Part shown: one piece after another, positions 1 to 64,000 of the stretch
Numbering within the stretch: the stretch's first letter is position 1
How the letters are laid out: each line of letters opens with the position of its first letter
Origin: an uncultured Gammaproteobacteria bacterium
Lineage (GTDB): Bacteria; Patescibacteriota; Patescibacteriia; UBA9934; GWF2-40-263
DNA length: 64,000 bases
Direction of reading: 5' to 3'
Assembly: GCA_964538435.1 (NCBI GenBank)
Contig: CAZIDX010000006.1
Span: forward strand, 11,923-75,922
Notes under the pieces: generated by a model
What the model saw: only the letters and a program-made list of their open reading frames with translations
The model's database searches: none
What the model was told of the DNA's origin: nothing
Translations under genes and position numbers: made by a program

Positions 1-1
1 C

Positions 2-544
2 GACCTGATCGTAGAGGCTCCGCAGTTTAGCGGGCTCCCAGACTTTGAGTTCCAGATCACACTACAGCGAGGCGTGCGCCGGAAGATGCGCGCATTCGCA
101 CTGGCAGCACTCACGGCCCAGGAACGTGGTGTGAGGGTGTACCTTGAGGTCTGGGCGAGCAGATGGAAGAAGCTGCGTGACATTGCTCGGCGTGTGGCGC
201 ATGCCATCCGCGACATCACGCGCTTTCGCAAGTTCAACGAGGATCGCTTGCTCGGCGTGCGTCTGCGCGCAGGCCGGAGCGTTCGTGGGCAAAAACTCGA
301 AACCTTTTCGATCATGCACCTGGTTGGTGACTGGGTGCGAGAAAAGCTCGAGGAGCGGCGCTTGATCACACAGGAGAAGGCTCGGCTTGAAGCAGAAGAG
401 CGGCTTCGCGCGCAAAAGCTTCGCCGGAACTTCCCTGCTCCGTCCCGAGGTCCACTGAGCCCCATGGACATCCCCATCCATCGCAGGTGGTTTGTGCCGC
501 GCTGCCACCCCAGGATGCACATGCCGATTCGCCAGCCTCGATAG
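2..544 (+). CDS. Partial (5'-truncated by window) hypothetical basic protein, GC-rich
   Basis: ORF 74..544 starts with GTG but the frame stays open back to position 2. About 58% GC. Ends at a strong hairpin terminator. No recognisable domain. Confidence 0.35.
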   Translation, partial: DLIVEAPQFSGLPDFEFQITLQRGVRRKMRAFALAALTAQERGVRVYLEVWASRWKKLRDIARRVAHAIRDITRFRKFNEDRLLGVRLRAGRSVRGQKLETFSIMHLVGDWVREKLEERRLITQEKARLEAEERLRAQKLRRNFPAPSRGPLSPMDIPIHRRWFVPRCHPRMHMPIRQPR

Positions 545-552
545 GCAAACGC

Positions 553-582
553 AAAGAGACCCCGCAAGGTCTCTTTTCTAAT
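553..582. terminator. Bidirectional rho-independent terminator between the convergent upstream gene and efp
   Basis: Hairpin aaagagacc-ccgcaa-ggtctcttt followed by a T-run; AT-rich on the other side. Confidence 0.6.
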
Positions 583-585
583 TAT

Positions 586-1152
586 CTATTTTGAAATACG
601 CTCTGAGTACTCGCCTGTGTCTGTGTTTACTGTGATCTCGTCGCCTTGGTTGATGAATGCTGGGACTTTTACTTTGAGTCCGTTATCGAGCTCAGCGTCT
701 TTGTACACATTCCCTGATGCAGTGTCCCCTTTTACAGCTGGTTCTGTGTACGTGACTGCGTACTGAATTTTCATTGGGAGCACAACTGCCATTGCTCGCC
801 CATCATGCATCATGACTTTCACACCGAGGCCTTCTTTGAGGTATGGGACTTCTTCTTTTACATCTTCCGCAGCGATTGGAACCTGCTCGTATGTGACGGT
901 GTCCATGAATGTGTAGAGGTGCCCGTCATTGAACAGATATTGCATGTTCTTGTGCATGACATCTTCAAAGATCAGTTGCTCTGAGGACTTGAGATTCTCT
1001 TCATTTACTTTTCCGTTCTTGAGATTCTTCATTTTCGTTCGAACAAATGACGATCCTTTTCCTGGGCTCACGCGCTGGAAGTCTACAACGATCCAGAGGT
1101 CTCCATTTCGATTGATCACGGTTCCTTTCTTAATATCATTTGGGCTTGGCAT
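586..1152 (-). CDS. efp: Elongation factor P
   Basis: 188 aa. The N-terminus and the PGKG loop (SPGKGSSFVRTKMKN) are typical of EF-P, as is the three-domain length. The loop carries a Lys in the modification position. Confidence 0.92.
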   Translation of the reverse strand: MPSPNDIKKGTVINRNGDLWIVVDFQRVSPGKGSSFVRTKMKNLKNGKVNEENLKSSEQLIFEDVMHKNMQYLFNDGHLYTFMDTVTYEQVPIAAEDVKEEVPYLKEGLGVKVMMHDGRAMAVVLPMKIQYAVTYTEPAVKGDTASGNVYKDAELDNGLKVKVPAFINQGDEITVNTDTGEYSERISK

Positions 1153-1161
1153 AAATACGTT

Positions 1162-2127
1162 TTATGTAAAAAGTTCTGATGCTGGAAACAGGAGCACATC
1201 ATTGATTGAAGCGCGCCCTGTAAGCACCATGTGGAGCCTGTCGATTCCAAGTGCATTTCCAAACGTTGGATTCTGAATCGATCCTAGCAGCTTAAGAAGC
1301 GTTTCGTCAATTGGAAACATGGTTTTTCCGAGCTCTTTTCGCTCTTTGGCCTCTTGATCGAATCTTGCGCGCTGCTCAGTTGGGTCCGTGAGCTCTGTAA
1401 ATCCATTGCAGAGCTCGAGTCCGTTCATGTAGAGCTCAAAGCGCTGACCAAAGTTTCCGTCAGGCGTGAGTGCTGCAAGCGCGGCTTGGTACTTGGGATA
1501 GTCATAGACAAAAATGTTTTTCCCTTTGAAGCACGGTTCGATCTTTGCAAGAAAGAGCCTGTAGAAGAGATCGCTCTCTGTATCATTTTCCTCAGTGTTG
1601 ATCTCCAGTCGCGCGCACGCATCACGCAAAGCGCTCTTGGTGGCGCTTTGCAGATCAATATCAGCATGCTGGAGGAATAGTTCTTGAAGGGTTTTTCGCT
1701 CAAAACCACCTGGAATATCAACATGTAGAGCCTTTGCGCAGCGGCGGATAATCTCTTCAGTCTGGTCCATGCATACGTGGTAGTCGTCTCCCTGTTGGTA
1801 CCACTCGAGCATTGAAAACTCTGGGTTGTGCTCTCCACCCATGCTTTCCATGTTGCGGAATACCTTTGTGATTGTGAACGTGCGCTGCAGACCAAGACCG
1901 AGGAGTTTTTTCATGGAGTACTCAGGGGATGTGATCAGCCCACTTAGAAACTCCTGGCCCGCTGGTTCTATCACCTTTGTCTCGAATGGAAACAGATTAG
2001 GCTCCATGCCGGGCGATGCGACCAAAAGAGGGGTCTCAACTTCAACTGAACCTAGCTCTGAGAGATAAGTTCGTATGGTGTTGTTAATTGTCTCGCGCTC
2101 TTTTGCGATCTGCTGAACGTTTTTCAT
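1162..2127 (-). CDS. epmA: EF-P lysyl-transferase-like class II aminoacyl-tRNA synthetase paralog (EpmA/PoxA/GenX-like)
   Basis: Class II aaRS core motifs are present (FRNMESMGGEHNPEFSMLEWY; GNALGIDRLHMVLTG). About 320 aa with no anticodon-binding domain. Lies next to efp. Start refined to ATG at 2127 (MKNVQQ...), because the longer track ORF would overlap rpsR. Confidence 0.65.
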   Translation of the reverse strand: MKNVQQIAKERETINNTIRTYLSELGSVEVETPLLVASPGMEPNLFPFETKVIEPAGQEFLSGLITSPEYSMKKLLGLGLQRTFTITKVFRNMESMGGEHNPEFSMLEWYQQGDDYHVCMDQTEEIIRRCAKALHVDIPGGFERKTLQELFLQHADIDLQSATKSALRDACARLEINTEENDTESDLFYRLFLAKIEPCFKGKNIFVYDYPKYQAALAALTPDGNFGQRFELYMNGLELCNGFTELTDPTEQRARFDQEAKERKELGKTMFPIDETLLKLLGSIQNPTFGNALGIDRLHMVLTGRASINDVLLFPASELFT

Positions 2128-2162
2128 AATCAAAAAGACGGGATCTCTCCCGCCTTTCACTT

Positions 2163-2393
2163 TTACCTTTGTACGAATGGAAGAAGAGCCATGACTCGTG
2201 CTCGCTTGATTGCATTTGAGAGCTTTCTCTGATGCTCCATGCAAACGCCTGAGCGCTTTCGTGGAACAATCTTTGCAAACGAGGAGATGTATCGGCGCAG
2301 TGTCCCCACATCCTTGTAGTCGATGTGGTTTGTGTTTGAGTAGCAGAAGTAACACTGCTTGTTCTTCTTTGTTTGTGGCTTATTGTTTCGCAT
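2163..2393 (-). CDS. rpsR: 30S ribosomal protein S18
   Basis: 76 aa with CYFC...IDYKD...LRRYIS...AIKRAR motifs. Sits in the rpsF-ssb-rpsR arrangement. Confidence 0.85.
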
Positions 2394-2401
2394 ACTTGTT
2401 T

Positions 2402-2881
2402 TTAGAATGGGATGTCCTCAACTTTGATCTCGTCATCTGCATTCACAGCTGGATCGTCCTGCGTCGGAGGCTGTGGAGGAGTGAATCCGCCACCTTGATT
2501 TCCAAATGGTGCTGGCGCTGCTGCTGGAGCTGCTGTGCCACCTCCACCAGGTCGGCGATCTAGGATGATCATATTTTCTGCAACGATTTCTGTTCGGTAT
2601 CGCTTCACACCGTCTTGACCGTCCCAATCACGTGTCTGCAAACGTCCATCAATGTAGACCTTGCGTCCTTTGGTGAGGTACTGGCCACAGATCTCTGCAA
2701 GTTTGCCCCAAGCCACGATGTTGTGGAACTCAGATGCTTCCTGCTTTTGCCCATCAGCACTTTGCCATGAGCGGTTGGTTGCAACAGAGAAGTTGCATAC
2801 CTGCTGACCAGATGGGGTCTGCCGCATTTCTGGGTCCCTGGTCATGTTTCCGATGATCATTGCCTTGTTGAGTGAGTACAT
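2402..2881 (-). CDS. ssb: Single-stranded DNA-binding protein
   Basis: N-terminal OB fold ([14 protein letters not shown]), a Gly/Pro-rich linker and the canonical acidic tail [11 protein letters not shown]. Confidence 0.9.
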
Positions 2882-2892
2882 AATCCCTAATG

Positions 2893-3489
2893 TTAAATGT
2901 TATCTCCAATGTCTCCTTCGAGAATCTTGTCGAGTTGCTGATCGAGCTCTTGCATCGTCATCTTTGACTCTTCAGCTGTCTTTTCTGCTGGAGCTGGAGG
3001 GGCGATTGCCTCTGCCTTTTCTTCAGCAGGTTTTTCCTCAACAACTTTCTCCTCAACCTTTTCAGGGGCTGGGGTTGCCACTGGAGCTGGAGCTGGTTTT
3101 GTATCCTTGATTGGTGTCTCTTTTGCTTTAGGGGTTGCGCGCTTTCCTTCTGGTGTCAGAGGGGCTACGTAATCTGAGATCTCGAACTGAGCTTCCTCAA
3201 CTCCTTCAGGTCGATCAACAATTGTGTGTCTGAGGACCTCATCTGAGAGTCGGAGGAGTCGGTCGAGCTCTGCGATCTCACTTCCGTCTGCGTCAAAGTA
3301 GACGAGGATGTAAGATCCGTGCTGGACCTTGTTAATGGTGTAGGCGAGTTTGATCTTTCCGAGAATTTCATTTCGGATGATCTTCCCACCAGTCTTCTCG
3401 ACGAGCGCAGCGATCTGTTCTTGGATCGAACTGATTTCTGTATCAGTGTATTGCGCTGGTACGATGTAGAGAAGTTCGTACTTTTGCAT
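2893..3489 (-). CDS. rpsF: 30S ribosomal protein S6 with a long Pro/Ala/Glu/Lys-rich C-terminal extension
   Basis: The N-terminal 100 aa are S6-like (MQKYELLYIV...). First gene of the S6-SSB-S18 operon. The C-terminal ~90 aa are low-complexity. Confidence 0.85.
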   Translation of the reverse strand: MQKYELLYIVPAQYTDTEISSIQEQIAALVEKTGGKIIRNEILGKIKLAYTINKVQHGSYILVYFDADGSEIAELDRLLRLSDEVLRHTIVDRPEGVEEAQFEISDYVAPLTPEGKRATPKAKETPIKDTKPAPAPVATPAPEKVEEKVVEEKPAEEKAEAIAPPAPAEKTAEESKMTMQELDQQLDKILEGDIGDNI

Positions 3490-3548
3490 AATTTCTGGCC
3501 TGATTTCTCTTCAGGCAATCCATATTTGGACTATGGACAGATTAGTTT

Positions 3549-3562
3549 ATTAGCGCGCTAAT
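3549..3562. promoter_or_regulatory. Perfect 14-bp palindrome ATTAGCGCGCTAAT in the divergent promoter region between rpsF and the methyltransferase gene; candidate operator
   Basis: Perfect dyad symmetry read directly from the sequence, inside a 122-bp divergent intergenic region. Confidence 0.3.
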
Positions 3563-3611
3563 CCTAGCGATGTTTGGTAAAAAAGTCAAGATTGGGGCAC
3601 AATAGGTCTAT

Positions 3612-4784
3612 ATGATTTATGTTATCTCTGGCGCACAGCCTGAACTGACTCGAAAAGAGCTTGAATCCGTGCTCAAAACCGACCTTTCAGACAGCTTTGA
3701 TTCTGGTTCGGTTCTTTTGCTGGATATTGAAACAAAGAACCTAACCTTCTTGCAAGACAGGCTTGCTGGCATTGTGAAAATTGGCCATGTGATTGGGGAA
3801 CTTGATGAGTGGGACGAGAACGCAGCTGCAGAACTTATTGCTGCGAGCGCGAGTGGTGCCATGGGAAAGAACAAGATTAGTTTTGGGATCAGTGTGTATG
3901 ATCTTGGAAACAGCAAGCGCACGCGAGAGCTTGAGGGTGAGATTGATTCGCTTGGCGGTTCTGTGAAACGCTTCTTAAAAGAGAGCGGTCGGCCTGTTCG
4001 CTATGTGACGAGCAAGGAACCTCGTCTGTCATCAGCTATTGTGGAAACAAATGGACTGCTCCTCTCAGGTGGAGAGTATGTGCTCTTGGTTGGGCCTGAC
4101 TCGATCTTGATTGGGCAGACAGAAGCGGTGCAGGATTTTAAAGCGTGGGGAGATCGCGACTATGGACGACCCAAGCGAGACAAACGCTCTGGCATGCTTC
4201 CACCAAAACTTGCGCGGATGATGATCAACCTTTCTGGTATTGAGCCTGAGGGGCATTCCATTATGGATCCGTTTTGTGGATCTGGTACCGTGCTTATGGA
4301 AGCGCAGCTGATGGGGTTTGAAAAGATTGTTGGGAGCGACATCTCAGAGAGAGCCACAGCAGATACAAAGAAGAACATGAATTGGATGACACGGCACTTT
4401 GAGCTTGCGCCTCCAGACCTTGAGCTCTTTACCACACCGGCAGCAACGCTTGTAGAGCAGTATTCTGAGCCAGTGGATGTGATTGTTGCAGAGGTGTTCC
4501 TTGGAACTCCGCGTGTGAGAACGATTGAAAAGGATGAGGCAGCGTCGATTAGGACAGAGCTTATGGGGATGTTTGAAGAATCGTTTGAAGGACTCAAGAC
4601 GTTTTTCAAAGACGAGACCATGGCTGTGGTTGCGTTCCCGGCATACAAGCAAACAGACGGGAACTGGTATCGGCTGCCTATTGGGGAAATGCTTGAGAAG
4701 CTTGGATTCAACGTAACAGATAATGTTCTATATTTCCGTGACAAGCAGTTTGTTGCGCGAGATATCTATACCTTCACAAAATAA
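3612..4784 (+). CDS. Putative SAM-dependent RNA (guanine-N2) methyltransferase, UPF0020/RlmL/Trm11-like
   Basis: Motif I DPFCGSGTVLMEA followed by an acidic residue is typical of the N2-G/N6-A amino-methyltransferase family. 390 aa. Confidence 0.55.
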   Translation: MIYVISGAQPELTRKELESVLKTDLSDSFDSGSVLLLDIETKNLTFLQDRLAGIVKIGHVIGELDEWDENAAAELIAASASGAMGKNKISFGISVYDLGNSKRTRELEGEIDSLGGSVKRFLKESGRPVRYVTSKEPRLSSAIVETNGLLLSGGEYVLLVGPDSILIGQTEAVQDFKAWGDRDYGRPKRDKRSGMLPPKLARMMINLSGIEPEGHSIMDPFCGSGTVLMEAQLMGFEKIVGSDISERATADTKKNMNWMTRHFELAPPDLELFTTPAATLVEQYSEPVDVIVAEVFLGTPRVRTIEKDEAASIRTELMGMFEESFEGLKTFFKDETMAVVAFPAYKQTDGNWYRLPIGEMLEKLGFNVTDNVLYFRDKQFVARDIYTFTK

Positions 4785-4824
4785 TCAAAAAACTCGAGTG
4801 TACTGCTCGAGTTTTTGGTTTGGT

Positions 4825-5901
4825 TTAGGTGCTGATGCGGAAGTGGCAGACGTCGCCGTCTTGCACTACGTAGTCTTTTCCTTCGATACGCTGCTTTCCT
4901 GCGTCGCGAGCTCCAACTTCTCCACCGAGCTCAACAAAATCTTTGTACTCGATCACTTCTGCTCGGATGAATCCTTTTTCAAAGTCTGTATGAATCACTC
5001 CTGCAGCCTCTGGTGCTGCTGCTCCGCGCGGGACGGTCCAGGCTCGGGTTTCTTTTTCTCCAGTTGTTAGGTAGGTGATGAGGTCGAGGAGCTCGTAACA
5101 TTTTTTGATCAAACGATTTAATCCTGATCGCTCGAGCCCGAGCTCTTTGAGGAACTCGGTTTGCTCATCAGAACTCATCTCTGCGATCTCGCTTTCGAGC
5201 TTTACGCTCACAGGGATTGCCATGCGCTCTGCTCCCAGTGGGCTGGTCCAGGCTTTGTCTACTGCGGCTTCCTCGTCAACGTTTACGATGTAGAGGATTG
5301 GCTTGTTTGTGAGAAGGTTTACTTCGCGAACAAGTTTTTTCTCTTCGTCTGTGAGCTCAACGAGATTTGCCATCTTCCCCTGCTCGAGAACCTCGAGCCA
5401 GCGTGTGAGTATTGATTCTTCTGCTTCTAGTTCTTTTGTTTTTCCTGATTTCATTTTTCCATGAACGCTCTCGAGTCTTTTGCTGACTGTGCTCATGTCT
5501 GCCATAGCCAGCTCGATCTCGATTGTCTCCACATCGCTTGCTGGATCGATCTTTGCTTCTACGTGATGCACGTTCTCGTCGTGGAAGGCACGGACGACGT
5601 GTACGATCATGTCTACTTCTCGGATGTTGGCTAGGAATTTATTTCCAAGTCCCTCGCCTTTGTGCGCGCCTTTGACGAGACCTGCGATGTCCACGAACTC
5701 GATTGCTGTTGGGATGGTTTTTTCTGATTTTGACATCTCTGCGAGCACTGCTAGACGCTCGTCTGGCACCTCAACAACACCGACATTTGGTTCGATGGTG
5801 CAGAACGGAAAGTTCTCGCAGTCTACCTGCTTTTTTGTGAGTGTTTTAAACAATGTGGACTTTCCCACGTTTGGGAGCCCTACGATTCCAACTTGTAACA
5901 T
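4825..5901 (-). CDS. ychF: Ribosome-binding ATPase YchF (Obg-family GTPase)
   Basis: G1 motif [12 protein letters not shown] plus FCTIEPNVG and a TGS-like C-terminus. Start refined to ATG at 5901 (MLQVGIVG...). Confidence 0.85.
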
Positions 5902-6189
5902 ACGCGGCTGAGTATAGCCGAGAAAGCCCGCTGTGTCGAGATTGGGAATGGAGAAACTCTTGGATTGAAACCTGTTCGCAAGAGATAAAAAGTGACTCAA
6001 AACTCTCACCATGGTGAGGGATTTGAGTCACTTTGCCTTAATCAGCCTTTAAATTCTTTGATTTTCTTTGACTTTAGAACGCTCGACTTTTTTCAGACAA
6101 AATAAAAACCTCGGCACAAGCGGATGCACCCAGGGGAGAAACTGTTCTTGTTTTTAGGGTACGTGCACCTTGACCGCCTGTCAAGTCAT

Positions 6190-6230
6190 GAGAAAAGCCC
6201 ACCATCTAGGCGGGCTGCGTGAAGCTTGAT
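6190..6230. repeat. Terminator-promoter module, family member 1 (GAAAAGCCC-hairpin-GCGTGAAGCTTGA)
   Basis: Hairpin gcccgcc/ggtgggc followed by TTTTC in minus orientation, with a TTGACA box just beyond. Shares its flank sequence with the copies at 8350, 10269, 36985 and 50839. Confidence 0.5.
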
Positions 6231-6233
6231 ACG

Positions 6234-7379
6234 TCAGAGCTTTCTGATCTGTTCGAGCATCTTTTTCATTCTGTGCTCGAACGGGATGTTTTGCGGTGTG
6301 TTGGTGAACACCAGATACTCCCCAAAGTGATCACGTTTGATCACAGATTCGAGGCGAGCGACCTTTTGTCGAGCTGACCATTGCACTTTGAGTACGTCAG
6401 CGATCTGATCTGGGCGCAGGTGACGCTTGTGCAGGAACCGCCGCGCATCTTCATCCCCTTGGACACGAACCACGATGACGCGGTTGTTGACCAGACCCAT
6501 CATGTCCATCTCAACGAGCTGAGCCCACTCGAGAATCGCGACTCCGCGCAACCCCTTGAGCCTTGCTCGGAGCAGGCGCATGACATGTGGCTTGGTGATC
6601 TCTTCGAGCTGAGCGCGACGCTCGTCTGCCTGGGCTGAGCCAAACAGTCGTTGGCGCATGAGCGCTCGGTCAAGCACGTCATCCACGAGCACGTCCGCAC
6701 CCAGAAGCTCTGCGATGCGCTGCCTGGCCAACTTGGCGCCATGTGTCTGCTCGGCATAGAGATCGTGCACGAGCTTATCCACGTTGATGTGAGTGCCGCC
6801 CAGTTGCGAAGCTAGGCGCTCGGCCACGTAGCTCTTGCCAGTTGCGATGCCGCCAGTGATACCGATCAGGGTGAGGTTATGGATCCGCTGCTCGAGCGCA
6901 ACCTTGACGTGCAAGGGAACGAACTCAGACACATCGATCCCGATCTCTACAAAGCCTTTGACCTGGCTTGAGGAGACGTACTTGAGCTCCTGGCGGGCAG
7001 GGATGTACTCGACGCAGTCCCCATACCCCTGAAGGACCATGTTGTTGAGACCCTTCTGCTCTTCCTCGTAACCCTCATCGACATCGTTTCGCACGCCACG
7101 GAAGACCACATCGATCCCCAGACGCAGGAACTCGTCCACGAGCAGGCCGCTTGAGGAGATGACGAAGATACCAAACTCATCCTTGAGAGCTTCGGCAGCC
7201 ATATGCATGCGCTCATCGAGTGTGAACATGTAGCGACCGATCTTGGTCTCGCTGTTCATGATGACCACAAAGAGGGTCTTGCAGCGCGCCTTGGCCTTGC
7301 GGATCACATCGATATGACCGTTGGTGATGGGGTCGCCGCTGATGGGCACCATTCCTCTCTCGAACGTGAACGTGGGCAT
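6234..7379 (-). CDS. Bifunctional phosphopantetheine adenylyltransferase / dephospho-CoA kinase (CoaD-CoaE fusion)
   Basis: N-terminal PPAT signature ISGDPITNGHIDVIRKA. C-terminal half has the DPCK P-loop IGITGGIATGKSYVAERLA. Start set to ATG at 7379, preceded by GGGAGG. About 58% GC. Confidence 0.8.
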   Translation of the reverse strand: MPTFTFERGMVPISGDPITNGHIDVIRKAKARCKTLFVVIMNSETKIGRYMFTLDERMHMAAEALKDEFGIFVISSSGLLVDEFLRLGIDVVFRGVRNDVDEGYEEEQKGLNNMVLQGYGDCVEYIPARQELKYVSSSQVKGFVEIGIDVSEFVPLHVKVALEQRIHNLTLIGITGGIATGKSYVAERLASQLGGTHINVDKLVHDLYAEQTHGAKLARQRIAELLGADVLVDDVLDRALMRQRLFGSAQADERRAQLEEITKPHVMRLLRARLKGLRGVAILEWAQLVEMDMMGLVNNRVIVVRVQGDEDARRFLHKRHLRPDQIADVLKVQWSARQKVARLESVIKRDHFGEYLVFTNTPQNIPFEHRMKKMLEQIRKL

Positions 7380-7460
7380 TTCGCCTCCCAAGGTTTTGAG
7401 TTCACCAGATCGGGAGCATAGGCCAAAAAGACAGTTTTGTCAATAGAAATACTCCGGTTT

Positions 7461-8270
7461 TTAGCCGGAGTCGTTGAGGAGATCCTTCTGGGGAACACGA
7501 GGACTTCTCATGAGCGAGGGAAAACGCTCGGTGATGCGCAGTTGCTTCGCAATCTTCTGGTGGCTGATCGAGGCAACCTCACCCAAGATCTCTTTGTCGA
7601 CCTCGGCGACGATTGCGATCACCTGCTCGTACAGCGCTTTTGAGATCACATTGTTTGACTTGCATCCGCCGAGCATGACGGAGATAAAGTTGATACCTCC
7701 ATCTGTTCGCCTCTGGAGCGTGAGCTTGTGTGGGATACTTGCTGCCTTGTCCCAAACAAGAACAGGGGCATCCTCGATCTTTTGCTCGTCTTTGATCTCG
7801 AAGCTATGATCAAAATCGATGAAGAGCGGCTCGATGCGATGCGAGCTCCAAACCTTGCGCTTGAGGTAGTCGAGGAAGGCGAAGCGGAGCGCTTTACGCA
7901 CAAAGACATCGAGTTCTTCTTGGGTGGGAAAGCCTTCCATCACGCGGCGGAGGCCATCAACTTCCTGAAGGAGGTTTCTCTGAATGAATGCTACAGGCAC
8001 ACCCAAGGTTGGTGCGGGCGTCTCTTGCGCGTGCGAGACTTCGACTTGACCGCCCTCACCCACCTGGAAGAGGTACTCCCCTTCACCGAGCCCAGGCAGG
8101 AGTCCATTGTACATGAATCCGATGAGCCATCTCCACTGCTCGAGCTCCATGGGAGCCGAGCACTCGAAGTGCTGCTTGACCTGCTCTTCTTCGGTGTAGC
8201 AGGAGATACGAAACCAGAACTCGAGCTGGTCGACATCGAACGGAGGTCCGAAGTTCACGTCCTTGGACAT
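7461..8270 (-). CDS. Hypothetical protein, paralog family member A1 (269 aa)
   Basis: Paralog of 9433..10188. Shared blocks include FxVDQLEFWF, RFECSxPM, NGxLPGLGxGEY, ALRFAFLDYLxRxVWSxHRIEPLF and KLTLxRRxDGGIxxxSVMLxGCKS. Has its own promoter and terminator. Confidence 0.6.
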   Translation of the reverse strand: MSKDVNFGPPFDVDQLEFWFRISCYTEEEQVKQHFECSAPMELEQWRWLIGFMYNGLLPGLGEGEYLFQVGEGGQVEVSHAQETPAPTLGVPVAFIQRNLLQEVDGLRRVMEGFPTQEELDVFVRKALRFAFLDYLKRKVWSSHRIEPLFIDFDHSFEIKDEQKIEDAPVLVWDKAASIPHKLTLQRRTDGGINFISVMLGGCKSNNVISKALYEQVIAIVAEVDKEILGEVASISHQKIAKQLRITERFPSLMRSPRVPQKDLLNDSG

Positions 8271-8310
8271 GAATCACTTGATTCCTTTATGGCACTTGGT
8301 CGCTGCCGGG

Positions 8311-8327
8311 GCCATATCCGGGAATAA
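8311..8327 (-). promoter_or_regulatory. Conserved quasi-palindromic motif CCCGGATATGGCCCCGG just downstream of the A1 promoter (candidate operator)
   Basis: One of four near-identical copies, all about 45 nt upstream of the start codon of an A or B gene. Confidence 0.5.
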
Positions 8328-8349
8328 AACTTGCGATTCGTAGTTGTTT

Positions 8350-8425
8350 TTGTCAATTCCGACGCTTCGGTCGGAATGTATTGAAAAAGCCCGACTCTGG
8401 AGAGAGGGGCTGCGTTGAGCTTGAG
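8350..8425. repeat. Terminator-promoter module, family member 2, about 85% identical to the copy at 50839..50924
   Basis: GAAAAAGCCC-hairpin-GCGTTGAGCTTGA, plus a second hairpin CCGACCGAAGCGTCGG directly abutting TTGACA on the minus strand. Confidence 0.55.
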
Positions 8426-8431
8426 ATGAGG

Positions 8432-9298
8432 CTAGGGCTTCCCCCTGCCTTCTTCCTTGTTGAAGAGACGCTCGAGGATGTCTGCGGCCTGACCAACCCC
8501 TCCGTCAGGGAAGGCAAGCATGACCTCATCAGCCACGGTTGGACGCCGCTTCTTGATGTGAGCACTCAGCCGCTCTGCGGCGCACTCGGCCAGGAACGGG
8601 CTGAACCAGCCGCTTTGGATCTGCTTGCCAGGCCTGCGATAGGCGACCAGGACCGCACGATCCTTGCCAGAACCTTCCATATCGACCAGGAGCTGCCCGG
8701 TGCTGAACACATCTTGCATGCTTGTGCTGGGCGGCTGCCCTGGGCGGCCGAGCGAGAGGATACGCTCCACTGACACTGGCTTGACCGGGATCACTGGAAG
8801 CGGGGCGTGAGGAAGCTCGGGGTCAGCGTAGGTGATGCGCCCGCCACAGCTTTCTGCTGCTCGGTGCATGCACCAGACATCTGCGACTTGCTCGGCAATG
8901 CGCTTGAAGTTCTCTAGACTGGGGAATCGGATCAGGGACACTACGAGCTCGGTGTGGAGCCCCCGCATGCTCGGCTCGATCGCTTGCATGAAGGGATCTG
9001 CACCTCCTTCGGGCATGTTGCACTCGATCGGATCGAACTGGATCTCATCGGCGCGGACCGTGATACAGAACGTTCCCATGGGGTGTGGCGCCTTCAGGCG
9101 AGTGCGCAGAGCCTTGAAGTAGCTGTTCCAGTCCATCTCGTCGGAGATGGGTGGATTGCTCTCGACTGAGACGATCACTTCACCACCCGCACCAACGAGC
9201 GTCCCGATCTTGAGAACGATCTCAAGGCTGTTTGGGCACAGTGGCGGGGAAACGGTCTCGAAGTTGACATCTGTCGAAAGGAAGGTGCGCTTGGGCAT
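8432..9298 (-). CDS. Hypothetical protein, paralog family member B1 (288 aa)
   Basis: Paralog of 10314..11105 (shared TxESNPPxxDExDW block). The N-terminal DVNFETVSPP motif is shared with the A proteins. Start refined to ATG at 9298; the 5' leader is homologous to those of A1 and A2. Confidence 0.6.
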   Translation of the reverse strand: MPKRTFLSTDVNFETVSPPLCPNSLEIVLKIGTLVGAGGEVIVSVESNPPISDEMDWNSYFKALRTRLKAPHPMGTFCITVRADEIQFDPIECNMPEGGADPFMQAIEPSMRGLHTELVVSLIRFPSLENFKRIAEQVADVWCMHRAAESCGGRITYADPELPHAPLPVIPVKPVSVERILSLGRPGQPPSTSMQDVFSTGQLLVDMEGSGKDRAVLVAYRRPGKQIQSGWFSPFLAECAAERLSAHIKKRRPTVADEVMLAFPDGGVGQAADILERLFNKEEGRGKP

Positions 9299-9334
9299 CT
9301 TGTCTTCTGGCCTTTGTGACACTTGGAGGCTTTG

Positions 9335-9351
9335 CCGGGGTCACATCCGGG
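9335..9351 (-). promoter_or_regulatory. Motif copy CCCGGATGTGACCCCGG downstream of the B1 promoter (TTGACA-17-TAGATT)
   Basis: Same architecture as for A2: -35, 17-bp spacer, -10, 6 nt, then the motif. Confidence 0.5.
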
Positions 9352-9395
9352 TCGATCAATCTATCAAGAAGTCGGCTCTGTGTCAATTGAAAACT

Positions 9396-9416
9396 CCGGA
9401 GGTTAACCGGAGTCGT
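9396..9416 (-). terminator. A2 terminator hairpin (ctccggttaacctccggag + T-run) placed right before the B1 promoter
   Basis: Perfect 7-bp stem followed by TTTTC on the minus strand. Confidence 0.55.
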
Positions 9417-9432
9417 TGGGTCGTCTCATGAG

Positions 9433-10188
9433 CTAGAAGAGCTCTTGGATGATGCGTTGCTGGAGCTCGATCTTCTGCTGGCTGATTGAGGAAACCTCGC
9501 TGAGGGCGTTTTGCTCGAGTTGAGTGATGAGGGCTCGAATCTGCTCGCAGAGAACGGCCTGAATAACTTTTTTTGATTTGCAGCCGCTAAGCATGACCGA
9601 CACAATACTGATTCCACCATCCCTTCTGCGCCGGAGCGTCAACTTGCAGGAAGTGCTTACACCGACACCCCAGATCAAGTCTGGAGCGTGTCGAATTCTA
9701 TGATCGTCCTCGATTTCATGACTACTCTCAACATCAACGAACAACGGTTCGATGCGGTGCGGGGACCACACGCTGCGCTGCAGATAGTCAAGAAAAGCAA
9801 AGCGGAGAGCGTTTTGAACAAAACTCCTGAGATCATCTGCAGATGGGTAGTTTGCCGTTATGTTGCGAAGGTGTTCATCCTCGTAGTGGAGATGTCGCCG
9901 AATGAGACTAAGCGGATGACTCAACTTCGGTGCAGGCGTATCTTCATCATAGAAAATACGTGTCTGGCCCTTCTTGGGAATCCTGAGAGTGTATTCCCCG
10001 ACTCCAAGTCCGGGAAGATGCCCGTTGTAAATGGCTTCAATGAGCGCATTCCACTCATCAAGATCCATGGGGTACGAGCATTCGAATCGCTGCTCAAGCT
10101 TCCCCTCCTTCATATAGCCGATCACCTTGAACCAAAATTCGAGCTGATCAACATAGAATGGGAGACCGAATTTCTCGTTAGCAGACAT
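9433..10188 (-). CDS. Hypothetical protein, paralog family member A2 (251 aa)
   Basis: See A1. The N-terminal MSANEKFGLPFYVDQLEFWF block is conserved. Confidence 0.6.
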   Translation of the reverse strand: MSANEKFGLPFYVDQLEFWFKVIGYMKEGKLEQRFECSYPMDLDEWNALIEAIYNGHLPGLGVGEYTLRIPKKGQTRIFYDEDTPAPKLSHPLSLIRRHLHYEDEHLRNITANYPSADDLRSFVQNALRFAFLDYLQRSVWSPHRIEPLFVDVESSHEIEDDHRIRHAPDLIWGVGVSTSCKLTLRRRRDGGISIVSVMLSGCKSKKVIQAVLCEQIRALITQLEQNALSEVSSISQQKIELQQRIIQELF

Positions 10189-10223
10189 GAATCACGAAAA
10201 TCCTTTATGGCGCTTGGTCGACA

Positions 10224-10240
10224 CCGGGGCCATGTCCGGG
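10224..10240 (-). promoter_or_regulatory. Motif copy CCCGGACATGGCCCCGG downstream of the A2 promoter (TTGACA-17-TAGATT)
   Basis: Read directly from the sequence. Confidence 0.5.
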
Positions 10241-10268
10241 TCGATCAATCTATCAATGACCAGTGTAA

Positions 10269-10316
10269 TTGTCAATTGAAAAGCCCACCTCCGAGGAGGC
10301 GGGCGCGTTGGCCTTA
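10269..10316. repeat. Terminator-promoter module, family member 3, overlapping the B2 stop codon
   Basis: Hairpin gcccgcctcc/ggaggtgggc followed by TTTTC and AATTGACA in minus orientation. Confidence 0.55.
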
Positions 10317-11105
10317 GCGATGCTTGGACTGGCCGCGCAAGACGCTGAGGATCTGGTCGATGAGCCCTTGGTTCTTTTCGATCTCTCCCAACTCGATCTC
10401 GAGCAGGATGGGGAGTTGCTCGGTGACCAGAGTCTCGATCTGGCGCACGAGATGGGAAGCGACCCACTCGCGGTGGATGGACTTGGTCTGGATGGTGACC
10501 TGGATGGCGCTGGAGCCGTCTTCGCGGCGACGCAGAGCGAACAGGTAGGGTGTGGAGCGCAGGCGAAGCATGCCGACGTGGTCACACTCCTTGCTCTTGT
10601 GCAGGATTGTGCCGAAGCGCTCGCCATCGAACTCTGCTTCCACGCTCAGACGCATCCCTTCGTCGATGTTGCCATCACCCACCATGGCGGACTCGATGTG
10701 ATGTGAGACCGCGAGTCTGGCCAGGTGCTCCACGAGATCCATGAGATCCTCATGATCCGGGAAGTGGATCATCATGGAGACGAGCTTGTTGAAGTGCATG
10801 CGCATGAATGCACGGAACTGCATACGAACCTGCTCGCGACGCTCCTCCCCCAGCTCGAGAGGGAGATCCTCGATACTGAGACCACCAGACTCGGAGTAGG
10901 TGAAGTTGTAGAAGCCGCTTGGCAAGGGCTGCTCGGGCGTGTCGAACCTCTCGAACACCACAGTCCAGTCCAGCCCCTCATCGACAGGGGGGTTGGACTC
11001 TGTAGTTACCTTGAGCTCGCCTTCTTCTCCGCGCTGGAGGTTGAGACTGAGCTCGAGGGTGATCTTGCTGATACGGAGCGGGGCTCCGAACTTGACATCG
11101 CTCAT
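10314..11105 (-). CDS. Hypothetical protein, paralog family member B2 (263 aa)
   Basis: See B1. Start refined to ATG at 11105 (MSDVKFGAPL...), which is preceded by GGAGGA. The longer track ORF would overlap this ribosome-binding site. Confidence 0.6.
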   Translation of the reverse strand: MSDVKFGAPLRISKITLELSLNLQRGEEGELKVTTESNPPVDEGLDWTVVFERFDTPEQPLPSGFYNFTYSESGGLSIEDLPLELGEERREQVRMQFRAFMRMHFNKLVSMMIHFPDHEDLMDLVEHLARLAVSHHIESAMVGDGNIDEGMRLSVEAEFDGERFGTILHKSKECDHVGMLRLRSTPYLFALRRREDGSSAIQVTIQTKSIHREWVASHLVRQIETLVTEQLPILLEIELGEIEKNQGLIDQILSVLRGQSKHR

Positions 11106-11140
11106 CTTGAGCTTCCTCCGTGGCACGCATCTTGATTATT

Positions 11141-11156
11141 CCGGGGCCACATCCGG
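11141..11156 (-). promoter_or_regulatory. Motif copy CCGGATGTGGCCCCGG downstream of the B2 promoter (TTGACA-17-TATTCT)
   Basis: Read directly from the sequence. Confidence 0.5.
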
Positions 11157-11283
11157 CTGCAGGAGAATAGCTTGAATTGCACGCTGTGTCAAGGTAACGA
11201 TCTTGACAAAGCCGTGTATTTTTGGCAGATTTGGACCTTAAGCCCCTCTTGGGCTTGAGTTGAACTATAGGGGAGACTGACTG

Positions 11284-12753
11284 ATGGCAGACAAAAAGGA
11301 TCCAAAGGCCAAAACACCACCGGCCTCGATCCAGATGGCCGGTCACCCACCTCGAACACGCGGGTCTGGAGACGGTTCTGCGCCTCCTGAAGACCCTACC
11401 AATGTTCCGGAGTTTGACGACTTCCGCCCTAAGAAGCTGGAAGCTGACCTGAAAGATCAACAGCGCATGGTTGATCGGTGGCTACGCTCCTGCGAGCTCC
11501 CAAATCCTGTCAGTGTGCTTCCACCTGGGAGGAGTGCGGAAGACGTATGTAATGCGCTCGCCTACCTGTGCCCCAACTCCAGTGGACGTCACCAAGGCCT
11601 CGTCACTCGAGTCTTGCTCGGGGAGGCTGTGGATCCGGATGAGCTGGTGCATGCCATGGTCGAACTTGGCAGACAGGCTCGCGTGCGTGCGCTCAGGCTT
11701 CGCTCAGACGGATTCACTCCGGATGAGGATGATGTGGCTGCCATGACTCGCTTTTGGGAGAAGGTTCCGGAGATTTCTCCTCCTGAAGATGGATGGGTTT
11801 TCCGAAACTGGAACCATGCCTTTGATGCAGCCGCTCTTGCATTCCCGTACCTCATTGAGGAATATCGAGACATGCTCGGACAGCTCGCGTACGGACTGTA
11901 CGGTGGGCTGCAGAACCATGACTTCGCGGTCTTTCGAGATTTGGTTGATCAGATTCGCCTGACCAATCGCCTCAAGGAGGAGGACAAAGAGCGCGAAGAA
12001 ATGATCACGCTTACGGACGCTGACGATGCACCTGATGAAGAGGCAGTCGCGGCCACTGTGTCACTGGAGCTCGATGATCATGAGGAGACCACGCTCGAGC
12101 AGATCGATGTGGTGGACCCTGTATTCATCGACGATGACGAAGACCCGTTTGTCCACCCTGGAGACGAAGTCTGGTTCATTGATGATGAAGACGATACTGG
12201 AGATGTTGTCGAGCAGGCAGGTGATCGAGACGTCTCGCATGTCGAGTTCGTGCCTATCGAGGAGCAGGAGGCTCATGAGCCTGACGGACCGCGTTGGCTT
12301 ATTGGGGTGATTCTGCTCGTGGTCATACTCTGTGTGATCGCGCTTGCCTGGTGGAAGATGGGTGGGTTCCTGGACTTCTCCAGGCTCGTGCTCGAACACG
12401 AGAGCTACGACACACATACGCCTGATATGCTGGCTGAGCAGGAAGATGCTCCTGTAACAGAGATCGTGACACCTGAGCCTCAGAAGGTCGCCACGATCCC
12501 TCTTGCTTGCACCAACTATCAGATGCTGCACACACCCAACATGGGTCCGGCACCTGAGGGTTGCTACGTGGTTGGGTGCTCTCAGGGGTATCCTGCGCTG
12601 CGTAGCTATACTCCTGAGACGGGGTGGCTCGCGTGCACCAAGGATCAGGTGATTCCCAAGCGCGGGGATTGCTACTTGGTCGAAAACAAGGACAACTCTG
12701 TGCGATCTGTTGCCTTCCACGATGGCAGCTGGATCGATGAGGATTGCCTCTGA
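11284..12753 (+). CDS. Hypothetical single-pass membrane protein: acidic cytoplasmic N-domain and Cys-rich extracytoplasmic C-domain (489 aa)
   Basis: RBS GGGGAG precedes the start. One strongly hydrophobic helix (LIGVILLVVILCVIALAWW). A D/E-rich stretch. Six Cys in the C-terminal 90 aa. No recognisable catalytic motif. GC-rich. Confidence 0.55.
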   Translation: MADKKDPKAKTPPASIQMAGHPPRTRGSGDGSAPPEDPTNVPEFDDFRPKKLEADLKDQQRMVDRWLRSCELPNPVSVLPPGRSAEDVCNALAYLCPNSSGRHQGLVTRVLLGEAVDPDELVHAMVELGRQARVRALRLRSDGFTPDEDDVAAMTRFWEKVPEISPPEDGWVFRNWNHAFDAAALAFPYLIEEYRDMLGQLAYGLYGGLQNHDFAVFRDLVDQIRLTNRLKEEDKEREEMITLTDADDAPDEEAVAATVSLELDDHEETTLEQIDVVDPVFIDDDEDPFVHPGDEVWFIDDEDDTGDVVEQAGDRDVSHVEFVPIEEQEAHEPDGPRWLIGVILLVVILCVIALAWWKMGGFLDFSRLVLEHESYDTHTPDMLAEQEDAPVTEIVTPEPQKVATIPLACTNYQMLHTPNMGPAPEGCYVVGCSQGYPALRSYTPETGWLACTKDQVIPKRGDCYLVENKDNSVRSVAFHDGSWIDEDCL

Positions 12754-12756
12754 CGG

Positions 12757-12786
12757 CTCCGAGCCAGACTCGGGGCTTTTCTATTT
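12757..12786 (+). terminator. Rho-independent terminator of 11284..12753 (family-like, GGGGCTTTTCTATTTG)
   Basis: Stem ccgag/ctcgg followed by a T-run. Confidence 0.5.
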
Positions 12787-12834
12787 GATTTTGAAAATAA
12801 TCATTAATGCGTGTTCAGGGGGGTGTTCAGGGGG

Positions 12835-13015
12835 GGCCGGGTCGTTACTTGTAGCATGAAAAAATACCACTAATCACTTGAATTTATTTATGTTGACACC
12901 TCAAATGGAAATAAAAATCTTTCGTTCCGTATCTTGCCACAATCTTTTTTGCCTAAAAACAATGAGTTTTTAATTTTCTAATTTGTTTCTCCATGCTACA
13001 AGTAACGACCCGGCC
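12835..13015. repeat. MITE-like element: perfect 24-bp terminal inverted repeats (GGCCGGGTCGTTACTTGTAGCATG) flanking about 133 bp of AT-rich DNA
   Basis: The inverted repeats (IR) are at 12835-12858 and 12992-13015, extended by a G-run on the left and a C-run on the right. A tandem GTGTTCAGGGGGG x2 lies to the left. Sits 68 bp upstream of tRNA-Ala. Contains no ORF. Confidence 0.6.
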
Positions 13016-13042
13016 CCCTTCCGGCCCCCTTCTGTTGGAATC

Positions 13043-13071
13043 TTGAAAAAATATCGAAATCTGTGTATCCT
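13043..13071 (+). promoter_or_regulatory. Candidate tRNA-Ala promoter (TTGAAA-17-TATCCT)
   Basis: Spacing and sequence fit a sigma70 promoter 11 nt upstream of the tRNA. Confidence 0.4.
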
Positions 13072-13082
13072 TTTTGCGTTGT

Positions 13083-13159
<77 letters not shown>

Positions 13160-13170
13160 TGCAAATAAGA

Positions 13171-13195
13171 AACAACCGTTTTGGCGGTTGTTTTT
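13171..13195 (+). terminator. Terminator after tRNA-Ala
   Basis: aacaaccg-tttt-ggcggttg followed by TTTTT. Confidence 0.55.
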
Positions 13196-13277
13196 GGTTA
13201 TCCCCTTGACGGGAATCTGTTTTGTGAGCAAAGTCCGTAATTAAGGGAACGGCACCTTTTGGAGAAGGGCGGACCGG

Positions 13278-14444
13278 ATGGCGCAAAAGCCGGTTGTTGT
13301 TTACATCGAAGACACGCATGGCACCATGGGGCTTGGCAACTTCGAGCAAGAGGCACTTCGCGTGTTCCTGGAAAAGGATCGTGAATGCAATGTGCACTGC
13401 TACAGCGGTTTCTGGGGGTTCGAGGATGACCTCGACCAATTCAGGAAGTATGCAAAGCATGGACTCCTGGTCCTCGTGATTGTGGCGCAGGAAAAATACT
13501 CGGATGAGCAACACACAAGAGCACTGGAGACTGTTCGCCAACATCTTGGCAAGCAGATTCCAGTGGTTGTTATTCCTGACGGGTACAGGGATCGCTTCAA
13601 GGGCACGGATGATGCGTTCGTGTACGCACATGATCACACAGACCCTGAGTTCGCCGAGCTCATCGACGCAACCCTCAAGGCCTGGACACCTCCTGTGGAC
13701 TGGTTGGGTGCTGACACACCTGCTGATAGAGCCAGGCTCGGACGTCAGCTGCGTCGATCGTATCGCGCGAACCACCCGGATGATGAGCGTGCGGTCGCTG
13801 TGGGTGATCACAACCACATGACGGTTGCTCAGGCGCTGCGTATCCGTATGCTCCCTTCGGCGTGCCTGAAGTCCGAGTTCGAAGACTCGCTGGAGCGCAA
13901 GACTCGCAGGTTCGATTCTGCGGATTCTGGAGTGTACGAGTGCGAAGTCGAGATCGTTCGCTCTATGACTGACGAGGAGCGCACACGCTTTGATGAATCA
14001 CTCTCAATTGCGCGAGGACACATTTCTCAACGTGGGGGCGGCATCAAAGTTGCAAGCGTGAGCTGTGGCAGTGATGTCAATGGGTATGCGATTGATCCTG
14101 AAACCCTGGAGACACGTGTTACCTATGGTTTTGGTGAACATCACAAGGTCAAGAAGCTCCTGTCGTACCGTGTGCACAGGATCCTGGCGTGGCGCAAGAA
14201 AAAGCACTACTTTGACATGGAGGATGACGAAACCGATGACAGAGTCACTGAGGCGCGGATTCGCGCCCGCTTCCTCAATGGACTCATCTTCACCAAAATC
14301 CGCGGCTTTGAGACACCGATCGTTCAGCTTTGGACCAACTGCGCCAGCACGGAGCAGATCAACCGGGCCATCACGCATATTTTCCGTGAGCGTAAGTTCA
14401 TTCCAGTGGACTGCTACGGAAAACTCTACGAACCCTCTGCCTAA
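13278..14444 (+). CDS. Hypothetical protein (388 aa), GC-rich
   Basis: RBS GGAGAAGG precedes the start. No recognised domain. The minus-strand ORF 12996..13817 that overlaps it also overlaps the tRNA and is rejected. Confidence 0.55.
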   Translation: MAQKPVVVYIEDTHGTMGLGNFEQEALRVFLEKDRECNVHCYSGFWGFEDDLDQFRKYAKHGLLVLVIVAQEKYSDEQHTRALETVRQHLGKQIPVVVIPDGYRDRFKGTDDAFVYAHDHTDPEFAELIDATLKAWTPPVDWLGADTPADRARLGRQLRRSYRANHPDDERAVAVGDHNHMTVAQALRIRMLPSACLKSEFEDSLERKTRRFDSADSGVYECEVEIVRSMTDEERTRFDESLSIARGHISQRGGGIKVASVSCGSDVNGYAIDPETLETRVTYGFGEHHKVKKLLSYRVHRILAWRKKKHYFDMEDDETDDRVTEARIRARFLNGLIFTKIRGFETPIVQLWTNCASTEQINRAITHIFRERKFIPVDCYGKLYEPSA

Positions 14445-14597
14445 CGGTGGTGGGTTTTCTAATCCCGACGTTTCCTTCCTTCCGGCAGGCAGTCGGGATG
14501 AATAGCATGCTTTTTGTAAAACACTCGTATTCAACTCGTGTTTTCTAAACCTTGTAATTTTCCTTTTTGCTAATATTGGCGTTTTTTTCAAACAAAA

Positions 14598-14650
14598 CAC
14601 GACACAAATTCTCACCGGGGTGAGTTTTTGTGTCGTGCTGTTTTGTTTTA
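14598..14650. terminator. Strong bidirectional terminator between convergent genes
   Basis: 11-bp perfect outer stem (cacgacacaaa/tttgtgtcgtg) with a nested 6-bp stem, T-rich on both sides. Confidence 0.6.
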
Positions 14651-17077
14651 TTCAATTGGTTCTGTGGTCTGTGGATCAGAGAGTAGAGACTCGTCAGTTT
14701 CATCTATGGCCTCTGGGATCTCTTCCTCGAGTTCTCCGCGATACAACCGACTGAGACGACTCTGTACAAGCTCGTTTCCTGGATTAAGCTCGAGCACGGC
14801 TTCTACTTGTCCGATTGCTAGCGCGGTCTCGCCTTGAATCTCGTACACAGTTGTAAGGAACCAGCGTGCGTTTGAGTAGCTTGGCATGAGCGTGACTGAG
14901 CGTTCGAGTACTGACTGAGCACGCTCAACGTCGCCTTCTGCTGCGCGGCGTAGGTAGAGCACGCCGAGCTGGAAGTGTACGCCGACATCGAGTGGATTGT
15001 ATGTGGCTACGCTTTCTAGTTTTCCGATTGCGCTATCGACGAGCCCTTGTTGCTCGTAGGTGATTCCTAGTTGGTAGTGAGCTGGGGCGTAGTTTGATTT
15101 AAGAGCGATAGCTTGGCTAAATGCTGCTTCTGCGTTTTGCAGCGCTAGGAACCACTGCTGCTCGGCTTCCTGGGCGGTTTGCTCGTAATCTGAAACTTTG
15201 AGCGGCTCAACAAGCCCAGCTTGAACGAGATAGGCTTTTCCAAGCTCGGTCCAGTTTGAAGGGTTGGCAGGCTCGAGGCTCACGCTCTGCAGGTAGGCTT
15301 GGATGGCAAAGTCACTGGCGGATGGATCAAGTGCAGTGATCTCTCTGTACACAAGGGCGCGCGTAAGCCAGTTTCGGACATTTTTTGGTGAGAGCTCTGT
15401 TGCGTATGCGGCTGCGTTAATAGATGCCGCAACCAGAGACTGAAGGTATTCTTGAGACTCTGTGGTGAGCGTGTCGATTGATGAAACGTTTTGAAACTGC
15501 TCACCCACACTGAGAAGCAGAGCTGATGAGAGGCTTCTATAGTACGTGTCGTGATATTGATTGAGTGTGGCAGCGCGATCTAGGTGCGTTATCACTTCCT
15601 GAAGGTCTGCACCCTGCTCATCGAGCTCGATTGCCTCGGCGTAAGCCACTTCTGCTGCGTAGCGCTGAGTCGTAACAAAGATTCCAACGAAGAACACAAG
15701 CGCGGCGACAAGAAAGAAAAAGGCGAGTGTCAGGCTGATAAATGGTGATTTTGAAAAGGACCGTTTTGCTGGAGTGCGCATGAGCTGGGATGCCACCAGT
15801 GCTGAGAATAGGCAGAATAATCCGACCAGCGTCATGTTCCAGGAATAGAGGAAGGCGGAGAGCATGAGCACAACCCATGGTGAGGTGTGCACGAAACTTT
15901 CAAGTCTCTCTGATGGTTTTTTGGGTTTTATGACCTGTTTTCCTGCTCGGAGTAGGAGCATGAGAGAGAATGCAGCCAAGAGCATGAGCCCAAGATGCCC
16001 AATGGTTGGCAGTAGAGTGAGCACATGGGAGGAAGCGCGGTCAAAGCGAGCGGACCAGAGGTCAGACTCGTTGATTGATGCTGTATGGAACTGCGTGTAG
16101 TCAAATTGAAAGGTTCCAGGTCCTGTGCCGTACACACTTGAGGTGGACTCAAGAGCTTTTTGTCCGATCTCAAGGCTCGCCTGATTACTGAGACTAATTT
16201 CGTAGGGGAGATTGGCTTCAAACGGTCTTGGGATCCAGAGCCAGAATGGAAGCGAGATGACGAGCAGGATAGCAGGGAGCCAGAATCGGTTTGTGTTCTT
16301 TATTTCTTTGCTTTGGTAAAAGCCAAAGGCCAGGATAAGCACGAGCCCGCAGATGAGGAGCAGCCAAAGCACGCTGTAGTCGATGGCAAGAAGCACGATC
16401 AGTGTGAGCAAGGAAAGCGTAACAGCAAGCACTTGCTCTGCAGAGCCAAGCACTCCTTTGTGAAGCAGGGAATCGTTTTTTTTGTGTGCGATCCAGACTG
16501 CTAGAGAGAAAACACTCATCACGACCAGGAAGATTGCGAATGTGTTTACGGTCCCCACTGTGTTGAATGCCATTATCTGATTCAGCGGCTCTGGGAAGAG
16601 GTTGCTTCCGAACATGGAAAGGGCTCCAAGGAGTGCGACTAGCGTGGATGATACGAGCAGCACGGCGTGCATGATCTTGTGAGCACTGCGCGCATTGAAT
16701 GTATTGGCAACTACGTAGAAAAGCACAGCTCCGGCCGCGATTGTTAGCACGCTTGTGTATTCTTGGTTATTGCTTCCGATCCAGGAGACGTATGGTGCTG
16801 ATGACTTCAGTGCTGGGATCACAAAGGCTGCGAGAAATAACACAGGCAGAAGATTTGACCACCCTCTCTGCAATCTGATTGTCTTTTCTGCCATCATTCC
16901 CCCGAGCCAGCACAGCGCTGCTGCGCAGACTGCAAGCACAAAAAAGGTTTGCTTATTGATCTCGAGTGCATCAAGTGTCCAAGGGAGGAAGATCAGTGGA
17001 AGCAAAAAAGCAATTGCGAAAACGATGATTCTTGAGGCTGAGCGCAGGTGTGCTGCAAGGTGTGTGTGTTTTGACAT
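14648..17077 (-). CDS. Polytopic membrane protein with O-antigen ligase/polymerase-like (Wzy_C-type) core and C-terminal TPR repeats
   Basis: More than 10 hydrophobic helices and a large periplasmic loop. C-terminal ~300 aa carry TPR-like repeats. Start set to ATG at 17077 (MSKHTHLAA...), directly downstream of a TATAAT box. Confidence 0.65.
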   Translation of the reverse strand: MSKHTHLAAHLRSASRIIVFAIAFLLPLIFLPWTLDALEINKQTFFVLAVCAAALCWLGGMMAEKTIRLQRGWSNLLPVLFLAAFVIPALKSSAPYVSWIGSNNQEYTSVLTIAAGAVLFYVVANTFNARSAHKIMHAVLLVSSTLVALLGALSMFGSNLFPEPLNQIMAFNTVGTVNTFAIFLVVMSVFSLAVWIAHKKNDSLLHKGVLGSAEQVLAVTLSLLTLIVLLAIDYSVLWLLLICGLVLILAFGFYQSKEIKNTNRFWLPAILLVISLPFWLWIPRPFEANLPYEISLSNQASLEIGQKALESTSSVYGTGPGTFQFDYTQFHTASINESDLWSARFDRASSHVLTLLPTIGHLGLMLLAAFSLMLLLRAGKQVIKPKKPSERLESFVHTSPWVVLMLSAFLYSWNMTLVGLFCLFSALVASQLMRTPAKRSFSKSPFISLTLAFFFLVAALVFFVGIFVTTQRYAAEVAYAEAIELDEQGADLQEVITHLDRAATLNQYHDTYYRSLSSALLLSVGEQFQNVSSIDTLTTESQEYLQSLVAASINAAAYATELSPKNVRNWLTRALVYREITALDPSASDFAIQAYLQSVSLEPANPSNWTELGKAYLVQAGLVEPLKVSDYEQTAQEAEQQWFLALQNAEAAFSQAIALKSNYAPAHYQLGITYEQQGLVDSAIGKLESVATYNPLDVGVHFQLGVLYLRRAAEGDVERAQSVLERSVTLMPSYSNARWFLTTVYEIQGETALAIGQVEAVLELNPGNELVQSRLSRLYRGELEEEIPEAIDETDESLLSDPQTTEPIE

Positions 17078-17467
17078 AGCGATCTTATTATAACGCAAAA
17101 ACCGCGAATGTGGGGGATCCGCGGCTTTTGCTATAAAGTTGTGACGGCCCACTCGGAGCCTGTCCGAACCTAAACAGTGGGACTGCTTGGGCTTAGACAT
17201 CTTGTCTGTATGCAGTTTGGGGTCACATCCACTCAATTGTCGGAATTTGCTCCAGACCTATTGAGTAGCTGCGTGCTACAACGAAACAAGCATGGCGTCT
17301 CGTTCGGGCCAAATCTACCATCCAGTGCGGGAATGGAAGGAAAGGCCCGTCAATGTCACTTGGCAAACTCTCAAAGAACGTTTCAGCTCGATGGTAACCT
17401 TAACCAGGCCGGAGGAGATAACCAATATCTCCGGTTGTTCTATCGCGCTGATTGATTCGATACACAC

Positions 17468-20400
17468 TTAAGATGGCTCCTCGGCTGTTGCGCCGCCGTC
17501 ATCTGTTTGTGGGGGATCGACCTCGTCTAGCTCCGGGCTCTCCGGAGATGCTGGTTCTTCCTGTGCTACAGGCTCAGGCTCGAGAGCTGGCTCTTCTTCT
17601 TGAGCAACAACCTCTTCAACCGGCTCTTCTTGTGGTGGTGCTTCTTCCTCTACAGGTTCTTGGGTTGGTTCTGGATCCTCAACAACTTCTTCAATTGGCT
17701 CTTCAACAATTGGTTCTGGCTCTGGATCCACTGGAGTTGGCTCTGGCTGATCTGCGATCACCTCAGGCTCAACAGGTTCAAATCCCTTTCGGTAGGCTGT
17801 CACCATCCAGTCAAACTCGATGTCGCTTGCACCACCAAAGCTCTTCACAATGAAGTGGTTCTGGTCTTTTTCTGATACGTAGAGTGAGGTTGGTCCGTTT
17901 GGTGTGGCAACAACTCTGATCGGTGCAATTGCAGAGATAACATCGTTATACTCTGGAGCCACGTTTTCAAATCTGACATGTGCCTCTCCGTTTACAAGCG
18001 TTGCTGTTCCCGAGAGCGTAATGATTGCCTCAGGTGAGGTTACTGCGATGGTTTCTACTTTTTCGTTTAAGTGAGAAGTGATCACATTCTTCACAACTGA
18101 CTCTGTCTTGATCGTTCCGTTTGAATCAATTGACCAGAACTCTCCCATTCCTGAAATGTGTCCGATTGAGAAGATTGAATGTGTATTCATTGAAATGTTT
18201 CCACTCATATTGAGTGCAACATAATTTGTGGTTTGTCCTTCTGCGAACCCTGATGCTGCATTGTTTGTTCCTGGAGCTGGGAGTGAACCTGAACCTCCCC
18301 AGTACCCAACGTTTACGTAGGTGAGAACCAGGTTATCATTTTCAGATCCAGTGTATGGCTCAAGCGCGTAACCAACTACAGGCCCGGCTTCCTTTGCTTT
18401 CATTGCCACACCTGGAATTGATGAACTTGTAAGTGGGTCTCCCACGTTCACTGCGCCGTTTTCTAGGTTTACGCGTGTTGGCACGCGTCCGGCAAGTGCA
18501 ATTGGGTAGTTGCCTTCAATATTCTCACCAGCTAGGAACCCTGGCCTTGTTGAGACAATACCTGCTAGGGCATTTGCTGTTGCTGCATCTGATCGCTGCA
18601 CGTACTCTCCGTTTCCTGAGAACATTACGATGTCTCCTGGCTCAAGCTCTTGGCTCGACGGGAACATCTCAGCAAAGTCGTATGAGCCTGTAGACCAACC
18701 CTTTGCGTTTGTGCGCATGAAGTCTCCTGCAGGACCAGATGAACCATCATAATAAATGTACTTGTCTGTCTGAGGTGTTCCACGGTCTGATGGGTAGATG
18801 TTTCCACCCGCAACTATATGATTTGCAATTCGCATGGTTCCCTCATTTGTGATGTAGGCGACCTCTGTGTCTGTTGCATCAGTAATTGAGAGGCGATAGT
18901 TATCCTCGTCTTCAACTACGTTTTGCATCATCATCTCAACAACCTCTGCTTCGGATCCATTCCATGCAGATCCGCGGAATGCGAGACCGTAGGAATCAAA
19001 TGATTCTTCGCTTGCTGTTGCCTCACCTACTGGCGAGATGACCACATTATCTGTCACAAGCGTTGATTCGCCATCTGTTCCAATTATGTCTCCCATGTAC
19101 CAACTATTGTTCACCTGGACCATGACGGTTCCAGAGACATCATCAAAATCCGTGAGCGCCATACCAATCACACGCCCAACCTTGGTTGCCTTCATGGCAT
19201 GCCCAGGAGTAGACGAGGTGGTGAGGTAGTCACCAACTTCGATAGAGCCGTTTTCATTTGTCACCTTCACTGGGACACGCCCAACCAAGGCAACCGGCAT
19301 TGGGTTGTCTTCTTCTTCAATGTTGTACCCAGCTGATGTGAAGTCTCCGTAGTTGTCTGAGACGATTCCTACGATTGGTCCAGTGTATGGCTCAGATGAT
19401 TTGACCATCTTTGCAATCACATCACCGTCCATTGTTGTTACGCTTTCTGTTCCTGGCACGACGATGTCACCATACTCAACACCTTCTTCTACTGGGTATT
19501 GCTCAGCATAGTCAGCTGTTGGAGCTCCAGTACAGTCAAGAAGTGTTGTGTCGTTGGTAACACCAGTTGTGTGACAAACCGCTTCAGTTGCACCAGATGT
19601 TGGGAGGTCAACCACCACATTTCCCTCTACATCAAACGTTCCTGTCATGGTTAGTGAAGCTCCACTTGTTCGCTGCAGTGTGATTGTGTTGTCAGCGTAG
19701 AGTCTGATTTCGTCGTCGGCAGAGAGACCAACGTCTCCTCCATTAAGACCCAGCGTTGGAGCCGTTCCTCCAGATACAGCTGAAATATTTCCTTCTGCAC
19801 CAGCTCCTGTTTTTGATCCCGCTGTCAAAGAAACGCTTCCTCCGGCATTTGCTCCAGTCCCTTGAGCGTCACCTGCAACCACAGACACACCTCCACCAGC
19901 ACCACCATTTCCAGCAGCAAGCCCGTCTCGACCAGTAATATCAACTCCTCCGCCCTGTCGAGCTACTGCTCCGTTTCCTGTTGGTAATCCTCCAAGAAGA
20001 GAAACTTTACCGCCGTCTCCTCCAGTTGTTTGAGAAGCACCTGCTCCTCCAGTAATTGTTGCAGTTCCACCACCGTTTCCTGCACCATCACCTGTCCCTG
20101 CTGTGACAACCACATCACGACCGACGGCGGCAGATGCAGCACCTGCCACAATGTTGAGATGGCTCGCTGCAAATGAACCCAATTCATTTACATTGATTCT
20201 TCCGTACGCCCCCTTGTCATCAATAGACATTAATGGGTTTGCCCCTGAGGAAGAATCTGCAAATGTAATTGTTCCTGTATCTTCGATGGTGATGTTTGCG
20301 GTTGTGTCTTTAAATGCAATCTCACTGTCCCAGCCAGACCCAAAGTTCAGACCAAATGAGTTAATTGTTCCGGCCCCGGATTCCGTGAGCCCACCGATAT

Positions 20401-23400
20401 CAATACCATAGGCTGTATCTGTTCCAGTTGTGTTTGAGAATGTCATTCCCGCAGCACCAATGTTTACTGCCCTGAATGCCGTATCTGTGCCTGTTCCTGC
20501 TACACCTGGAACAATGTGAAGGGCATTTACACTGGCATCGCCACCTACATACGTTAGGTCGATTCCATCAACACCTGCTGTTGCGGTTGGGTTTGCATTG
20601 TTGGTCAGGGTAAGCATGTTACCTGCTGTCATTGCAGCAGATGTATTGAGTTGAACTTGTGAATTTGCATCAATATCAAACACAACATGCCCAGCTCCAC
20701 CTGCTTGGAGCACTAGATTCTCACCAGCAGCAGAGGTGATATCAATGTCTGTGTCTGCGGCACTATCAAAACTGAGAGCTGTGTTGGCGTCTACAAACAC
20801 TGTGTGATTGACACCTGTGGTTGAACCAAAATTCACACTTCCGTTATCTGACACAGTGAATGCTGCAGCACCTGAATCCTGAACAACAAAGTCTCCTGTT
20901 GATTGCAGGTTGATAAGTGTATTTCCGGATGAATTGTTAACAATCGAGAACACCTCAGCGCTGTCTGCGGTAATGCTGGTAGAGGCGTCCATGATCATTG
21001 CGTCTTGGAACTGTGCAAAGTCAAGGCAGTCAATACAGGAGATCGATCCACCTGTGATCGTTCCGGCAATGTCAAGGTTTCCGTCGGCTTCAATTGCATC
21101 TGCTACGTAGAGGTCACCCGCTCCGGTTGCGACTCCTGGTGTGTTTGGTGTGGCATCGTTGTCCACGAACATTGGTGAGCCGTAGAAGTAACCTGAGTAG
21201 TTATTTGTTCCACCTGAGGCTGTTCCAGCAACTCCGTATCGGTTTGTTCCGTCGCCAATGTTTTGGAAGAATCCTCCAAAACCGTTTGTGATATTTCCAC
21301 TTCCAACATCGATCGTACCTTCAACACCAAAAGCGTTGGTGATTGTTCCACCTGAGACTGTTGAGTCAACAACACCTCGGACACCTGCGACACTTGGCGC
21401 GGTTTGAGAATTTGACATGTACCTTCCAAGACCATAAACACCTGTAACCTCTGCTGGTCCAGCAGCCGTGTTGTTGCTAAATGGTGTGATGCCAGCCAGA
21501 CCACGCGCTCGGTATGTGCTTGCTGATTGATCAACTTCGGTATTTAGCTGGAAGTAACCGCCGTAATGATTTGTGTTTGCGCCGATGGATCCACTTGGAC
21601 TAGCACCTGCATCAATCACTGTTGCTCCTGAGGTCCCAGAGATGTCAGTGAGGCTCTTAAAGTACCCAACTTTAAGCCCTCCACCATCCATGTCGTAGTA
21701 GTCTCCAGTGTTAAAGGTGATGGTTCCTGTTTCTCCGTTTGATGCATACATATCGATCGATGCACTTGTTGTAGCTGCATCACCGATTCGAATCTTGTTT
21801 GCTGACTCGTCAACTGAGAATGCAGAGACCAAAGTTGCTGCATTACCCACTGAGAAGTCATCACCTGTGTTTGTTGCAACAATTCCAGAAGATGATTCAA
21901 GTGTGAGGGCTCCACCAGATGCAGACCCAATTGTCAGTGCTCCTACACCTTGAATCACATCGTCGTTGACTGTAAGTGTTCCACTTGAATCAAGAGTGAG
22001 CGCATCTGCGCCATCACCAATCGTTGTTGCTTGATCAAACGTCAAATTACCTCCATCAATATCTAGAAGGAGATCTGCTGTCGTTTGAATTTCTCCGTCC
22101 ATGTAATTGGTGGAGAACGCGCCGGCTGTGAATCCGATATCTGAGAAGACTTCACCGTCTGCTTCGATGCGGAAGACATTGTTTCCTGCTCCACCATAGT
22201 CTGTTTGGATGTTTACAATGTCTGCTGTCTCAGTCGTCTCTGTGACGTCAATTGAGAGAGCGAGCCCTGTGTCGTCTGTGAAGTTTCCTCCGAGAAGGTT
22301 GAGGATTGTTCCTGTAGTAGTTGTGGCGCCATCTAGACTGAATACAGATTGTGAGGTTGACTCTGAATCGATGCTTAGCGCTGTCCCGTTTCCATCTTGA
22401 TCGATTGTCACTCCGATTCCTGTACCTGTGTTTAGGTGACGCACCAAATCCTCAGTGTACAAACCATAGTCCCAGGCTGTGCCTGTTTGGTATAGGGCGT
22501 ATTCCTTTCCATCTGCCTGATTTGCACCTCCGAGGTTGTTGATCAGAATTCCGTAAATGTCATCATCTGTTCCGGCATCAGTTGCGTTGTTTGTTACGTT
22601 GATATCGAGCGCTCTTCGAACATCAGCAGCTCCATCGTCGGCATACTGAGAGAAGACAGAGGTGATTGTCGTTGCTGATGCATTTCCAGCGTTCGTTGTT
22701 GCTGAGGTGTAATCAATATCAACCATTGGCACTGTTCCTGTGGCAGTGTTGTTTTGAATCCACATGATTTCACTTCCTCCAAGCTGGTGGAAGGTCTCAT
22801 CATTAAACGTAACACCTCCTGCTAAGTAGATGTCTTGGTAGGCTGCGCTGCTGTCTGTTGTGATAAACAACTGATCCACTGAGGAACCACCGAGCGTGGC
22901 GCTTGTTCCTGTTGAACCAAGAAGGAGCTGGCCTCCTGCAACGGGATCGATGTCAATGTTTCCCGTTGAAGTGATGTTACCTCCGTTGAGCGCTAAGTCT
23001 CCTGCTGTTGTAATGTTTCCGGTTGCTGGAGCAACTGAGTAATTTGCTCCCCCAACTGTAAGCGCAGCACCTGTGATATCGAGTCCGTTTGTTGCATCAA
23101 GATTTCCATCAAATGTTGCTTGTCCGGTTGAACCGAAGTTTAGCTGTCCTGTTCCTGAGGTTGAGAGGTTGTATGCCCCGAGATTGATGCTTGTAGAAGC
23201 ATCGAGAGCGAGCGTGTCTGAGAAACTGTCGAAGTCGAGGCAGTCTGTGCAGGAGATTCCTGACAGATTTGCTGTGCCGTTGACTGTTAGGTCTCCTGTG
23301 ATGGTCAAATCACCTGTTGTCCCAGCGTCTGCAAGTGTCATCAAGGTGTTTGTTCCATCATTGAACGCAATAGACCCTCCGCCAGCTACTTGAATATTTG

Positions 23401-25006
23401 TTGTTGTGTCATCAAGTAAAAGATTTGCATCCCATCCACTTCCAATCCTAAGTCCTGTTTCTGTCACTGTCCCATCAGGGCTTGTTAGGTTTGCGATATT
23501 TATTCCTCGAAGTGTGTCTGGGTCACCTGTGGCTGCTGATGTCACGTTCACATCTAGCGCTGACACTGTGTCTGTGTTTGAGTTGTTGCCAAGCGTGAAG
23601 GCAAGGTTCTGACCATTTGCTTCTGAGGAAGTTGTTGTTAGTGAAAACGTATTCGTTGATGCGCTTGAATTTGTAATGGAGAGATTCTCAGATCCAGCGA
23701 GACTTAGATCTACATCAGTGTTGAAGGTTGCGGCACCGTCAAACTGAGCGGTACTAGAAGCAACCAATGCCCCATTTATGGACACTTGACCTGTCCCGGT
23801 TGAGAGCGTTCCTGATCCGGTTTGTGAGAAACTTCCATCCATTGTGATCCCACCAATTCCAGTGAGGTCACCAGTTGCGGAAATATCCCAATCTGAGGAA
23901 TTAACAGAAAGAACATTGGAACCACCACCAATGACTGTTGTTTGCCCGAACGTCAAATCTCCGCCTGCAATCGTAAGAAGCAGATCTGTCGTTCCGGTTG
24001 AGGTGATGGTTCCGTTTCCATAGGTTGTTCCACTACCGACCGTGAGACCACCGTCGGTGTAGATCACACCTTCTACACCAGCATCACCAGCAACGAAGAG
24101 ATCGTCGCCCCCGAGAGTGAAGCTTGAGTGTGCAAGTGTTTCTGTAGATGAGGTCGATGCTCCGACTACAACATCGGTAGCAAAGAAACTATCTGCAAGC
24201 ACTTCGAGTTCGTCAGCGATACTGAGGTCTCCGACGCTTTCTGTTGCGTATGTTAGAGCCCCGTTTGCACCAATACGTACAGCATAATCATCTTCAAAGA
24301 CACGAGTGCTCACTTCCCATTCACTGCTTGTGATATCGGAAGTGAATGCAACTGTCCCTGATCCATCTTGGAATGTGATTGTGTTTGCACCTGATGGATC
24401 TGTAATTGCGAACGTTGTTGTGTTCCCGTCGTTAGATGCACCTTCAAACACAATTGGAGATGCGCCAGTAAGTTCTGCGCCGGTGAGGTTGTAGTCTCCA
24501 GTACCTGTGTCGCCAGTTGCTGAGAGGAATCCTGTGGAGTCGATTCCGTCTAGTCTTTGGGCGTTAAGGGCATATGGAGCAGAAGTGAGTTGTTTTCGTG
24601 GGGAAAGCGTTTCACTTCCGATTACAACCTCAAGGAACATGCTGGTGTTATCACCAAACACAGAATCCGCGATAGCTGCATATGAATCACCGGTGTCACC
24701 CAGGTTTTCTGTGTAGAGACCTGAGGTGAGCGTGATGCTCTTTGCAACAACTGAAGCTGGGGTATTTGTGTGACAATCGGCCGAATCATTTGACCAGACA
24801 CAGGTTCCCCCTGTCAGCGCGTCGTAGAGCATGAACTTCATGCTTAATGATGTATCCGATACAGGAACACCGTTTGAGTTGAGAACACGCCCTTGATATG
24901 TGAGGATGTTCGGAGGTGCGGCCGCATGAGCAACCCCAACAATCATCAACATCAATGATGCGATGAGTGTGGCTGCTATGCGCTTGTATCCCCGAACGTG
25001 ATACAT
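17468..25006 (-). CDS. Giant secreted surface protein (2512 aa): signal peptide, long G/T/S/N/D-rich beta-repeat region, two SC(T/I)DCLDF Cys motifs, acidic Pro/Glu-rich C-terminal tail
   Basis: N-terminal signal peptide ...VGVAHA/AAPP. Low-complexity repeats typical of beta-helix or adhesin-like proteins. Last gene of a four-gene operon. Confidence 0.8.
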   Translation of the reverse strand: MYHVRGYKRIAATLIASLMLMIVGVAHAAAPPNILTYQGRVLNSNGVPVSDTSLSMKFMLYDALTGGTCVWSNDSADCHTNTPASVVAKSITLTSGLYTENLGDTGDSYAAIADSVFGDNTSMFLEVVIGSETLSPRKQLTSAPYALNAQRLDGIDSTGFLSATGDTGTGDYNLTGAELTGASPIVFEGASNDGNTTTFAITDPSGANTITFQDGSGTVAFTSDITSSEWEVSTRVFEDDYAVRIGANGALTYATESVGDLSIADELEVLADSFFATDVVVGASTSSTETLAHSSFTLGGDDLFVAGDAGVEGVIYTDGGLTVGSGTTYGNGTITSTGTTDLLLTIAGGDLTFGQTTVIGGGSNVLSVNSSDWDISATGDLTGIGGITMDGSFSQTGSGTLSTGTGQVSINGALVASSTAQFDGAATFNTDVDLSLAGSENLSITNSSASTNTFSLTTTSSEANGQNLAFTLGNNSNTDTVSALDVNVTSAATGDPDTLRGINIANLTSPDGTVTETGLRIGSGWDANLLLDDTTTNIQVAGGGSIAFNDGTNTLMTLADAGTTGDLTITGDLTVNGTANLSGISCTDCLDFDSFSDTLALDASTSINLGAYNLSTSGTGQLNFGSTGQATFDGNLDATNGLDITGAALTVGGANYSVAPATGNITTAGDLALNGGNITSTGNIDIDPVAGGQLLLGSTGTSATLGGSSVDQLFITTDSSAAYQDIYLAGGVTFNDETFHQLGGSEIMWIQNNTATGTVPMVDIDYTSATTNAGNASATTITSVFSQYADDGAADVRRALDINVTNNATDAGTDDDIYGILINNLGGANQADGKEYALYQTGTAWDYGLYTEDLVRHLNTGTGIGVTIDQDGNGTALSIDSESTSQSVFSLDGATTTTGTILNLLGGNFTDDTGLALSIDVTETTETADIVNIQTDYGGAGNNVFRIEADGEVFSDIGFTAGAFSTNYMDGEIQTTADLLLDIDGGNLTFDQATTIGDGADALTLDSSGTLTVNDDVIQGVGALTIGSASGGALTLESSSGIVATNTGDDFSVGNAATLVSAFSVDESANKIRIGDAATTSASIDMYASNGETGTITFNTGDYYDMDGGGLKVGYFKSLTDISGTSGATVIDAGASPSGSIGANTNHYGGYFQLNTEVDQSASTYRARGLAGITPFSNNTAAGPAEVTGVYGLGRYMSNSQTAPSVAGVRGVVDSTVSGGTITNAFGVEGTIDVGSGNITNGFGGFFQNIGDGTNRYGVAGTASGGTNNYSGYFYGSPMFVDNDATPNTPGVATGAGDLYVADAIEADGNLDIAGTITGGSISCIDCLDFAQFQDAMIMDASTSITADSAEVFSIVNNSSGNTLINLQSTGDFVVQDSGAAAFTVSDNGSVNFGSTTGVNHTVFVDANTALSFDSAADTDIDITSAAGENLVLQAGGAGHVVFDIDANSQVQLNTSAAMTAGNMLTLTNNANPTATAGVDGIDLTYVGGDASVNALHIVPGVAGTGTDTAFRAVNIGAAGMTFSNTTGTDTAYGIDIGGLTESGAGTINSFGLNFGSGWDSEIAFKDTTANITIEDTGTITFADSSSGANPLMSIDDKGAYGRINVNELGSFAASHLNIVAGAASAAVGRDVVVTAGTGDGAGNGGGTATITGGAGASQTTGGDGGKVSLLGGLPTGNGAVARQGGGVDITGRDGLAAGNGGAGGGVSVVAGDAQGTGANAGGSVSLTAGSKTGAGAEGNISAVSGGTAPTLGLNGGDVGLSADDEIRLYADNTITLQRTSGASLTMTGTFDVEGNVVVDLPTSGATEAVCHTTGVTNDTTLLDCTGAPTADYAEQYPVEEGVEYGDIVVPGTESVTTMDGDVIAKMVKSSEPYTGPIVGIVSDNYGDFTSAGYNIEEEDNPMPVALVGRVPVKVTNENGSIEVGDYLTTSSTPGHAMKATKVGRVIGMALTDFDDVSGTVMVQVNNSWYMGDIIGTDGESTLVTDNVVISPVGEATASEESFDSYGLAFRGSAWNGSEAEVVEMMMQNVVEDEDNYRLSITDATDTEVAYITNEGTMRIANHIVAGGNIYPSDRGTPQTDKYIYYDGSSGPAGDFMRTNAKGWSTGSYDFAEMFPSSQELEPGDIVMFSGNGEYVQRSDAATANALAGIVSTRPGFLAGENIEGNYPIALAGRVPTRVNLENGAVNVGDPLTSSSIPGVAMKAKEAGPVVGYALEPYTGSENDNLVLTYVNVGYWGGSGSLPAPGTNNAASGFAEGQTTNYVALNMSGNISMNTHSIFSIGHISGMGEFWSIDSNGTIKTESVVKNVITSHLNEKVETIAVTSPEAIITLSGTATLVNGEAHVRFENVAPEYNDVISAIAPIRVVATPNGPTSLYVSEKDQNHFIVKSFGGASDIEFDWMVTAYRKGFEPVEPEVIADQPEPTPVDPEPEPIVEEPIEEVVEDPEPTQEPVEEEAPPQEEPVEEVVAQEEEPALEPEPVAQEEPASPESPELDEVDPPQTDDGGATAEEPS

Positions 25007-25009
25007 ATC

Positions 25010-28000
25010 TTATTGGTTTGCATTTGGGTCAAGCCCGATATCCTCAGAGAAGTTTTGTGCTTCTGTGGTCTGAGTGAAATCGATTGGCCTGATTTCTTTT
25101 GGATTGAACCCGTTTCGCTCGAACACAGCGAAGTACTGATTTGGTCCGAGCATGAAGGCATATCTTCCTTTACTATCCGTCACCTGTGTTTCAAGAAGCT
25201 TGTTGTAGGTAGGCTCAAAGATTCGCGCGACCACTCGTGAGAGCGGGCGTCCGGTCTGAGAGTCATATACAATGCCCCAACTTATTGGTTTGCGTGGTTT
25301 GGCCAATCGTCGCGCGAGCAGGTAAACGACAACCTGCACAGCGATCATTGCAATCGAGAGCGGTGTTGGACGAATTATGGCAAACACTACAGCTGCAATT
25401 ACACCCAGCATTGCAACTACATGTTGGAACACACGAAGGCGTGCGCGCCACATGATTGATGATGGAGCGTGGAACTTCTCGGTTTGTGACGGATCCATTG
25501 GAATGTTTGCGGTGATAACCGCATCATCCTGCGTGACCTCGATCGTGTGACCGTGGTAGAGATCAAGCATGTTTCCATCTGTTGGCTGACCTTGGAGGTA
25601 CGCAGATGGGAAGTCGTACCCCGCCTTTGAGACAGCGATGTAGTACCTACCTGGTTTTGCCAGGAAAAAATACCGCCCCGCTTTGTCTGTTACGCGACTC
25701 TTTACGAGTCGGCCTGGAAGGTTCTGAGCCTCAGCCTCTGGCGTAAGCTCGAACAATCGCACGACCGCAAGATCAATTGGAGTCTTGCTGATCGCGTTAT
25801 AGACAACTCCGAATCCCTTTCGCTTACGGCGCCAGAAAAAGAGAATTGGCGCAGTGAAAAGATATTGAAGGAATGGGAGAAAGTCGAAGGCGATTGCCAT
25901 CACCACTGTGCTAGCACCTGCTGTTACAACAAGTGCTGGGACAGAGACTTCTGCCGCCTCTTCGACACCTGGAAGTTCACGAATCGTTTCCAGGGTTTCT
26001 TCTACGACTTCACCGACAGGATTATCAAGGATGGCCTCAATAATCGTTTCCGGCTCTTTGTCTGTAGAAACTTGCTCTTGAGCGTCAGGCTCAGATTCTT
26101 GTGTGTCATCGATGAGGACATCCTCTTCCTCTTCTTCATCTTGAGGAGTCATCTCAATGGACGGATTCACGATCCAGTTGGTGATCGTTAGAGACCCGAC
26201 CTTGGTCTCATTGAACCCATCGATCTGCGCCTGTAGTTCGTACGTCCCGTTTTGCACATACCATGCGAATGTACCTGCGGGAGGTGTCTGGATTGGGTTG
26301 AGTTGACTGTATGGGGATCCATCCCATACAACAAACTCACCGTCGATCTGCTCGGAGAGCGTCACAGTCACACCTGGAAGAGGCGCTTCTTCACCATCGA
26401 TGTCCTGGTAAACAATCCCGTCGGATTTTACACGCAGGAGTGAAGAAACATTTTCTTCAGAGTCGTCTGCGTACGTCACCTCGATGGATACGAGGTACGT
26501 AGCAACGCTATCAGGAGTTGTGACTTGTGCTGAATAAAGAACGCTTGTCTCATCTAGAGACATTAGGTACTGGTCTGAGCCGATTTTGAGCGTGACGTTT
26601 TCAATGTCATCACTCAGCTCTGATACGGGAATCTCGATTCTCAGTGTGCTTGTGGGAAGCACATCAACAACGCCTGAGTCGTTGATCTCGAGTTCGATTT
26701 CGCCGCCTGCTACTAGGAAGCCCATGTCTTGTACGTCGAGGTCTCCAGATTCCGCACCCATGGAATCAGGATCACTGACAGAACAATCTGCTGGACAGGA
26801 GTATTCAGATTCCGACTCGGCACAAATGCCGTCTCCGCAGACAACCGCCTCGTCTGCATCGTCGTCGTCCTCTTCGCCGCCCCCACCATCATCTGGTGGA
26901 GTGGCATCGTCTCCTTCTTCCCCGCCACCACCGTCATCACCCTCTTCACCTCCTGCATCTTGATCCTCTCCGTCATCTGGAGGATCTTCCTCATCATCGG
27001 GTGGCTCTTCAACTGGAGCACTTGGTGTGCCTGTACCAAGAGCGCCAGATGCAAACTGCCCGATCTCGTCGTAAACAAATACGCCGAGGTAGTATGTGAC
27101 ATCGTTAGTGAGTCCGTTGAGCGTGGCTGTTTCAGCCAGAGAATCGAATGCTTCTACACAATCTTCATCGTCTGGTCCTGAAGGATGCTCGTCCTCGCAA
27201 TAGAGAATAAGAACGCCAGCCAGGTCATCTTCGTCTGGGTTTGTCCATGTAAGAACCAACTCTTGATCTCCCTCTTCAACCGCGAGGTCTGAAACATTTG
27301 TTGGTGCTTCGTCTGCAATCGTTGAAAAGGTGTAGTCATCTGAGTATGTCTCGTTTCCTAGCTCGTCGATTGATCGAATCTGATAGTGATATTCGGTTTC
27401 TGCTGCAAGACCAGACAATAGAATAGAGTGAGCTATTACGTACTCACTGTCTGACTCAGAAGACCCATAGCTCTCTGTCTCTCCATATGAGACTAAGCTG
27501 TCAGCGTCTTCGTCTGTATCCCAAGTGATGGTCGCTGTGTAGGCTGTGATATCGATAACCTCGATGCCAGAAATGACAGGCCCTGTTCCATCTAGGGTTG
27601 TAAACGAATAGGTTGGGGATGAAGACTCATTTGCGTTTCCATCTGCGGAGCGTGCTCGGATGTAATATGTGGTGCTTCCGGTTAGCCCTGTGAGCGTCAT
27701 GCTGTGAGACGTGACTAAGGATGCGTCATATTCAGTTCCAAGCTCGAAGTAGACTGTGAGCCCGTAATCAACCGCTGTTGTTGCACCTTCATTTGTTGTC
27801 CAAGTAACAGTCGCTGTTGTGGCTGTGATACTTGAGACAACCACATCTGTTATGTATGGAGGGGATGTGTCGGTTTCAGACCCTGGATCTGGAGTTAGGT
27901 CTGGGACCGTTGCTGTAACAGCAACTGAATCGTCGCTTCCGATTGGAAGTGCGATCGATCCAGTGTCACCAAACGTGCCAGCAATGGACAGAAAGTATGT

Positions 28001-28474
28001 TCCTGCGCTGGTCGGATTGGTGATTTGATTTGAACCTGTTCCTGAAGCCGTAGCATTTGTTCCAATCTCGACCTCAACTACGCTTGTTGCCGCAATTGCA
28101 CCTCCGTCCCCTGCACAAACCTCTAGCGTTACAACGTCTGATGCAATTGAGATGGCAACCTGCTCAGACCCGGAGCAATCAGCTGCGGTTGTGAGCTCAG
28201 TATCATCGTCTTCTACATCAATATCGTCCTCTACGAGAGACGACGTATCGAAATCAGAGGCAAATGTGAGCGTAACTGTTTCTCCTTCTGCCACTCCTGA
28301 TGGAGTTGTAAAGACCACGTGGTGATTTGCAGATTCCCCAGCCTGAAGCGTGCTTGGGTAATCATTTGCAGTTGTCACCGTTGCTGCATGCACAATTGAA
28401 GCAGCCACAACAGCCGTTGTGATAAGCACAACGATCGATAGGCTTCTCCAAATGGATGACATTGAACACACCAC
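25010..28474 (-). CDS. Large surface protein (1154 aa) with signal peptide, FN3-like repeats, acidic linker, Cys knot, and C-terminal TM segments alternating with Cna-B/carboxypeptidase-regulatory-like domains
   Basis: FN3-like blocks (TVTWTT...YYIRARS; TITWDTDEDADSLVSYGE...YHYQIRS). Hydrophobic helices followed by RRKRK. Blocks resembling GRYFF...YY..VS.AGYDF. Confidence 0.75.
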   Translation of the reverse strand: MVCSMSSIWRSLSIVVLITTAVVAASIVHAATVTTANDYPSTLQAGESANHHVVFTTPSGVAEGETVTLTFASDFDTSSLVEDDIDVEDDDTELTTAADCSGSEQVAISIASDVVTLEVCAGDGGAIAATSVVEVEIGTNATASGTGSNQITNPTSAGTYFLSIAGTFGDTGSIALPIGSDDSVAVTATVPDLTPDPGSETDTSPPYITDVVVSSITATTATVTWTTNEGATTAVDYGLTVYFELGTEYDASLVTSHSMTLTGLTGSTTYYIRARSADGNANESSSPTYSFTTLDGTGPVISGIEVIDITAYTATITWDTDEDADSLVSYGETESYGSSESDSEYVIAHSILLSGLAAETEYHYQIRSIDELGNETYSDDYTFSTIADEAPTNVSDLAVEEGDQELVLTWTNPDEDDLAGVLILYCEDEHPSGPDDEDCVEAFDSLAETATLNGLTNDVTYYLGVFVYDEIGQFASGALGTGTPSAPVEEPPDDEEDPPDDGEDQDAGGEEGDDGGGGEEGDDATPPDDGGGGEEDDDDADEAVVCGDGICAESESEYSCPADCSVSDPDSMGAESGDLDVQDMGFLVAGGEIELEINDSGVVDVLPTSTLRIEIPVSELSDDIENVTLKIGSDQYLMSLDETSVLYSAQVTTPDSVATYLVSIEVTYADDSEENVSSLLRVKSDGIVYQDIDGEEAPLPGVTVTLSEQIDGEFVVWDGSPYSQLNPIQTPPAGTFAWYVQNGTYELQAQIDGFNETKVGSLTITNWIVNPSIEMTPQDEEEEEDVLIDDTQESEPDAQEQVSTDKEPETIIEAILDNPVGEVVEETLETIRELPGVEEAAEVSVPALVVTAGASTVVMAIAFDFLPFLQYLFTAPILFFWRRKRKGFGVVYNAISKTPIDLAVVRLFELTPEAEAQNLPGRLVKSRVTDKAGRYFFLAKPGRYYIAVSKAGYDFPSAYLQGQPTDGNMLDLYHGHTIEVTQDDAVITANIPMDPSQTEKFHAPSSIMWRARLRVFQHVVAMLGVIAAVVFAIIRPTPLSIAMIAVQVVVYLLARRLAKPRKPISWGIVYDSQTGRPLSRVVARIFEPTYNKLLETQVTDSKGRYAFMLGPNQYFAVFERNGFNPKEIRPIDFTQTTEAQNFSEDIGLDPNANQ

Positions 28475-28491
28475 ACATTAATAAGGAATAG

Positions 28492-29421
28492 TTATTTTCG
28501 TTTTCTTCGTCCAAGAGCAAAGACGCCGATTAAGACCACGAGAGCACCAAGCAGAGTAGATAGGAGTTGCCACGGTACAAGCGTGAACGCGCTTAACTCT
28601 ATAGAAAGCCGTTGGTTTCCTGCGTATTCGAGCTCAAGCTGTGCTGTCACAGGCCCCAGAGAGAACAATCGCATCTGCTCTGAAATGGTTTGGAGCCATC
28701 CCGATACCCCTGACTCAATGCTGACTGAATATGTTCGGGTGGAACCCGGAAGCACACGCCCCTCATTCTCGTTGATGTTGGCAGAACTGAGCACTCTTCC
28801 GAATACATCCTTTAGTAAGAGTGTTCCTTGTGGCATCACGTGAACATTCCCCTGGTTTTGAACACGAAACTCAAACTCTCCTTCTGGCAAAGATTTCATG
28901 GACTTACCACCCACCTCAACAAGGTCGAGGATTGCGGCTTGAGCATTCATCTCTACACCCCCGACACTGAGCAGAACAAGGACAGCTGTTTTCGCTTCAA
29001 TAATCGCCCCGTTTGATGCAACGACATCGTATGGGGCTGAAGACACAGTAATTGCAGCATAATGACCGCTGTTTTGCGCACTGTCTGGGATAAAGATCTC
29101 AAAAGGAACTTCTGCTTGTGAATGAGCTGGGATCACCACCTGAGACTCATTGAACCGAATCCAGTTCGCAAGCACCTGAGCTTCGTCTTCTTCCTCAAAA
29201 AATGTTGGTGATTGTCCATCTTCATCTGCCTGAAACCCCATGGTGTCCACAAAATACGTCTGGTCGGTGTCATTTGGGTTAATAATGGTGATTGATGAGC
29301 TGACCAGATCACTTCTATCTCCTTCAAGTTCAAGCACGGATGGAAGAACGGAAGCAGAAAGCACCGCAGAAGGAACCAGGAACGCTACCAGCGCAACAAT
29401 TGTGAGAAGAAGGCGTTTCAT
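28492..29421 (-). CDS. Secreted, C-terminally membrane-anchored protein (DUF916-like cell-surface protein)
   Basis: Signal peptide MKRLLLTIVALVAFLVPSAVLSA. A C-terminal TM helix followed by GRRKRK. Start refined to ATG at 29421, preceded by AGGAAA. Confidence 0.65.
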   Translation of the reverse strand: MKRLLLTIVALVAFLVPSAVLSASVLPSVLELEGDRSDLVSSSITIINPNDTDQTYFVDTMGFQADEDGQSPTFFEEEDEAQVLANWIRFNESQVVIPAHSQAEVPFEIFIPDSAQNSGHYAAITVSSAPYDVVASNGAIIEAKTAVLVLLSVGGVEMNAQAAILDLVEVGGKSMKSLPEGEFEFRVQNQGNVHVMPQGTLLLKDVFGRVLSSANINENEGRVLPGSTRTYSVSIESGVSGWLQTISEQMRLFSLGPVTAQLELEYAGNQRLSIELSAFTLVPWQLLSTLLGALVVLIGVFALGRRKRK

Positions 29422-29422
29422 A

Positions 29423-30328
29423 TCAGAAGTTTCCTGAGGCAATGACTGAAATCGTGTGACCGTATGATCCAGCAGTTGAGGTTGTTGCTGCTGCAATCTT
29501 TAGAGCTAGGAAGTCTCTGGACTCAAAGGCAAACGTTGATTCTGTATCGACATCCTGGAATGACGTGGTAATTGCTGAGTCTTCTGTGTCAAAACTTGAA
29601 TCTGTAAGTGTTGTGTCTGAGGAGCGAGCACCGTATTCTTCTGATCCAGCTGTAACTGTTCCGTCGCTGACATCTGAAAACGATGCGGCCCCGTCCCTGA
29701 GATTTCCATCCTCAACCACCTGAACAACATATCCGTTGCTATTATCAACGGTTACCTCCCATCCAATCACTGCCAAATCAACAGTTGTTGCATCCAGGTT
29801 GCCAAATCCGATTGATGCACCATTGAGTTCATAGACATAGTCACCTGATGCATCTGGAACAGGCATTGTTCCGGCGTGCTTCCACTCGTCAACAGTTACT
29901 TCTCCTGTTCCAACGACTGTTATTTGACCAATGGCTACGACATTGTCTGTTCCATAGTCCTCTACAACCGAGATGTAATCATCGACGACCAATCCAGATG
30001 TTGAGGAAACCGTCACAGTGTTTCCGCTGATTGCCCCTGCTGTGCGTCCGGTTCCTGAGCTTGTTGCGAAAAGATCGAATTTTATTATCTGTGCAAAATC
30101 ACCTGATCGATAACCTTGATCAAGCTGATACGAGGAGCTAGTAGATGTTCCTGCCACACCGGTCTCTACGGTGTCATGCAATTGATAGCTGGTGGAACTT
30201 GAAGTATCGGACCCACCGGTACTAAACGTATCCCACCGAATTTGGTAATTGGTAGAGCTCATTTGCGCGCTGGCAAAACTCGCCCATACAAAAACCCCCA
30301 CAATTGCAAAGGCTAGAGGTTTCCCCAT
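29423..30328 (-). CDS. Secreted Thr/Ser/Asp-rich protein (301 aa), first gene of the surface operon
   Basis: Signal peptide ending ASA/QM. The promoter (TTGACT-17-TATACT) and RBS AAAGGA lie just upstream. Confidence 0.65.
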   Translation of the reverse strand: MGKPLAFAIVGVFVWASFASAQMSSTNYQIRWDTFSTGGSDTSSSTSYQLHDTVETGVAGTSTSSSYQLDQGYRSGDFAQIIKFDLFATSSGTGRTAGAISGNTVTVSSTSGLVVDDYISVVEDYGTDNVVAIGQITVVGTGEVTVDEWKHAGTMPVPDASGDYVYELNGASIGFGNLDATTVDLAVIGWEVTVDNSNGYVVQVVEDGNLRDGAASFSDVSDGTVTAGSEEYGARSSDTTLTDSSFDTEDSAITTSFQDVDTESTFAFESRDFLALKIAAATTSTAGSYGHTISVIASGNF

Positions 30329-30351
30329 ATCTTTCTATCCTTTACAAACAT

Positions 30352-30380
30352 AGTATATCATGAATACGAAAAGTAGTCAA
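30352..30380 (-). promoter_or_regulatory. Sigma70-like promoter of the surface-protein operon (TTGACT-17-TATACT)
   Basis: Near-consensus hexamers with 17-bp spacing, about 25 nt upstream of the start codon. Confidence 0.55.
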
Positions 30381-30434
30381 CCTAGGATTATGCTAAGTTT
30401 AGCAAAGAAATTATGGTTTGGAAGGATAAAATGA

Positions 30435-30467
30435 GCCCATTTCTGGCCTTGAGGGCCAAAAATGGGC
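30435..30467. promoter_or_regulatory. Extended nested hairpin GCCCATTT-TGGCC-TTGA-GGCCA-AAATGGGC upstream of the operon promoter (insulating terminator or regulatory RNA element)
   Basis: Near-perfect dyad with T-runs on both strands. Confidence 0.4.
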
Positions 30468-30595
30468 ACTTTTTTAGATTTATCCACATATTTAGCATGT
30501 TTGTCTACACTATACTGGACAAATAGATCAAAAATCGGTGTTTTGTTTCCTGTGAAACCAATTACAGCTTCTATTCCTGATAGTTTGTGTTAAAC

Positions 30596-30625
30596 AAAAA
30601 GACACGGTTATTTCCGTGTCTTTTT
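30596..30625 (-). terminator. Terminator of the HAD hydrolase gene
   Basis: agacacgg-ttatttc-ccgtgtct followed by TTTTT on the minus strand. Confidence 0.6.
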
Positions 30626-30654
30626 ATCTTCTAAGAAGGGCACTTCCTTCTTTT

Positions 30655-31329
30655 TTATCTTACACCAACGATTATCTGTTCAATCTTCTTCACACATGCT
30701 TCTAAGCTCTCAAATACATCGTTTGCAATTGAAAAGTCTAACCCTGCTGAGTATTTTCCTGGGATAGCACAAACATGTGTACCTGCACCACAAGCAGATT
30801 CTACGCCACTATAGGAATCCTCAATTGAAATACAATGTTTTGGTTCAGTCCCCGCTTTCTTTGCTCCCAGGACAAATGGCTCTGGATCTGGTTTCCCGTT
30901 TTCAACAGAATCAGCAGTTACCCATCCATCAAATGGATTTTGAAGCTGCAAGATATCAAAGTTCCTCAGCACTGATCTTTCTAGAGATGATGTAACGAGG
31001 ATGAATTTGATGTTATTTGCTTTTACTAGTTCAACCAATCTTTCAAACCCAGGCATGAGATGCATTCTTTTCTTCACAAGCTCATGCTCAAGCTCAGATA
31101 ATCTTTTCCTGAAAACATCTTGCTCGACATTCATACCCAGCGTATCTATCAAATAACGCGACCAGTGGTCACCTGTGGTTCCTAGAATATCTCGATGATG
31201 CACTTCTGTGAACTCGCCACCGAACTCAGAGCACACTTGCCTGAAACAGCTGTGTGAAATTTCTTCTGTGTTAATAATTGTGCCATCCATGTCACAGAGG
31301 ACAGCTTTAAGTTCATGTTCCATAGACAT
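30655..31329 (-). CDS. HAD-superfamily hydrolase (beta-phosphoglucomutase/phosphatase-like)
   Basis: Motif I LCDMDGTII and other HAD motifs. 224 aa. Confidence 0.8.
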   Translation of the reverse strand: MSMEHELKAVLCDMDGTIINTEEISHSCFRQVCSEFGGEFTEVHHRDILGTTGDHWSRYLIDTLGMNVEQDVFRKRLSELEHELVKKRMHLMPGFERLVELVKANNIKFILVTSSLERSVLRNFDILQLQNPFDGWVTADSVENGKPDPEPFVLGAKKAGTEPKHCISIEDSYSGVESACGAGTHVCAIPGKYSAGLDFSIANDVFESLEACVKKIEQIIVGVR

Positions 31330-31351
31330 GTTTCACAAGGAACAGATTTAG

Positions 31352-31427
31352 TGGTGTCCCCGGGAGGACTCGAACCCCCATGTCATCCTTAGGAGGGATG
31401 CGCTCTATCCTGTTGAGCTACAGGGAC
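31352..31427 (-). tRNA. tRNA-Arg (anticodon CCT), CCA encoded
   Basis: The reverse complement folds as a cloverleaf. Anticodon loop CUCCUAA. T-arm GGGGG-TTCGAGT-CCTCC. Confidence 0.85.
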
Positions 31428-31518
31428 ATTATGTGTCGTAAAACGTTAAACTTCTTTTCGTGATATACTGTAGTTCGACGTAATTGTACGTCTCAATCCA
31501 CTAAGCGTCAAAGCACCT

Positions 31519-32634
31519 ATGCTAACTGAAATCTTGCTTGCAGTCGTCATTGCTCTTCTTGTTGCTGTCTTGTTGTTTCTTTTAAAAAAGCGACCTGTTT
31601 CCTCAGAGCAAGCCGACACTCAGCTCTTTACTCTTATCAATGATCTGAGGAAGGAGATTCAAAGCACTACAAACTCTTCGCGAAAAGAAGTTGAGACAAA
31701 GCTCGATCAGATGCATGAGCGTATGGTTTCTAACTTAAACACGTCCTCAGCAACGCTGCAAAAGCATTTTAAGCACACTCTGTCTTCCTTTGCAGGTGTA
31801 AAGGAGCAACTCACACAGCTTGATGAGACAAATAAGCAGGTACTTGGGTTCTCAGAGCAGCTTCAGAGCCTTGAAAACATTCTTAAAAACCCAAAACAGA
31901 GAGGTATTCTTGGTGAGTATTGGCTAGAGTCGCTTTTGGGGCAGGTTCTGGCGCCAGGACAGTACAAAATGCAGCATCATCTCGGTACTGATGAGAAGAC
32001 TGGGCAGAAACTTATTCCAGATGCTGTTCTATTTATCAAGGATCTTGTTGTTCCAATTGACGCTAAGTTTTCCCTTGAAAATTACAATAGAATCTCCCAG
32101 GAGCCTGATGCTACGAGGCGAAGCAAGCTTGAAAAGGAATTTAAGGCTGATGTGAAGCTTCGTATTGACGAAACAGCTAAGTATATTCAACCAGAAAAGG
32201 GGACTACGAACTTCTCATTCATGTTTGTTCCAGCAGAAGGGGTGTACCACAACCTTATTACTTCAGATGTTGGTGCTGTAAAGGTGAATACACGCAACTT
32301 GATTGAGTACGCTTTTGAAAAAGGAGTGATGATTGTGTCGCCAACCAGCTTCTTTGCCTACCTTCAGACCGTCATTCTTGGCCTTAAAGCGCTTCAAATA
32401 GAAGACTCGGTCAAGGAGATCCAAAAGCAGGCAGAGGCCCTTATGAGGCACATGAAGGCTTATGAGGATCACCATAATCGTGTTGGAAAACATCTTGATA
32501 CTACTGTTAGGGCCTATTCAGCCTCAAATAAGGAGCTTGGGAAGATTGATAAGGACATCTTTCGCATCACAGGAGGGGATGCAGGAAAGGAACTTGAGCT
32601 TCTTGAGGTCGATCTGCCTAGCAAGGACGAATAG
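31519..32634 (+). CDS. rmuC: DNA recombination protein RmuC
   Basis: N-terminal TM and coiled coil, then NPKQRGILGEYWLESLLGQVL and the RmuC nuclease-like C-domain. Confidence 0.85.
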   Translation: MLTEILLAVVIALLVAVLLFLLKKRPVSSEQADTQLFTLINDLRKEIQSTTNSSRKEVETKLDQMHERMVSNLNTSSATLQKHFKHTLSSFAGVKEQLTQLDETNKQVLGFSEQLQSLENILKNPKQRGILGEYWLESLLGQVLAPGQYKMQHHLGTDEKTGQKLIPDAVLFIKDLVVPIDAKFSLENYNRISQEPDATRRSKLEKEFKADVKLRIDETAKYIQPEKGTTNFSFMFVPAEGVYHNLITSDVGAVKVNTRNLIEYAFEKGVMIVSPTSFFAYLQTVILGLKALQIEDSVKEIQKQAEALMRHMKAYEDHHNRVGKHLDTTVRAYSASNKELGKIDKDIFRITGGDAGKELELLEVDLPSKDE

Positions 32635-32711
32635 TTGACAACTTGGCCAATTCGGCTATACTACCCGCGTCTCAGTTAGCTACTGCTAACATCACACGCT
32701 CAAGCAAAACT

Positions 32712-32981
32712 ATGCCAAATTTAGCAAATGCAAAAAAAGCTCTACGTCAGAGTGATAAGCGAGCTCAGCGAAACAAAATTGTGAAAGCTGAGATCAAGTC
32801 TCTTCGCGTAAAGCTTAGAAAGATGATTGATGCTGCAAATACCAAGGAAGCTCAAGCGATTGCTCAGGTGATCTGCAAGAAGCTTGATAAGGCTCAGCAG
32901 AAGAACATCTACAAAAAGAACACTGTAGCGCGATACAAATCTCGACTCATGAAGAAAGTAAACGCGCTTACAACCAAGTAA
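32712..32981 (+). CDS. rpsT: 30S ribosomal protein S20
   Basis: MPNLANAKKALRQSDKRAQRNK... is typical of S20. Start refined to ATG at 32712. Confidence 0.8.
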   Translation: MPNLANAKKALRQSDKRAQRNKIVKAEIKSLRVKLRKMIDAANTKEAQAIAQVICKKLDKAQQKNIYKKNTVARYKSRLMKKVNALTTK

Positions 32982-33022
32982 ACAAAAAAGCAGTCTCTCA
33001 CGAGCTGCTTTTTGGTTTGCAT

Positions 33023-33634
33023 TTAGTCTGAGAGCTCTGTGATATAACCATCTTCAATGTAGAGAGCTTGAGCATCGGTTAGAACAAAGGTTTTGAGATC
33101 TGTTTTTGCCATTCCTTTGTCTGTTGCTTCTTTGTGTTGCTGCTCAAAGTGCACTGACACAAGAAAAGGCACAAGCCCCATGCCTTCCAAGCCCTGATTT
33201 TCTTCTGGGAAGTATTTTGTTGTTTCTTTCCAGAGACACATCTCGAGTGACGGACATGCTACATAGGCACCTGCACTTGTCCCGGAGTAGAGCACACCTT
33301 TTTCCATCAGCTCCTCGAGTACTTCTTGGAATCCAGATTCTTTGATTGCTCGCATGAGATAGAACGTATTGCCTCCATGCATGTAGATTACGTCTTTTTC
33401 AGCAAGGAGCTCTCTGAGCTCGTCCTGGTTCTTGCCCTCAATATCGATCTCTTCATACTCAAATGGCATTTTATTCATGCGCTCATAGTGCTTTTGCATG
33501 TAATCCGTACCAGTTGCGCCGTTTTTTGCTGTTGTCACCCAAGCGATCTTTGCTTGGTCAAGAGGCTTTTCGACATATTCATCAACATGTTCGTACCAAT
33601 AGTCTGAGGCAGATGTGAGAAGAAGTTTTTTCAT
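33023..33634 (-). CDS. Peptidase S51 family (dipeptidase E-like)
   Basis: GGNTFYL and GTSAG nucleophile motifs. 203 aa. Confidence 0.7.
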   Translation of the reverse strand: MKKLLLTSASDYWYEHVDEYVEKPLDQAKIAWVTTAKNGATGTDYMQKHYERMNKMPFEYEEIDIEGKNQDELRELLAEKDVIYMHGGNTFYLMRAIKESGFQEVLEELMEKGVLYSGTSAGAYVACPSLEMCLWKETTKYFPEENQGLEGMGLVPFLVSVHFEQQHKEATDKGMAKTDLKTFVLTDAQALYIEDGYITELSD

Positions 33635-33635
33635 A

Positions 33636-34088
33636 TTATTCTCCTAAAGCCTTGAGGGCTTTGGTTCCGTAATAGGTTACGTTCTCGAGAAGATCGTCTG
33701 AGCCTAACTCTTCTTTTGTAAACCACTTAATATCGTTATGTTCTTGCTCGGCTAGCACGATCTTGTCTGTCTTGCTGGTTGCAAAGTAGACCATGCCGAT
33801 GTGTCTGTGCTCGTCCGTGATCTTGTGGATGTCGAGATAGACCGGTGGGATGAGTGATTTTATGTGGTCAGAGTCAATATTCTCACGCGCGCCCATGATT
33901 TGGACATCAAGACCGCTCTCTTCTTTAATCTCGCGCATGAGAGCTTGCTCTGGATCCTCGTCGAGTTCAATGTGACCACCCACTGGGAGCCAGGTGTCGA
34001 GTTTTTTGTGGTGCACAAGCAGGACTTTATCTGCGTGAACAATGAACGCGGCGATTGTGAAATCAATCAAATCGTGAAGGTGGGCCAT
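33636..34088 (-). CDS. NUDIX hydrolase
   Basis: Nudix box GGHIELDEDPEQALMREIKEESGL. Confidence 0.8.
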   Translation of the reverse strand: MAHLHDLIDFTIAAFIVHADKVLLVHHKKLDTWLPVGGHIELDEDPEQALMREIKEESGLDVQIMGARENIDSDHIKSLIPPVYLDIHKITDEHRHIGMVYFATSKTDKIVLAEQEHNDIKWFTKEELGSDDLLENVTYYGTKALKALGE

Positions 34089-34091
34089 AGT

Positions 34092-35069
34092 CTATTTTGT
34101 TAAAAGTTTTGTTGTTGTGAGATCAACTGCGAGCTTGGCGTCGATTTGACCAGTTTTCAGTTTTTGATCGAACTCGAATAATAAGTCGTGCGCGCTGCGC
34201 AGGGTGTCCATGTTGAATCCGCGTGCTTGTTGCAAGGCTTTTTGCGCAACAAAGGGATGCACACTCAGTGCGCTTGCGAGTTCTTGCTTGGTCACAGCTG
34301 GATTCTCATCGAGAAGGGCGCGTGCACCAAGCAGGATTCGCACCTGACGACCAAGCATAGTGAGTAGGTAGTGATCGTTTGCACCTGACCATCGCTCTTC
34401 TTCGAGTAGTTTGAGGGCTTGTTTTGGTTGTCTGCGCGAAATCGCGTCGATGAGATCAAAGATCTTTCCTTCAAATGATGCATGTACGAGCCTGTCCACC
34501 ATTTCTAAATCGATTTGCTTACCTGATGCAAAAGAAACGAGTTTGCTGATCTCATGATCCATTTGCCAAAGGTCTGGGCCAACGCGCTCGATCAGCCCCT
34601 GCATTGCCTGCCTGCCAATTGTGCCACCACGTTCTTTTACGCGCGTTGCAATCCACTTTCCAAGCTTGGTACCATCGAGCTCTGGAAATGGGTAGTGATG
34701 GACATCTGCTTCGTCTTTTAATGCCTTGAAGATGGCTTTTTTCTCAAGCGTCTTTGGGCTGGTTGTTTCCCAGAAGATCACGATACTCGACTGAGGCGAT
34801 GACTTTAGCCCATCCACCCAAATGTCCATGTCAGCTTTTTTTGTATTTGTGACAAGATCACGAATAATAACCATGCGCCTATCTCCCATGAATGGAAGTG
34901 ACTTGATAGCTTGCAGCACCTCACCTGGCTCAAGCTTTGTTTTGTTTTGAGCAGGAAACTCGGCAGTGTTAAGGCCGGTTGGATCAAACTTTTCCTTAAA
35001 CGCCTTTTTCATTGCCTGAACCTTTTCTTGCACTTGAAATGTGTCGTCTCCGTAGATAAAGATGAGCAT
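34092..35069 (-). CDS. holA: DNA polymerase III delta subunit
   Basis: N-terminus MLIFIYGDDTF..., 325 aa, helical C-domain. Length and motifs fit HolA. Confidence 0.7.
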   Translation of the reverse strand: MLIFIYGDDTFQVQEKVQAMKKAFKEKFDPTGLNTAEFPAQNKTKLEPGEVLQAIKSLPFMGDRRMVIIRDLVTNTKKADMDIWVDGLKSSPQSSIVIFWETTSPKTLEKKAIFKALKDEADVHHYPFPELDGTKLGKWIATRVKERGGTIGRQAMQGLIERVGPDLWQMDHEISKLVSFASGKQIDLEMVDRLVHASFEGKIFDLIDAISRRQPKQALKLLEEERWSGANDHYLLTMLGRQVRILLGARALLDENPAVTKQELASALSVHPFVAQKALQQARGFNMDTLRSAHDLLFEFDQKLKTGQIDAKLAVDLTTTKLLTK

Positions 35070-35164
35070 AGTGTGGTCATGTTACCTGATGGGGGCTTGC
35101 CAGGGAAGTGAGGGTGTGGTGAGGTGTTGGTGACGGGACAGACCCGTTAGATTGGAGCGGAAGA

Positions 35165-35962
35165 GTGACACGCGGAACAGAGAATGCTTCGAGCAATGTA
35201 GCGCAGGAGTTCGATGCGCCCATCATCAAGCTTACGAACCTGATCCTCCTCGATATCTGTCGCAAGGATGCAACAGGTTCCCGCTGGGTGGAGGGCGAAC
35301 GAACCCTCCAGATTAACTACATCATCGATGATGTCGAGCATCAGGTCATGCGCCCGCCGCACAAGCTTCTTGGGTCCATGCTCGCGTACCTGCGACATCT
35401 GTGCGGGGTCGGGCCCGAGGACATGGGAGGATCAGCAACCCTCTCCAGCGAAGAGTTCGGAGAGGTGGTGTACAACATCACGTTCCCGAACACGAAGCTT
35501 GTGGAAGGCGGCACGCTCGTGTGCGAGATCACGGCGCACGTAGAAAGCGAGGGGCAAGATCTGGGAATCGTTCTAGGAGGCAGGCGCCGTCTGTACACGC
35601 TCGAGGAAGTGATCGAGCCAGAGCGAATTCCAGTCGTCTTCGGCCTTGCGACCAACATCATTCTCCGTGAGCTGCGTCGGCAGGGTGCGGAATTGATCTT
35701 GGTTGTACTTGGTGAGAGGCTGGCCTTTCACTACACGATCGGTGATCGCATGCCGATGCACAACTCGTTTTCTGCCAAGAGGTGGGAGCACATCGAGAAG
35801 CATCTGCGCGAGAGCTCGAACTTCGATGAGGAGAAGGGGCTCGGCAAGATCGAGTTTCCCGAGACGCACCACTACCATGCATGCGAGTTGGATGTCACGT
35901 TCCCGGACGAGCCGTTCGAGGGAGGTGGTCAGCTCGTGTGTGAGATCGTGGTCAACTACTAG
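35165..35962 (+). CDS. Hypothetical protein (265 aa) in a short GC-rich (~58%) segment
   Basis: Internally duplicated-looking halves (…LVEGGTLVCEITAHV… / …FEGGGQLVCEIVVNY). No known domain. The many overlapping ORFs on both strands come from the high GC. Confidence 0.45.
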   Translation: MTRGTENASSNVAQEFDAPIIKLTNLILLDICRKDATGSRWVEGERTLQINYIIDDVEHQVMRPPHKLLGSMLAYLRHLCGVGPEDMGGSATLSSEEFGEVVYNITFPNTKLVEGGTLVCEITAHVESEGQDLGIVLGGRRRLYTLEEVIEPERIPVVFGLATNIILRELRRQGAELILVVLGERLAFHYTIGDRMPMHNSFSAKRWEHIEKHLRESSNFDEEKGLGKIEFPETHHYHACELDVTFPDEPFEGGGQLVCEIVVNY

Positions 35963-36011
35963 AAAACCTGGCACGTAGCCAGGCTTTCACGTCCCGCCAA
36001 TGGCGGGATTT

Positions 36012-36800
36012 CTAATTGTATTCTTCGAGCATGGCACGGAAGATTTCTCTTTGGCTTTCTGCAAATGCTGCGTCGTGGATTTCCACAAGACGTTCAGGTT
36101 TGGACGTGAGCGAGAAGAGCACCACATAATCTCCCATGACCCAGAGTGTGGATGTGAAGTGTTTTTTGTTTTTCCATTCGATAATCTTGCGCTGTTCATA
36201 TCCTTTGTTTGCTACAGCGATCTCTGCTTCCGTTTGATTACTGAAAAGTATGAGCTTGATCATTTTTGGAGCATTGTTCCAATACCAGTCAATCCAGGCT
36301 GCAAAACGTTTTGGAAACTCTGGCTCCTGAAACCCAAGGTATGAACCATCACTAGCTAATATGCTCTCATTCCACACAGGTGTTCGTCGATATAGAAACT
36401 CTTCGATTTGTTCTCCGAGAATATATTGAACTTTTGGAACCGGAACTGTTGCTGTGCGCTCGATGTCTTGGACTTGTTTCATTGCTGTGTTCACAAGCTC
36501 TTTTTTCTTGTTGAGCTTTTCTTGCTCTTTCCGAACCACTCGGCCAAGCGCGTCAGGGGAGGAGGCAATGAAGAACCTTTTACCACCCCGATGTTCTTCT
36601 TTAATGAGCCCACGATCGATCAATGCCTTTGCAACCGAGTACACCGTCGTTCTATTGATATTTGTGATGTGTGAGAGTTCAGTTGCTGGGATTTGGCCGT
36701 GTTTTTGAATTGCAAGATACACAGCGGTTTCGTTGGCTGTGAAGTCTAGTTGAGTGAGGATTTGCTTGAGATTTGCTTGCATACACGGATATTCTACCAT
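36012..36800 (-). CDS. TrmB-family transcriptional regulator
   Basis: N-terminal wHTH (ANETAVYLAIQKHGQIPATELSHITNINRTTVYSVAKALIDRGLI) and a TrmB-like C-domain. Confidence 0.7.
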   Translation of the reverse strand: MVEYPCMQANLKQILTQLDFTANETAVYLAIQKHGQIPATELSHITNINRTTVYSVAKALIDRGLIKEEHRGGKRFFIASSPDALGRVVRKEQEKLNKKKELVNTAMKQVQDIERTATVPVPKVQYILGEQIEEFLYRRTPVWNESILASDGSYLGFQEPEFPKRFAAWIDWYWNNAPKMIKLILFSNQTEAEIAVANKGYEQRKIIEWKNKKHFTSTLWVMGDYVVLFSLTSKPERLVEIHDAAFAESQREIFRAMLEEYN

Positions 36801-36984
36801 TTTGTTGGAGCTTCGTCAACAATATATAGTTTTGTCTTTAAAAATAGGGTTTTTCTTGTTCTTGATGGATTGACATTTTAGCTTCAGCGTGGTAGTATGT
36901 AGTCACAAGATACAAACAGCACCTTACAACTTGGAGAGAGCCCTTACACTTGTGGGATACAAGTGATCACAAGTTTTTGTGATG

Positions 36985-37030
36985 AGAAAAGCCCGGCTCT
37001 CTAGCTTCTTAGAGAATCGGGCTCTTTCTT
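36985..37030. repeat. Terminator-promoter module, family member (GAGAAAAGCCC-GGCTCTCTA...TAGAGAATCGGGC-TCTTTC)
   Basis: 12-bp imperfect stem. T-rich on both sides. Same GAAAAGCCC lead as the other copies. Confidence 0.45.
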
Positions 37031-37066
37031 TACAACAACACGCGGCGCGGCCGCAGAGGAGAAGAC

Positions 37067-37687
37067 ATGACGAACAAGAACTATGATGACTACACGGATG
37101 CCGTTCATGCCTATATGCACTCTTCGCTAGAAGTGCGAAGGATCCAAGCAAATCTTACCAATGCTCAGATTGAGCACTCGAAGGCTGCAGAGATTCTGGG
37201 TAAGACAATGTTCGAAGTCGGCTTTGAGCACACCCTGTCTTACAAATTCAAATTTGTTCCGCTGGATGGCTACGGAACACTTCTCATCATCCCAGGAACG
37301 TCTGGCGCCCTGCTGCTGAACTACAAAAACTATGGGTCTGACGTACATCGGTACTGGGTCAGGGCTTCTGAGCATTTCTACAAGCGGCTGTACCTGATGT
37401 GCGGCTGCTGTGGTTGGACCACGGGAGAAAAGGGAGACCCTGATGTGATGCGAGGGTTGCTCGAGCGCGCTTGCACGGAGCACGGGATCAAGTACGTGTT
37501 TTTGCGTCGGGCAGAGCACATGCGTGAGGGACTTGGTGAGATCAACGGATTCGAGCTGGTCGAGGGGAGTTACAGAGAACTTTCTGAGAAGCTGCATGTT
37601 GACACGGTTCCTTTCCTGAAAGAGCTCGGAATCTACACCAGAGGAAACGTTCCGCACCGTGGTCAGCGCAAGGATCAGTTTTGCTGA
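37067..37687 (+). CDS. Hypothetical protein (206 aa)
   Basis: Strong RBS GAGGAGAAG and a strong downstream terminator. The antisense ORF 37127..37693 is rejected. Confidence 0.5.
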   Translation: MTNKNYDDYTDAVHAYMHSSLEVRRIQANLTNAQIEHSKAAEILGKTMFEVGFEHTLSYKFKFVPLDGYGTLLIIPGTSGALLLNYKNYGSDVHRYWVRASEHFYKRLYLMCGCCGWTTGEKGDPDVMRGLLERACTEHGIKYVFLRRAEHMREGLGEINGFELVEGSYRELSEKLHVDTVPFLKELGIYTRGNVPHRGQRKDQFC

Positions 37688-37695
37688 GCACACGA

Positions 37696-37731
37696 ACCCG
37701 GAGGAGATGCGATATCTTCTCCGGGTTTTTC
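37696..37731 (+). terminator. Rho-independent terminator (cccggaggagatgcgatatcttctccggg + TTTTT)
   Basis: 11-bp stem with a T-run. Confidence 0.65.
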
Positions 37732-37737
37732 GTTTAC

Positions 37738-37768
37738 AAAAACAGAGTCCTCAGACTCTGTTTTCTAT
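37738..37768. terminator. Second, bidirectional hairpin (aacagagtcctcagactctgtt) serving polA on the minus strand
   Basis: T-runs on both sides. Confidence 0.5.
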
Positions 37769-37773
37769 TTGCT

Positions 37774-40413
37774 TTACTTCTCCCAACTCTCCATCTCTCC
37801 CCAGTTCTTTCCGGTTTCTACGTCGACTTTGAGGGGGACGTCGAACTCGGCTACGCTTTCCATCATTTCCTTGAGGCCGCGGGCGACGTCGTCGACAAGA
37901 CCTTCGTCTGCTTCGAGTACAAGTTCGTCGTGTACTTGTAGGAGCACTCGAGCCGGGAGTCCGCTTGCGCGCAGCCAGCCGTCTACAGCGAGCATGGCTT
38001 TTTTCATGAGGTCTGCTGCAGTTCCCTGGATTGGCATGTTGATTGCCATGCGCTCGGCCTGGGCGATCAGCATTGGGATGCCGGTTTCTATTTCTGGGAG
38101 GTAGCGGCGGCGGCCGAAGAGTGTTTCTACGTAGCCTTGCTCGCGTGCGAGGTCTTTTGTGTCATCGAGGTAGGCTCGCACCGCTTTGTGTACTTGGAAG
38201 TACTTTTCGATGAACATCTTTGCTTCTTGTTGGGAAAAACCGGTTGAACGGGCGAGGGCGCGTGAGCCCATGCCGTACATGATTCCGAAGTTGATGGCTT
38301 TTGCTGCGCGGCGCTGCTCCTTTGTGACTTCCTCCTCGCTGATATCCCAGACTTCTGATGCTGTGCGTGTGTGAATGTCGGCACCTGATTGGAATGCCTC
38401 GATAAACGGCTTGTCTCCTGCGATGATGGCCATGAGGCGCAGCTCTACTTGTGAGTAATCTGCTGCGATGAGGGTTTTTCCTTTTGGCGCGATGAATGCT
38501 TTTCTGATTTCGCGCCCTAGTTCTGTTTTGATTGGAATGTTTTGCAGGTTTGGCTCAGAAGAAGAGAGTCGGCCGGTTGCTGTGACAGTCTGGTTAAACG
38601 ATGTGTGTATGCGCGCGTCTTTTTCTACGAGTTTTGGCAGAGCCTCGACGTACGTTGATTGGAGCTTTGCGAGCTCCCGGTATTCTGAGATGAGAGGAAT
38701 GACTTCGTGTGTACCATGAAGTTTTTCTAGCTCGCTTGCGGCTGTGGAGTATCCTGTTTTTGTTTTCTTGATTCCTTTGGTTGGGAGCTCTAGCTTTTCA
38801 AAGAGAACCTCTGCTAGTTGAGCAGGGGAGTTGATGTTGATCTCGTCTCCTGAGAACTTGTGAATCTTTTTTGTGAGCGTCTTGATCTGCTTTTCTAGTT
38901 TCTTTGAGAAACTTTCGAGTCCTTTTGTGTCGAGTTCGATGCCTGCTTTTTCCATTTCTACAAGCACTGGGACGAGAGGGATCTCAATCCCATCAAACAC
39001 TCCGCAAAGCTCTGCGTCTTTTAGATTGCGGTGCATGACATCTTCGAGCTTTGGCATGAGCGCGACAAGGGCTGCGAGCTTTTTGTAGTCTGCGTCTTTG
39101 TTGTAGTGAAGCGGGAGCTCTGGCGCTGAGGTGCCCAGTTGCTTGTTGATTGCAGAATGCAGATCGTGTGCGCGTGAACCTGAGTGCAGCAAATATGAGG
39201 CGATGGTTATGTCAAATACTTGTGTGCTGATTTTCCATCCTGTGCTGTGCATGAGCGTCTTGAGATCTGGAACCACGACTCGCGACGTCTTTTGAAGGGC
39301 TGCACCCACCTCGTCGAATACCTCTTGCTTTGGGTTTGGAATGACGAGTGTTTGTTTTCCATCAGAGAGCGCGATTGCTGCGACTGTGCCACCGAATAGA
39401 TCTGCTTGTTGCTCAGCTAGAATGAGACCGACTGTTTTGTCTGCGAAGTTTGAAAGCTTGTCTGAAAGCTCTTCTGTGTCTTTTAGGATCTCAACGGTGT
39501 CTTTTGCTTTTTGTTGACGCTTTGGTGCAGGTACATCTGCCATTGGGACCTGATGCTTTCTAAGGAGAGAGCGGAACTCTAGGTTGCGGTAGATCTCGAG
39601 CAGGGTCTTCCAGTCTGGTTCTTTTACTTTTGCAGAAGGGAAGCGGAAGCCGGTTTTTACGTCTCGCACAATCGTTGCAAGGAGTTTCGACTGCTCTGCG
39701 ACTTCTTCTTGACCTCGGAGCTTCTTTGCAAACTTCTCCACGATCTTTCCGTTCTTGAGCGCTTTGTATACACCGCCTAGTGTCTTGTGCTCTTGCAGAA
39801 GAAGGGTTGCTGTTTTGTCTCCCACCCCTGCTACGCCCGGGATATTGTCGCTTGGATCACCGCGAAGGGCTTTGTAGTCGATGAGTTGATCTGGTTTTAA
39901 TCCGTAACGCTCAAATACAGCTGCCTTGTCGTAAATTCGTGTTTCCCCGATACCCTTGATAAAAAACAGGATATGCACGCTGTCGTCTACGAGCTGAAGT
40001 GCGTCTAGATCGCCGGTTACAATCATGACGTCCATGCCTTTTTTTGCACCTTTAAGAGAGAGTGTGCCGATGACGTCGTCTGCTTCGAATCCTTCTGCGT
40101 CGATTGATGGGATTCCAAAGCCGTCGAGGATCTCTTGGATAAGATCGATCTGGTCGTAGAGCTCTTGCTCTTTTGTTTCGCGATTGGCTTTATAGTCTTC
40201 GCTGATGTCGTTGCGGAATGTGCCGCCTGGCAGGTCCCATGCAACCGCCATGTAATCTGGTTTGTGACGCTCGAGCATCTTTTCAATGACCATGGCAAAG
40301 CCATAGGCCGCATTTACAACAAGACCGTCTTTGGTGGTCAAAGGCGGTATTGCATGCCAGCTGCGATGGAGGAGTGCATTTCCATCGAGAAGTAGGAGAG
40401 TTGGTTTTTTCAT
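37774..40413 (-). CDS. polA: DNA polymerase I
   Basis: 879 aa. 5'-3' exonuclease N-domain (LLLLDGNALLHRSWHA), then the polymerase palm, fingers and thumb motifs (RRAAKAINFGIMYG, QVHDELVLE). Confidence 0.92.
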   Translation of the reverse strand: MKKPTLLLLDGNALLHRSWHAIPPLTTKDGLVVNAAYGFAMVIEKMLERHKPDYMAVAWDLPGGTFRNDISEDYKANRETKEQELYDQIDLIQEILDGFGIPSIDAEGFEADDVIGTLSLKGAKKGMDVMIVTGDLDALQLVDDSVHILFFIKGIGETRIYDKAAVFERYGLKPDQLIDYKALRGDPSDNIPGVAGVGDKTATLLLQEHKTLGGVYKALKNGKIVEKFAKKLRGQEEVAEQSKLLATIVRDVKTGFRFPSAKVKEPDWKTLLEIYRNLEFRSLLRKHQVPMADVPAPKRQQKAKDTVEILKDTEELSDKLSNFADKTVGLILAEQQADLFGGTVAAIALSDGKQTLVIPNPKQEVFDEVGAALQKTSRVVVPDLKTLMHSTGWKISTQVFDITIASYLLHSGSRAHDLHSAINKQLGTSAPELPLHYNKDADYKKLAALVALMPKLEDVMHRNLKDAELCGVFDGIEIPLVPVLVEMEKAGIELDTKGLESFSKKLEKQIKTLTKKIHKFSGDEININSPAQLAEVLFEKLELPTKGIKKTKTGYSTAASELEKLHGTHEVIPLISEYRELAKLQSTYVEALPKLVEKDARIHTSFNQTVTATGRLSSSEPNLQNIPIKTELGREIRKAFIAPKGKTLIAADYSQVELRLMAIIAGDKPFIEAFQSGADIHTRTASEVWDISEEEVTKEQRRAAKAINFGIMYGMGSRALARSTGFSQQEAKMFIEKYFQVHKAVRAYLDDTKDLAREQGYVETLFGRRRYLPEIETGIPMLIAQAERMAINMPIQGTAADLMKKAMLAVDGWLRASGLPARVLLQVHDELVLEADEGLVDDVARGLKEMMESVAEFDVPLKVDVETGKNWGEMESWEK

Positions 40414-40442
40414 GTAGTCTCAGTTTACGAGACTTTTCCGGT

Positions 40443-41207
40443 CTAGTCTATGTGTGTGCTTGCGCAGTTCCACACAAGATCAAAGAGTGTGCGGTATGTG
40501 CGAGCGACATCACCTGAGGCAACAATGATCATAGTGTTCTCGCGACGGGTTGTAATAAAAGCAACTTGATCTGCAAAGATAATGACAGATGAAGGCAGAT
40601 CTAGGCCAGCTGGAATAAATCGGGACTCGCGAAGCTCAGCCTCGTCACGCTCAACGATTTTTCGTGTTTCGCGATTCTCTGGAATGAGTTGCTTGCTTTT
40701 AATGCCGCGTCGCTTGCGCTCTGCAATCACGCGCTCTACAAGATAAGGCTCCTTCACGTAATCGAGCAGGCCAACTCCTGAGGTGATGAGCCTGTACTCT
40801 GTGACTCCTGATGCGTAGATGTGGCGCCAGAGCTTTTTGAATCCGTCTGTGCCTTCAAAGAAAGATACACCTGGTCCACCCTGAGCTGTTTCTTGCAAAA
40901 CCTCGAGTGATGGAAGGCTTTTCTCGAGCAGGCTCTGCCGATCTAGTAGATGTTGGCGAAGGAGCTCTGGTGATTCTGCTGTGTAGACGATTCGTTTTTT
41001 TTCTTTTCCGCGCTTGTATGCACCCAGGCGTCTGAGTTTTTCAAGCATTGGATACAGTGTGGTGCGGGGGATTTGTGTGCGGCGCGAGAGCTCGAGCACG
41101 GTTGCTGTGCCAAGCTCAAGACCAGCCAAGTAGATCTTGGCTTCTTTTTTGTCGAGACCGAATGCCTCGAGGCCTTCGAGTACTTCGGGTGAGTAGTGCA
41201 TACGCAT
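40443..41207 (-). CDS. TrmB-family transcriptional regulator (second copy)
   Basis: wHTH LELGTATVLELSRRTQIPRTTLYPMLEKLRRLG and a TrmB C-domain. Confidence 0.7.
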   Translation of the reverse strand: MRMHYSPEVLEGLEAFGLDKKEAKIYLAGLELGTATVLELSRRTQIPRTTLYPMLEKLRRLGAYKRGKEKKRIVYTAESPELLRQHLLDRQSLLEKSLPSLEVLQETAQGGPGVSFFEGTDGFKKLWRHIYASGVTEYRLITSGVGLLDYVKEPYLVERVIAERKRRGIKSKQLIPENRETRKIVERDEAELRESRFIPAGLDLPSSVIIFADQVAFITTRRENTMIIVASGDVARTYRTLFDLVWNCASTHID

Positions 41208-41368
41208 ATATCATACGATCTCACACCTTAGCTGAGGAGTCAAAAAGTTGTCGAATTTTTAGACACTATTTTTTGCACATGGTCGAAACCTGAGACAACT
41301 GCTCTGGGCGAGGGGATGTTTTGTCGATACGGTGAACATGCGAGACGCTTTCCTCTGAACCTAATGAG

Positions 41369-41743
41369 GTGGTCATGCTGACTCTTTCCGTCTTCGTCTC
41401 CAGCATGGTCTTCCTGGCTGCTGCGCATTTTCTGGGCGACTACGCGTTCCAGAGTGCGTGGATGGCTGCCAAGAAGGTTCCGTCCAACCACGTTCCAGGC
41501 AAGGATCCGGCAGGGCCTTGGGAGGTCCTGACCTACCACTGCCTGACCTACACGGCCACGTTCCTCCTGCTCCTTGAGATCCGCGGCGCGCCGTACTCGC
41601 TCTGGGCCCTCGTGTTCATCTTCGCGATGCACATGGCCTGCGACGCGCTCAAGTCGCGAGAGATTCTGATCAAGAAAATCTGGCAGGACCAAGTGGTCCA
41701 CCTTGGCACGCTCGCCATCGTCATTTTGGCGGGGTGGGTGTGA
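41369..41743 (+). CDS. Small polytopic membrane protein (DUF3307-like)
   Basis: Four hydrophobic helices. Starts the GC-rich island. Confidence 0.4.
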   Translation: MVMLTLSVFVSSMVFLAAAHFLGDYAFQSAWMAAKKVPSNHVPGKDPAGPWEVLTYHCLTYTATFLLLLEIRGAPYSLWALVFIFAMHMACDALKSREILIKKIWQDQVVHLGTLAIVILAGWV

Positions 41744-41859
41744 TCCCAGCCTTCTCATAGCCTCGACACGCAGTCGGGGCTTTTTCGATTGAATCATTGA
41801 CTAAAAGTCCCAATTTTGCTTTAATCTTTTGGTGGTAACAACGACCTGAGGAGGGGTTA

Positions 41860-43140
41860 GTGCAAGAGCAGAAGTTGTTTTTTCCTGAGCAGGCACATGT
41901 ATTCCACTCGATGCCAGAGCAGTTCTGGATCATTCGACAGATGGAGGAGATCTATCGAAATCTAGTTGATCATGGATACTCGCGGGCTGATGCGCTGTAC
42001 TTTGCCTATGTGCAGACGCACAAGAATCAGTTTGAGACATCCTGCGGGGCAGGGGCTGATACGTTCCGACGCGACATGACATCGCTTCTTCGCTCTGCAA
42101 AAGACATCATCCGTGAGGTCACCAAGGATTACTACTGGCCCATGCGCGAACCGCTTCAGCTTCACAACACCATCTCGCTGTGCCTGGACCCGATCCGCAT
42201 GTTCGAGATTGCGATCGCAGGACCGACACCGAGAGCAGACCCGCTTGAGCAACGTCGCGACTTCGAGGCTCTTCGCCAGTTCGCGATCGCGCTTCAATTC
42301 TACGCGATCGAGTGCGCAGATCCTGAGCACGAGGTTGCAGAAGACCTGTTCAGGATCGAGGAACTTTCCTGGGAGCGTCTGTTCATTCGTGGTGAAGGCC
42401 TGACGCTTTGGGTCATCAACCACATGAACCCTTCAAAGGGATATCGGTCTGGGAAGATCGAGTTCTTTGACAAGAAGAAGCCGGCCACGAGACGATCGAA
42501 AAGCCTCGCGCGCAAAGGCGTCCCGCACAAGGTGCACATCATTCCGAGTCGCTTGGTGAGAATCGGGAAAAAGGAGCTCATTGTTTTTGCTGCAGAGCGC
42601 AGCAAGGACCTGTTCTCCACCTTGCTCAAACTCGAGCGAGGTCGAAAGGCTGTGGACCGGCGTGGGTGGAAGTACGTCATTGTTGGATCGCGCGGCACCA
42701 AGAAAATCAAGCTCGCAACGCGAACTGATGCCGAACTCTTCCTGGAGCACACAAGGACTTTTCTCTGGCAGGACCCGCTCTTTGCGAATCCTGACGACTC
42801 TGAAGAGGTTGGAAATCCTTACCGCGACCCAACGTACTGGGACAAAAAGATCGATGGTCGGTTCCATCATCAAAACGGGGAACGCATCATCGCTGGCGCT
42901 GCTGAGCAGATTGTGACCACGCTTCGTGACTACCTGGACGCAACAACGTGTCACGATCGCCTGAACCACACTCTGTACAAAGCAGATCAGATCTTCGACG
43001 TGATCACCCCGATCTGGTTCCCGCGCAGGCGCGGCCCTTATCAGGACAATGATCGCATTCGGATCCCCAACTACGGTATCAACTGGGAGCTGGAGAGCGT
43101 TCGACAAGAGCTCGAGAGCTTCTGGAGAACCAGGATCTAG
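41860..43140 (+). CDS. Hypothetical protein (426 aa), GC-rich island
   Basis: GTG start with RBS GAGGAGGGG. No recognised domain. Confidence 0.5.
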   Translation: MQEQKLFFPEQAHVFHSMPEQFWIIRQMEEIYRNLVDHGYSRADALYFAYVQTHKNQFETSCGAGADTFRRDMTSLLRSAKDIIREVTKDYYWPMREPLQLHNTISLCLDPIRMFEIAIAGPTPRADPLEQRRDFEALRQFAIALQFYAIECADPEHEVAEDLFRIEELSWERLFIRGEGLTLWVINHMNPSKGYRSGKIEFFDKKKPATRRSKSLARKGVPHKVHIIPSRLVRIGKKELIVFAAERSKDLFSTLLKLERGRKAVDRRGWKYVIVGSRGTKKIKLATRTDAELFLEHTRTFLWQDPLFANPDDSEEVGNPYRDPTYWDKKIDGRFHHQNGERIIAGAAEQIVTTLRDYLDATTCHDRLNHTLYKADQIFDVITPIWFPRRRGPYQDNDRIRIPNYGINWELESVRQELESFWRTRI

Positions 43141-43149
43141 CTCAACGAA

Positions 43150-43185
43150 GCTGCCTTTTGAGGCGGCTTTTCTAATTGACAGAAT
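43150..43185. repeat. Terminator-promoter module family member in + orientation (GGCGGCTTTTCTAATTGACA)
   Basis: Same GGCTTTTC(T/A)AATTGACA junction as the other copies. A further copy lies at 43676-43700. Confidence 0.4.
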
Positions 43186-43241
43186 TCGGGATGGGGAGTA
43201 AATTCAGTCCTCGCACTGTCGAGAGGAAGGAGGTAGATACC

Positions 43242-43655
43242 ATGACCGATCAGGAGGCACTTTTTCAGCTACTCAGCGAGGAGGGTCTTCTCGTTGGAGG
43301 CACCATCGTGGAGCACACCCCCAACGGACTAGTGTATGGAACGATCAGTGGTTCTGACGTGGGAGAGTCTGGGTCATTGTCCATCGAATGGAACGATGGT
43401 TCTTGCAGAGTTGCTTTGTTTCACCAACTTCATTGGTTGCTCTCGGTGATCAGTGGTGTCGTTTTCCTACAACGAGTCCTGCGGAACCCTATGGGTTGCA
43501 ACCTACCCCCCAAAGAAATGAACCTCTACACCCTGATCCCGCCCCAGCAGGAGTCCGTGTCTGAACACGAATCGATCTTCGAGACCCCGCGGCGTCGGCC
43601 ACCCCCAAGCGATGCTCTGATCAGGCTCGGACGCTGGGATCGCCGGCGTCGATGA
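43242..43655 (+). CDS. Hypothetical protein (137 aa)
   Basis: Strong RBS AGGAAGGAGG lies 7 nt upstream of ATG 43242; the longer TTG-initiated track ORF has none. Confidence 0.35.
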   Translation: MTDQEALFQLLSEEGLLVGGTIVEHTPNGLVYGTISGSDVGESGSLSIEWNDGSCRVALFHQLHWLLSVISGVVFLQRVLRNPMGCNLPPKEMNLYTLIPPQQESVSEHESIFETPRRRPPPSDALIRLGRWDRRRR

Positions 43656-43886
43656 GCTACGCAAGCTGCCCTCTAGGGTGGCTTTTTCAATTCAATTATG
43701 CTCACCCTCTCCACACCACGTCATCCTGAAGGAGTTTGAATTGACTGAAGGATCCCACACACAGCAAGACAAACCTGCAATGAGCAGCGTCGAGGTCATT
43801 GTTGGAGGGGATCCTTCGCTGCGCTCAGGATGACAGGGTGGGGTGAAGGCAATTCAAAAACCCCTGCTATCGCAGAGGTTTCTGAA

Positions 43887-43898
43887 TGGGGCGACCAA
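43887..43898. repeat. 12-bp direct repeat (TGGGGCGACCAA) identical to the 3' end of tRNA-His, 134 bp from the gene: att-like scar
   Basis: Exact copy of the tRNA 3'-terminal 12 nt. The intervening 122 bp contain several hairpins and an inverted 13-nt copy of the tRNA-His T-arm (GTTCGATTCCCGTT). Confidence 0.55.
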
Positions 43899-44020
43899 TC
43901 CCGACGATCCGGCGAAGCCGGATGTCGGGACCCCGACACCAAAAGTCGTCGGGGCGGGTGTAATTCATGTTCGATTCCCGTTTCCACTAAAAAACCCTCG
44001 CTTGCGCGAAGATTTTTTAG

Positions 44021-44096
44021 TGGGGCGACCAACGGGAATCGAACCCGTAATACCAGTACCACAAACTGGTGTGATAACCGTTTCACCATGGTCGCC
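44021..44096 (-). tRNA. tRNA-His (anticodon GTG) with encoded G-1 and CCA
   Basis: The reverse complement folds with G-1:C73, acceptor GCGACCA/UGGUCGC, D-stem GUGA/UCAC, anticodon loop UUGUGGU and T-arm ACGGG-UUCGAUU-CCCGU. ORFs 43796..44098 and 43843..44229 overlapping it are spurious. Confidence 0.85.
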
Positions 44097-44181
44097 ATGG
44101 ACGGAGGGAGGATATCAAATATTCAAAAAGAGATCAAGAGTAACAGAAACACCCCGACCTGTGCGGTCGAGGTGCCGTGTG

Positions 44182-44508
44182 TCATCTCACTCTTTTTATC
44201 CAGAACTTGATCGGGCTCTTGTAGTCTAGCCACTCGAGAGCAAGTCCTGAGACTTGTCTTTTCACCCTCCCCTGAGTTGTGTTCACCCAGATATATGGAG
44301 CGCCCTCACACCCATAATCTTTTGTCCGGCCACAACGAAAGATTGCTTCGTAGTACTTCATCCCAAAAGATTGGAATTTACCCAGATGATCAAGTAGATA
44401 TTCGAAGTCTTCCGTACCCGCCCAGTCTTCGTCATTCACCCCACCTACCTCAGGTGAGGTTGAACAAATGAGCTCGTAAACCCTATCGCCTGCGCGAATT
44501 TCCATCAT
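44182..44508 (-). CDS. Hypothetical small protein (108 aa), last gene of the low-GC operon
   Basis: Stop-start overlap with the upstream methyltransferase gene. About 40% GC. Confidence 0.45.
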   Translation of the reverse strand: MMEIRAGDRVYELICSTSPEVGGVNDEDWAGTEDFEYLLDHLGKFQSFGMKYYEAIFRCGRTKDYGCEGAPYIWVNTTQGRVKRQVSGLALEWLDYKSPIKFWIKRVR

Positions 44509-45503
44509 CCTTTCCCTTTCACACCACTGAATACGAACGTGCGTTCGATGTGTTCTGTGATGAACGTGTTTTGTGTATTCTCAAACCAACTTGCCAATGT
44601 CTTACCATCGATCACTGGACACTCGACAGGAGGCGCATCGCCATGCAGCATGAAGTGTGGTTTATACCATTTCATATACTCCTCATGTGTCGGTACATAG
44701 AAATCTGCCACCCCAATAAACCCACCGGGTTTGGCAGCCTCTTCCATTTGCTGACACAGAAGTTTTCTTCCATGAAGATTCATATGGTGGTGTGTGTAAG
44801 CCGAGAGCACAACATCAAAATTACCTATCACTTCGTCTGGTAGCTTCTCCCCATCACCAAGGTAGTAAGTCGTCTTTTCATCTGCAAGCATTTTTTTGTA
44901 CACCCCCCCGTCCTTACCAGCAAAAGAGAGCTGATACTCTTCAATCATTTCGTTTGGGACAATGAATTGACCAGCCTTTGTTACCTCAAGAACATTTGGA
45001 ACGATATCAAGCATTGCGATCTGGACCTTATCGAGAAGTCCTGCTCGATCAAATGCACGTAGCGCAAACAGGGTTGTGATTGCGCCACCGCAAGGTCCGA
45101 TATCGATAAGACTAATCTCGTCTTGCTGTTTAAGTGTTTCGATATTCTCCCACAGATAAGACTCGAGCCGATTCGACAACTCATTATTTCCTTCAGAAAC
45201 CCATCTGTCTTCAAAAAACTTCTCAGAGACATATTTCTCATTCACACCAGATGGAAACCGACGCACAGCCCCTTGCTCGAGCACACTTACGTCCATGAGT
45301 GGATGGAGGTAAAAGAGTTCTTCATCAAGATTAACAGGTGTCTCGTAAGTGAATTCACTTTGTTCGTCTCGGTGCGGATTTTTACCCTCGGGAAAGAATC
45401 TTGGATCAATGAGGTGCAGATATTCTTTTTGTTTATCAGAAAAATTTTCAGGCTTCACCAGAAGCGTGTCAAAATCAACAAGTTGTTCTAGATGTTTGCT
45501 CAT
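44505..45503 (-). CDS. Class I SAM-dependent methyltransferase
   Basis: Motif I IDIGPCGGAIT and post-I acidic LDIVP. 332 aa. Confidence 0.7.
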   Translation of the reverse strand: MSKHLEQLVDFDTLLVKPENFSDKQKEYLHLIDPRFFPEGKNPHRDEQSEFTYETPVNLDEELFYLHPLMDVSVLEQGAVRRFPSGVNEKYVSEKFFEDRWVSEGNNELSNRLESYLWENIETLKQQDEISLIDIGPCGGAITTLFALRAFDRAGLLDKVQIAMLDIVPNVLEVTKAGQFIVPNEMIEEYQLSFAGKDGGVYKKMLADEKTTYYLGDGEKLPDEVIGNFDVVLSAYTHHHMNLHGRKLLCQQMEEAAKPGGFIGVADFYVPTHEEYMKWYKPHFMLHGDAPPVECPVIDGKTLASWFENTQNTFITEHIERTFVFSGVKGKG

Positions 45504-46434
45504 ATTCTTTGATAGTTATTCCAGTAGCCTTTTCAAAATTCTTGTCTGTGATATTGCCACCTGAGACAATGCAAGCGCGGATCTTTTTGTCCTTGCCATC
45601 AATCTTTGCTGCTGCGTATGCGATTGCTCCGGCGCCCTCGACCGCCTCTCCAGTCTTTTCGTAGATCTCTCGCATTGCGTCTTTGATCTGATCCTCGGTT
45701 GGCGTAATGAAACGATCAACGTTTTCTGAGATGATCTGGTAAGTCACAGTGGACGGACTAAGGTTCACAGCAAGTTTTTCTGCTTGCGACTTGTTTGGCC
45801 TTACCTCTGTGACACCACCCTTCTCTACCGCCGTCACCATGGCGTGCATATTCTCAGGCTGCACTCCCACGATCTCGATCTCTGGCTTCATCGCTTTAAG
45901 TGCAACAGAGATTCCTGAGATGAGCCCGCCGCCACCAACAGGAACATAGACGATATCTAGGTTTTTGATTTGGTCGAACAGCTCGAGACCAATTGTTCCT
46001 TGGCCAGCGATCACATCCTCGTCGTTGTACGGGTGAACAAATGGAATACTGTTCTCACGAGCGTGCTGCACAGCCATCTGCTCAGTAGAGCCAAACACAT
46101 CTGTTCCGTAGAGCACCTCATCAACCAAGCCCTCCATCTTTTCTTCTGCATCTGCTGGTGGGTTTTGAATCATCACGCAAATCGTGTGTATGCCAAGTTT
46201 CTTTCCAATGTGACCCAAAGCAAACCCATGCGTTCCGAGCGCTGACGTCATGACTTTCTTTGATGGATTATTGGTCATTGCGCTTGCTGCCCCACGAATC
46301 TTAAAACCTTTCACAACAGGCTGGTGGTTCTCGAGTTTTAGAAAAAGACCAGGATCAATCTCTTTGACTGGTGTGAGCTCAACAAGGTCTTTGATTCTTT
46401 TTTCCGAATCTTTTATGTCTTGAAGTGTAACCAT
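45475..46434 (-). CDS. PLP-dependent fold-type II enzyme, threonine/serine dehydratase-like (EutB-like)
   Basis: PLP-Lys motif KLENHQPVVKGFKIRGA and glycine-rich PVGGGGLISG. Confidence 0.75.
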   Translation of the reverse strand: MVTLQDIKDSEKRIKDLVELTPVKEIDPGLFLKLENHQPVVKGFKIRGAASAMTNNPSKKVMTSALGTHGFALGHIGKKLGIHTICVMIQNPPADAEEKMEGLVDEVLYGTDVFGSTEQMAVQHARENSIPFVHPYNDEDVIAGQGTIGLELFDQIKNLDIVYVPVGGGGLISGISVALKAMKPEIEIVGVQPENMHAMVTAVEKGGVTEVRPNKSQAEKLAVNLSPSTVTYQIISENVDRFITPTEDQIKDAMREIYEKTGEAVEGAGAIAYAAAKIDGKDKKIRACIVSGGNITDKNFEKATGITIKEYEQTSRTTC

Positions 46435-46436
46435 AA

Positions 46437-47348
46437 CTAGTTTGAAATAATTGTCTCAGCGAGCGCAGCGTCTGTGGCTGGTGGTCCGTGGTGCTTGAAA
46501 ACGATCACACCCTCAGCACCCACAAGAGATGGATCAGAGATCGTTTGACCAAGCTCAACAATGCTTCCAAGGTCATACCCTTCACCTTTGGCTAGCTTGA
46601 TCTCATCATACATTGGAATGTTTTGCTCAGAATCCACGATCACTTGAGCGTTTCCGACCGTGCCCTCTGGAACCTCTTGGTCTTTTTTCATGGCGCCCAC
46701 ACCAATAATCAAAGCGTGCTCTGACACATCTTTGGCATCAAACACAGGATTGCTTGATGTGGTTGCTGTGACAATTATATCTGCACCGAGCACGGCTTCT
46801 TTTGCGCTTTTTGCAGCTGTGATCTTTATCTCACCAGCAAGCTCGCTTACTGACGCTTCGAGATGCTCTCTTGTTGGGCTATGCATCCGCACCTCTTTTA
46901 TCTCTGGAAAAAGTTTTGTAAGTATCCGAGCATGAGCCTTTCCTTGAACACCACTTCCAAAGATTGCCAAGATGTTCTTTTTCCGAGCGAGGTGCTTCAC
47001 ACCAACAGCAGAAGAGAGGGAAGTGCGAATCGCTGCAAAGTGCCGCGCTTCAATGATTGAGTTTAAGATTCCTGTCTTGCTATCAAACACCAAGATGTAC
47101 GGGTGAACAGTTGGTAGACCTTTTTCACGATTGCGCCTGTAGTCAGTAGCTTGCTTTGAGATAAAGATCGGGCTTTCTTGCAAGTACGCTGGGAACGAAT
47201 AAAACATCCCGTCATTTACTGACATCGAAGTTGTCTCAGGGATTTGCGTGCGCCCAGAAGAGTAGTCTTGATAGCTTTTTTCGATTGCTGCAAAAGCCTT
47301 TTCAAGATCAATGGACTCTTTCACTTGTTTTTCTGAAATGATGTTCAT
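46437..47348 (-). CDS. Ornithine cyclodeaminase / mu-crystallin family protein
   Basis: 303 aa. Rossmann motif LAIFGSGVQGKAHA. Typical OCD N-terminal region. Confidence 0.75.
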   Translation of the reverse strand: MNIISEKQVKESIDLEKAFAAIEKSYQDYSSGRTQIPETTSMSVNDGMFYSFPAYLQESPIFISKQATDYRRNREKGLPTVHPYILVFDSKTGILNSIIEARHFAAIRTSLSSAVGVKHLARKKNILAIFGSGVQGKAHARILTKLFPEIKEVRMHSPTREHLEASVSELAGEIKITAAKSAKEAVLGADIIVTATTSSNPVFDAKDVSEHALIIGVGAMKKDQEVPEGTVGNAQVIVDSEQNIPMYDEIKLAKGEGYDLGSIVELGQTISDPSLVGAEGVIVFKHHGPPATDAALAETIISN

Positions 47349-48481
47349 ACGGTTTGCATTTTGTTTTTGCTTACGATTTCTGCAATCGCATCGTATGCCT
47401 CATCGAGTTCTTCCTGCGTGGTGCTTTTTGAGATCGAGAGGCGGATGTTACCATGAAGGTATTCCATTGGGCACTTGATGGCTTTCATGACATGTGAGAC
47501 GTCTTTTGCACTTGATGAGCATGCTGATCCAGTTGAGACGTAGATACCACGCTTTGAAAGCTCAGACTGAAGCTGCTCACCTTCCATCATTGAGAAAGAG
47601 AGGTTGATGTTGTTGCAAAGCCTTTGATCGCCTTGAGCTCCGTTTACACGCACCCCATTAAGCTTTTCGAGTTTTTCAAGAAAGGCATTGCGTAGCTCAC
47701 TCATCTTTTTCACATCGTCCTGGGAAGCAATCTCAACCGCTTTTGCAAATCCGGTGATTCCGGCGATGTTCTCAGTTGAGCTTCGCAGGTTAAATTCTTG
47801 ACCACCACCATGTAGAAGAGCTTGGATGCTTGTTCCTTTCCTAATAAAGAGTCCCCCCACACCTTTTGGACCGTGGATCTTGTGAGCATTGATTGTCATG
47901 AGGTCTACTGGAATCTGGCTCACATCAATTGGAACTTTGGTGTAGCTTTGGCAGGCGTCTGTGTGAAAAAGAACTTTCTTCTCTTTGCAGATGTTTGCGA
48001 TTGCAGCGAGATCTTGAATCGTTCCGATCTCGTTGTTTGCGTGAATAACAGATACCACGATTGTTTTGTCTGTGATTGCATCTTCTACATCTTTTGTATT
48101 CACAAATCCTTGCTCGTCCACTGGAAGATATGTGACCTTGGCACCACGCGTCTCAAGCCAGCGACATGCATTGAGCACGCAGTCGTGTTCAATCTGGGTT
48201 GTGATGATGTGATTTTTCTCAGGGGCCATTTGAAAGAAGAGGCCTTTGAGTGTGAGGTTGTTTGCCTCTGTCCCGCTTCCGGTAAACACAATTTCTGACG
48301 GGTCTGCTTTGATTGAATCTGCAATTGCTTTGCGTGCAGTGCTCAGAGCTTCTTTAGCTTCGAGGCCTTTTGCGTGTACTGAAGATGCGTTCGCAAAAAA
48401 CTCAGACCAAAACAGCTGCATTGCTTTTTCTACAGCTGGGTCAACAGCTGTAGTGGCTGCGTTGTCAAGATAGATGTTCAT
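47345..48481 (-). CDS. Class V aminotransferase, cysteine desulfurase (NifS/IscS)-like
   Basis: MNIYLDNAATTAVDP... start, plus HKIHGPKGVGGLFIRKG (PLP-Lys region) and a C-terminal SxGSAC-like region (STGSACSSS). Confidence 0.8.
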   Translation of the reverse strand: MNIYLDNAATTAVDPAVEKAMQLFWSEFFANASSVHAKGLEAKEALSTARKAIADSIKADPSEIVFTGSGTEANNLTLKGLFFQMAPEKNHIITTQIEHDCVLNACRWLETRGAKVTYLPVDEQGFVNTKDVEDAITDKTIVVSVIHANNEIGTIQDLAAIANICKEKKVLFHTDACQSYTKVPIDVSQIPVDLMTINAHKIHGPKGVGGLFIRKGTSIQALLHGGGQEFNLRSSTENIAGITGFAKAVEIASQDDVKKMSELRNAFLEKLEKLNGVRVNGAQGDQRLCNNINLSFSMMEGEQLQSELSKRGIYVSTGSACSSSAKDVSHVMKAIKCPMEYLHGNIRLSISKSTTQEELDEAYDAIAEIVSKNKMQTV

Positions 48482-49215
48482 ACTTTTCCTAGGTCAAAAC
48501 TTGTTACGACTTTGTCCTCGAGAAGGTAGACGTTCATGATGTCGGTACCTGAGTAAAAATGTTCTGCGACTACACGCCCTTTCTCGATGGCAAAGTAGTT
48601 TGGAATGTTGTCCTCGTTTGCGAGGTCAACGTAATAGAAGTTTAAACTTGAATCGAACCCACGCCTCTTCATCTGCTGTGCGTACGCGGCCATGATGAGT
48701 GGACATGCTGCGATTCCGTATTTGTCGTTTGGATTTGGGCGGGAGAGCGTAATCTTTCTTCCGTCTTCTGGGTTTACGAACCAGTAGGCACCTTCTGAGA
48801 GTTCGATGTGTTCATATTCTTCTTTGATCTTTTTGAGCATTTCCTTTTTTCCCTTGTTACGCAGACTCTTTTCCCAAAAGACAACCACGTCCTGCTCATC
48901 AATGTTATGGTTGGTAAGAATCTCTTTGTACTCATCTGGAAGTGAAAAGATCTCTTTTGCTTTTTCAGGGTCAATGGTGCACACCTGCTTTTTTGCATCA
49001 CAGACCCCACCCATGTTGTTTACCAAAATTCCAAGTCCAACTTGTTTGTCGTTTCCTCGAGCTTGTACATAGGCCTCGACTGCGTTTTCGAATGATTCAA
49101 TGGTTCCTGTGTTGAGGTTTGGAGATCCGTCTTCGAGGATCATGAAGTGCCCACCTGTAATGATGGTGTGGTCTTTGATTTTACTTGAGAATAGGGAAGT
49201 GTCTGCTTTGGTCAT
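48478..49215 (-). CDS. Hypothetical protein (245 aa), first gene of the low-GC operon
   Basis: No recognised domain. Overlaps the next gene by 4 nt. Confidence 0.5.
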   Translation of the reverse strand: MTKADTSLFSSKIKDHTIITGGHFMILEDGSPNLNTGTIESFENAVEAYVQARGNDKQVGLGILVNNMGGVCDAKKQVCTIDPEKAKEIFSLPDEYKEILTNHNIDEQDVVVFWEKSLRNKGKKEMLKKIKEEYEHIELSEGAYWFVNPEDGRKITLSRPNPNDKYGIAACPLIMAAYAQQMKRRGFDSSLNFYYVDLANEDNIPNYFAIEKGRVVAEHFYSGTDIMNVYLLEDKVVTSFDLGKV

Positions 49216-49345
49216 ATATTGATTGTATCGAAGTGAGTATACACTATTTTGGGGGTTTTGTCAATGCTAATTGCAAGTTCTTACTTGACTCTTCTTGACA
49301 AACGTCAATATTTATGATATTGTTAATGCAGATTGTTAATTTTGT

Positions 49346-50344
49346 ATGTCTGAATCTGCTACAGTGCTCATTGATGAGCTCGACAAAAAAATCCTGGGGC
49401 TCCTGGATCAGGACGGGCGTATGCCCGCAGTTAAAATTGCAGAGCGTATTGGTGTTTCTCGTCAGGTTGTGAGTCAGCGAATACAAAAACTTGAAGAGCG
49501 AGGAGTGATCCTTGGTCATTATACGATTTTTGATAGTGGGGTGGTTGGGTATAACTGGTATCGTGTGCTGATCCGACTTCTGAATGCCTCCAAGTCACAA
49601 AAACAAGAGTTTCTGGATTATCTCACAACCCATGAACATGTGACTTGGCTTGGTGAGGTTGGTGGTAGATGGGATATTGCAGTGAACTTTGCTTGTGCGA
49701 GCCCTTCGGAGTTCAACACTGTCTACGAAGAGATTTCTGTGAAGTTTGGACCGATTGTGAAGGATGTTGAAGTGCTTGTGTATGTTGATATCTACGATTA
49801 CTCACGAACATATTTTGACCCTGAAGACAGCACTCGAAAACGATTCTTTCATCAAATGTCATCGGGTGGACAAGTGGAAATCGATGCGTTTGATAAAAAA
49901 CTTATTAAGGTGATTGCACAGAATGCACGACTCGATAACACCGCGCTTGGAGCTGAGCTTGGGGTCACACGCAACACGGTGAAGAATCGAATTGATCGGC
50001 TGATTGAGAAAAAAGTCATTCTTGGATTTCGTACCTTTGTTGATTTGAAGAAACTGGGGTACGAGTCGAATATGCTCTTTTTGCAGATCAACCGCATGGA
50101 TCGTGAGCGTGAGACAGAACTCTATTTATACCTACAACTCCTGACACAAGTCTCGTTCGTGGTAAAGCATATTGGAAAGTGGAAGGTGGGGCTTGAGATC
50201 GAGACCAAGGACTCACACGAGTTTCAAGAACTGCTTCTCAATCTTCGTTCAGAGTTCAGTGATCTGATTAGCGACTATGACACCTTCCCACTTCTGAAAG
50301 ACTATGCGATCAACTACTTCCCAGATGGAGTGCTTGTGAAATAG
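49346..50344 (+). CDS. Tandem Lrp/AsnC-family transcriptional regulator (two HTH + RAM modules)
   Basis: Two repeats of an HTH_AsnC plus ligand-binding domain (LDKKILGLLDQDGRMPAVKIAERIGVS...; FDKKLIKVIAQNARLDNTALGAELGVTRNTV...). Divergent from the operon. Confidence 0.75.
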   Translation: MSESATVLIDELDKKILGLLDQDGRMPAVKIAERIGVSRQVVSQRIQKLEERGVILGHYTIFDSGVVGYNWYRVLIRLLNASKSQKQEFLDYLTTHEHVTWLGEVGGRWDIAVNFACASPSEFNTVYEEISVKFGPIVKDVEVLVYVDIYDYSRTYFDPEDSTRKRFFHQMSSGGQVEIDAFDKKLIKVIAQNARLDNTALGAELGVTRNTVKNRIDRLIEKKVILGFRTFVDLKKLGYESNMLFLQINRMDRERETELYLYLQLLTQVSFVVKHIGKWKVGLEIETKDSHEFQELLLNLRSEFSDLISDYDTFPLLKDYAINYFPDGVLVK

Positions 50345-50371
50345 AAACACCCCGCCGGAGTACGGTCGGGG

Positions 50372-50791
50372 TTAGGTACTGAGTAAGGCCGCGGCTTCGC
50401 GACCTTTGTGCGTGAGTGTGTAGACGTAGCGAATCTTTACACCACCACCCTTGAAGCCACTAAGAGACGTTGGTGGGTCAGCAGCGATCTTTCCGTTTAT
50501 CTGTCCTTCGCGCAGCATGCGATCGAGAGTTCGATGGAACAGACGTCCGTCTCGCAGGAGTCCGCCGGATTTTTCTGCGAGCTCACTGGCCGTGCACTCC
50601 TCTTCGGACGCACTCACGATTCGCAGGACGATCTCGTGCGAGCGTGGGTAGATCACGTTGCTCCAAGCGAAATCGAGAACCCGCCGTACGATGAGGATCC
50701 AGCTGATCATGAGAACCATGCTCACACCAGCAGAGAGCAGAGCTGCGAGTGTGGCCAAGCCCAGAAGAACCTGAGTTGCTTGGGTATCCAT
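50372..50791 (-). CDS. Membrane-anchored winged-helix protein (putative transcriptional regulator-like), GC-rich
   Basis: Two N-terminal TM helices, then a wHTH-like region (TASELAEKSGGLLRDGRLFHRTLDRMLREGQI...KIRYVYTLT). Confidence 0.4.
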   Translation of the reverse strand: MDTQATQVLLGLATLAALLSAGVSMVLMISWILIVRRVLDFAWSNVIYPRSHEIVLRIVSASEEECTASELAEKSGGLLRDGRLFHRTLDRMLREGQINGKIAADPPTSLSGFKGGGVKIRYVYTLTHKGREAAALLST

Positions 50792-50838
50792 GTGGATCTC
50801 CCTTCTCCTTCGCTCAAGCTTTATCTAAATTCAAACTA

Positions 50839-50924
50839 TTGTCAATCCCGACGCTTCGGTCGGGATGAATAGAAAAAGCCCGATTCCAGAGGAATGGGCC
50901 TGTTGGCGGAGCCGAGCTTGGCTA
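50839..50924. repeat. Terminator-promoter module about 85% identical to 8350..8425
   Basis: GAAAAAGCCC-hairpin-...GAGCTTGGCTA, plus CCGACCGAAGCGTCGGG abutting TTGACA. Confidence 0.55.
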
Positions 50925-51563
50925 ACCGCCGCGGGAGGAGGTCTTGAGCTTGCCACCGACGTTGGTGTGGGTGTGCCAGGTGGTGACTGGTCGAGCACCG
51001 TGAGCACCGTAGCGCTTCACGGTCTTGGTCTCGATCTGCTCTCCATCCTTGAGCTGCTTGAAGTCCTCGAGAGTGGCGTGCGGCACGAGCGTGCCTGCGT
51101 TGTAGGCTTGCACGTGACTACTGTCTTCCGAGTACCCCTTCTTGTAGATCACGATCCCATCGGGCACAGGCGCGAGAGCATCGAGCTTCTCGAGCAAGAT
51201 GCTGGACTTGAGCGAGGAGTGGAAGATGCCGACGATGGTGAACATCGGGGCCCAGCCACACCAGCCATTGCACTTGCCGACCGGACGGATCTTCATCTGC
51301 GTCTTGTGAGGCTGGTGCCTTGGGTGCGGGGACAGCTCAGAGATCACCTGCTTGACCTCGTAGTGCTTGCCGCGGTAGCAGACCAGGTGCGGCCTGCCTA
51401 CGCGTGTCCGGCTGACACGGATGCGGTCACGCGGATCGAGAGCCTCGACGGCCGTGGGGTCGTACATGGCTGAGCGACCGTGGTCGAGGAGGAACTGATG
51501 CATGGCCGAGCGGGAGTGGTGACACTGGTCACCGACTTTCGCAGGCTTGGGTTGACGGGTCAT
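50922..51563 (-). CDS. Hypothetical protein (213 aa), GC-rich
   Basis: No recognised domain. Cys/His-containing. Confidence 0.45.
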   Translation of the reverse strand: MTRQPKPAKVGDQCHHSRSAMHQFLLDHGRSAMYDPTAVEALDPRDRIRVSRTRVGRPHLVCYRGKHYEVKQVISELSPHPRHQPHKTQMKIRPVGKCNGWCGWAPMFTIVGIFHSSLKSSILLEKLDALAPVPDGIVIYKKGYSEDSSHVQAYNAGTLVPHATLEDFKQLKDGEQIETKTVKRYGAHGARPVTTWHTHTNVGGKLKTSSRGG

Positions 51564-51667
51564 GATTCACCTTGGGCTGCCAGGAAGTCTTAGCAGACGA
51601 TGCAGAGTAGCGTAAAAACAGACATTTGTCAACACAAAAACCCCTCAGGCTTGCTGAGAGGTTTTTA

Positions 51668-51743
51668 TGGTAGCCCGAGCAGGACTCGAACCTGCAACCT
51701 TGAGTTTAGAACACTCCTGCTCTTCCAGTTGAGCTATCGGGCC
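51668..51743 (-). tRNA. tRNA-Arg (anticodon TCT), CCA encoded
   Basis: Cloverleaf with D-stem GCUC/GAGC, anticodon loop GUUCUAA and T-arm GCAGG-UUCGAGU-CCUGC. There is a G27:A43 mismatch. Confidence 0.8.
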
Positions 51744-51784
51744 AGATGTGGCACGGGCGAGAATACCAGAAAAATGTGTTTTTG

Positions 51785-52711
51785 TCAATCGTCTTTGCGT
51801 TTTTTGCCGTGGTACTTTTTGTGCACTTCTTTCATTTTGTTATTTGTAATGTGGGTGTAGATTTGGGTGGTTGTGATGGATGCGTGACCAAGCAAGGATT
51901 GTACTGAGCGGATGTCTGCGCCATTTAAGAGAAGATCTGTAGCAAAGGTGTGGCGCAGAGTGTGTGGTGTTATATGTTTTGTGATGCCGGATGCTTTTGA
52001 GTAGCGCTCGACTAGGCGCTGGATTGATCGTGGAGTGAGTGGGCCTGCGTTGTCTCGACCACCTTTGGCGCGGTCGTGTGAGACAAACAGATACTCTGAT
52101 AGGTCCCGGCGCTTGCCTAAGTATTCTGTTAGAGAATCGCGCGCTGTTGAAGAGAGAAATACAATGCGAGGCTTGTCGCCTTTTCCTCTAATAGTGAATT
52201 CTTCTCGTTTGAGATTGATTTGCTCGATCTTGAGGCTTGAAATCTCAGACACGCGCATACCGGTTGAGAAGAGGAGTTCGAGTACTGCTGTGTCACGAAG
52301 AGCCACCAAGCCGCTACTGATTCGCTTTGGGGCCTTGAGTAAGCGATCTAGTTCTTCGATTTCGAGAAACTCGACTGTACGAATTTCTTGTTTTGCGAGT
52401 TCGATCTTTTCTGGGGCCAGTGAGACGATATCTTGCTTTGAGAGGTACTTTAAAAATGATCGCAAGGCAATGAGGTGGTAGTTCTGTGTGCTCTTTTTTA
52501 GCTGCTCTCCATCTCGACCAACAACTGAGCGGTTAAGCCAGAGCCTGTACTTTCGCACCATCTCTCCGGTTATTTTTGCTGGCTCTGGGTTTTTTGCGTA
52601 CTCCTGAAATCTTCGCAAATAAAAATCGTAGTTTCGGATTGTTCGCGAAGAGCGACCGCGCTCGACTTCGAGGTATTCTAGAAACTGTGTAATGAGTTTT
52701 GAGATGGTCAT
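51785..52711 (-). CDS. Tyrosine recombinase XerC/XerD family
   Basis: C-terminal catalytic block HTLRHTFATDLLLNGADIRSVQSLLGHASITTTQIYTH and an N-terminal core-binding domain. Lies 42 bp from the 5' end of tRNA-Arg. Confidence 0.85.
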   Translation of the reverse strand: MTISKLITQFLEYLEVERGRSSRTIRNYDFYLRRFQEYAKNPEPAKITGEMVRKYRLWLNRSVVGRDGEQLKKSTQNYHLIALRSFLKYLSKQDIVSLAPEKIELAKQEIRTVEFLEIEELDRLLKAPKRISSGLVALRDTAVLELLFSTGMRVSEISSLKIEQINLKREEFTIRGKGDKPRIVFLSSTARDSLTEYLGKRRDLSEYLFVSHDRAKGGRDNAGPLTPRSIQRLVERYSKASGITKHITPHTLRHTFATDLLLNGADIRSVQSLLGHASITTTQIYTHITNNKMKEVHKKYHGKKRKDD

Positions 52712-53234
52712 ACGCTCATATTATACGACACTTCTTGGATGAAAGCACTTGTTGATAGATTGCGTTTTCTGCTCACGGGCGCTGTGATACGATATCCAAG
52801 CTATGCACCCAAAGACACTGCACCCAATGCTCGTCTTTAGCATCCTTGTGATGCTTTGTTTTTCGTGTTTGCTTTCTGTGCAGAGCGTCAATTGTGCATC
52901 ATCCTCGCTCTCGTTTCTAGCTGGCCCAGCAGGTGGTGTGTGTATGGCAGAGCAGACGACTCCGGCATCGCGATCAATAGACTCTCATCGAAGCCAGAGC
53001 GCTGTGATGCCAACCTTGCTGGTTCTCTTGGGTCTTTGCGCGCTTTGCAGTTGTTTTTCTAGGCGTATTTTGAAAACGGATCTTTACTTCTCATTTTGGA
53101 AACGTTGCATTGAACCACTTCTTGGGCGGACAGGCCCGATTCCGAGAAAAACCTTTATTCCAGAGATGTTTGCAACCCATGGCTTGTGATGATACGGTTG
53201 CACCCAATCGGAATTAATAACGTAACCGCTATTT

Positions 53235-54005
53235 ATGGAATCATCACATTCTAAAAAGAAAGGCTTGTTTGAAGTTTTGGAGGCAAAGCAAGCATTTTGG
53301 CTCGGATTTATCACAGCCGTGCTCGCTATCGGAACCCTTGGGTTCGTTATCCTTGGTTCATGTGTATTAAAGGGTGAGTGCGCTGTTGAAGGCGTTGCTC
53401 TTGCAGATGCAGAGGACACCGTTGAGGCAGATGAAGCAGACGATGTTGCTCCTGTTGCTGACGCGCAGCCAACTGGAGCTGTTCCTGTTGTTAGTGAGGA
53501 TGACCACATCCGAGGAGATATCAATGCTCCGATCACCATTATTGAGTATTCAGACTTTGAATGCCCGTACTGCACAAACTTCCACCAGAACACCATGCTC
53601 AAGGTTATGGAAGAGTATGATGGACAGGTCAGGTGGGTTTACCGACACTTCCCACTTTCATTCCACCCAGAGGCTGGCCCAGCTGCAATGGCATCAGAGT
53701 GTGCTGCGGATCAGGACATGTTCTGGGAGTATGCTGACGAGCTTGTTGAGAACTCAGACAACCTAGGGGACGATGTTTACACTGAGATCGCAACAACTGT
53801 TGGGCTTGATGTGGCCACATGGCAGGACTGCTATGACAATGAGACCTATGCTGACAAGGTTGGTGAGCAGGCAACGGCAGGAGCCAAGGCTGGTGTGAGC
53901 GGAACTCCAGGATCATTCATTATCGACCAGGAAGGAAACGCTGTACCTATTAAGGGAGCGCTTCCATTTGAATCAGTGGCAGCTGCTATTGATGAGATGC
54001 TCTAA
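53235..54005 (+). CDS. DsbA-family thiol:disulfide oxidoreductase with N-terminal membrane anchor
   Basis: Thioredoxin CPYC active site. TM helix, then an acidic linker. Confidence 0.75.
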   Translation: MESSHSKKKGLFEVLEAKQAFWLGFITAVLAIGTLGFVILGSCVLKGECAVEGVALADAEDTVEADEADDVAPVADAQPTGAVPVVSEDDHIRGDINAPITIIEYSDFECPYCTNFHQNTMLKVMEEYDGQVRWVYRHFPLSFHPEAGPAAMASECAADQDMFWEYADELVENSDNLGDDVYTEIATTVGLDVATWQDCYDNETYADKVGEQATAGAKAGVSGTPGSFIIDQEGNAVPIKGALPFESVAAAIDEML

Positions 54006-54053
54006 AGAGAAATTAAAAACAGACCTCAAATGGGGTCTGTTTTGTTTTTGTGT

Positions 54054-54740
54054 TTAGCTAATTAGCAGCCAGCCGATGTAGAAGAGAGTTGCGTCTACAA
54101 GTGCGTGACTGAGCCAGGGGCCGAGTAGGGAGCCTGTTTTTTTATAGATGAGTGACCAGATGGCACCACCTACACCGACCAGTGATCCAAAGAGCAGTGT
54201 GAGCTCGATGGAGAAAAACTGTGAGAGGATTACGAAGTGATGGAGAGAGAAGAGTGCAGCGCCAAGGATGATGGCAAAGACGGGTGTTAGTCTTGTTTGG
54301 AGTCCGCCGACTACATACCAACGCCAGAAGTATTCTTCAAATAGTGAGTGGACCAAGCTAACTGCGATGGCTGCTAAAAGATAGTACTCGAGGATTCCAA
54401 AGTCTTTTACTTTTTGCGTGATGTTTGGAGCGAATTCGAGGAACTGTGCTTGGAAGATGATAAAGACTCCGTAGATGAGTGCGCTGATCAGGACACCTGA
54501 GAGAAGACCTAACAGAAGAGATGTGCTGGTGTTTTTCTTGAGTGAAAATTGTGGGAGACGAAATGCAAGATAAGCAAGAGTGACGGGCGCTAAGAGCATT
54601 ACGAGCTTTGTGAATGCATACAAAGGCTGCACTACGCTTGGGTCACTGAAAACTGTGAAATACAACACTCCTCCAGCAAACTGAACAAAGAGAGTGAGGA
54701 GGAATAGATTCCAGAGTGTTTGTGATCGTGTGCGTTTCAT
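54054..54740 (-). CDS. CPBP-family intramembrane metalloprotease (CAAX protease/Abi-like)
   Basis: EExxxR motif (SLFEEYFWRWY) and FxxxH (FSLHH) in TM helices. Start refined to ATG 54740. Confidence 0.7.
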   Translation of the reverse strand: MKRTRSQTLWNLFLLTLFVQFAGGVLYFTVFSDPSVVQPLYAFTKLVMLLAPVTLAYLAFRLPQFSLKKNTSTSLLLGLLSGVLISALIYGVFIIFQAQFLEFAPNITQKVKDFGILEYYLLAAIAVSLVHSLFEEYFWRWYVVGGLQTRLTPVFAIILGAALFSLHHFVILSQFFSIELTLLFGSLVGVGGAIWSLIYKKTGSLLGPWLSHALVDATLFYIGWLLIS

Positions 54741-54789
54741 ATGATTAGTATAGCAGGGAATAGAAAAACCCCGGTCCGTGGACCTGGGT

Positions 54790-55779
54790 TTACGTTTGCT
54801 TGTGCTTTGCAATGCACTGCATGTGCTCGAGTCTGTAGGATGGTCTTGGATGAGCTCGAATTGCAAGTGTGGGAACTTGAATGCAACCACACACGAACGC
54901 GATGTACACAAGGAATTGTGCCAACCCGTCGAGAAACCCGACCCCGATCATTGTGAAGGCGAGTAGGAGCACTACCACCCCTAGCAGCAACCCTGAGCTC
55001 ACACGCTCCAGACTCCTGTGTTCTTGCCCAAGCAATTCTCGAATACTGTTGTATGGTAGCCCCATCCCATTCTGGAGCATGACTTGCGCTGCATATCCAT
55101 CTGCTGCGAATTCGACCAACTGGCTCTGAATTCCCGTGAGAGAACGTGCAAGCACAACGTATACAAGCAACAGACAAACAACCACCAGAATGGCAGGATC
55201 GAAATCACCGCCTATTACCCCCATAAGAACAAGGGGGATAATGAATGGGATCAAGCTTGTCCGAAGTTTGGGAAACCACATCTTGGAGTGTGCGTGTTCG
55301 TGAACGAGTGTGAACAGCTGGATGTCTTCAGGAAGTCTTTTGAACCTCTCGGAGATGTTGATTGTAGGTATTCGCCAGAAGCCTCTTCGACTGAACCCCG
55401 CAATGAATGGAGCGCCTGATGTAAACGCGTATCCCACAGTGCTCAACCCAACACCTTCTAGCAGACCCGCGACCATCTTGCGGTCACCCCCTTTGAGTGT
55501 AGAGTTCCTGTTTGGCACTGCCTGAATACTGGACAGCAAGACCTCGACGAGCGGAATCATCAGAACAACCCCACCTGTGAGATAGTTCACCATGTCAAGT
55601 TGTACCCAAATCTCAGGGGTTAGGAACACATTGATCTCAGTGCTAGCTTGCGCAGACAGAGTAATGAGCACCAAGCTGATTAGCACTAGATAACTCAGCA
55701 TGAGCCCGGCCAGGCCTGTGAGCCAGACAAGGACGTTCACCCCCCAAAAGGTTCTGGGGAGAAGACGGACAAAAAACAT
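54790..55779 (-). CDS. Membrane zinc metalloprotease, M48/M56-like
   Basis: HExxH (LVHEHAHSK) and a downstream EFAADGYAAQ third-ligand region. Multiple TM helices. Start ATG 55779 preceded by GGAGGTG. Confidence 0.55.
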   Translation of the reverse strand: MFFVRLLPRTFWGVNVLVWLTGLAGLMLSYLVLISLVLITLSAQASTEINVFLTPEIWVQLDMVNYLTGGVVLMIPLVEVLLSSIQAVPNRNSTLKGGDRKMVAGLLEGVGLSTVGYAFTSGAPFIAGFSRRGFWRIPTINISERFKRLPEDIQLFTLVHEHAHSKMWFPKLRTSLIPFIIPLVLMGVIGGDFDPAILVVVCLLLVYVVLARSLTGIQSQLVEFAADGYAAQVMLQNGMGLPYNSIRELLGQEHRSLERVSSGLLLGVVVLLLAFTMIGVGFLDGLAQFLVYIAFVCGCIQVPTLAIRAHPRPSYRLEHMQCIAKHKQT

Positions 55780-55865
55780 CTTCACCACCTCCAACACAAC
55801 AACCTATTCTGAAGTCGGTATTTTGTCAATAGAAAACCCGAGTCGAAGCTCGGGTTTGCGCTGGC

Positions 55866-56852
55866 CTAATTTGCCTTGATGTTTGGCATGAGGCCGGGGA
55901 TGTTGACTGGCGGCTGCTCGACCCCTTCGAGATCGTCAGGGTCGATGCAGAGATTCCAGTGCGTGTGCTGTGTTGCTGTCTCTTCGTCAATGCCGAAGAC
56001 CAGGCACAGATGATCGATCTGCTCGTCGATGCGCTTGCGCATCTTCTTACTTGTGGTCACCTTGCCACGCTCTCTCCAGAGCTGGCGCACGCGTGCGCGC
56101 ACCACGATCTCTTCGCGTCCCTTGAGGACATCAGCGACGTATCGAGTGACCGTCTCTTCGACATACTCACGGAAGGCGAAGGAGGGTTCAGGGAGCTGGA
56201 AGTAGATGATGCGCAGAGCACCGTTGTCCTGTGCCTGCTTGAAGGCAAGTGACTTCTTGCTCTCGGGTGCGAAGACGAGCCCCACACATCCAGGTTGGTA
56301 GCGCCTGATGTTGACCTTGGCCACCTTGGCGATGGTGTCGTTGATGGCCCTGTCATACTCGTCGAGCAGACGCCCCTCTTCAGGGGCGACAGCCAGAGCG
56401 TTGTAGAGGCCAGCTCCGGCAGCGACTAGGTCTTTTGCGATCAGATCACCAAGCTGGCGACCATGATTGGATCCGCTGGGTCCTGAGTAGAAGAGAAAGT
56501 GCTCGAAGCCCTCGTCTTCTTCGTCGATGCCCAGCTCCTCGGCGTTTTCGATGACCGCTTCGAAGTCATAGCGGAAACTGTAGACTCCAAGCGGCGCATC
56601 TTCGAGCCACTCGGGGGTGATGTGATCACTGAGACTCTTCAGAAAATCCGCAGCAGCCTCTGGAACCAGAGCCGTTCCAACCGTCTTCTCTCCACCCTCG
56701 CCAGGGAGCACCACCACGATGAAGAACGCGTTGTGTGCTGGCACCTCTTCCAGATCGTCTTCTGATTCCTCCCCTCCATCAACAGCCATCTGAAGCAGCT
56801 CGGCTTCCTCGTCTGTAGGAGCACGAAGCTCGGTTTCTGCATTGCTTGGCAT
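55866..56852 (-). CDS. Hypothetical acidic protein (328 aa), GC-rich
   Basis: Start refined to ATG at 56852, preceded by GTGAGGTG. Terminator and TTGACA junction downstream. Confidence 0.5.
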   Translation of the reverse strand: MPSNAETELRAPTDEEAELLQMAVDGGEESEDDLEEVPAHNAFFIVVVLPGEGGEKTVGTALVPEAAADFLKSLSDHITPEWLEDAPLGVYSFRYDFEAVIENAEELGIDEEDEGFEHFLFYSGPSGSNHGRQLGDLIAKDLVAAGAGLYNALAVAPEEGRLLDEYDRAINDTIAKVAKVNIRRYQPGCVGLVFAPESKKSLAFKQAQDNGALRIIYFQLPEPSFAFREYVEETVTRYVADVLKGREEIVVRARVRQLWRERGKVTTSKKMRKRIDEQIDHLCLVFGIDEETATQHTHWNLCIDPDDLEGVEQPPVNIPGLMPNIKAN

Positions 56853-56925
56853 TGAGCACCTCACTATCAGTGTGCTAAACAAAACTACCAGCCTGGCTGG
56901 TAGTCGTCAAATGTCTAGGTTGATT

Positions 56926-58143
56926 TTATGCTGTTTTTGCGCTGTATTTTACGAGTTGGTTAATTCCTAGGGAAATCGCTGCTGCTGCAAAGAATGCTGT
57001 GCTTATTGAGAAGAATGTTGTGAGCACAATGAGGAACACAAGCATTACTACACGCCCCATGCTAAGCGCCATCTCTCGGATTACCGTGTACTCATCAATG
57101 TAATGCCCTGAATCTGCGGCCTGCTCGTACATGAGCGTGTCCATTGGTGTGCGGAGCAAGATTGAGCCAAAGCTGTGAAACGTGGATGCTGCAAAGACAC
57201 CTATCACAGTTGAGACCAACCCCTTTGAAACCCACCCGAGCGCATATAGACCTGTTCCATACTTAAGCATTCGTTTTGCAGAAAATTTGTCTGTGCCTTT
57301 ACCCACAAAGATTTCGAGCGCAAACCCAATGACCACAATTGCTGCTGTGAAGGCCCCAACGTCTAGGTAATCACCTTTAAAGACAATGTAGAGAAAGATT
57401 GGCCAGACTGCTACACCTACAACATTCTCTGCGCCATAGGCAGCCATAGAAAGAGACATGGGGCGGAACTTTTTTGAAAAGACTTTTTTGAAACTTTCCC
57501 AGAAACCAAACTCGTATTTCACCTTAAACTCAGGAAGGAACAGGAGTGGTGTGATTGATGAAGCTGCAATAAGGAGACCAAAAATGAAGTTAATCTTGTA
57601 GCCGTACTTCATGATGATGTATCCGGCCACAAGCGGAGCAAGTACGCTGATGAGTCGCTGCGCTGCATAGAACATCCCAATCTGTTTACCGCGCTTTCCT
57701 TTTTTCGTGTGCATGGCAAAGTCGATGTGAAACGGTGACCAGTAGAACACGCTCACGATCAGAAGACCAATGAAGCCGATGGTCATGAGAATGTACGGAT
57801 GGATGAATGATCCGCTGTCGAGTAGGTAGAACATCCAGTAGAACATGACCACGCCTGTTGTTCCAAAGATCATGCTTTTAACAAGCCCGATGCGAGAGAA
57901 GATCTGCGCTCCCCAGATGTAGAACGGGATTTTGATTGCAAAGTTGATGGCGTACCACAGGAGCACCATCTGGATGGAGAAGTTGAAAAACTCGTAGAGG
58001 AAGATCGCTAGGAATCCACCAACGATTGAGGATGCTGTGAACGCCAGGAGTCGGTTCGACGCCAGGGCTGGAAGCGCTCCCACATGCGAGAGGGAGTGGC
58101 GGTGAAGTCTGAATGGATGGCTGGTGAAGTGATGTGATCGCAT
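56926..58143 (-). CDS. MFS-family transporter
   Basis: About 12 hydrophobic helices. 405 aa. Confidence 0.65.
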   Translation of the reverse strand: MRSHHFTSHPFRLHRHSLSHVGALPALASNRLLAFTASSIVGGFLAIFLYEFFNFSIQMVLLWYAINFAIKIPFYIWGAQIFSRIGLVKSMIFGTTGVVMFYWMFYLLDSGSFIHPYILMTIGFIGLLIVSVFYWSPFHIDFAMHTKKGKRGKQIGMFYAAQRLISVLAPLVAGYIIMKYGYKINFIFGLLIAASSITPLLFLPEFKVKYEFGFWESFKKVFSKKFRPMSLSMAAYGAENVVGVAVWPIFLYIVFKGDYLDVGAFTAAIVVIGFALEIFVGKGTDKFSAKRMLKYGTGLYALGWVSKGLVSTVIGVFAASTFHSFGSILLRTPMDTLMYEQAADSGHYIDEYTVIREMALSMGRVVMLVFLIVLTTFFSISTAFFAAAAISLGINQLVKYSAKTA

Positions 58144-58243
58144 ACAAGGATAAGTATAGCACCGATGTTGACACTCGTCTGTTTGAGCGTTATGATATCC
58201 ACCCGGCCCGGGGGGGATCTCAACCTAGACCGAGGAGGTCCCC

Positions 58244-58483
58244 ATGTATGTCTGTCCACACTGCAAGAACACTGGCGTGATTGATACTGGCAACAACGAC
58301 TTGCCATGTCGTAACTGCCCAGCTGGAGACAGGGCGTTGTTTAACATCGCTGAGGTTCGAGGCTTGGTGACTGGAGAAGAGGTCAAGCGCCACTTTCTCA
58401 ACACCTCTCCTGAGCCGATCGTCAGGTCTGGCCCCCACAATCTGAAGGCCGAGGATCTTCCTGGTCGACAGAAGAAAAACTAG
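58244..58483 (+). CDS. Small zinc-ribbon protein (79 aa; CxxC...CxxC)
   Basis: CPHC and CRNC pairs. RBS GAGGAGG 6 nt upstream. GC-rich. Confidence 0.4.
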   Translation: MYVCPHCKNTGVIDTGNNDLPCRNCPAGDRALFNIAEVRGLVTGEEVKRHFLNTSPEPIVRSGPHNLKAEDLPGRQKKN

Positions 58484-58661
58484 GGCATCTTGCCCCTGCT
58501 GAATGCGGGGGTTTTCTGATTGGAAAATTTTGTTATGAATTCTAGTGTTTTCTTTGTGTTTTTACCTGAATTTTACTTGAAACGATTGACAAAACCCTTG
58601 TTTTCTGCTATTCTTTTTCGTTCACAACTGACTCTTAAACTGCCAAGATACGAGGTGAAAC

Positions 58662-59480
58662 ATGGGTCCAATCGAAATCCAGTACGAGGTTTTCGAGAAT
58701 ATCGAAGAGCTCTATTCGGAGCTCAGGAAGGCAAAGCATGGATATGACAAGGAGGACGCATGGTGGGACCTTTCTTCGCCGCAGGTGATCCTTGGTTTGC
58801 TACTTAGCACTATCGCCCTCGTTTGCTCCGGTATCTGGTTGGTCTTCCGTCCGGAAGTCATCGGATTCTTCGCTGTCTTTGCTGGGATGTTTGGCTTGTT
58901 CTTTGACTGCATTTCGATCCCTGTCGTACGACGCTACGTCACAACCAGACGAAACAACGGCTGGCACAACAAACACACCGAGGAAGAAGCTGCTCTTCTG
59001 CGCGATCCCATCGTTCAGTTCGTTGGGAAGGTGGTTGCAGCTGAGCAGGAGATCACCGACTTCATCGAGAGTTGGAACGACTACGTGTGCCGGCGAGATC
59101 TGGGAATCTTGGAAGAGGATCCTGAGCTCGAGAAGATGGGCCCTGTGGCCCAGAAGGCACATGACACCATGGCGAACATCCTGCTCATGGCGCGTGAGTT
59201 CGTGAAGATTCGTGAGGAGCGCCTCGAGCGTGACGAACGGGTCACCGAGCTTCACATGGCCAGCGGGATCGACATCGCTGAGGTGCTCGACTCTCTGACT
59301 CGGGCCGCAAACGACGCCCAGTCGTACATCAAGGCCTACCAGGAGACCGAAGGCACCACATCCTGCCCACTCGATGCCATCGCGAGGATCGAGACGGTGC
59401 AGGCTGAGCTGCGGGGAGACATTCCCGAGAGCAAGAAGCTCAAGTACCTGGCAGCTGCGGCCGCAAAGGCCCATGCCTAG
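58662..59480 (+). CDS. Hypothetical membrane protein (272 aa), GC-rich
   Basis: Two TM helices followed by a helical domain. No known motif. Confidence 0.5.
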   Translation: MGPIEIQYEVFENIEELYSELRKAKHGYDKEDAWWDLSSPQVILGLLLSTIALVCSGIWLVFRPEVIGFFAVFAGMFGLFFDCISIPVVRRYVTTRRNNGWHNKHTEEEAALLRDPIVQFVGKVVAAEQEITDFIESWNDYVCRRDLGILEEDPELEKMGPVAQKAHDTMANILLMAREFVKIREERLERDERVTELHMASGIDIAEVLDSLTRAANDAQSYIKAYQETEGTTSCPLDAIARIETVQAELRGDIPESKKLKYLAAAAAKAHA

Positions 59481-59570
59481 CCCCACGCACACACCCACAA
59501 GGCGCATCAAGCCTAGCTGGGTGTGTCTTTTGTTTTAGGAATGCTCTTCAACCCAGCCTGGGTAAATTCC

Positions 59571-59681
59571 TTGACAAAAAGGGGGTAAAAAGCTATCATT
59601 GGCTCGTAATAACTTAATTGGCGGTGTCTTGGAACGGGACTAAGCACCCTTTCTCGGATACACGCACGAACACACAGAACT
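59571..59681 (+). promoter_or_regulatory. rpsO promoter (TTGACA-17-TATCAT) and ~80-nt leader
   Basis: Consensus -35 with a 17-bp spacer. The leader length is consistent with an S15 autoregulatory 5' UTR. Confidence 0.55.
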
Positions 59682-59945
59682 ATGCTTACAGCAAAGAAAA
59701 AGCAGAAGATCATTGAGAAGTACCGCACGCACAAATCAGACACTGGTTCGCCGCAGGTACAGATCGCGATTCTAACGTTTGAGATCGAGGATCTCACAAA
59801 GCACCTTCGCGATCACAAAAAGGACAACTCATCTAGGCGCGGGCTCATCAAAAAGGTAAACGAGCGACGACGTCTTCTACAGTATTTGGAGCGAGAAGAT
59901 GAGAAGGCTCATGGAAAGCTCAAAGCTGATCTCAAAATCCGATAA
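59682..59945 (+). CDS. rpsO: 30S ribosomal protein S15
   Basis: 87 aa with ...[27 protein letters not shown]... typical of S15. Confidence 0.9.
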
Positions 59946-60007
59946 TTCCACCCGGCCATTGCGGCCGGGTTTTGGCTTTTAAGAGAGCTCTTTAATTTTT
60001 CGCTCTC

Positions 60008-60712
60008 TTGCACATTAAAACTATGTTTAAGCACGAAGATCAGCGTGTCGGTGTCTTTATCGATACGCAAAATATGTACTATTCCGCCAGAAATCTTTTT
60101 AAGCGGAAGGTGAACTTTAAAAATATTCTTGAGGATGCGATAGCAGGACGAAAGCTCATCAGGGCTCGAGCCTATGTGATCCGTACGCAAAGCGATGATG
60201 CCCGACCGTTTTTCGAGGCGCTCCAGAAAGCTGGAATCGAAACTCGAGAAAAGGACCTTTTGGAGTATGACTCGGGTCATAAGAAAGGAGATTGGGATGT
60301 TGGGCTTACCATTGATGTGGTTCAAGCGCTCGACATGCTCGATGTGGTGATCATTGTTAGTGGTGATGGGGACTACATTCCTCTTGCTGAATATATCCGC
60401 AGTCGAGGTCGCATGGTTGAGGTCATGGCGTTTCGCGCAACAACTTCAAGCACACTTATCGAGCATGTTGATGACTACGTTGACCTTTCAGAAAACAAAC
60501 GGCGCTACTTGATTGGACCAGCTGCAAAGACAAGAACAAAGACAGCCTCACCGAAAAAGAAAACATCAAAAACGAAGACGGTCAAGAAAAGTAAGGATGA
60601 GCAGCTTGAAGATCAGATTGAGGAAGCGATCCTTGGTGGATTCTTTATGCCTTCAAAAGGGGATGATGAAGATGACCAGAAAGACCTTCGCAAACGTCGA
60701 CTTGAATTTTAA
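60008..60712 (+). CDS. NYN-domain (LabA-like) protein with basic K/T-rich C-terminal tail
   Basis: GVFIDTQNMYYS, GDWDVGLTIDVVQA and VIIVSGDGDYIPL match NYN/LabA motifs. Inserted between rpsO and pnp. Confidence 0.7.
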   Translation: MHIKTMFKHEDQRVGVFIDTQNMYYSARNLFKRKVNFKNILEDAIAGRKLIRARAYVIRTQSDDARPFFEALQKAGIETREKDLLEYDSGHKKGDWDVGLTIDVVQALDMLDVVIIVSGDGDYIPLAEYIRSRGRMVEVMAFRATTSSTLIEHVDDYVDLSENKRRYLIGPAAKTRTKTASPKKKTSKTKTVKKSKDEQLEDQIEEAILGGFFMPSKGDDEDDQKDLRKRRLEF

Positions 60713-60790
60713 CCTTGTTAGCCCTGACGTAGCTGCAGATCATGCAGCTACCAACTGGTCTAATAATTAACCTACGATCCTGCAGGGACA

Positions 60791-63127
60791 ATGAGATCTC
60801 GAGTTCACTCGAAATCTTCAGCTCCTGACAGGATCACAAATCTTATGCAAAACGCACAACGTTTTGAAACCGAGTGGGGTGGTAAAACACTCTCAATCGA
60901 AGTTGGGAAATTCGCCCAGCAAGCAGGAGGATCCTGCCTGGTTCAGTATGGCGAGACCGTCATTCTTGGAACCGCAACCATGAGCTCATCGCAGCGCGAT
61001 GGACTCCACTTCTTTCCACTAATGGTGGACTATGAAGAAAAGATGTATGCGGCCGGCCGCATCAAGGGAAGCCGCTTTATGAAAAAGGAAGGGCGCCCAA
61101 CTGACGAAGCCGTTCTTGTTGGTCGATCAATCGACCGCGCGCTTCGACCGCTCTTTGACCAGAGCATCCGATATGATGTTCAGGTGATTCTTACAGCCCT
61201 TGCTTACGACGGAGAAAACGACCCAGATGTTGTCGCGCTCATCGCAGCGAGTTGCGCACTTCACATGAGTGATGTGCCATGGGCTGGTCCGCTTGGAGGC
61301 GTCCGTGTTGGTCATGTTGAGGGAGACTATGTTCTTAACCCAACAAATGAGCAGCGCGAGACTTCAAAGCTCGACCTCATGTTTGCTGGAATGGACGACA
61401 AGGTAGTGATGGTTGAGGCTGATGCTACTGAAGCTGACGAGGACATTGTTCTTGGTGGTTTCTGGTACGGCCTTGATAACATGGAGGCGCCAATCAAGCT
61501 GATTGAAGAGGTGCGAGCAGCGGTTGGAAAGGAAAAACGTGACCTTTCTCCTAAAACTGATGAGGCAAAGGCGCTTCTTGAGACAAAGAAAAAGGTTGAA
61601 GAGCTTTCTGTTCCTTTTATCATGGAGCAGACAAAGGAGCTTTTCTTTGCTGAGCCTCAGGCTACAAAGGGAGATCGAAACACTCAGCGAAACGAGATCA
61701 AAGAGCGACTCACGGTTTTTCTTACAGAGAAAGAAATCGAGCCAGAGCATATTCGCTTTGGAACAGACATGATCTATGAAACGGTTGAGCGAGAAGTTTC
61801 TCGAGCGATTGTTGAAGACGGAAAGCGTGTGGATGGACGATCGCTCACTGAGATCCGCGACCTTGTTGCAGAGGTTGCTGTGCTCCCGCGCGTTCACGGA
61901 ACAGGACACTTCATGCGTGGAGAGACTCAGGTTTTGACTGTGACCACTCTTGGTTCTCCAGGGGACGAGCAAACACTCGATGGCATGGAGACGGTTGGAA
62001 CGCAACGGTACTTCCACCACTACAACTTCCCTCCATACTCTGTTGGAGAAGTGAAGCCAATGCGTGGCCCATCTCGCCGAGACATTGGACATGGTGGTCT
62101 TGCTGAAAAAGCTCTTATGCAAATGCTGCCAAACAAGGAAGACTTCCCGTACACGATCCGAACTGTGTCAGAGGTATTTGGCTCAAACGGTTCAAGTTCA
62201 ATGGGAGCAACTTGCGGATCAACACTTTCGCTCATGGACGCAGGTGTGCCTATCAAGGCACCTGTTGCTGGAATGGCAATGGGACTTGCAATGAACGATG
62301 CAGGTGACTGGAAAGTAATCACAGACCTTCAGGACCTGGAAGACGGTAAGGGTGGAATGGACTTTAAGATCGCTGGATCACGAGAGGGTATTACTGCGAT
62401 CCAGATGGACACAAAAACCCACGGACTCTCCCGAGAGATTGTTGAGCAGGCGTTCCGTCAGGCAAAGCCAGCGCGCATGGAGATCCTTGATGTGATTGAA
62501 AAGACAATTGCTGAGCCACGAGCAGAACTCTCTCCACATGCTCCGCGGATTATCACGCTACGCATCAATCCAGAACTGATTGGAAATGTGATTGGTCCTG
62601 GAGGAAAGACCATCAATGAACTTATTGAAACCACAGGCGTGCAAGCGATCGACATTGATGACGATGGGCTTGTCATGATCACCTCAACTGATGCTGAAGG
62701 TGCACAAGAGGCAATGAAACAGGTTGAGATGCTCACAAAGGAAGCGAAGGTTGGTGAGATCTATAAGGGTAAGGTTGTGCGGATCATGGACTTTGGTGCC
62801 ATTGTAGAATTCCTTCCAAAGCAGGACGGAATGGTGCATGTGAGCATGATGGCTCCATGGCGAGTTGAAAAAGTTACAGATATTGTTAAGCTCGGAGATG
62901 AAGTGATGGTTAAGATCATGGAAATGGAAGGTGGAAAGACTAGCCTTTCTATGAAGGATGCTCCAGGAAACAAGCTTCCAGAGCGACCAGCACCACGACC
63001 AGGCTCAGATCGACCACGAAACGGACGACCTCCACAGCGTGGCGGGCGAAGGGATGATCGAGGAGATCGACGTCCACCAGCACGACCAGCTAGCCGAGCT
63101 CCACAAAAACCAACAAAGGAGGCCTAA
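60791..63127 (+). CDS. pnp: Polyribonucleotide nucleotidyltransferase (PNPase) with Arg/Gly/Pro-rich C-terminal tail
   Basis: Two RNase PH domains, then KH (GPGGKTINELIETTG) and S1 domains, then a basic tail of about 55 aa. Confidence 0.92.
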   Translation: MRSRVHSKSSAPDRITNLMQNAQRFETEWGGKTLSIEVGKFAQQAGGSCLVQYGETVILGTATMSSSQRDGLHFFPLMVDYEEKMYAAGRIKGSRFMKKEGRPTDEAVLVGRSIDRALRPLFDQSIRYDVQVILTALAYDGENDPDVVALIAASCALHMSDVPWAGPLGGVRVGHVEGDYVLNPTNEQRETSKLDLMFAGMDDKVVMVEADATEADEDIVLGGFWYGLDNMEAPIKLIEEVRAAVGKEKRDLSPKTDEAKALLETKKKVEELSVPFIMEQTKELFFAEPQATKGDRNTQRNEIKERLTVFLTEKEIEPEHIRFGTDMIYETVEREVSRAIVEDGKRVDGRSLTEIRDLVAEVAVLPRVHGTGHFMRGETQVLTVTTLGSPGDEQTLDGMETVGTQRYFHHYNFPPYSVGEVKPMRGPSRRDIGHGGLAEKALMQMLPNKEDFPYTIRTVSEVFGSNGSSSMGATCGSTLSLMDAGVPIKAPVAGMAMGLAMNDAGDWKVITDLQDLEDGKGGMDFKIAGSREGITAIQMDTKTHGLSREIVEQAFRQAKPARMEILDVIEKTIAEPRAELSPHAPRIITLRINPELIGNVIGPGGKTINELIETTGVQAIDIDDDGLVMITSTDAEGAQEAMKQVEMLTKEAKVGEIYKGKVVRIMDFGAIVEFLPKQDGMVHVSMMAPWRVEKVTDIVKLGDEVMVKIMEMEGGKTSLSMKDAPGNKLPERPAPRPGSDRPRNGRPPQRGGRRDDRGDRRPPARPASRAPQKPTKEA

Positions 63128-63135
63128 TCATAGGC

Positions 63136-64000
63136 ATGCAGAGACTCAACATCCCGTTATCACGACATAAACGAACAACCCGCCGTAGTAGGTGGGTTGT
63201 TTGGGTGTTGATCTTGGTTCTGGTGGGTGGCCTCTTTTTGGTTTGGAACACTGGAAGATGGTGGTTTTCTGGTGCAGGTATTCTTGAGCATGCGCCTGTA
63301 GATACAGTTGCTGCGGTGCATTTGCGAGTGAACCCTGGAACATCCGGGGATATCGAGCAGATTTTGGCTAAGACTCCACTAATATCTGATCGGAGCTTGA
63401 CCTTCTCGGACCTAAAACCCTATATTCATGGTGATTTAGCTTGGTTTTTCACAAGTGATGGAAGGCGCACTGTTTCGATTAGGGGTGATTATTTCGAAAT
63501 TTCTGAGGCGTTTGCAAACTTGAGCCTTTCGATCGAAGAGGTGGACCAGGGAATTGTCATGCTTTCTAAGACTCTCCCTGCTATCTCTGTAGAAGATTAC
63601 GGCGTGCGAGCACCGCTTCTACCGACCGTTTTTCGGCAATATTTGGGGCAAATCGTACTCCCACTAGATGATCTTCGGAGTCGAATTTACCTGAAAAACA
63701 ACAAATTGTCGCTGAATTTGGGTGATTCGGACAATGATCATGTTGGTGAAATAAGGCTCCCACAAGGCACAATCATGGCTTTGTCAACGTTATCGTGGAC
63801 AAACAAGCTCGCAAGTGAGGATTCAGCTTTGCTAAATCGTTCATTTATTCCAGAAATAGATACTTTTTCAGCACTTTTTGAGGATTTCCAGTTTGTTCTT
63901 GCAAAAGCAGAGAACGGGAACTCCTATTTAGCTGAGGGGCAACTGGCGCAAAACATTGATATTGGAACTTTTCTGCAAACTCTTGTCTCCGCACAGTCCC
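63136..64000 (+). CDS. Partial (3'-truncated by window) membrane-anchored hypothetical protein
   Basis: ATG preceded by AAGGAGG. N-terminal TM (WVVWVLILVLVGGLFLVW). The open frame runs to the window end and, lacking a stop, is absent from the ORF track. Confidence 0.5.
   Translation, partial: MQRLNIPLSRHKRTTRRSRWVVWVLILVLVGGLFLVWNTGRWWFSGAGILEHAPVDTVAAVHLRVNPGTSGDIEQILAKTPLISDRSLTFSDLKPYIHGDLAWFFTSDGRRTVSIRGDYFEISEAFANLSLSIEEVDQGIVMLSKTLPAISVEDYGVRAPLLPTVFRQYLGQIVLPLDDLRSRIYLKNNKLSLNLGDSDNDHVGEIRLPQGTIMALSTLSWTNKLASEDSALLNRSFIPEIDTFSALFEDFQFVLAKAENGNSYLAEGQLAQNIDIGTFLQTLVSAQS

Follow-up and report, generated by a model that had tools for sequence, protein, structure and literature searches.

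Islands and prophages that have been integrated by tyrosine integrases are flanked by displaced tRNA 3' fragments (attL/attR; Islander, PMC4383910). The DNA downstream of the tRNA-His(GTG) gene in the 64-kb window, that is, the whole stretch of DNA that was analyzed, resembles such fragments in several respects: the tRNA 3' end recurs in direct orientation downstream of an intact tRNA gene, the repeat in relatives starts in the T-loop, and a terminator follows the repeat, as it would follow an original tRNA end. However, unlike displaced tRNA fragments, it forms a module with 122 bp between the copies, with no integrase, with no cargo, and with an extra inverted copy. Furthermore, an orthologous module is present in the sister genome L086, the copy follows later changes in the acceptor stem, and the DNA of the neighboring "island" is core and syntenic.

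Quasipalindrome or short-range template-switch mutations, in which template switching between the arms of an inverted repeat homogenizes and expands those arms, provide a second comparison (PMC7202029, PMC8604942, PMC13100816, PMC7954356). As in these mutations, the inverted copy lies at the outer edge of a pre-existing terminator hairpin, whose arms it extends into the tRNA; the junction seen in relatives falls at the self-complementary T-stem; the inverted piece is followed by a direct re-copy; and the arms stay matched to the arm that is under selection, the tRNA. However, the described template-switch mutations mostly arose in one event and span a few to tens of nucleotides, whereas the product here persists across genera and has gained internal hairpins. 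It may also, unlike the described cases, have been re-made several times, as is suggested by the contig L082.

A third comparison is with the small RNAs that arise from the 3' external transcribed spacers of tRNAs, such as 3'ETS-leuZ, and with tRNA-like 3' ends or minihelices. Like these, the module lies immediately 3' of a tRNA gene, is structured, and has its own terminator and an end made up of an acceptor strand and CCA. Unlike the 3'ETS RNAs, it is known from DNA alone, its version in the window has no complete acceptor stem, and it matches no tRNA, tmRNA, or Rfam family. Most likely, the repeated tRNA end is the far end of a ~165-bp module that was inherited together with tRNA-His, rather than the end of an island.

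Repeats and hairpins downstream of tRNA-His

The tRNA-His gene occupies 44021-44095 of the minus strand (ARAGORN; Rfam RF00005, 62.7 bits), with an encoded CCA (44021-44023) and the His-specific G-1 at 44096, and it is identical to the tRNA-His of the metagenome contig L082. In a search that allowed up to one mismatch, the 12-mer TGGGGCGACCAA was found at two positions of the window, 43887-43898 and 44021-44032. The latter copy is the 3' end of the minus-strand tRNA and comprises, in the tRNA sense, T65, the acceptor 3' strand TGGTCGC, the discriminator C, and CCA. The copies are spaced 134 bp apart with 122 bp between them, and a third copy is absent from the 64-kb window. The original prediction, which had taken this repeat for an integration scar, was right about both copies and about a spacer with several hairpins, since a 173-nt stretch folds at -93 kcal/mol (z = -8.5). 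It had also described a 13-nt inverted match to the T-arm; the inverted copy is indeed there, but at 14 nt (GTTCGATTCCCGTT, 43969-43982). Both matches grow further, the direct repeat to 43 nt at 77% identity (43856-43898 versus 43990-44032; terminator hairpin plus tRNA end) and the inverted repeat to 23 nt at 83% (43960-43982 versus 44031-44053; variable loop plus T-arm).

When the 400-nt 3' flank was shuffled 20000 times, direct matches of 12 nt or longer arose in 17 shuffles and inverted matches of 14 nt or longer in 3, and no shuffle had both, which bears out the earlier claim of a non-chance origin. A search for comparable nearby end copies at the window's other three tRNA genes found none. 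The tRNA-His 3' end is partly duplicated, and the duplication is not random.

In the tRNA sense, the module runs from tRNA-His through a proximal terminator (T2), an inverted copy of the tRNA 3' third (INV), and two GC-rich hairpins to a direct copy of the tRNA end (DIR) and a distal terminator (T1). T2 (43984-44023) folds as a palindrome with 18-bp arms (43984-44001 and 44006-44023; inverted repeat I3, 89% complementary) and a GCAA/TTGC loop. Its stem takes in the tRNA CCA (CCAC...GTGG), and it has homologs in the single terminator of L083 and in the L082 terminators. INV (43960-43986, minus strand; repeat I2, 23 nt, 83%, with the 14-nt match as its exact core) consists of the complement of CCA (TGG), the T-arm, and the variable loop, the 7-nt acceptor strand having been deleted. 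The arms of I3 are thereby flanked by those of I2, and the tRNA 3' end, T2, and INV make up one long quasi-palindrome. The inverted copy is thus contiguous with the pre-existing hairpin and extends its arms, and it has the same position in six relatives.

Beyond INV lie hairpin 1 (43931-43954; CCCCGAC-loop-GTCGGGG) and hairpin 2 (43899-43930; TCCCGAC...GTCGGGA with an inner CCGG stem), both read from the fold. They have the stem CCCGAC/GTCGGG in common, and hairpin 2 directly adjoins DIR (43887-43898, minus strand), which matches the last 12 nt of tRNA-His at 12/12 positions. T1 follows immediately (43856-43886, minus strand) and folds, in the tRNA sense, as AAACCUCUGC-GAUA-GCAGGGGUUUUU. DIR and T1 together constitute the 43-nt direct repeat of the tRNA 3' end and T2, although the likeness of T1 to T2 outside the 12-mer (21/31 positions) could be a generic resemblance between terminators. 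On the other side of the tRNA, a stretch at 44109-44137 of the minus strand reads as -35 TTGATC (44132-44137), a 17-nt spacer, and -10 TATCCT (44109-44114). A simple consensus promoter scan did not flag TTGATC-N17-TATCCT; the stretch is 79% identical to that upstream of the L086 tRNA-His, compared with ~51% at four-fold sites, and it may act as the promoter of the tRNA-His cassette.

Several other identities for the spacer were considered and rejected. The suggestion that it is a decayed partial tRNA was not borne out, nor was a decayed tmRNA: ARAGORN found only the true tRNA-His and nothing in the spacer, an Rfam cmscan of 43500-44400 with E values up to 10 gave no credible match in 43856-43990, and the partial copies are seen at the sequence level only. 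A T-box or leader, with UGGG complementary to CCCA, has no Rfam T-box match, and the downstream genes are convergent. A complete, convergent tRNA pseudogene whose 5' acceptor strand would be the 12-mer was rejected as well: all 12 positions, T65 and CCA among them, agree with the tRNA 3' end, and the 19-nt copies of relatives reach into the T-loop. A dispersed REP family was likewise set aside, as CCCGAC..GTCGGG occurs at only two other sites of the window and CCCGCC..GGCGGG is confined to the module within L086. A search for MITE- or REP-type dispersal found the window-type unit only in the window and L086, beside tRNA-His in each, and no target-site duplication was found at the module.

The module in the sister genome and in more distant relatives

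By its PolA, the window belongs to the Candidatus Uhrbacteria/Parcubacteria group of Patescibacteria, at no more than 63% identity to any species representative. Closer genomes were reached via homologs of the neighboring gene o426. Among these, L086 (GCA_900089805.1) has 86.8% identity to the window in PolA and 93.5% in Xer, L083 has 79% in PolA, L087 has ~80% in PolA over 207 aa, and L089 has 80% in Xer. Four-fold degenerate sites are 43-57% identical between the window and L086; consequently, unconstrained DNA should be barely alignable between the two.

In L086, polA, TrmB, DUF3307, o426, and an o159 homolog are followed by the tRNA-His module and then by an o108 homolog, AT5, o245, and an AsnC regulator, with tRNA-Arg(TCT) and Xer further on. 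After its tRNA-His come a terminator, INV (TGGGCGAGAGGGAATCGAACACGAACTAC), two hairpins, the 12-mer TTAGCCGCCCCA, and a second terminator, with a 12-mer spacing of 126 bp compared with 134 bp in the window. The tRNA is 87% and INV 79% identical to its counterpart in the window; the hairpin stems are kept, with changed loops and lengths. The L086 12-mer matches the acceptor of L086's own tRNA, and it differs from that of the window at exactly the two positions where the tRNA acceptor stems differ (GGTCGC in the window, AGCCGC in L086). Thus, each genome's DIR matches its own tRNA. The ortholog of hairpin 1 (CCCCGCC/GGCGGGG) has a compensatory A-T to C-G change and a different loop, and the same compensatory change is found in the ortholog of hairpin 2 (TCCCGCC-AGA-GGCGGGA).

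Between its o159 and o108 homologs, L086 has the whole cassette, promoter through distal terminator, in the opposite orientation to that seen in the window, and in both genomes the cassette edges carry oppositely oriented terminator tails (GGnTTTCTG / CAGAAACACC). The L086 unit folds as a cloverleaf-like four-way junction closed by INV:DIR pairing; in the window, the 7-nt deletion of INV has abolished this stem. The window-type module is known from these two sequences, and their comparison shows that it predates the split between the window and L086.

More distant Uhrbacteria have analogs of the module. An inverted copy of the tRNA 3' end lies directly after the tRNA terminator in L082 (a 1.2-kb metagenome contig), L089/90/91, L001, L003 (where the locus is cut by the contig end), and L087. 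In this variant, INV is followed by GGTTCGAT, a conserved ~95-nt core, TTCCCGTT with the acceptor strand and CCA, and a second terminator. Apart from L087 and the truncated L003 locus, these relatives have DIR and the second terminator, and a second terminator after DIR is thus seen in L082 and L089 as well as in L086. Their direct copy begins within the T-loop (19 nt, ATTCCCGTT...CCA); it is perfect at 19/19 nt in L082 and L089, matches at 16/19 in L001, and is absent in L087. The acceptor variant of DIR is GGTCGC in L082, as in the window, and AGCCGC in L089, as in L086, and the T-stem in the INV of L087 has the CCGGG/CCCGG variant of its tRNA. All in all, the inverted/direct architecture recurs in at least six related loci.

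The ~95-nt core is homologous among loci (nhmmer E 1e-9 to 1e-22) and was searched for in the window, where it is absent. In 1.5 Mb of fetched DNA, it occurs only beside tRNA-His, lying upstream in L005. It folds as a long hairpin in which 11 of 30 pairs are compensatory, a count reached in 0 of 500 shuffles, and an Rfam search on the module and core of L082 and L087 gave no match. L082 is also distinguished by three generations of direct copies and by an 86-nt tandem repeat of 93% identity, the latter showing that the duplication process is recurrent. Its distal unit, unit B, is bare: INV ends in CCCGT and passes into the acceptor strand, CCA, and a terminator. The same junction between INV and the direct copy, CCCGT / GGGTTCGAT, is found in L003, L089, and L001, whereas in the window the junction is masked by 61 nt of hairpins.

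Copies are absent in L083, L005, L072, L007, L016, and L017, although they are present in the more distant L001, L003, and L089. In L083/84/85, tRNA-His has a single T2-homologous terminator that abuts the terminator of o426, with no o159, INV, or DIR; as o159 is missing too, the absence of the module from L083 looks like a secondary loss.

Origin and possible function of the copies

It is considered probable, with a good measure of doubt, that the module stems from an old fold-back (template-switch) duplication at the terminator palindrome and has been inherited vertically, a mechanism suggested by the anatomy of the locus. In this model, there would have been one or more short-range template switches at the palindrome. 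The nascent strand would snap back on the terminator hairpin and copy CCA, the acceptor strand, and the T-arm as their reverse complement, generating INV and extending the palindrome. It would then re-prime on the original template at the self-complementary T-stem, so that the acceptor strand, CCA, and the terminator would be copied again to give DIR and T1. Unit B of L082 is the bare product that the model predicts. A single switch does not account for the hairpins (61 nt) that separate INV from DIR in the window; these presumably represent later additions or replacements.

The copies would then have to be kept matched to the tRNA, either by homogenization of the palindrome arms together with renewed duplication, as is suggested by the three copy generations in L082, or by selection on a transcript. 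The fixed 12-nt boundary of DIR and its two co-varying positions fit selection at least as well as neutral homogenization, given that 12 nt is very short for gene conversion. Furthermore, that streamlined genomes have kept 130-190 nt of non-coding DNA hints at a function, as does the sequence-conserved, covarying core in the version found in relatives.

These considerations bear on a second hypothesis, which is possible but clearly less probable than the fold-back duplication taken by itself. In this model, the module specifies a selected, structured RNA of ~130 nt that would be produced by read-through of T2 or by its own transcription and would end at T1. Its 3' end, a stable hairpin followed by UUGGUCGC-C-CCA, would mimic the acceptor end of tRNA-His, and its 5' part would be antisense to the T-arm. 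Such an RNA might act in the processing or surveillance of tRNA-His, or as a mimic or decoy for an enzyme that acts on the tRNA 3' end, and selection would then maintain its identity with the tRNA. The 79% conservation of INV compared with ~51% at four-fold sites speaks for this idea, as do the compensatory changes in both hairpin stems between the window and L086, the co-variation of DIR with the resident acceptor in two independent contrasts, and the dedicated terminator after DIR in every locus. The cloverleaf-like junction of the L086 unit and the relatives' core, with its compensatory pairs and its confinement to the vicinity of tRNA-His, point in the same direction.

However, the covariation is thin, coming as it does from two window-type sequences, and the two hairpins bear the same change, so that one may simply repeat the other. 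The closing stem of L086 has been lost in the window, the module is absent in L083 and DIR in L087, and there is no match to an Rfam family. In addition, the strong T2 hairpin should stop most read-through. A selected RNA and a fold-back origin are in any case not mutually exclusive.

A more specific and rather improbable form of this hypothesis would have the INV-hairpins-DIR unit and its counterpart with the ~95-nt core be an undescribed, selected small RNA that is linked to tRNA-His, ends in a faithful copy of its acceptor 3' strand and CCA, co-evolves with it, and possibly serves as a mimic or decoy of its acceptor end. Toxic members of the RelA/SpoT superfamily pyrophosphorylate tRNA CCA ends. 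The conserved neighbor o426 looks like a very divergent enzyme of the RelA/SpoT fold, and it might be the target enzyme of such a mimic.

Proposed integration at tRNA-His and the neighboring genes

The original prediction had postulated instead an integrase-mediated integration. In this reading, an element with a tyrosine integrase would have entered the 3' end of tRNA-His and supplied a new tRNA end, and the 12-mer would be the displaced original end (attR). This explanation is unlikely, both in general and in its weaker form, in which the element was ancient and has been deleted nearly completely, leaving ~120 bp as an integrase remnant. A direct repeat of a tRNA 3' end with its own terminator does look like a displaced fragment as defined for integration sites (PMC4383910). 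In addition, L083 represents a state without the module, and a tyrosine recombinase gene is present in the window. The 19-nt direct copy of relatives begins inside the T-loop, which Williams reportedly described in 2002 as a classic sublocation of crossover.

However, neither form of the hypothesis accounts for the inverted copy right behind the terminator. DIR has kept pace with later acceptor changes in the resident tRNA; a displaced fragment, being passive, would not keep pace in this way. The recombinase is o308 (51785-52711), the sole one found; it is of the Xer type (NCBIfam XerA/C/D), lies 7.7 kb away on the 5' side of tRNA-His, is ~93% conserved in L086, and is conserved in all relatives, where it is tied to tRNA-Arg(TCT). 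Searches detected neither integrase nor phage genes among the ORFs flanking the tRNA at 40.4-51.6 kb (Pfam, PHROGs, NCBIfam), nor any such proteins among further ORFs scanned out to 30.7 and 63.1 kb. Only 122 bp lie between the copies, no integrase or phage gene is found within ~7 kb, and the reading of the locus as an integrase footprint is not supported. No viral contig carries the site: scans of viral contigs for the tRNA end and for the INV motif gave 0 matches. A phage attP was also rejected, since a viral scan with the core motif gave 10 chance matches that have neither tRNA-His nor extended homology. Template switching at the terminator palindrome appears to explain every element that an att scar leaves unexplained.

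The sister genome L086 is also at odds with the idea. A like arrangement in relatives had been named beforehand as evidence against an att scar, and such an arrangement is largely what L086 has, with INV, the hairpins, and the 12-mer in place at 126 rather than 134 bp. It is not an empty site beside DNA of foreign composition either; the module, the flanking genes, and the GC contrast are alike in both genomes.

The strong form of the hypothesis, in which the GC-rich segment at 41.2-43.7 kb is the former element and the 12-mer a recent island boundary, is very improbable and is already contradicted by the synteny with L086. This segment (DUF3307, o426, o159) lies outside the 12-mer pair, and there is no third repeat to enclose it. 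Homologs of o426 are present in L086, L083, L087, L088, L089, and L001, those of o159 in L086 and L088, and those of DUF3307 in L002, L086, L087, L088, and L089. The GC content of o426 and o159 is 0.54-0.55 in the window (GC3 0.61-0.66) and 0.551 and 0.555, respectively, in L086, and AT5, o245, and the regulator are low in GC in both genomes. Thus, the contrast is old and gene-specific. It is also modest, in that GC ranges from 0.41 to 0.59 across the window. The GC-rich genes beside tRNA-His are shown to be ordinary syntenic genes, not a former element, and they come with no integrase or phage genes.

The neighborhood of tRNA-His is nevertheless plastic and prone to rearrangement. Between tRNA-Arg(TCT) and tRNA-His, genomes carry anywhere from ~0.05 to 7.6 kb of cargo, the orientation of tRNA-His flips among relatives, and three genes of the window (44505-47348) are absent from L086. 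The earlier description of the locus as a hotspot between two acquired segments therefore stands as regards rearrangement, but not as regards acquisition of the GC-rich side, which is syntenic in relatives. An island at tRNA-Arg(TCT) was considered separately and rejected: a 7.5-kb low-GC segment lies 3' of this tRNA, whose end is not repeated, and most of the segment is common to L086.

Finally, terminators share an A-run, a GC-stem, and a T-run, so that part of the 43-nt similarity is generic, but a chance resemblance of a hairpin-rich intergenic region to the tRNA is a negligible explanation in view of the shuffling results and the recurrence of the architecture among related loci.

A duplicated tRNA 3' end by itself, then, is not equivalent to an integration scar, and island callers that rely on repeats of tRNA fragments would mis-call loci of this kind. 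Partial tRNA copies that stay matched to a functional gene across lineages offer a compact natural case in which palindrome-arm homogenization in very small genomes can be studied. If selection is instead what keeps them matched, the locus is a pointer to a new RNA of Patescibacteria that is linked to tRNA-His.

The o426 segment and its neighbors

The gene o426 (41860-43140), which lies in the supposed GC-rich island beside the tRNA-His module, belongs to a small family confined to Patescibacteria, with 130 representatives among 1.8 billion proteins. An AF2 model of its product has a pLDDT of 92, and the best Foldseek matches to this model, albeit weak (E about 0.1), are the small alarmone synthetases RelP/RelQ. 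In addition, the Pfam family RelA_SpoT is matched below cutoff by two distant members of the o426 family (E = 5e-4 and 0.02). The residues RRKRLLSTLLKLER...DRRGWKYVV are invariant in the family, a pattern that by our own reading is consistent with the RelA/SpoT motifs RxKxxxSxxxKxxR and DxxGxR. It has been reported that toxic relatives in the RelA/SpoT superfamily modify the CCA ends of tRNAs (10.1101/2021.04.30.441581, PMC11559606).

The window o426 is only 49-53% identical to its homologs in the sister genome L086 and in the related L083. Those two homologs share 69% identity, and the window o426 falls outside their clade in 196 of 200 NJ bootstraps. In the PolA tree, unlike the o426 grouping, the window and L086 are sisters. 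For this segment, which also carries the neighboring island gene o159 (41860-43655), the discordance indicates that evolution has been accelerated or that a divergent homolog has replaced the original gene.

Another gene of the island, which encodes a DUF3307 membrane protein (41369-41743), has a very high GC3 (0.82), and its product matches PHROG 2470, a "moron / auxiliary" membrane protein (E = 3e-19). Nevertheless, this gene is syntenic in L002, L086, L087, L088, and L089. Between the o159 terminator and T1, the distal terminator of the tRNA-His module, lies a MITE-like palindromic element of 154 nt (43696-43849), which has arms of about 25 nt that are 80% complementary, a core of GTCATCCTGA...GGATCC, and the 8-nt direct repeat CAATTCAA on either side (43688-43695 and 43850-43857). 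The element is absent from the corresponding spot in L086; a motif resembling it is located after the o426 homolog in L092.

Gene content and cassette orientation

On the 5' side of tRNA-His, at a distance of 0.4 kb, the window and L086 differ by an indel of three genes (44505-47348), which encode a methyltransferase, a PLP-dependent threonine-dehydratase-like enzyme, and an ornithine cyclodeaminase family protein. These are missing in L086, where the homolog of o108, the gene on this side of the tRNA, directly adjoins a class-V aminotransferase. In all relatives examined, a gene for a Xer-type tyrosine recombinase (51785-52711 in the window) is linked to tRNA-Arg(TCT) (51668-51743). Across relatives, about 0.05 kb to 7.6 kb of DNA separates the 3' end of tRNA-Arg(TCT) from tRNA-His, and this cargo differs, examples being an MFS transporter, unknown ORFs, and, in the window, an operon.

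Furthermore, the entire tRNA-His cassette, comprising promoter, tRNA, module, and distal terminator, is flipped in L086 (9941-10255) relative to the window (43856-44140), although the genes on either side are the same. The cassette is bordered by short terminator tails in inverted orientation, GGnTTTCTG / CAGAAACACC, which in the window lie at 43875-43884 and 44145-44154. The orientation of tRNA-His and tRNA-Arg(TCT) also changes among more distant relatives.

A structured element and discordant tRNA-His alleles

A structured element about 95 nt long is conserved across L089 (3958-4062), L082 (710-812), L001 (3328-3458), L087 (3425-3524), L005 (5832-5925), and L003 (1-62). It consists of TTCGATGCTGGAG.GAG.GAG, a variable hairpin, CCGA.CGA.CGACAGCAAT, and a second hairpin, and it appears to form a helix with tandem G.A pairs; 11 of 30 pairs are compensatory. 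The element has no Rfam match. It is located only next to tRNA-His in Uhrbacteria, mostly within the T-loop of a partial direct copy of the tRNA.

The tRNA-His alleles themselves are discordant with the PolA tree (window, L082, L086, L083, L001, L089, and L087). The window allele is identical to that of L082, but 10 of its 75 positions, in the acceptor and anticodon stems, differ from the allele of the sister genome L086. One identical allele is common to L086, L083, and L001. This pattern suggests that tRNA-His has been subject to allele exchange or to unusually fast compensatory change.

Follow-up and report, generated by a model that had tools for sequence, protein, structure and literature searches.

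The locus lies in a 64,000-nt stretch of DNA (the window) from a candidate-phyla bacterium, a member of the Patescibacteria (Uhrbacteria-like), and consists of six co-directional minus-strand genes and a divergent plus-strand gene for a tandem AsnC regulator (AsnC2) (Table 1). An ORF check returned the gene content and coordinates that a sequence-only reading of this DNA had predicted: ORFs begin and end exactly at the claimed borders, and the family assignments were upheld. All six genes had been described as having overlapping stops and starts. Four of the five junctions do overlap, i.e., by 4 nt at g1/NifS, NifS/OCD, and MT/g6 and by 29 nt at PALP/MT, but OCD and PALP are separated by a 2-nt spacer.

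Table 1. Features of the locus (feature; position in the window; strand; match or method)
Tandem AsnC (AsnC2), 332 aa	49346-50344	+	HTH_AsnC-type
Divergent control region, 130 bp	49216-49345	.	Promoter scan
g1, 245 aa	48478-49215	-	No family match
NifS-like, 378 aa	47345-48481	-	Aminotran_5 1.7e-78
OCD-like, 303 aa	46437-47348	-	OCD_Mu_crystall PF02423 4.6e-45
PALP (Thr-dehydratase-like PLP enzyme), 319 aa	45475-46434	-	PF00291 2e-55
MT (SAM methyltransferase), 332 aa	44505-45503	-	Methyltransf_11 7e-5
g6, 108 aa (last operon gene)	44182-44508	-	No family match
tRNA-His(GTG)	44021-44095	-	ARAGORN and Rfam

The cluster had also been taken to be low in GC (~40%) and compositionally foreign, and neither claim was supported. 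Its GC content is 45.2% versus 50.1% in the rest of the window, and this 5-point offset lies inside the scatter of the window: per-gene background GC is 51.2 ± 4.4%, values this low occur in 3.8% of 6.2-kb windows, and a second region at ~28.9 kb falls below the cluster. Moreover, a similar offset of 1 to 9 points was present in 10 of 10 related loci tested. The reported position beside tRNA-His was correct, with the cluster on the 5' side of the tRNA gene and 86 nt between it and the g6 stop; insertion at this site is unsupported, as no integrase or att-like duplication was found bracketing the cluster. The tRNA-His neighborhood is not conserved in other loci, and in the sister genome L015 the block is inverted. 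We treat tRNA-His as a neighbor of the operon and not as a demonstrated member of the system.

AsnC2 matches the HTH_AsnC-type model (7.6e-26) over two stretches and AsnC_trans_reg with 26.1 bits (cutoff 25), and its halves are ~25% identical to each other. The gene is divergent from g1 in every type A locus as well as in L014, L015, and L030, and has a dN/dS of 0.04 relative to L015. Within the control region, a promoter scan, which gives consensus matches only, identified promoter-like sites for the operon (TTGACA-17-TATACT, minus strand, 49264-49236) and for AsnC2 (TTGACA-17-TATTGT, plus strand, 49295-49323). The palindrome TTGACAAACGTCAA (49295-49308) overlaps the -35 element of AsnC2 and is retained in L015; related TTAC-N4-6-GTAA palindromes are present in two to three copies in the corresponding spacers of L005, L016, L018, L021, and L014. 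The proposal of a single regulated operon that combines amino acid-type enzymes with unknowns is supported.

Although the sequence-only reading labeled g1 just "unknown," this gene is the most informative part of the operon. Searches of Pfam, NCBIfam, and PADLOC gave no match for g1, and neither did a sequence search of the PDB, including any aaRS there. With 23 homologs among 5.8 billion sequences and 189 cluster representatives among 1.84 billion proteins, g1 appears to be the founding member, within the window, of an undescribed, rare protein family. The best Foldseek matches of its AF2 model (pLDDT 89.9) are ArgRS, CysRS, MetRS, and LysRS-I (E 5e-7 to 1e-3), with TM-scores of only ~0.5 and identities of 10 to 14%. 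As modeled, g1 resembles the catalytic domains of class I aaRS and would be a stand-alone class-I-aaRS-like Rossmann domain; neither HIGH nor KMSKS is recognizable, and the chain ends directly after strand b5. In an alignment of 140 family sequences (A4), Cys171, G22, P93, E115, and N120 are near-universal (at least 90%), H23 is common, and C72 and C79 strictly co-occur in 85 sequences and are missing from 55. In the subfamily that includes g1, H23, C72, C79, E115, N120, and C171 are invariant and a basic motif, WEKxLRNxGKK, is conserved. By its Rossmann topology, the model would place the conserved residues on the usual active-site face, where strands b1, b2, and b3 have their C-terminal edges and a helix has its N terminus.

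NifS scores 442.7 bits against TIGR03402, under the cutoff of 530.75; its best PDB matches are cysteine desulfurases (1e-89), and both the PLP-binding Lys (HK) and the loop with the persulfide-forming Cys (GSACSS) are intact. We assign NifS as a bona fide cysteine desulfurase-type enzyme, a NifS/IscS-type group I homolog, and the sulfur link suggested earlier is supported by this assignment. Of 46 evaluable loci, 26 have NifS as the gene immediately after g1, most often overlapping it by 4 nt, and in 24 of those 26 the two genes are spaced by -4 to +27 nt. The pairwise identities of the two proteins are correlated (r = 0.95, 190 pairs), and g1 and NifS thus act as one unit. Together with the divergent AsnC2 they form the conserved part of the locus, and g1-NifS is the core of the operon. 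In some other loci, g1-NifS is a two-gene cassette among housekeeping genes, e.g., following DnaK-DnaJ in L029 and preceding ThrRS in L040. An adjacent NifS is missing in 20 of the 46 loci, and in L068 g1 and MT are present without NifS; therefore, the chemistry of g1 is not strictly desulfurase dependent.

The remaining genes are not part of this core. OCD keeps the GSGVQG motif and has its best PDB matches in a Pyr2C reductase (6t3e), the ketimine reductase CRYM (4bv8), an archaeal AlaDH (1omo), and an iminosuccinate reductase (6rqa), and every NCBIfam equivalog score is far under the cutoff; it is an NAD(P) enzyme of the OCD/mu-crystallin family, closest to the imine-reductase/alanine-dehydrogenase branch. 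PALP keeps FKIRGA, GGGGL, and SGGN, has an atypical substrate loop (SALGTH), scores 207 bits against a TdcB-type cutoff of 453, and matches TdcB (2gn0, 1.6e-42) and serine racemases in the PDB, which points to a fold-type II PLP enzyme of the Thr/Ser dehydratase-serine racemase clade. Thus, the catalytic motifs of NifS, PALP, and OCD are all intact. OCD follows NifS in L002, L005, L016, L017, L019, L021, and L022, and PALP comes after OCD in seven other loci and directly after g1 in L027; OCD-PALP is an accessory, separable module, present in seven other loci. MT (36 homologs; AF2 pLDDT 94.3) has CysG/BelI, NovO/CouO, Coq5, and CmoA as top Foldseek matches; it is a class I SAM methyltransferase, belongs to a rare family, and probably acts on small molecules. 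Its invariant HHH (238-240) aligns with the HH metal motif of CysG (E 0.009) (PMC11408123), and MT is possibly metal dependent. It constitutes a module of its own and is found with g1 again in L014, L064, and L068. The product of g6 matches no family in Pfam, NCBIfam, or PADLOC and is conserved in sister L015 only (64% aa identity), where it directly follows NifS; because its dN/dS versus the sister locus is 0.095, g6 is a real gene.

L015 is ~80% identical at the nucleotide level, with synteny through TrmB and PolA. In this genome, OCD-PALP-MT is cleanly deleted, leaving ~48 nt of decayed sequence from the 5' end of OCD, and AsnC2, g1, NifS, and g6 are kept under purifying selection. The six genes do not make up a single fixed pathway, as OCD-PALP and MT are separable, and the idea of a dedicated six-gene set gives way to a conserved core of g1 and NifS only. 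The earlier failure to match the genes to a described pathway was borne out across NCBIfam, Pfam, PADLOC, and the literature.

Other g1 loci provide further context. Where NifS is absent, g1 is found near a class I/II aminotransferase plus DUF2769 (eight loci), a fold-II PALP (L027), or a Cys_Met_Meta_PP enzyme (L037 and L041), in either case following the PLP enzyme or lying close to it; the classes of these PLP enzymes include cysteine-processing enzymes. Additional contexts include AFOR, E1/E2, HGD-type dehydratase, and LDH as well as BrnQ, EamA, SSF, and SNF transporters, consistent with amino acid or 2-oxo-acid catabolism and transport.

Our best explanation, which we hold tentatively and rate at somewhat below an even chance, is that this is an accessory chromosomal operon with a two-protein core, cysteine centered, sulfur mobilizing, and probably catabolic, with g1 as a novel sulfur acceptor. 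NifS would remove sulfur from L-cysteine, yielding alanine and an enzyme persulfide, and g1 would serve as its dedicated sulfur acceptor or sulfurtransferase. The persulfide may land on Cys171, assisted by His23, Glu115, and Asn120, and in this subfamily the Cys72/Cys79 pair may resolve or relay the sulfur. AsnC2 would bind the palindromes of the 130-bp spacer, whose conservation as candidate operators over the regulator promoter counts in favor of this explanation, and probably activates the operon upon sensing an amino acid, for which cysteine, alanine, and serine are candidates. PALP and OCD would process C3/C4 amino acid skeletons, e.g., by converting Ser/Thr/Cys into a 2-imino or 2-oxo acid or by interconverting alanine/imine and pyruvate, while MT, possibly metal dependent, and g6 could tailor or detoxify the product, e.g., by thiol or carboxylate methylation. 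The most likely net effect would be regulated breakdown of cysteine (along with serine or alanine) that yields pyruvate-level carbon, ammonia, and mobilized sulfur.

Some observations count against this explanation. The aaRS-like fold of g1 suggests nucleotide-dependent ligase chemistry, which the proposed model does not use; the Foldseek matches of g1 reach TM-scores of only ~0.5; a methyltransferase within a purely catabolic route is ad hoc; the accessory enzymes failed all curated equivalog thresholds; and C72/C79 and an adjacent NifS are missing from the family members and loci counted above. In a biosynthetic alternative, g1 would activate cysteine or another amino acid carboxylate as an ATP-dependent, MshC/CysRS-like ligase or as an adenylating enzyme. 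MT would methylate a building block from PALP/OCD, NifS would supply sulfur for a thiocarboxylate or persulfide or process a cysteinyl adduct, and the pathway would end in a small methylated metabolite that contains sulfur or in a low-molecular-weight thiol. In line with this, class I aaRS, CysRS included, are the top structural matches; Cys171 starts a helix after an inserted β-hairpin, a position that would match that of the zinc ligand Cys209 in E. coli CysRS; a GshB-like ATP-grasp gene immediately precedes g1-NifS in L010 and L026; and MT, repeatedly found with g1, resembles the biosynthetic small-molecule methyltransferases CysG/BelI, NovO, and Coq5. However, g1 lacks the aaRS signatures, stops right after b5, and has no sequence-level similarity to PDB aaRS, most of its contexts look catabolic, the sister genome dispenses with OCD-PALP-MT, and biosynthesis is generally minimal in CPR bacteria. 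We consider this alternative unlikely.

A role in Fe-S biogenesis would make g1 an alternative scaffold or carrier that binds the cluster through three Cys and a His and receives sulfur from a dedicated NifS, as a minimal IscS-IscU-like system. The rarity of the g1 family, with 189 clusters in 1.84 billion proteins even though CPR/DPANN are well sampled, argues against this. The invariant C72, C79, C171, and H23 of the subfamily do make up an IscU-like ligand set, and g1-NifS does form self-contained cassettes among housekeeping genes, but two of the three cysteines are missing in 55 of 140 members, 20 of 46 loci have no adjacent NifS, and association with AsnC or TrmB regulators, MT, aminotransferase, and AFOR is unexpected for Fe-S assembly, making this quite unlikely. 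Desulfurase-thiolase gene pairs are found in Bacillus (YrvO-MnmA and NifZ-ThiI), and by this precedent g1 could be a truncated aaRS-like enzyme that binds a tRNA and thiolates this tRNA with sulfur from NifS, with MT adding a methyl group. The fold, the basic WEKxLRNxGKK motif, and the adjoining tRNA-His fit such a role; yet g1 has no anticodon-binding or other RNA-binding domain and no PP-loop, thiolases are not among its Foldseek matches, its distribution is rare and patchy, its usual neighbors are metabolite-type regulators, transporters, and PLP or catabolic enzymes, and the tRNA-His neighborhood is not conserved across loci. RNA modification is accordingly highly improbable. Barely plausible is a catabolic module of the EutB/EutC type (ectoine or hydroxyectoine), the analogy drawn in the sequence-only reading, or of the BhcB/BhcD type (beta-hydroxyaspartate), to which the other genes would be additions. 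Such modules likewise combine a Thr-dehydratase-like PLP enzyme and one of the OCD family, and all four models give sub-threshold matches, but equivalog scores are two- to sixfold under curated cutoffs (EutB, 158 to 178 bits versus 413; EutC, 94 versus 472), no Doe/Eut hydrolases or BhcA/BhcC were found nearby, the pair is a dispensable part of the operon, and the SALGTH loop of PALP is noncanonical. A BhcB/BhcD identity for PALP/OCD was rejected at the curated thresholds, and the suggested resemblance to SbnA/SbnB likewise failed (37 bits versus 350 and 90 versus 327). Finally, the PADLOC models for SspA and DndA give NifS ~450 bits, as would fit Dnd/Ssp-like DNA phosphorothioation defense with NifS as DndA or SspA. 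These models also fit generic IscS-type desulfurases, the TIGR03235 DndA score (356 bits) is under the cutoff of 480, there is no DndB-E or SspB-D homolog, and g1, g6, OCD, and PALP have no PADLOC match; with all other defining components missing, this idea is effectively refuted.

If NifS were the organism's only desulfurase, it would be a housekeeping enzyme; the DNA examined here was the 64,000-nt window. If the cysteine-centered, sulfur-mobilizing explanation is true, the g1-NifS core points to an unrecognized route for handling cysteine sulfur. CyuR of E. coli is a member of the Lrp/AsnC family, and we take it as a precedent for the control by AsnC2. In the E. coli CyuR-cyuPA system, cysteine is fermented to pyruvate, NH4+, and H2S (PMC9040844).

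The best-supported reading of the six-gene cluster is that of an amino-acid-regulated operon built on a desulfurase (NifS) and a new partner enzyme, the product of the first gene, g1. The ORF map reproduced exactly the coordinates proposed from sequence alone, and Pfam and NCBIfam agreed with the family labels given there; g1 and the last gene, g6, matched no family in either database. Four of the five gene junctions overlap (by 4, 4, 29 and 4 nt), and the remaining one is a 2-nt spacer. In NifS, the lysine of the HK motif and the cysteine loop GSACSS are intact, as are FKIRGA, GGGGL and SGGN in the fold-type II PLP enzyme (PALP), and the GSGVQG signature is present in the ornithine cyclodeaminase/mu-crystallin homolog (OCD), whose active site had been singled out for checking. 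The reported adjacency to tRNA-His also stands, at 86 nt beyond g6.

Genes of the operon and its divergent regulator (window positions)
Feature	Position	Strand	Remarks
g1	48478-49215	minus	245 aa
NifS-like gene	47345-48481	minus	
OCD/mu-crystallin gene	46437-47348	minus	
Fold-type II PLP gene (PALP)	45475-46434	minus	
Methyltransferase (MT)	44505-45503	minus	
g6	44182-44508	minus	108 aa
AsnC2	49346-50344	plus	332 aa; two AsnC-type HTH modules; 130 bp from operon

Several lines of evidence single out g1 and NifS as the core of this operon. Context look-ups and a metagenome scan yielded ~50 independent loci, the neighbours of which were compared by tBLASTn and clustering. NifS is the gene directly after g1 in 26 of the 46 evaluable loci, with a spacing of -4 to +27 nt in 24 of these 26, and the pairwise identities of the two proteins are correlated with r=0.95. 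Judged by these sequence comparisons, g1 and NifS are inherited as a unit; the pair shows the tight linkage and co-inheritance expected of a desulfurase and its acceptor. NifS itself has a class V fold (PF00266, 1.7e-78), the PLP lysine in NAHKIHGPKG and the persulfide-forming cysteine loop in STGSACSS, and matches desulfurases in the PDB at 1e-89, features that place it among the group I (NifS/IscS-type) cysteine desulfurases. It scores below the curated cutoffs for NifS (442.7 vs 530.75), IscS (374-377 vs 548-643) and DndA (356 vs 480).

By g1 identity, the loci fall into three layers. In the closest layer, A (58-65% identity; L002, L005, L016, L017, L019, L021 and L022), AsnC2 is divergent from g1-NifS-OCD-PALP. 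In layer B (40-48%), g1-NifS is a bare two-gene cassette; upstream of it there is sometimes a gene for a GshB-like ATP-grasp protein (L010, L026) or for a PLP enzyme of the Cys/Met gamma family (L037, L041), while at other loci it is followed by transporters (L007) or set amid housekeeping genes, e.g., DnaK-DnaJ (L029) and ThrRS (L040). In layer C (34-41%), g1 has no adjacent NifS and follows either an aldehyde:ferredoxin oxidoreductase (seven loci) or a class I/II aminotransferase and a DUF2769 protein (eight loci); further neighbours include MttB-like methyltransferases, 2-oxoacid dehydrogenase E1/E2 and an HGD-type dehydratase. At one locus (L030, 5846-7290), the AsnC2-g1 spacer is enlarged to ~718 bp by an insert that reads as an IS200/IS605-type TnpA ORF between GC-rich inverted repeats; g1 is in two fragments there, and this copy of the cassette appears to be decaying.

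A natural deletion supports the modularity of the operon. The sister locus L015 lies on a contig that is ~80% identical to, and fully syntenic with, the window, and consists of AsnC2 divergent from g1-NifS-g6. It lacks the equivalent of ~44505-47301, and what remains of the OCD start, a decayed stub of ~48 nt, is joined to the ribosome-binding site and start codon of g6; the gap and the stub together indicate that OCD-PALP-MT was deleted in the sister. AsnC2, g1, NifS and g6 are under purifying selection (dN/dS 0.04-0.10). Because these four genes were retained under selection after the deletion, the six genes do not form an indivisible pathway. Thus, the suggestion that the full set serves one dedicated pathway does not hold: OCD-PALP-MT can be lost, and MT is separately modular.

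MT is a member of a separate, rare family (36 matches), and its usual setting is beside a divergent TrmB-type regulator (L012, L066). Together with g1, it is found as g1-MT-SNF transporter opposite TrmB (L068), as g1-NifS-MT opposite TrmB (L064) and as g1-NifS-AsnC2'-MT opposite AsnC2 (L014). The modules with TrmB span 4994-7005 in L066, 2505-6737 in L068, 8252-11134 in L012 and 4961-9113 in L064. Overall, MT stands by itself, next to g1 or g1-NifS, or next to an unrelated 258-aa protein, in some cases with an SNF/SSF transporter. The 258-aa protein upstream of MT in L012 looked g1-like by eye and was rejected as a relative (hhalign probability 0.3%, no HMM match). A TrmB gene (40443-41207) lies 3.3 kb from MT in the window and is present in L015 too. 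The MT model (pLDDT 94.3) matched small-molecule methyltransferases, with CysG and BelI on top. CysG and BelI are Ca2+-dependent carboxyl O-methyltransferases with a His-His-Asp metal site (PMC11408123). MT shares their class I fold, and the HHH invariant in its family aligns, marginally (E 0.009), with the His-His pair that forms their first two metal ligands. Unlike them, MT carries a ~120-aa N-terminal extension, and the likeness covers two of the three metal ligands.

g1 belongs to a rare family. Among 5.8 billion clustered proteins, 23 relatives were identified, and screening 1.84 billion cluster representatives with a profile gave 189 matches, all stand-alone proteins of 200-320 aa. Ten distant relatives contained no Pfam domain, and exact-sequence look-ups of P0001 and P0103 matched no contig. 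One g1 sequence set (A1) gave no match in the PDB; the sole match of the 140-sequence alignment (A4), to designer PPR proteins, was a spurious repeat match. An AlphaFold2 model built with 20 homologues (pLDDT 89.9, pTM 0.88) has the topology b1-aA-b2-(insert)-b3-aB-(beta-hairpin insert)-aC-b4-aD-b5, i.e., a predicted Rossmann catalytic fold split by an insertion as in class I aminoacyl-tRNA synthetases (aaRS). The top Foldseek matches of this model in the PDB were exclusively class I aaRS catalytic domains, led by ArgRS (3fnr, 5e-7) and CysRS (3sp1, 9e-6), followed by MetRS and LysRS-I (overall E 5e-7 to 1e-3, probability 1.0, TM ~0.5, identity 10-14%). However, HIGH and KMSKS are not recognisable, the only trace being TGGH after strand b1, and the protein is a single domain that ends ~14 residues past strand b5 with no anticodon-binding domain. 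Thus, despite its aaRS-like scaffold, g1 is no aaRS. G22, P93, E115, N120 and C171 are each conserved in at least 90% of the 140 family members and H23 in about 80%, while C72 and C79 are strictly paired, both being present in 85 of the 140, the window protein included. By the Rossmann topology, all conserved residues would lie on the active-site face. This pattern suggests that g1 is a cysteine-nucleophile enzyme in which the cysteine pair is optional, serving as a relay, for resolving or for metal binding. In being a lone class I aaRS-type Rossmann domain outside translation, g1 resembles the cysteine ligase MshC, GluQRS/YadB and cyclodipeptide synthases, and, like MshC and CysRS, it is linked to cysteine chemistry. 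At 245 aa, it falls well short of MshC in size, and it differs from stand-alone aaRS paralogues in lacking HIGH/KMSKS and any detectable sequence similarity, including to aaRS in the PDB, and in its conserved H, E, N and C, which suggest cysteine-nucleophile chemistry.

The regulator is a tandem Lrp/AsnC protein with duplicated HTH and RAM modules, as had been recognised from its sequence. PF13404 matches in two stretches and PF01037 in the first half (26.1 vs cutoff 25); the second half resembles the first, and its RAM module was not detected by Pfam alone. The 130-bp spacer (49216-49345) contains predicted near-consensus divergent promoter-like sites and the palindrome TTGACAAACGTCAA (49295-49308), which overlaps the -35 element of the regulator and is kept in L015; related TTAC-N4-6-GTAA palindromes are present in the equivalent spacers of loci with the layer A layout. 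These palindromes would fit an autoregulating DNA-binding protein of the Lrp/AsnC type. AsnC2 is also weakly similar to AhbA/NirDL siroheme decarboxylases (39 bits vs cutoff 140), and an enzymatic role is not favoured. L014 has a further tandem-AsnC paralogue (3065-4033), with 24% full-length identity to the window regulator; its gene lies within the operon, on the same strand and between those of NifS and MT, an unusual placement for a regulator.

The description of the cluster as compositionally foreign was overstated. Its GC content is 45.2% compared to 50.1% in the rest of the window, the window genes average 51.2 ± 4.4%, and ~4% of equally long windows are as GC-low. A GC deficit of 1-9 points relative to the flanks was seen for the cluster in each of the ten related loci tested; the recurrence of this offset points to a property or transfer history of the cassette rather than to a strong local anomaly. 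A second stretch, with GC as low as or lower than that of the cluster (~28900-35000; 41-47% in 1-kb windows, lowest 6.2-kb window 44.6%) holds tRNA-Arg(CCT) (31352-31427), an RmuC gene and small ORFs, and the region at 6.2-11 kb is unusually GC-rich (GC3 0.69-0.79). The flanking genes are ordinary chromosomal ones (PolA, Pol III delta, PNPase, YchF, a class II aaRS, DsbA-like proteins, giant surface proteins), and the nearest named PolA relatives are from Candidatus Uhrbacteria/Parcubacteria (63-66% identity); together they identify the host as a CPR/Patescibacteria bacterium. Two giant co-directional ORFs (17468-28474) of 2512 and 1154 aa, the latter with fn3, purple-acid-phosphatase-N and CarboxypepD_reg domains, probably encode cell-surface proteins typical of CPR bacteria.

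When integrative elements use a tRNA gene as their target, they insert at its 3' end. The cluster lies on the 5' side of tRNA-His and occupies the same site in L015, and the marks of a tRNA island, i.e., a position on the 3' side, an internal integrase and att repeats with the tRNA 3' end, were absent. The sole nearby integrase, XerC/D-like (51785-52711), lies beyond tRNA-Arg(TCT). This tRNA gene (51668-51743) directly adjoins the 308-aa tyrosine recombinase (Phage_integrase and Phage_int_SAM_1), 1.3 kb from the end of AsnC2, and the recombinase is conserved in L015. A 15-nt direct repeat, AA(C/T)AGAAACACCCCG, at 44142-44156 and 50340-50354 brackets the cluster almost exactly; weaker copies lie at 50868-50882 and 51631-51645, and on the minus strand the repeat is the tail of terminator-like hairpins (..CGGGGTGTTTCT..). 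Given its position in hairpin tails and its four copies, it was rejected as an att site; it looks like a lineage-specific terminator motif. The patchy distribution of the cassette and its consistent GC offset suggest transfer of the cassette between lineages; the window itself shows no insertion event. Close to tRNA-His, an imperfect 43-nt direct repeat (43856-43898/43990-44032) takes in the last ~12 nt of the tRNA gene, the T-arm has an inverted copy about 50 nt away (43960-43982 vs 44031-44053), and the tRNA-His block is inverted in L015 (12428-12634). These repeats 3' of tRNA-His are possibly a scar of rearrangement or old integration, away from the cluster. A candidate tmRNA or tRNA-like gene at 43889-43988 found no support from Rfam or ARAGORN, neither of which detected a second tRNA or a tmRNA there.

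What, then, does the operon do? The sequence-only reading took the PALP/OCD combination as the signature of EutB/EutC-type modules and saw a likeness to SbnB. As in EutB/EutC and in BhcB/BhcD of the beta-hydroxyaspartate cycle, a gene for a fold-type II PLP dehydratase-like enzyme adjoins an OCD/mu-crystallin gene, and by analogy the shared logic is likely that a 2-imino acid is made and then reduced or hydrolysed. However, OCD and PALP miss all curated equivalog cutoffs by wide margins: PALP those for EutB (TIGR02991, 158.4 vs 413.35; NF005680, 178.3 vs 413) and SbnA (TIGR03945, 37.3 vs 349.95), OCD those for EutC (TIGR02992, 94.3 vs 471.65) and SbnB (TIGR03944, 89.5 vs 326.9), and the pair those for BhcB/BhcD (NF045641, 152.9 vs 550; NF045643, 87.2 vs 500). 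PALP falls in the Thr-dehydratase clade, nearest to TdcB and serine racemases, and OCD is nearest to Pyr2C reductase, mammalian ketimine reductase (thiomorpholine-carboxylate dehydrogenase), archaeal alanine dehydrogenase and iminosuccinate reductase. The fold-type II asparagine loop of PALP (residues ~64-70) reads S-A-L-G-T-H instead of the usual S-x-G-N-H, as does that of the L002 homologue; this change suggests a substrate or reaction specificity other than that of TdcB or serine racemase. Moreover, the companion genes are missing, with neither ectoine hydrolase/deacetylase genes among the operon neighbours nor the aldolase (BhcC) in the cluster, OCD precedes PALP, both lying downstream of g1-NifS, and OCD-PALP is dispensable in the sister genome. 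The architecture of a dehydratase with an imine reductase/alanine dehydrogenase resembles Eut/Sbn/Bhc-type pairs, membership is unsupported, and, with the curated thresholds missed, an EutBC or Bhc function is essentially excluded.

We tentatively propose that, in a cysteine-sulfur-mobilising operon, g1 serves the coupled NifS as sulfur acceptor or sulfurtransferase, a reading we hold to be a serious possibility short of probable. Cysteine sulfur would be mobilised, and C3/C4 amino-acid skeletons would be funnelled to pyruvate-level products. This proposal is based on the tight coupling and co-inheritance of g1 and NifS, on the survival of this core in the natural OCD-PALP-MT deletion, on the near-universal g1 cysteine, on alternative neighbours in PLP classes known for cysteine processing (desulfurase, aminotransferase, fold-II eliminase and gamma-lyase type), among which the aminotransferase could feed a 3-mercaptopyruvate-type route, on other g1 contexts that are catabolic or transport-related, and on the precedent of regulated cysteine fermentation by E. 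coli CyuR-cyuPA (PMC9040844). Counting against it, many g1 genes have no adjacent NifS, and the aaRS-like fold would be suggestive of ATP-dependent ligase chemistry. It is doubtful, though worth stating, that g1 is the founding member of a new enzyme family that arose from the catalytic fold of class I aaRS and would work with PLP enzymes (desulfurase, aminotransferase, dehydratase, gamma-lyase type), either capturing cysteine-derived sulfane sulfur on a catalytic cysteine or ligating/activating cysteine. A biosynthetic role in which g1 performs ATP-dependent ligase chemistry draws on the aaRS-like fold and is unlikely; g1 as an Fe-S scaffold is very unlikely, and a part in RNA thiolation is more improbable still. 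Dnd/Ssp DNA phosphorothioation is essentially excluded, as PADLOC matched the desulfurase alone and found no DndC/D/E or SspB/C/D.

Cysteine desulfurases supply sulfur for every sulfur-containing cofactor and many thio-modifications, and, to our knowledge, each known desulfurase route is defined by its acceptor protein. If g1 is such an acceptor or partner with an aaRS-like fold, it would open a new branch of sulfur trafficking and give a function to a family with no Pfam, NCBIfam or PDB entry. If g1 founds a new enzyme family, g1 and the linked MT could, in CPR bacteria and other anaerobes, make a hitherto unknown sulfur metabolite or constitute a route for handling persulfides. The amino-acid metabolism of CPR bacteria is generally regarded as minimal, and a regulated operon for processing Cys/Ser/Ala would be relevant to the question of what these episymbionts obtain from their hosts. 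Natural controls for experiments are available in the modular layouts, in which the g1-NifS core stands alone or is combined with OCD-PALP, MT, ATP-grasp or aminotransferase genes, and in the deletion variant.

That the gene set had no counterpart in a described pathway was borne out: Pfam, NCBIfam, PADLOC and the literature gave no described pathway or curated family for g1, g6, the MT family or the gene combination, and literature searches on this combination, on aaRS-like desulfurase partners and on Patescibacteria desulfurases or Lrp regulators returned nothing relevant. Desulfurases with a dedicated partner inside a regulated amino-acid operon are a known kind of system; what is new here is the partner family and the gene combination. 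Known desulfurase/acceptor pairs are IscS-IscU, SufS-SufU/SufE and, in Bacillus, NifZ-ThiI and YrvO-MnmA. As in these pairs, a group I/II desulfurase is linked to and co-inherited with one cysteine-bearing partner. By contrast, g1 is unrelated in sequence to all known acceptors, it adopts a class-I-aaRS-like fold and not that of a U-type, SufE, rhodanese or PP-loop protein, and the pair is under an amino-acid-type regulator and joined to amino-acid enzymes, with sulfur transfer being putative here. CyuR-cyuPA, a cysteine fermentation/detoxification operon of E. coli (PMC9040844), likewise has an amino-acid-type regulator, which here stands beside genes proposed to convert cysteine to pyruvate-level carbon, ammonia and sulfide, and transporters often adjoin the loci related to the window operon. 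CyuA, in contrast to the PLP-dependent NifS, is a [4Fe-4S] desulfidase to which no operon gene is homologous, and the window regulator differs from CyuR in being a duplicated, tandem AsnC protein.
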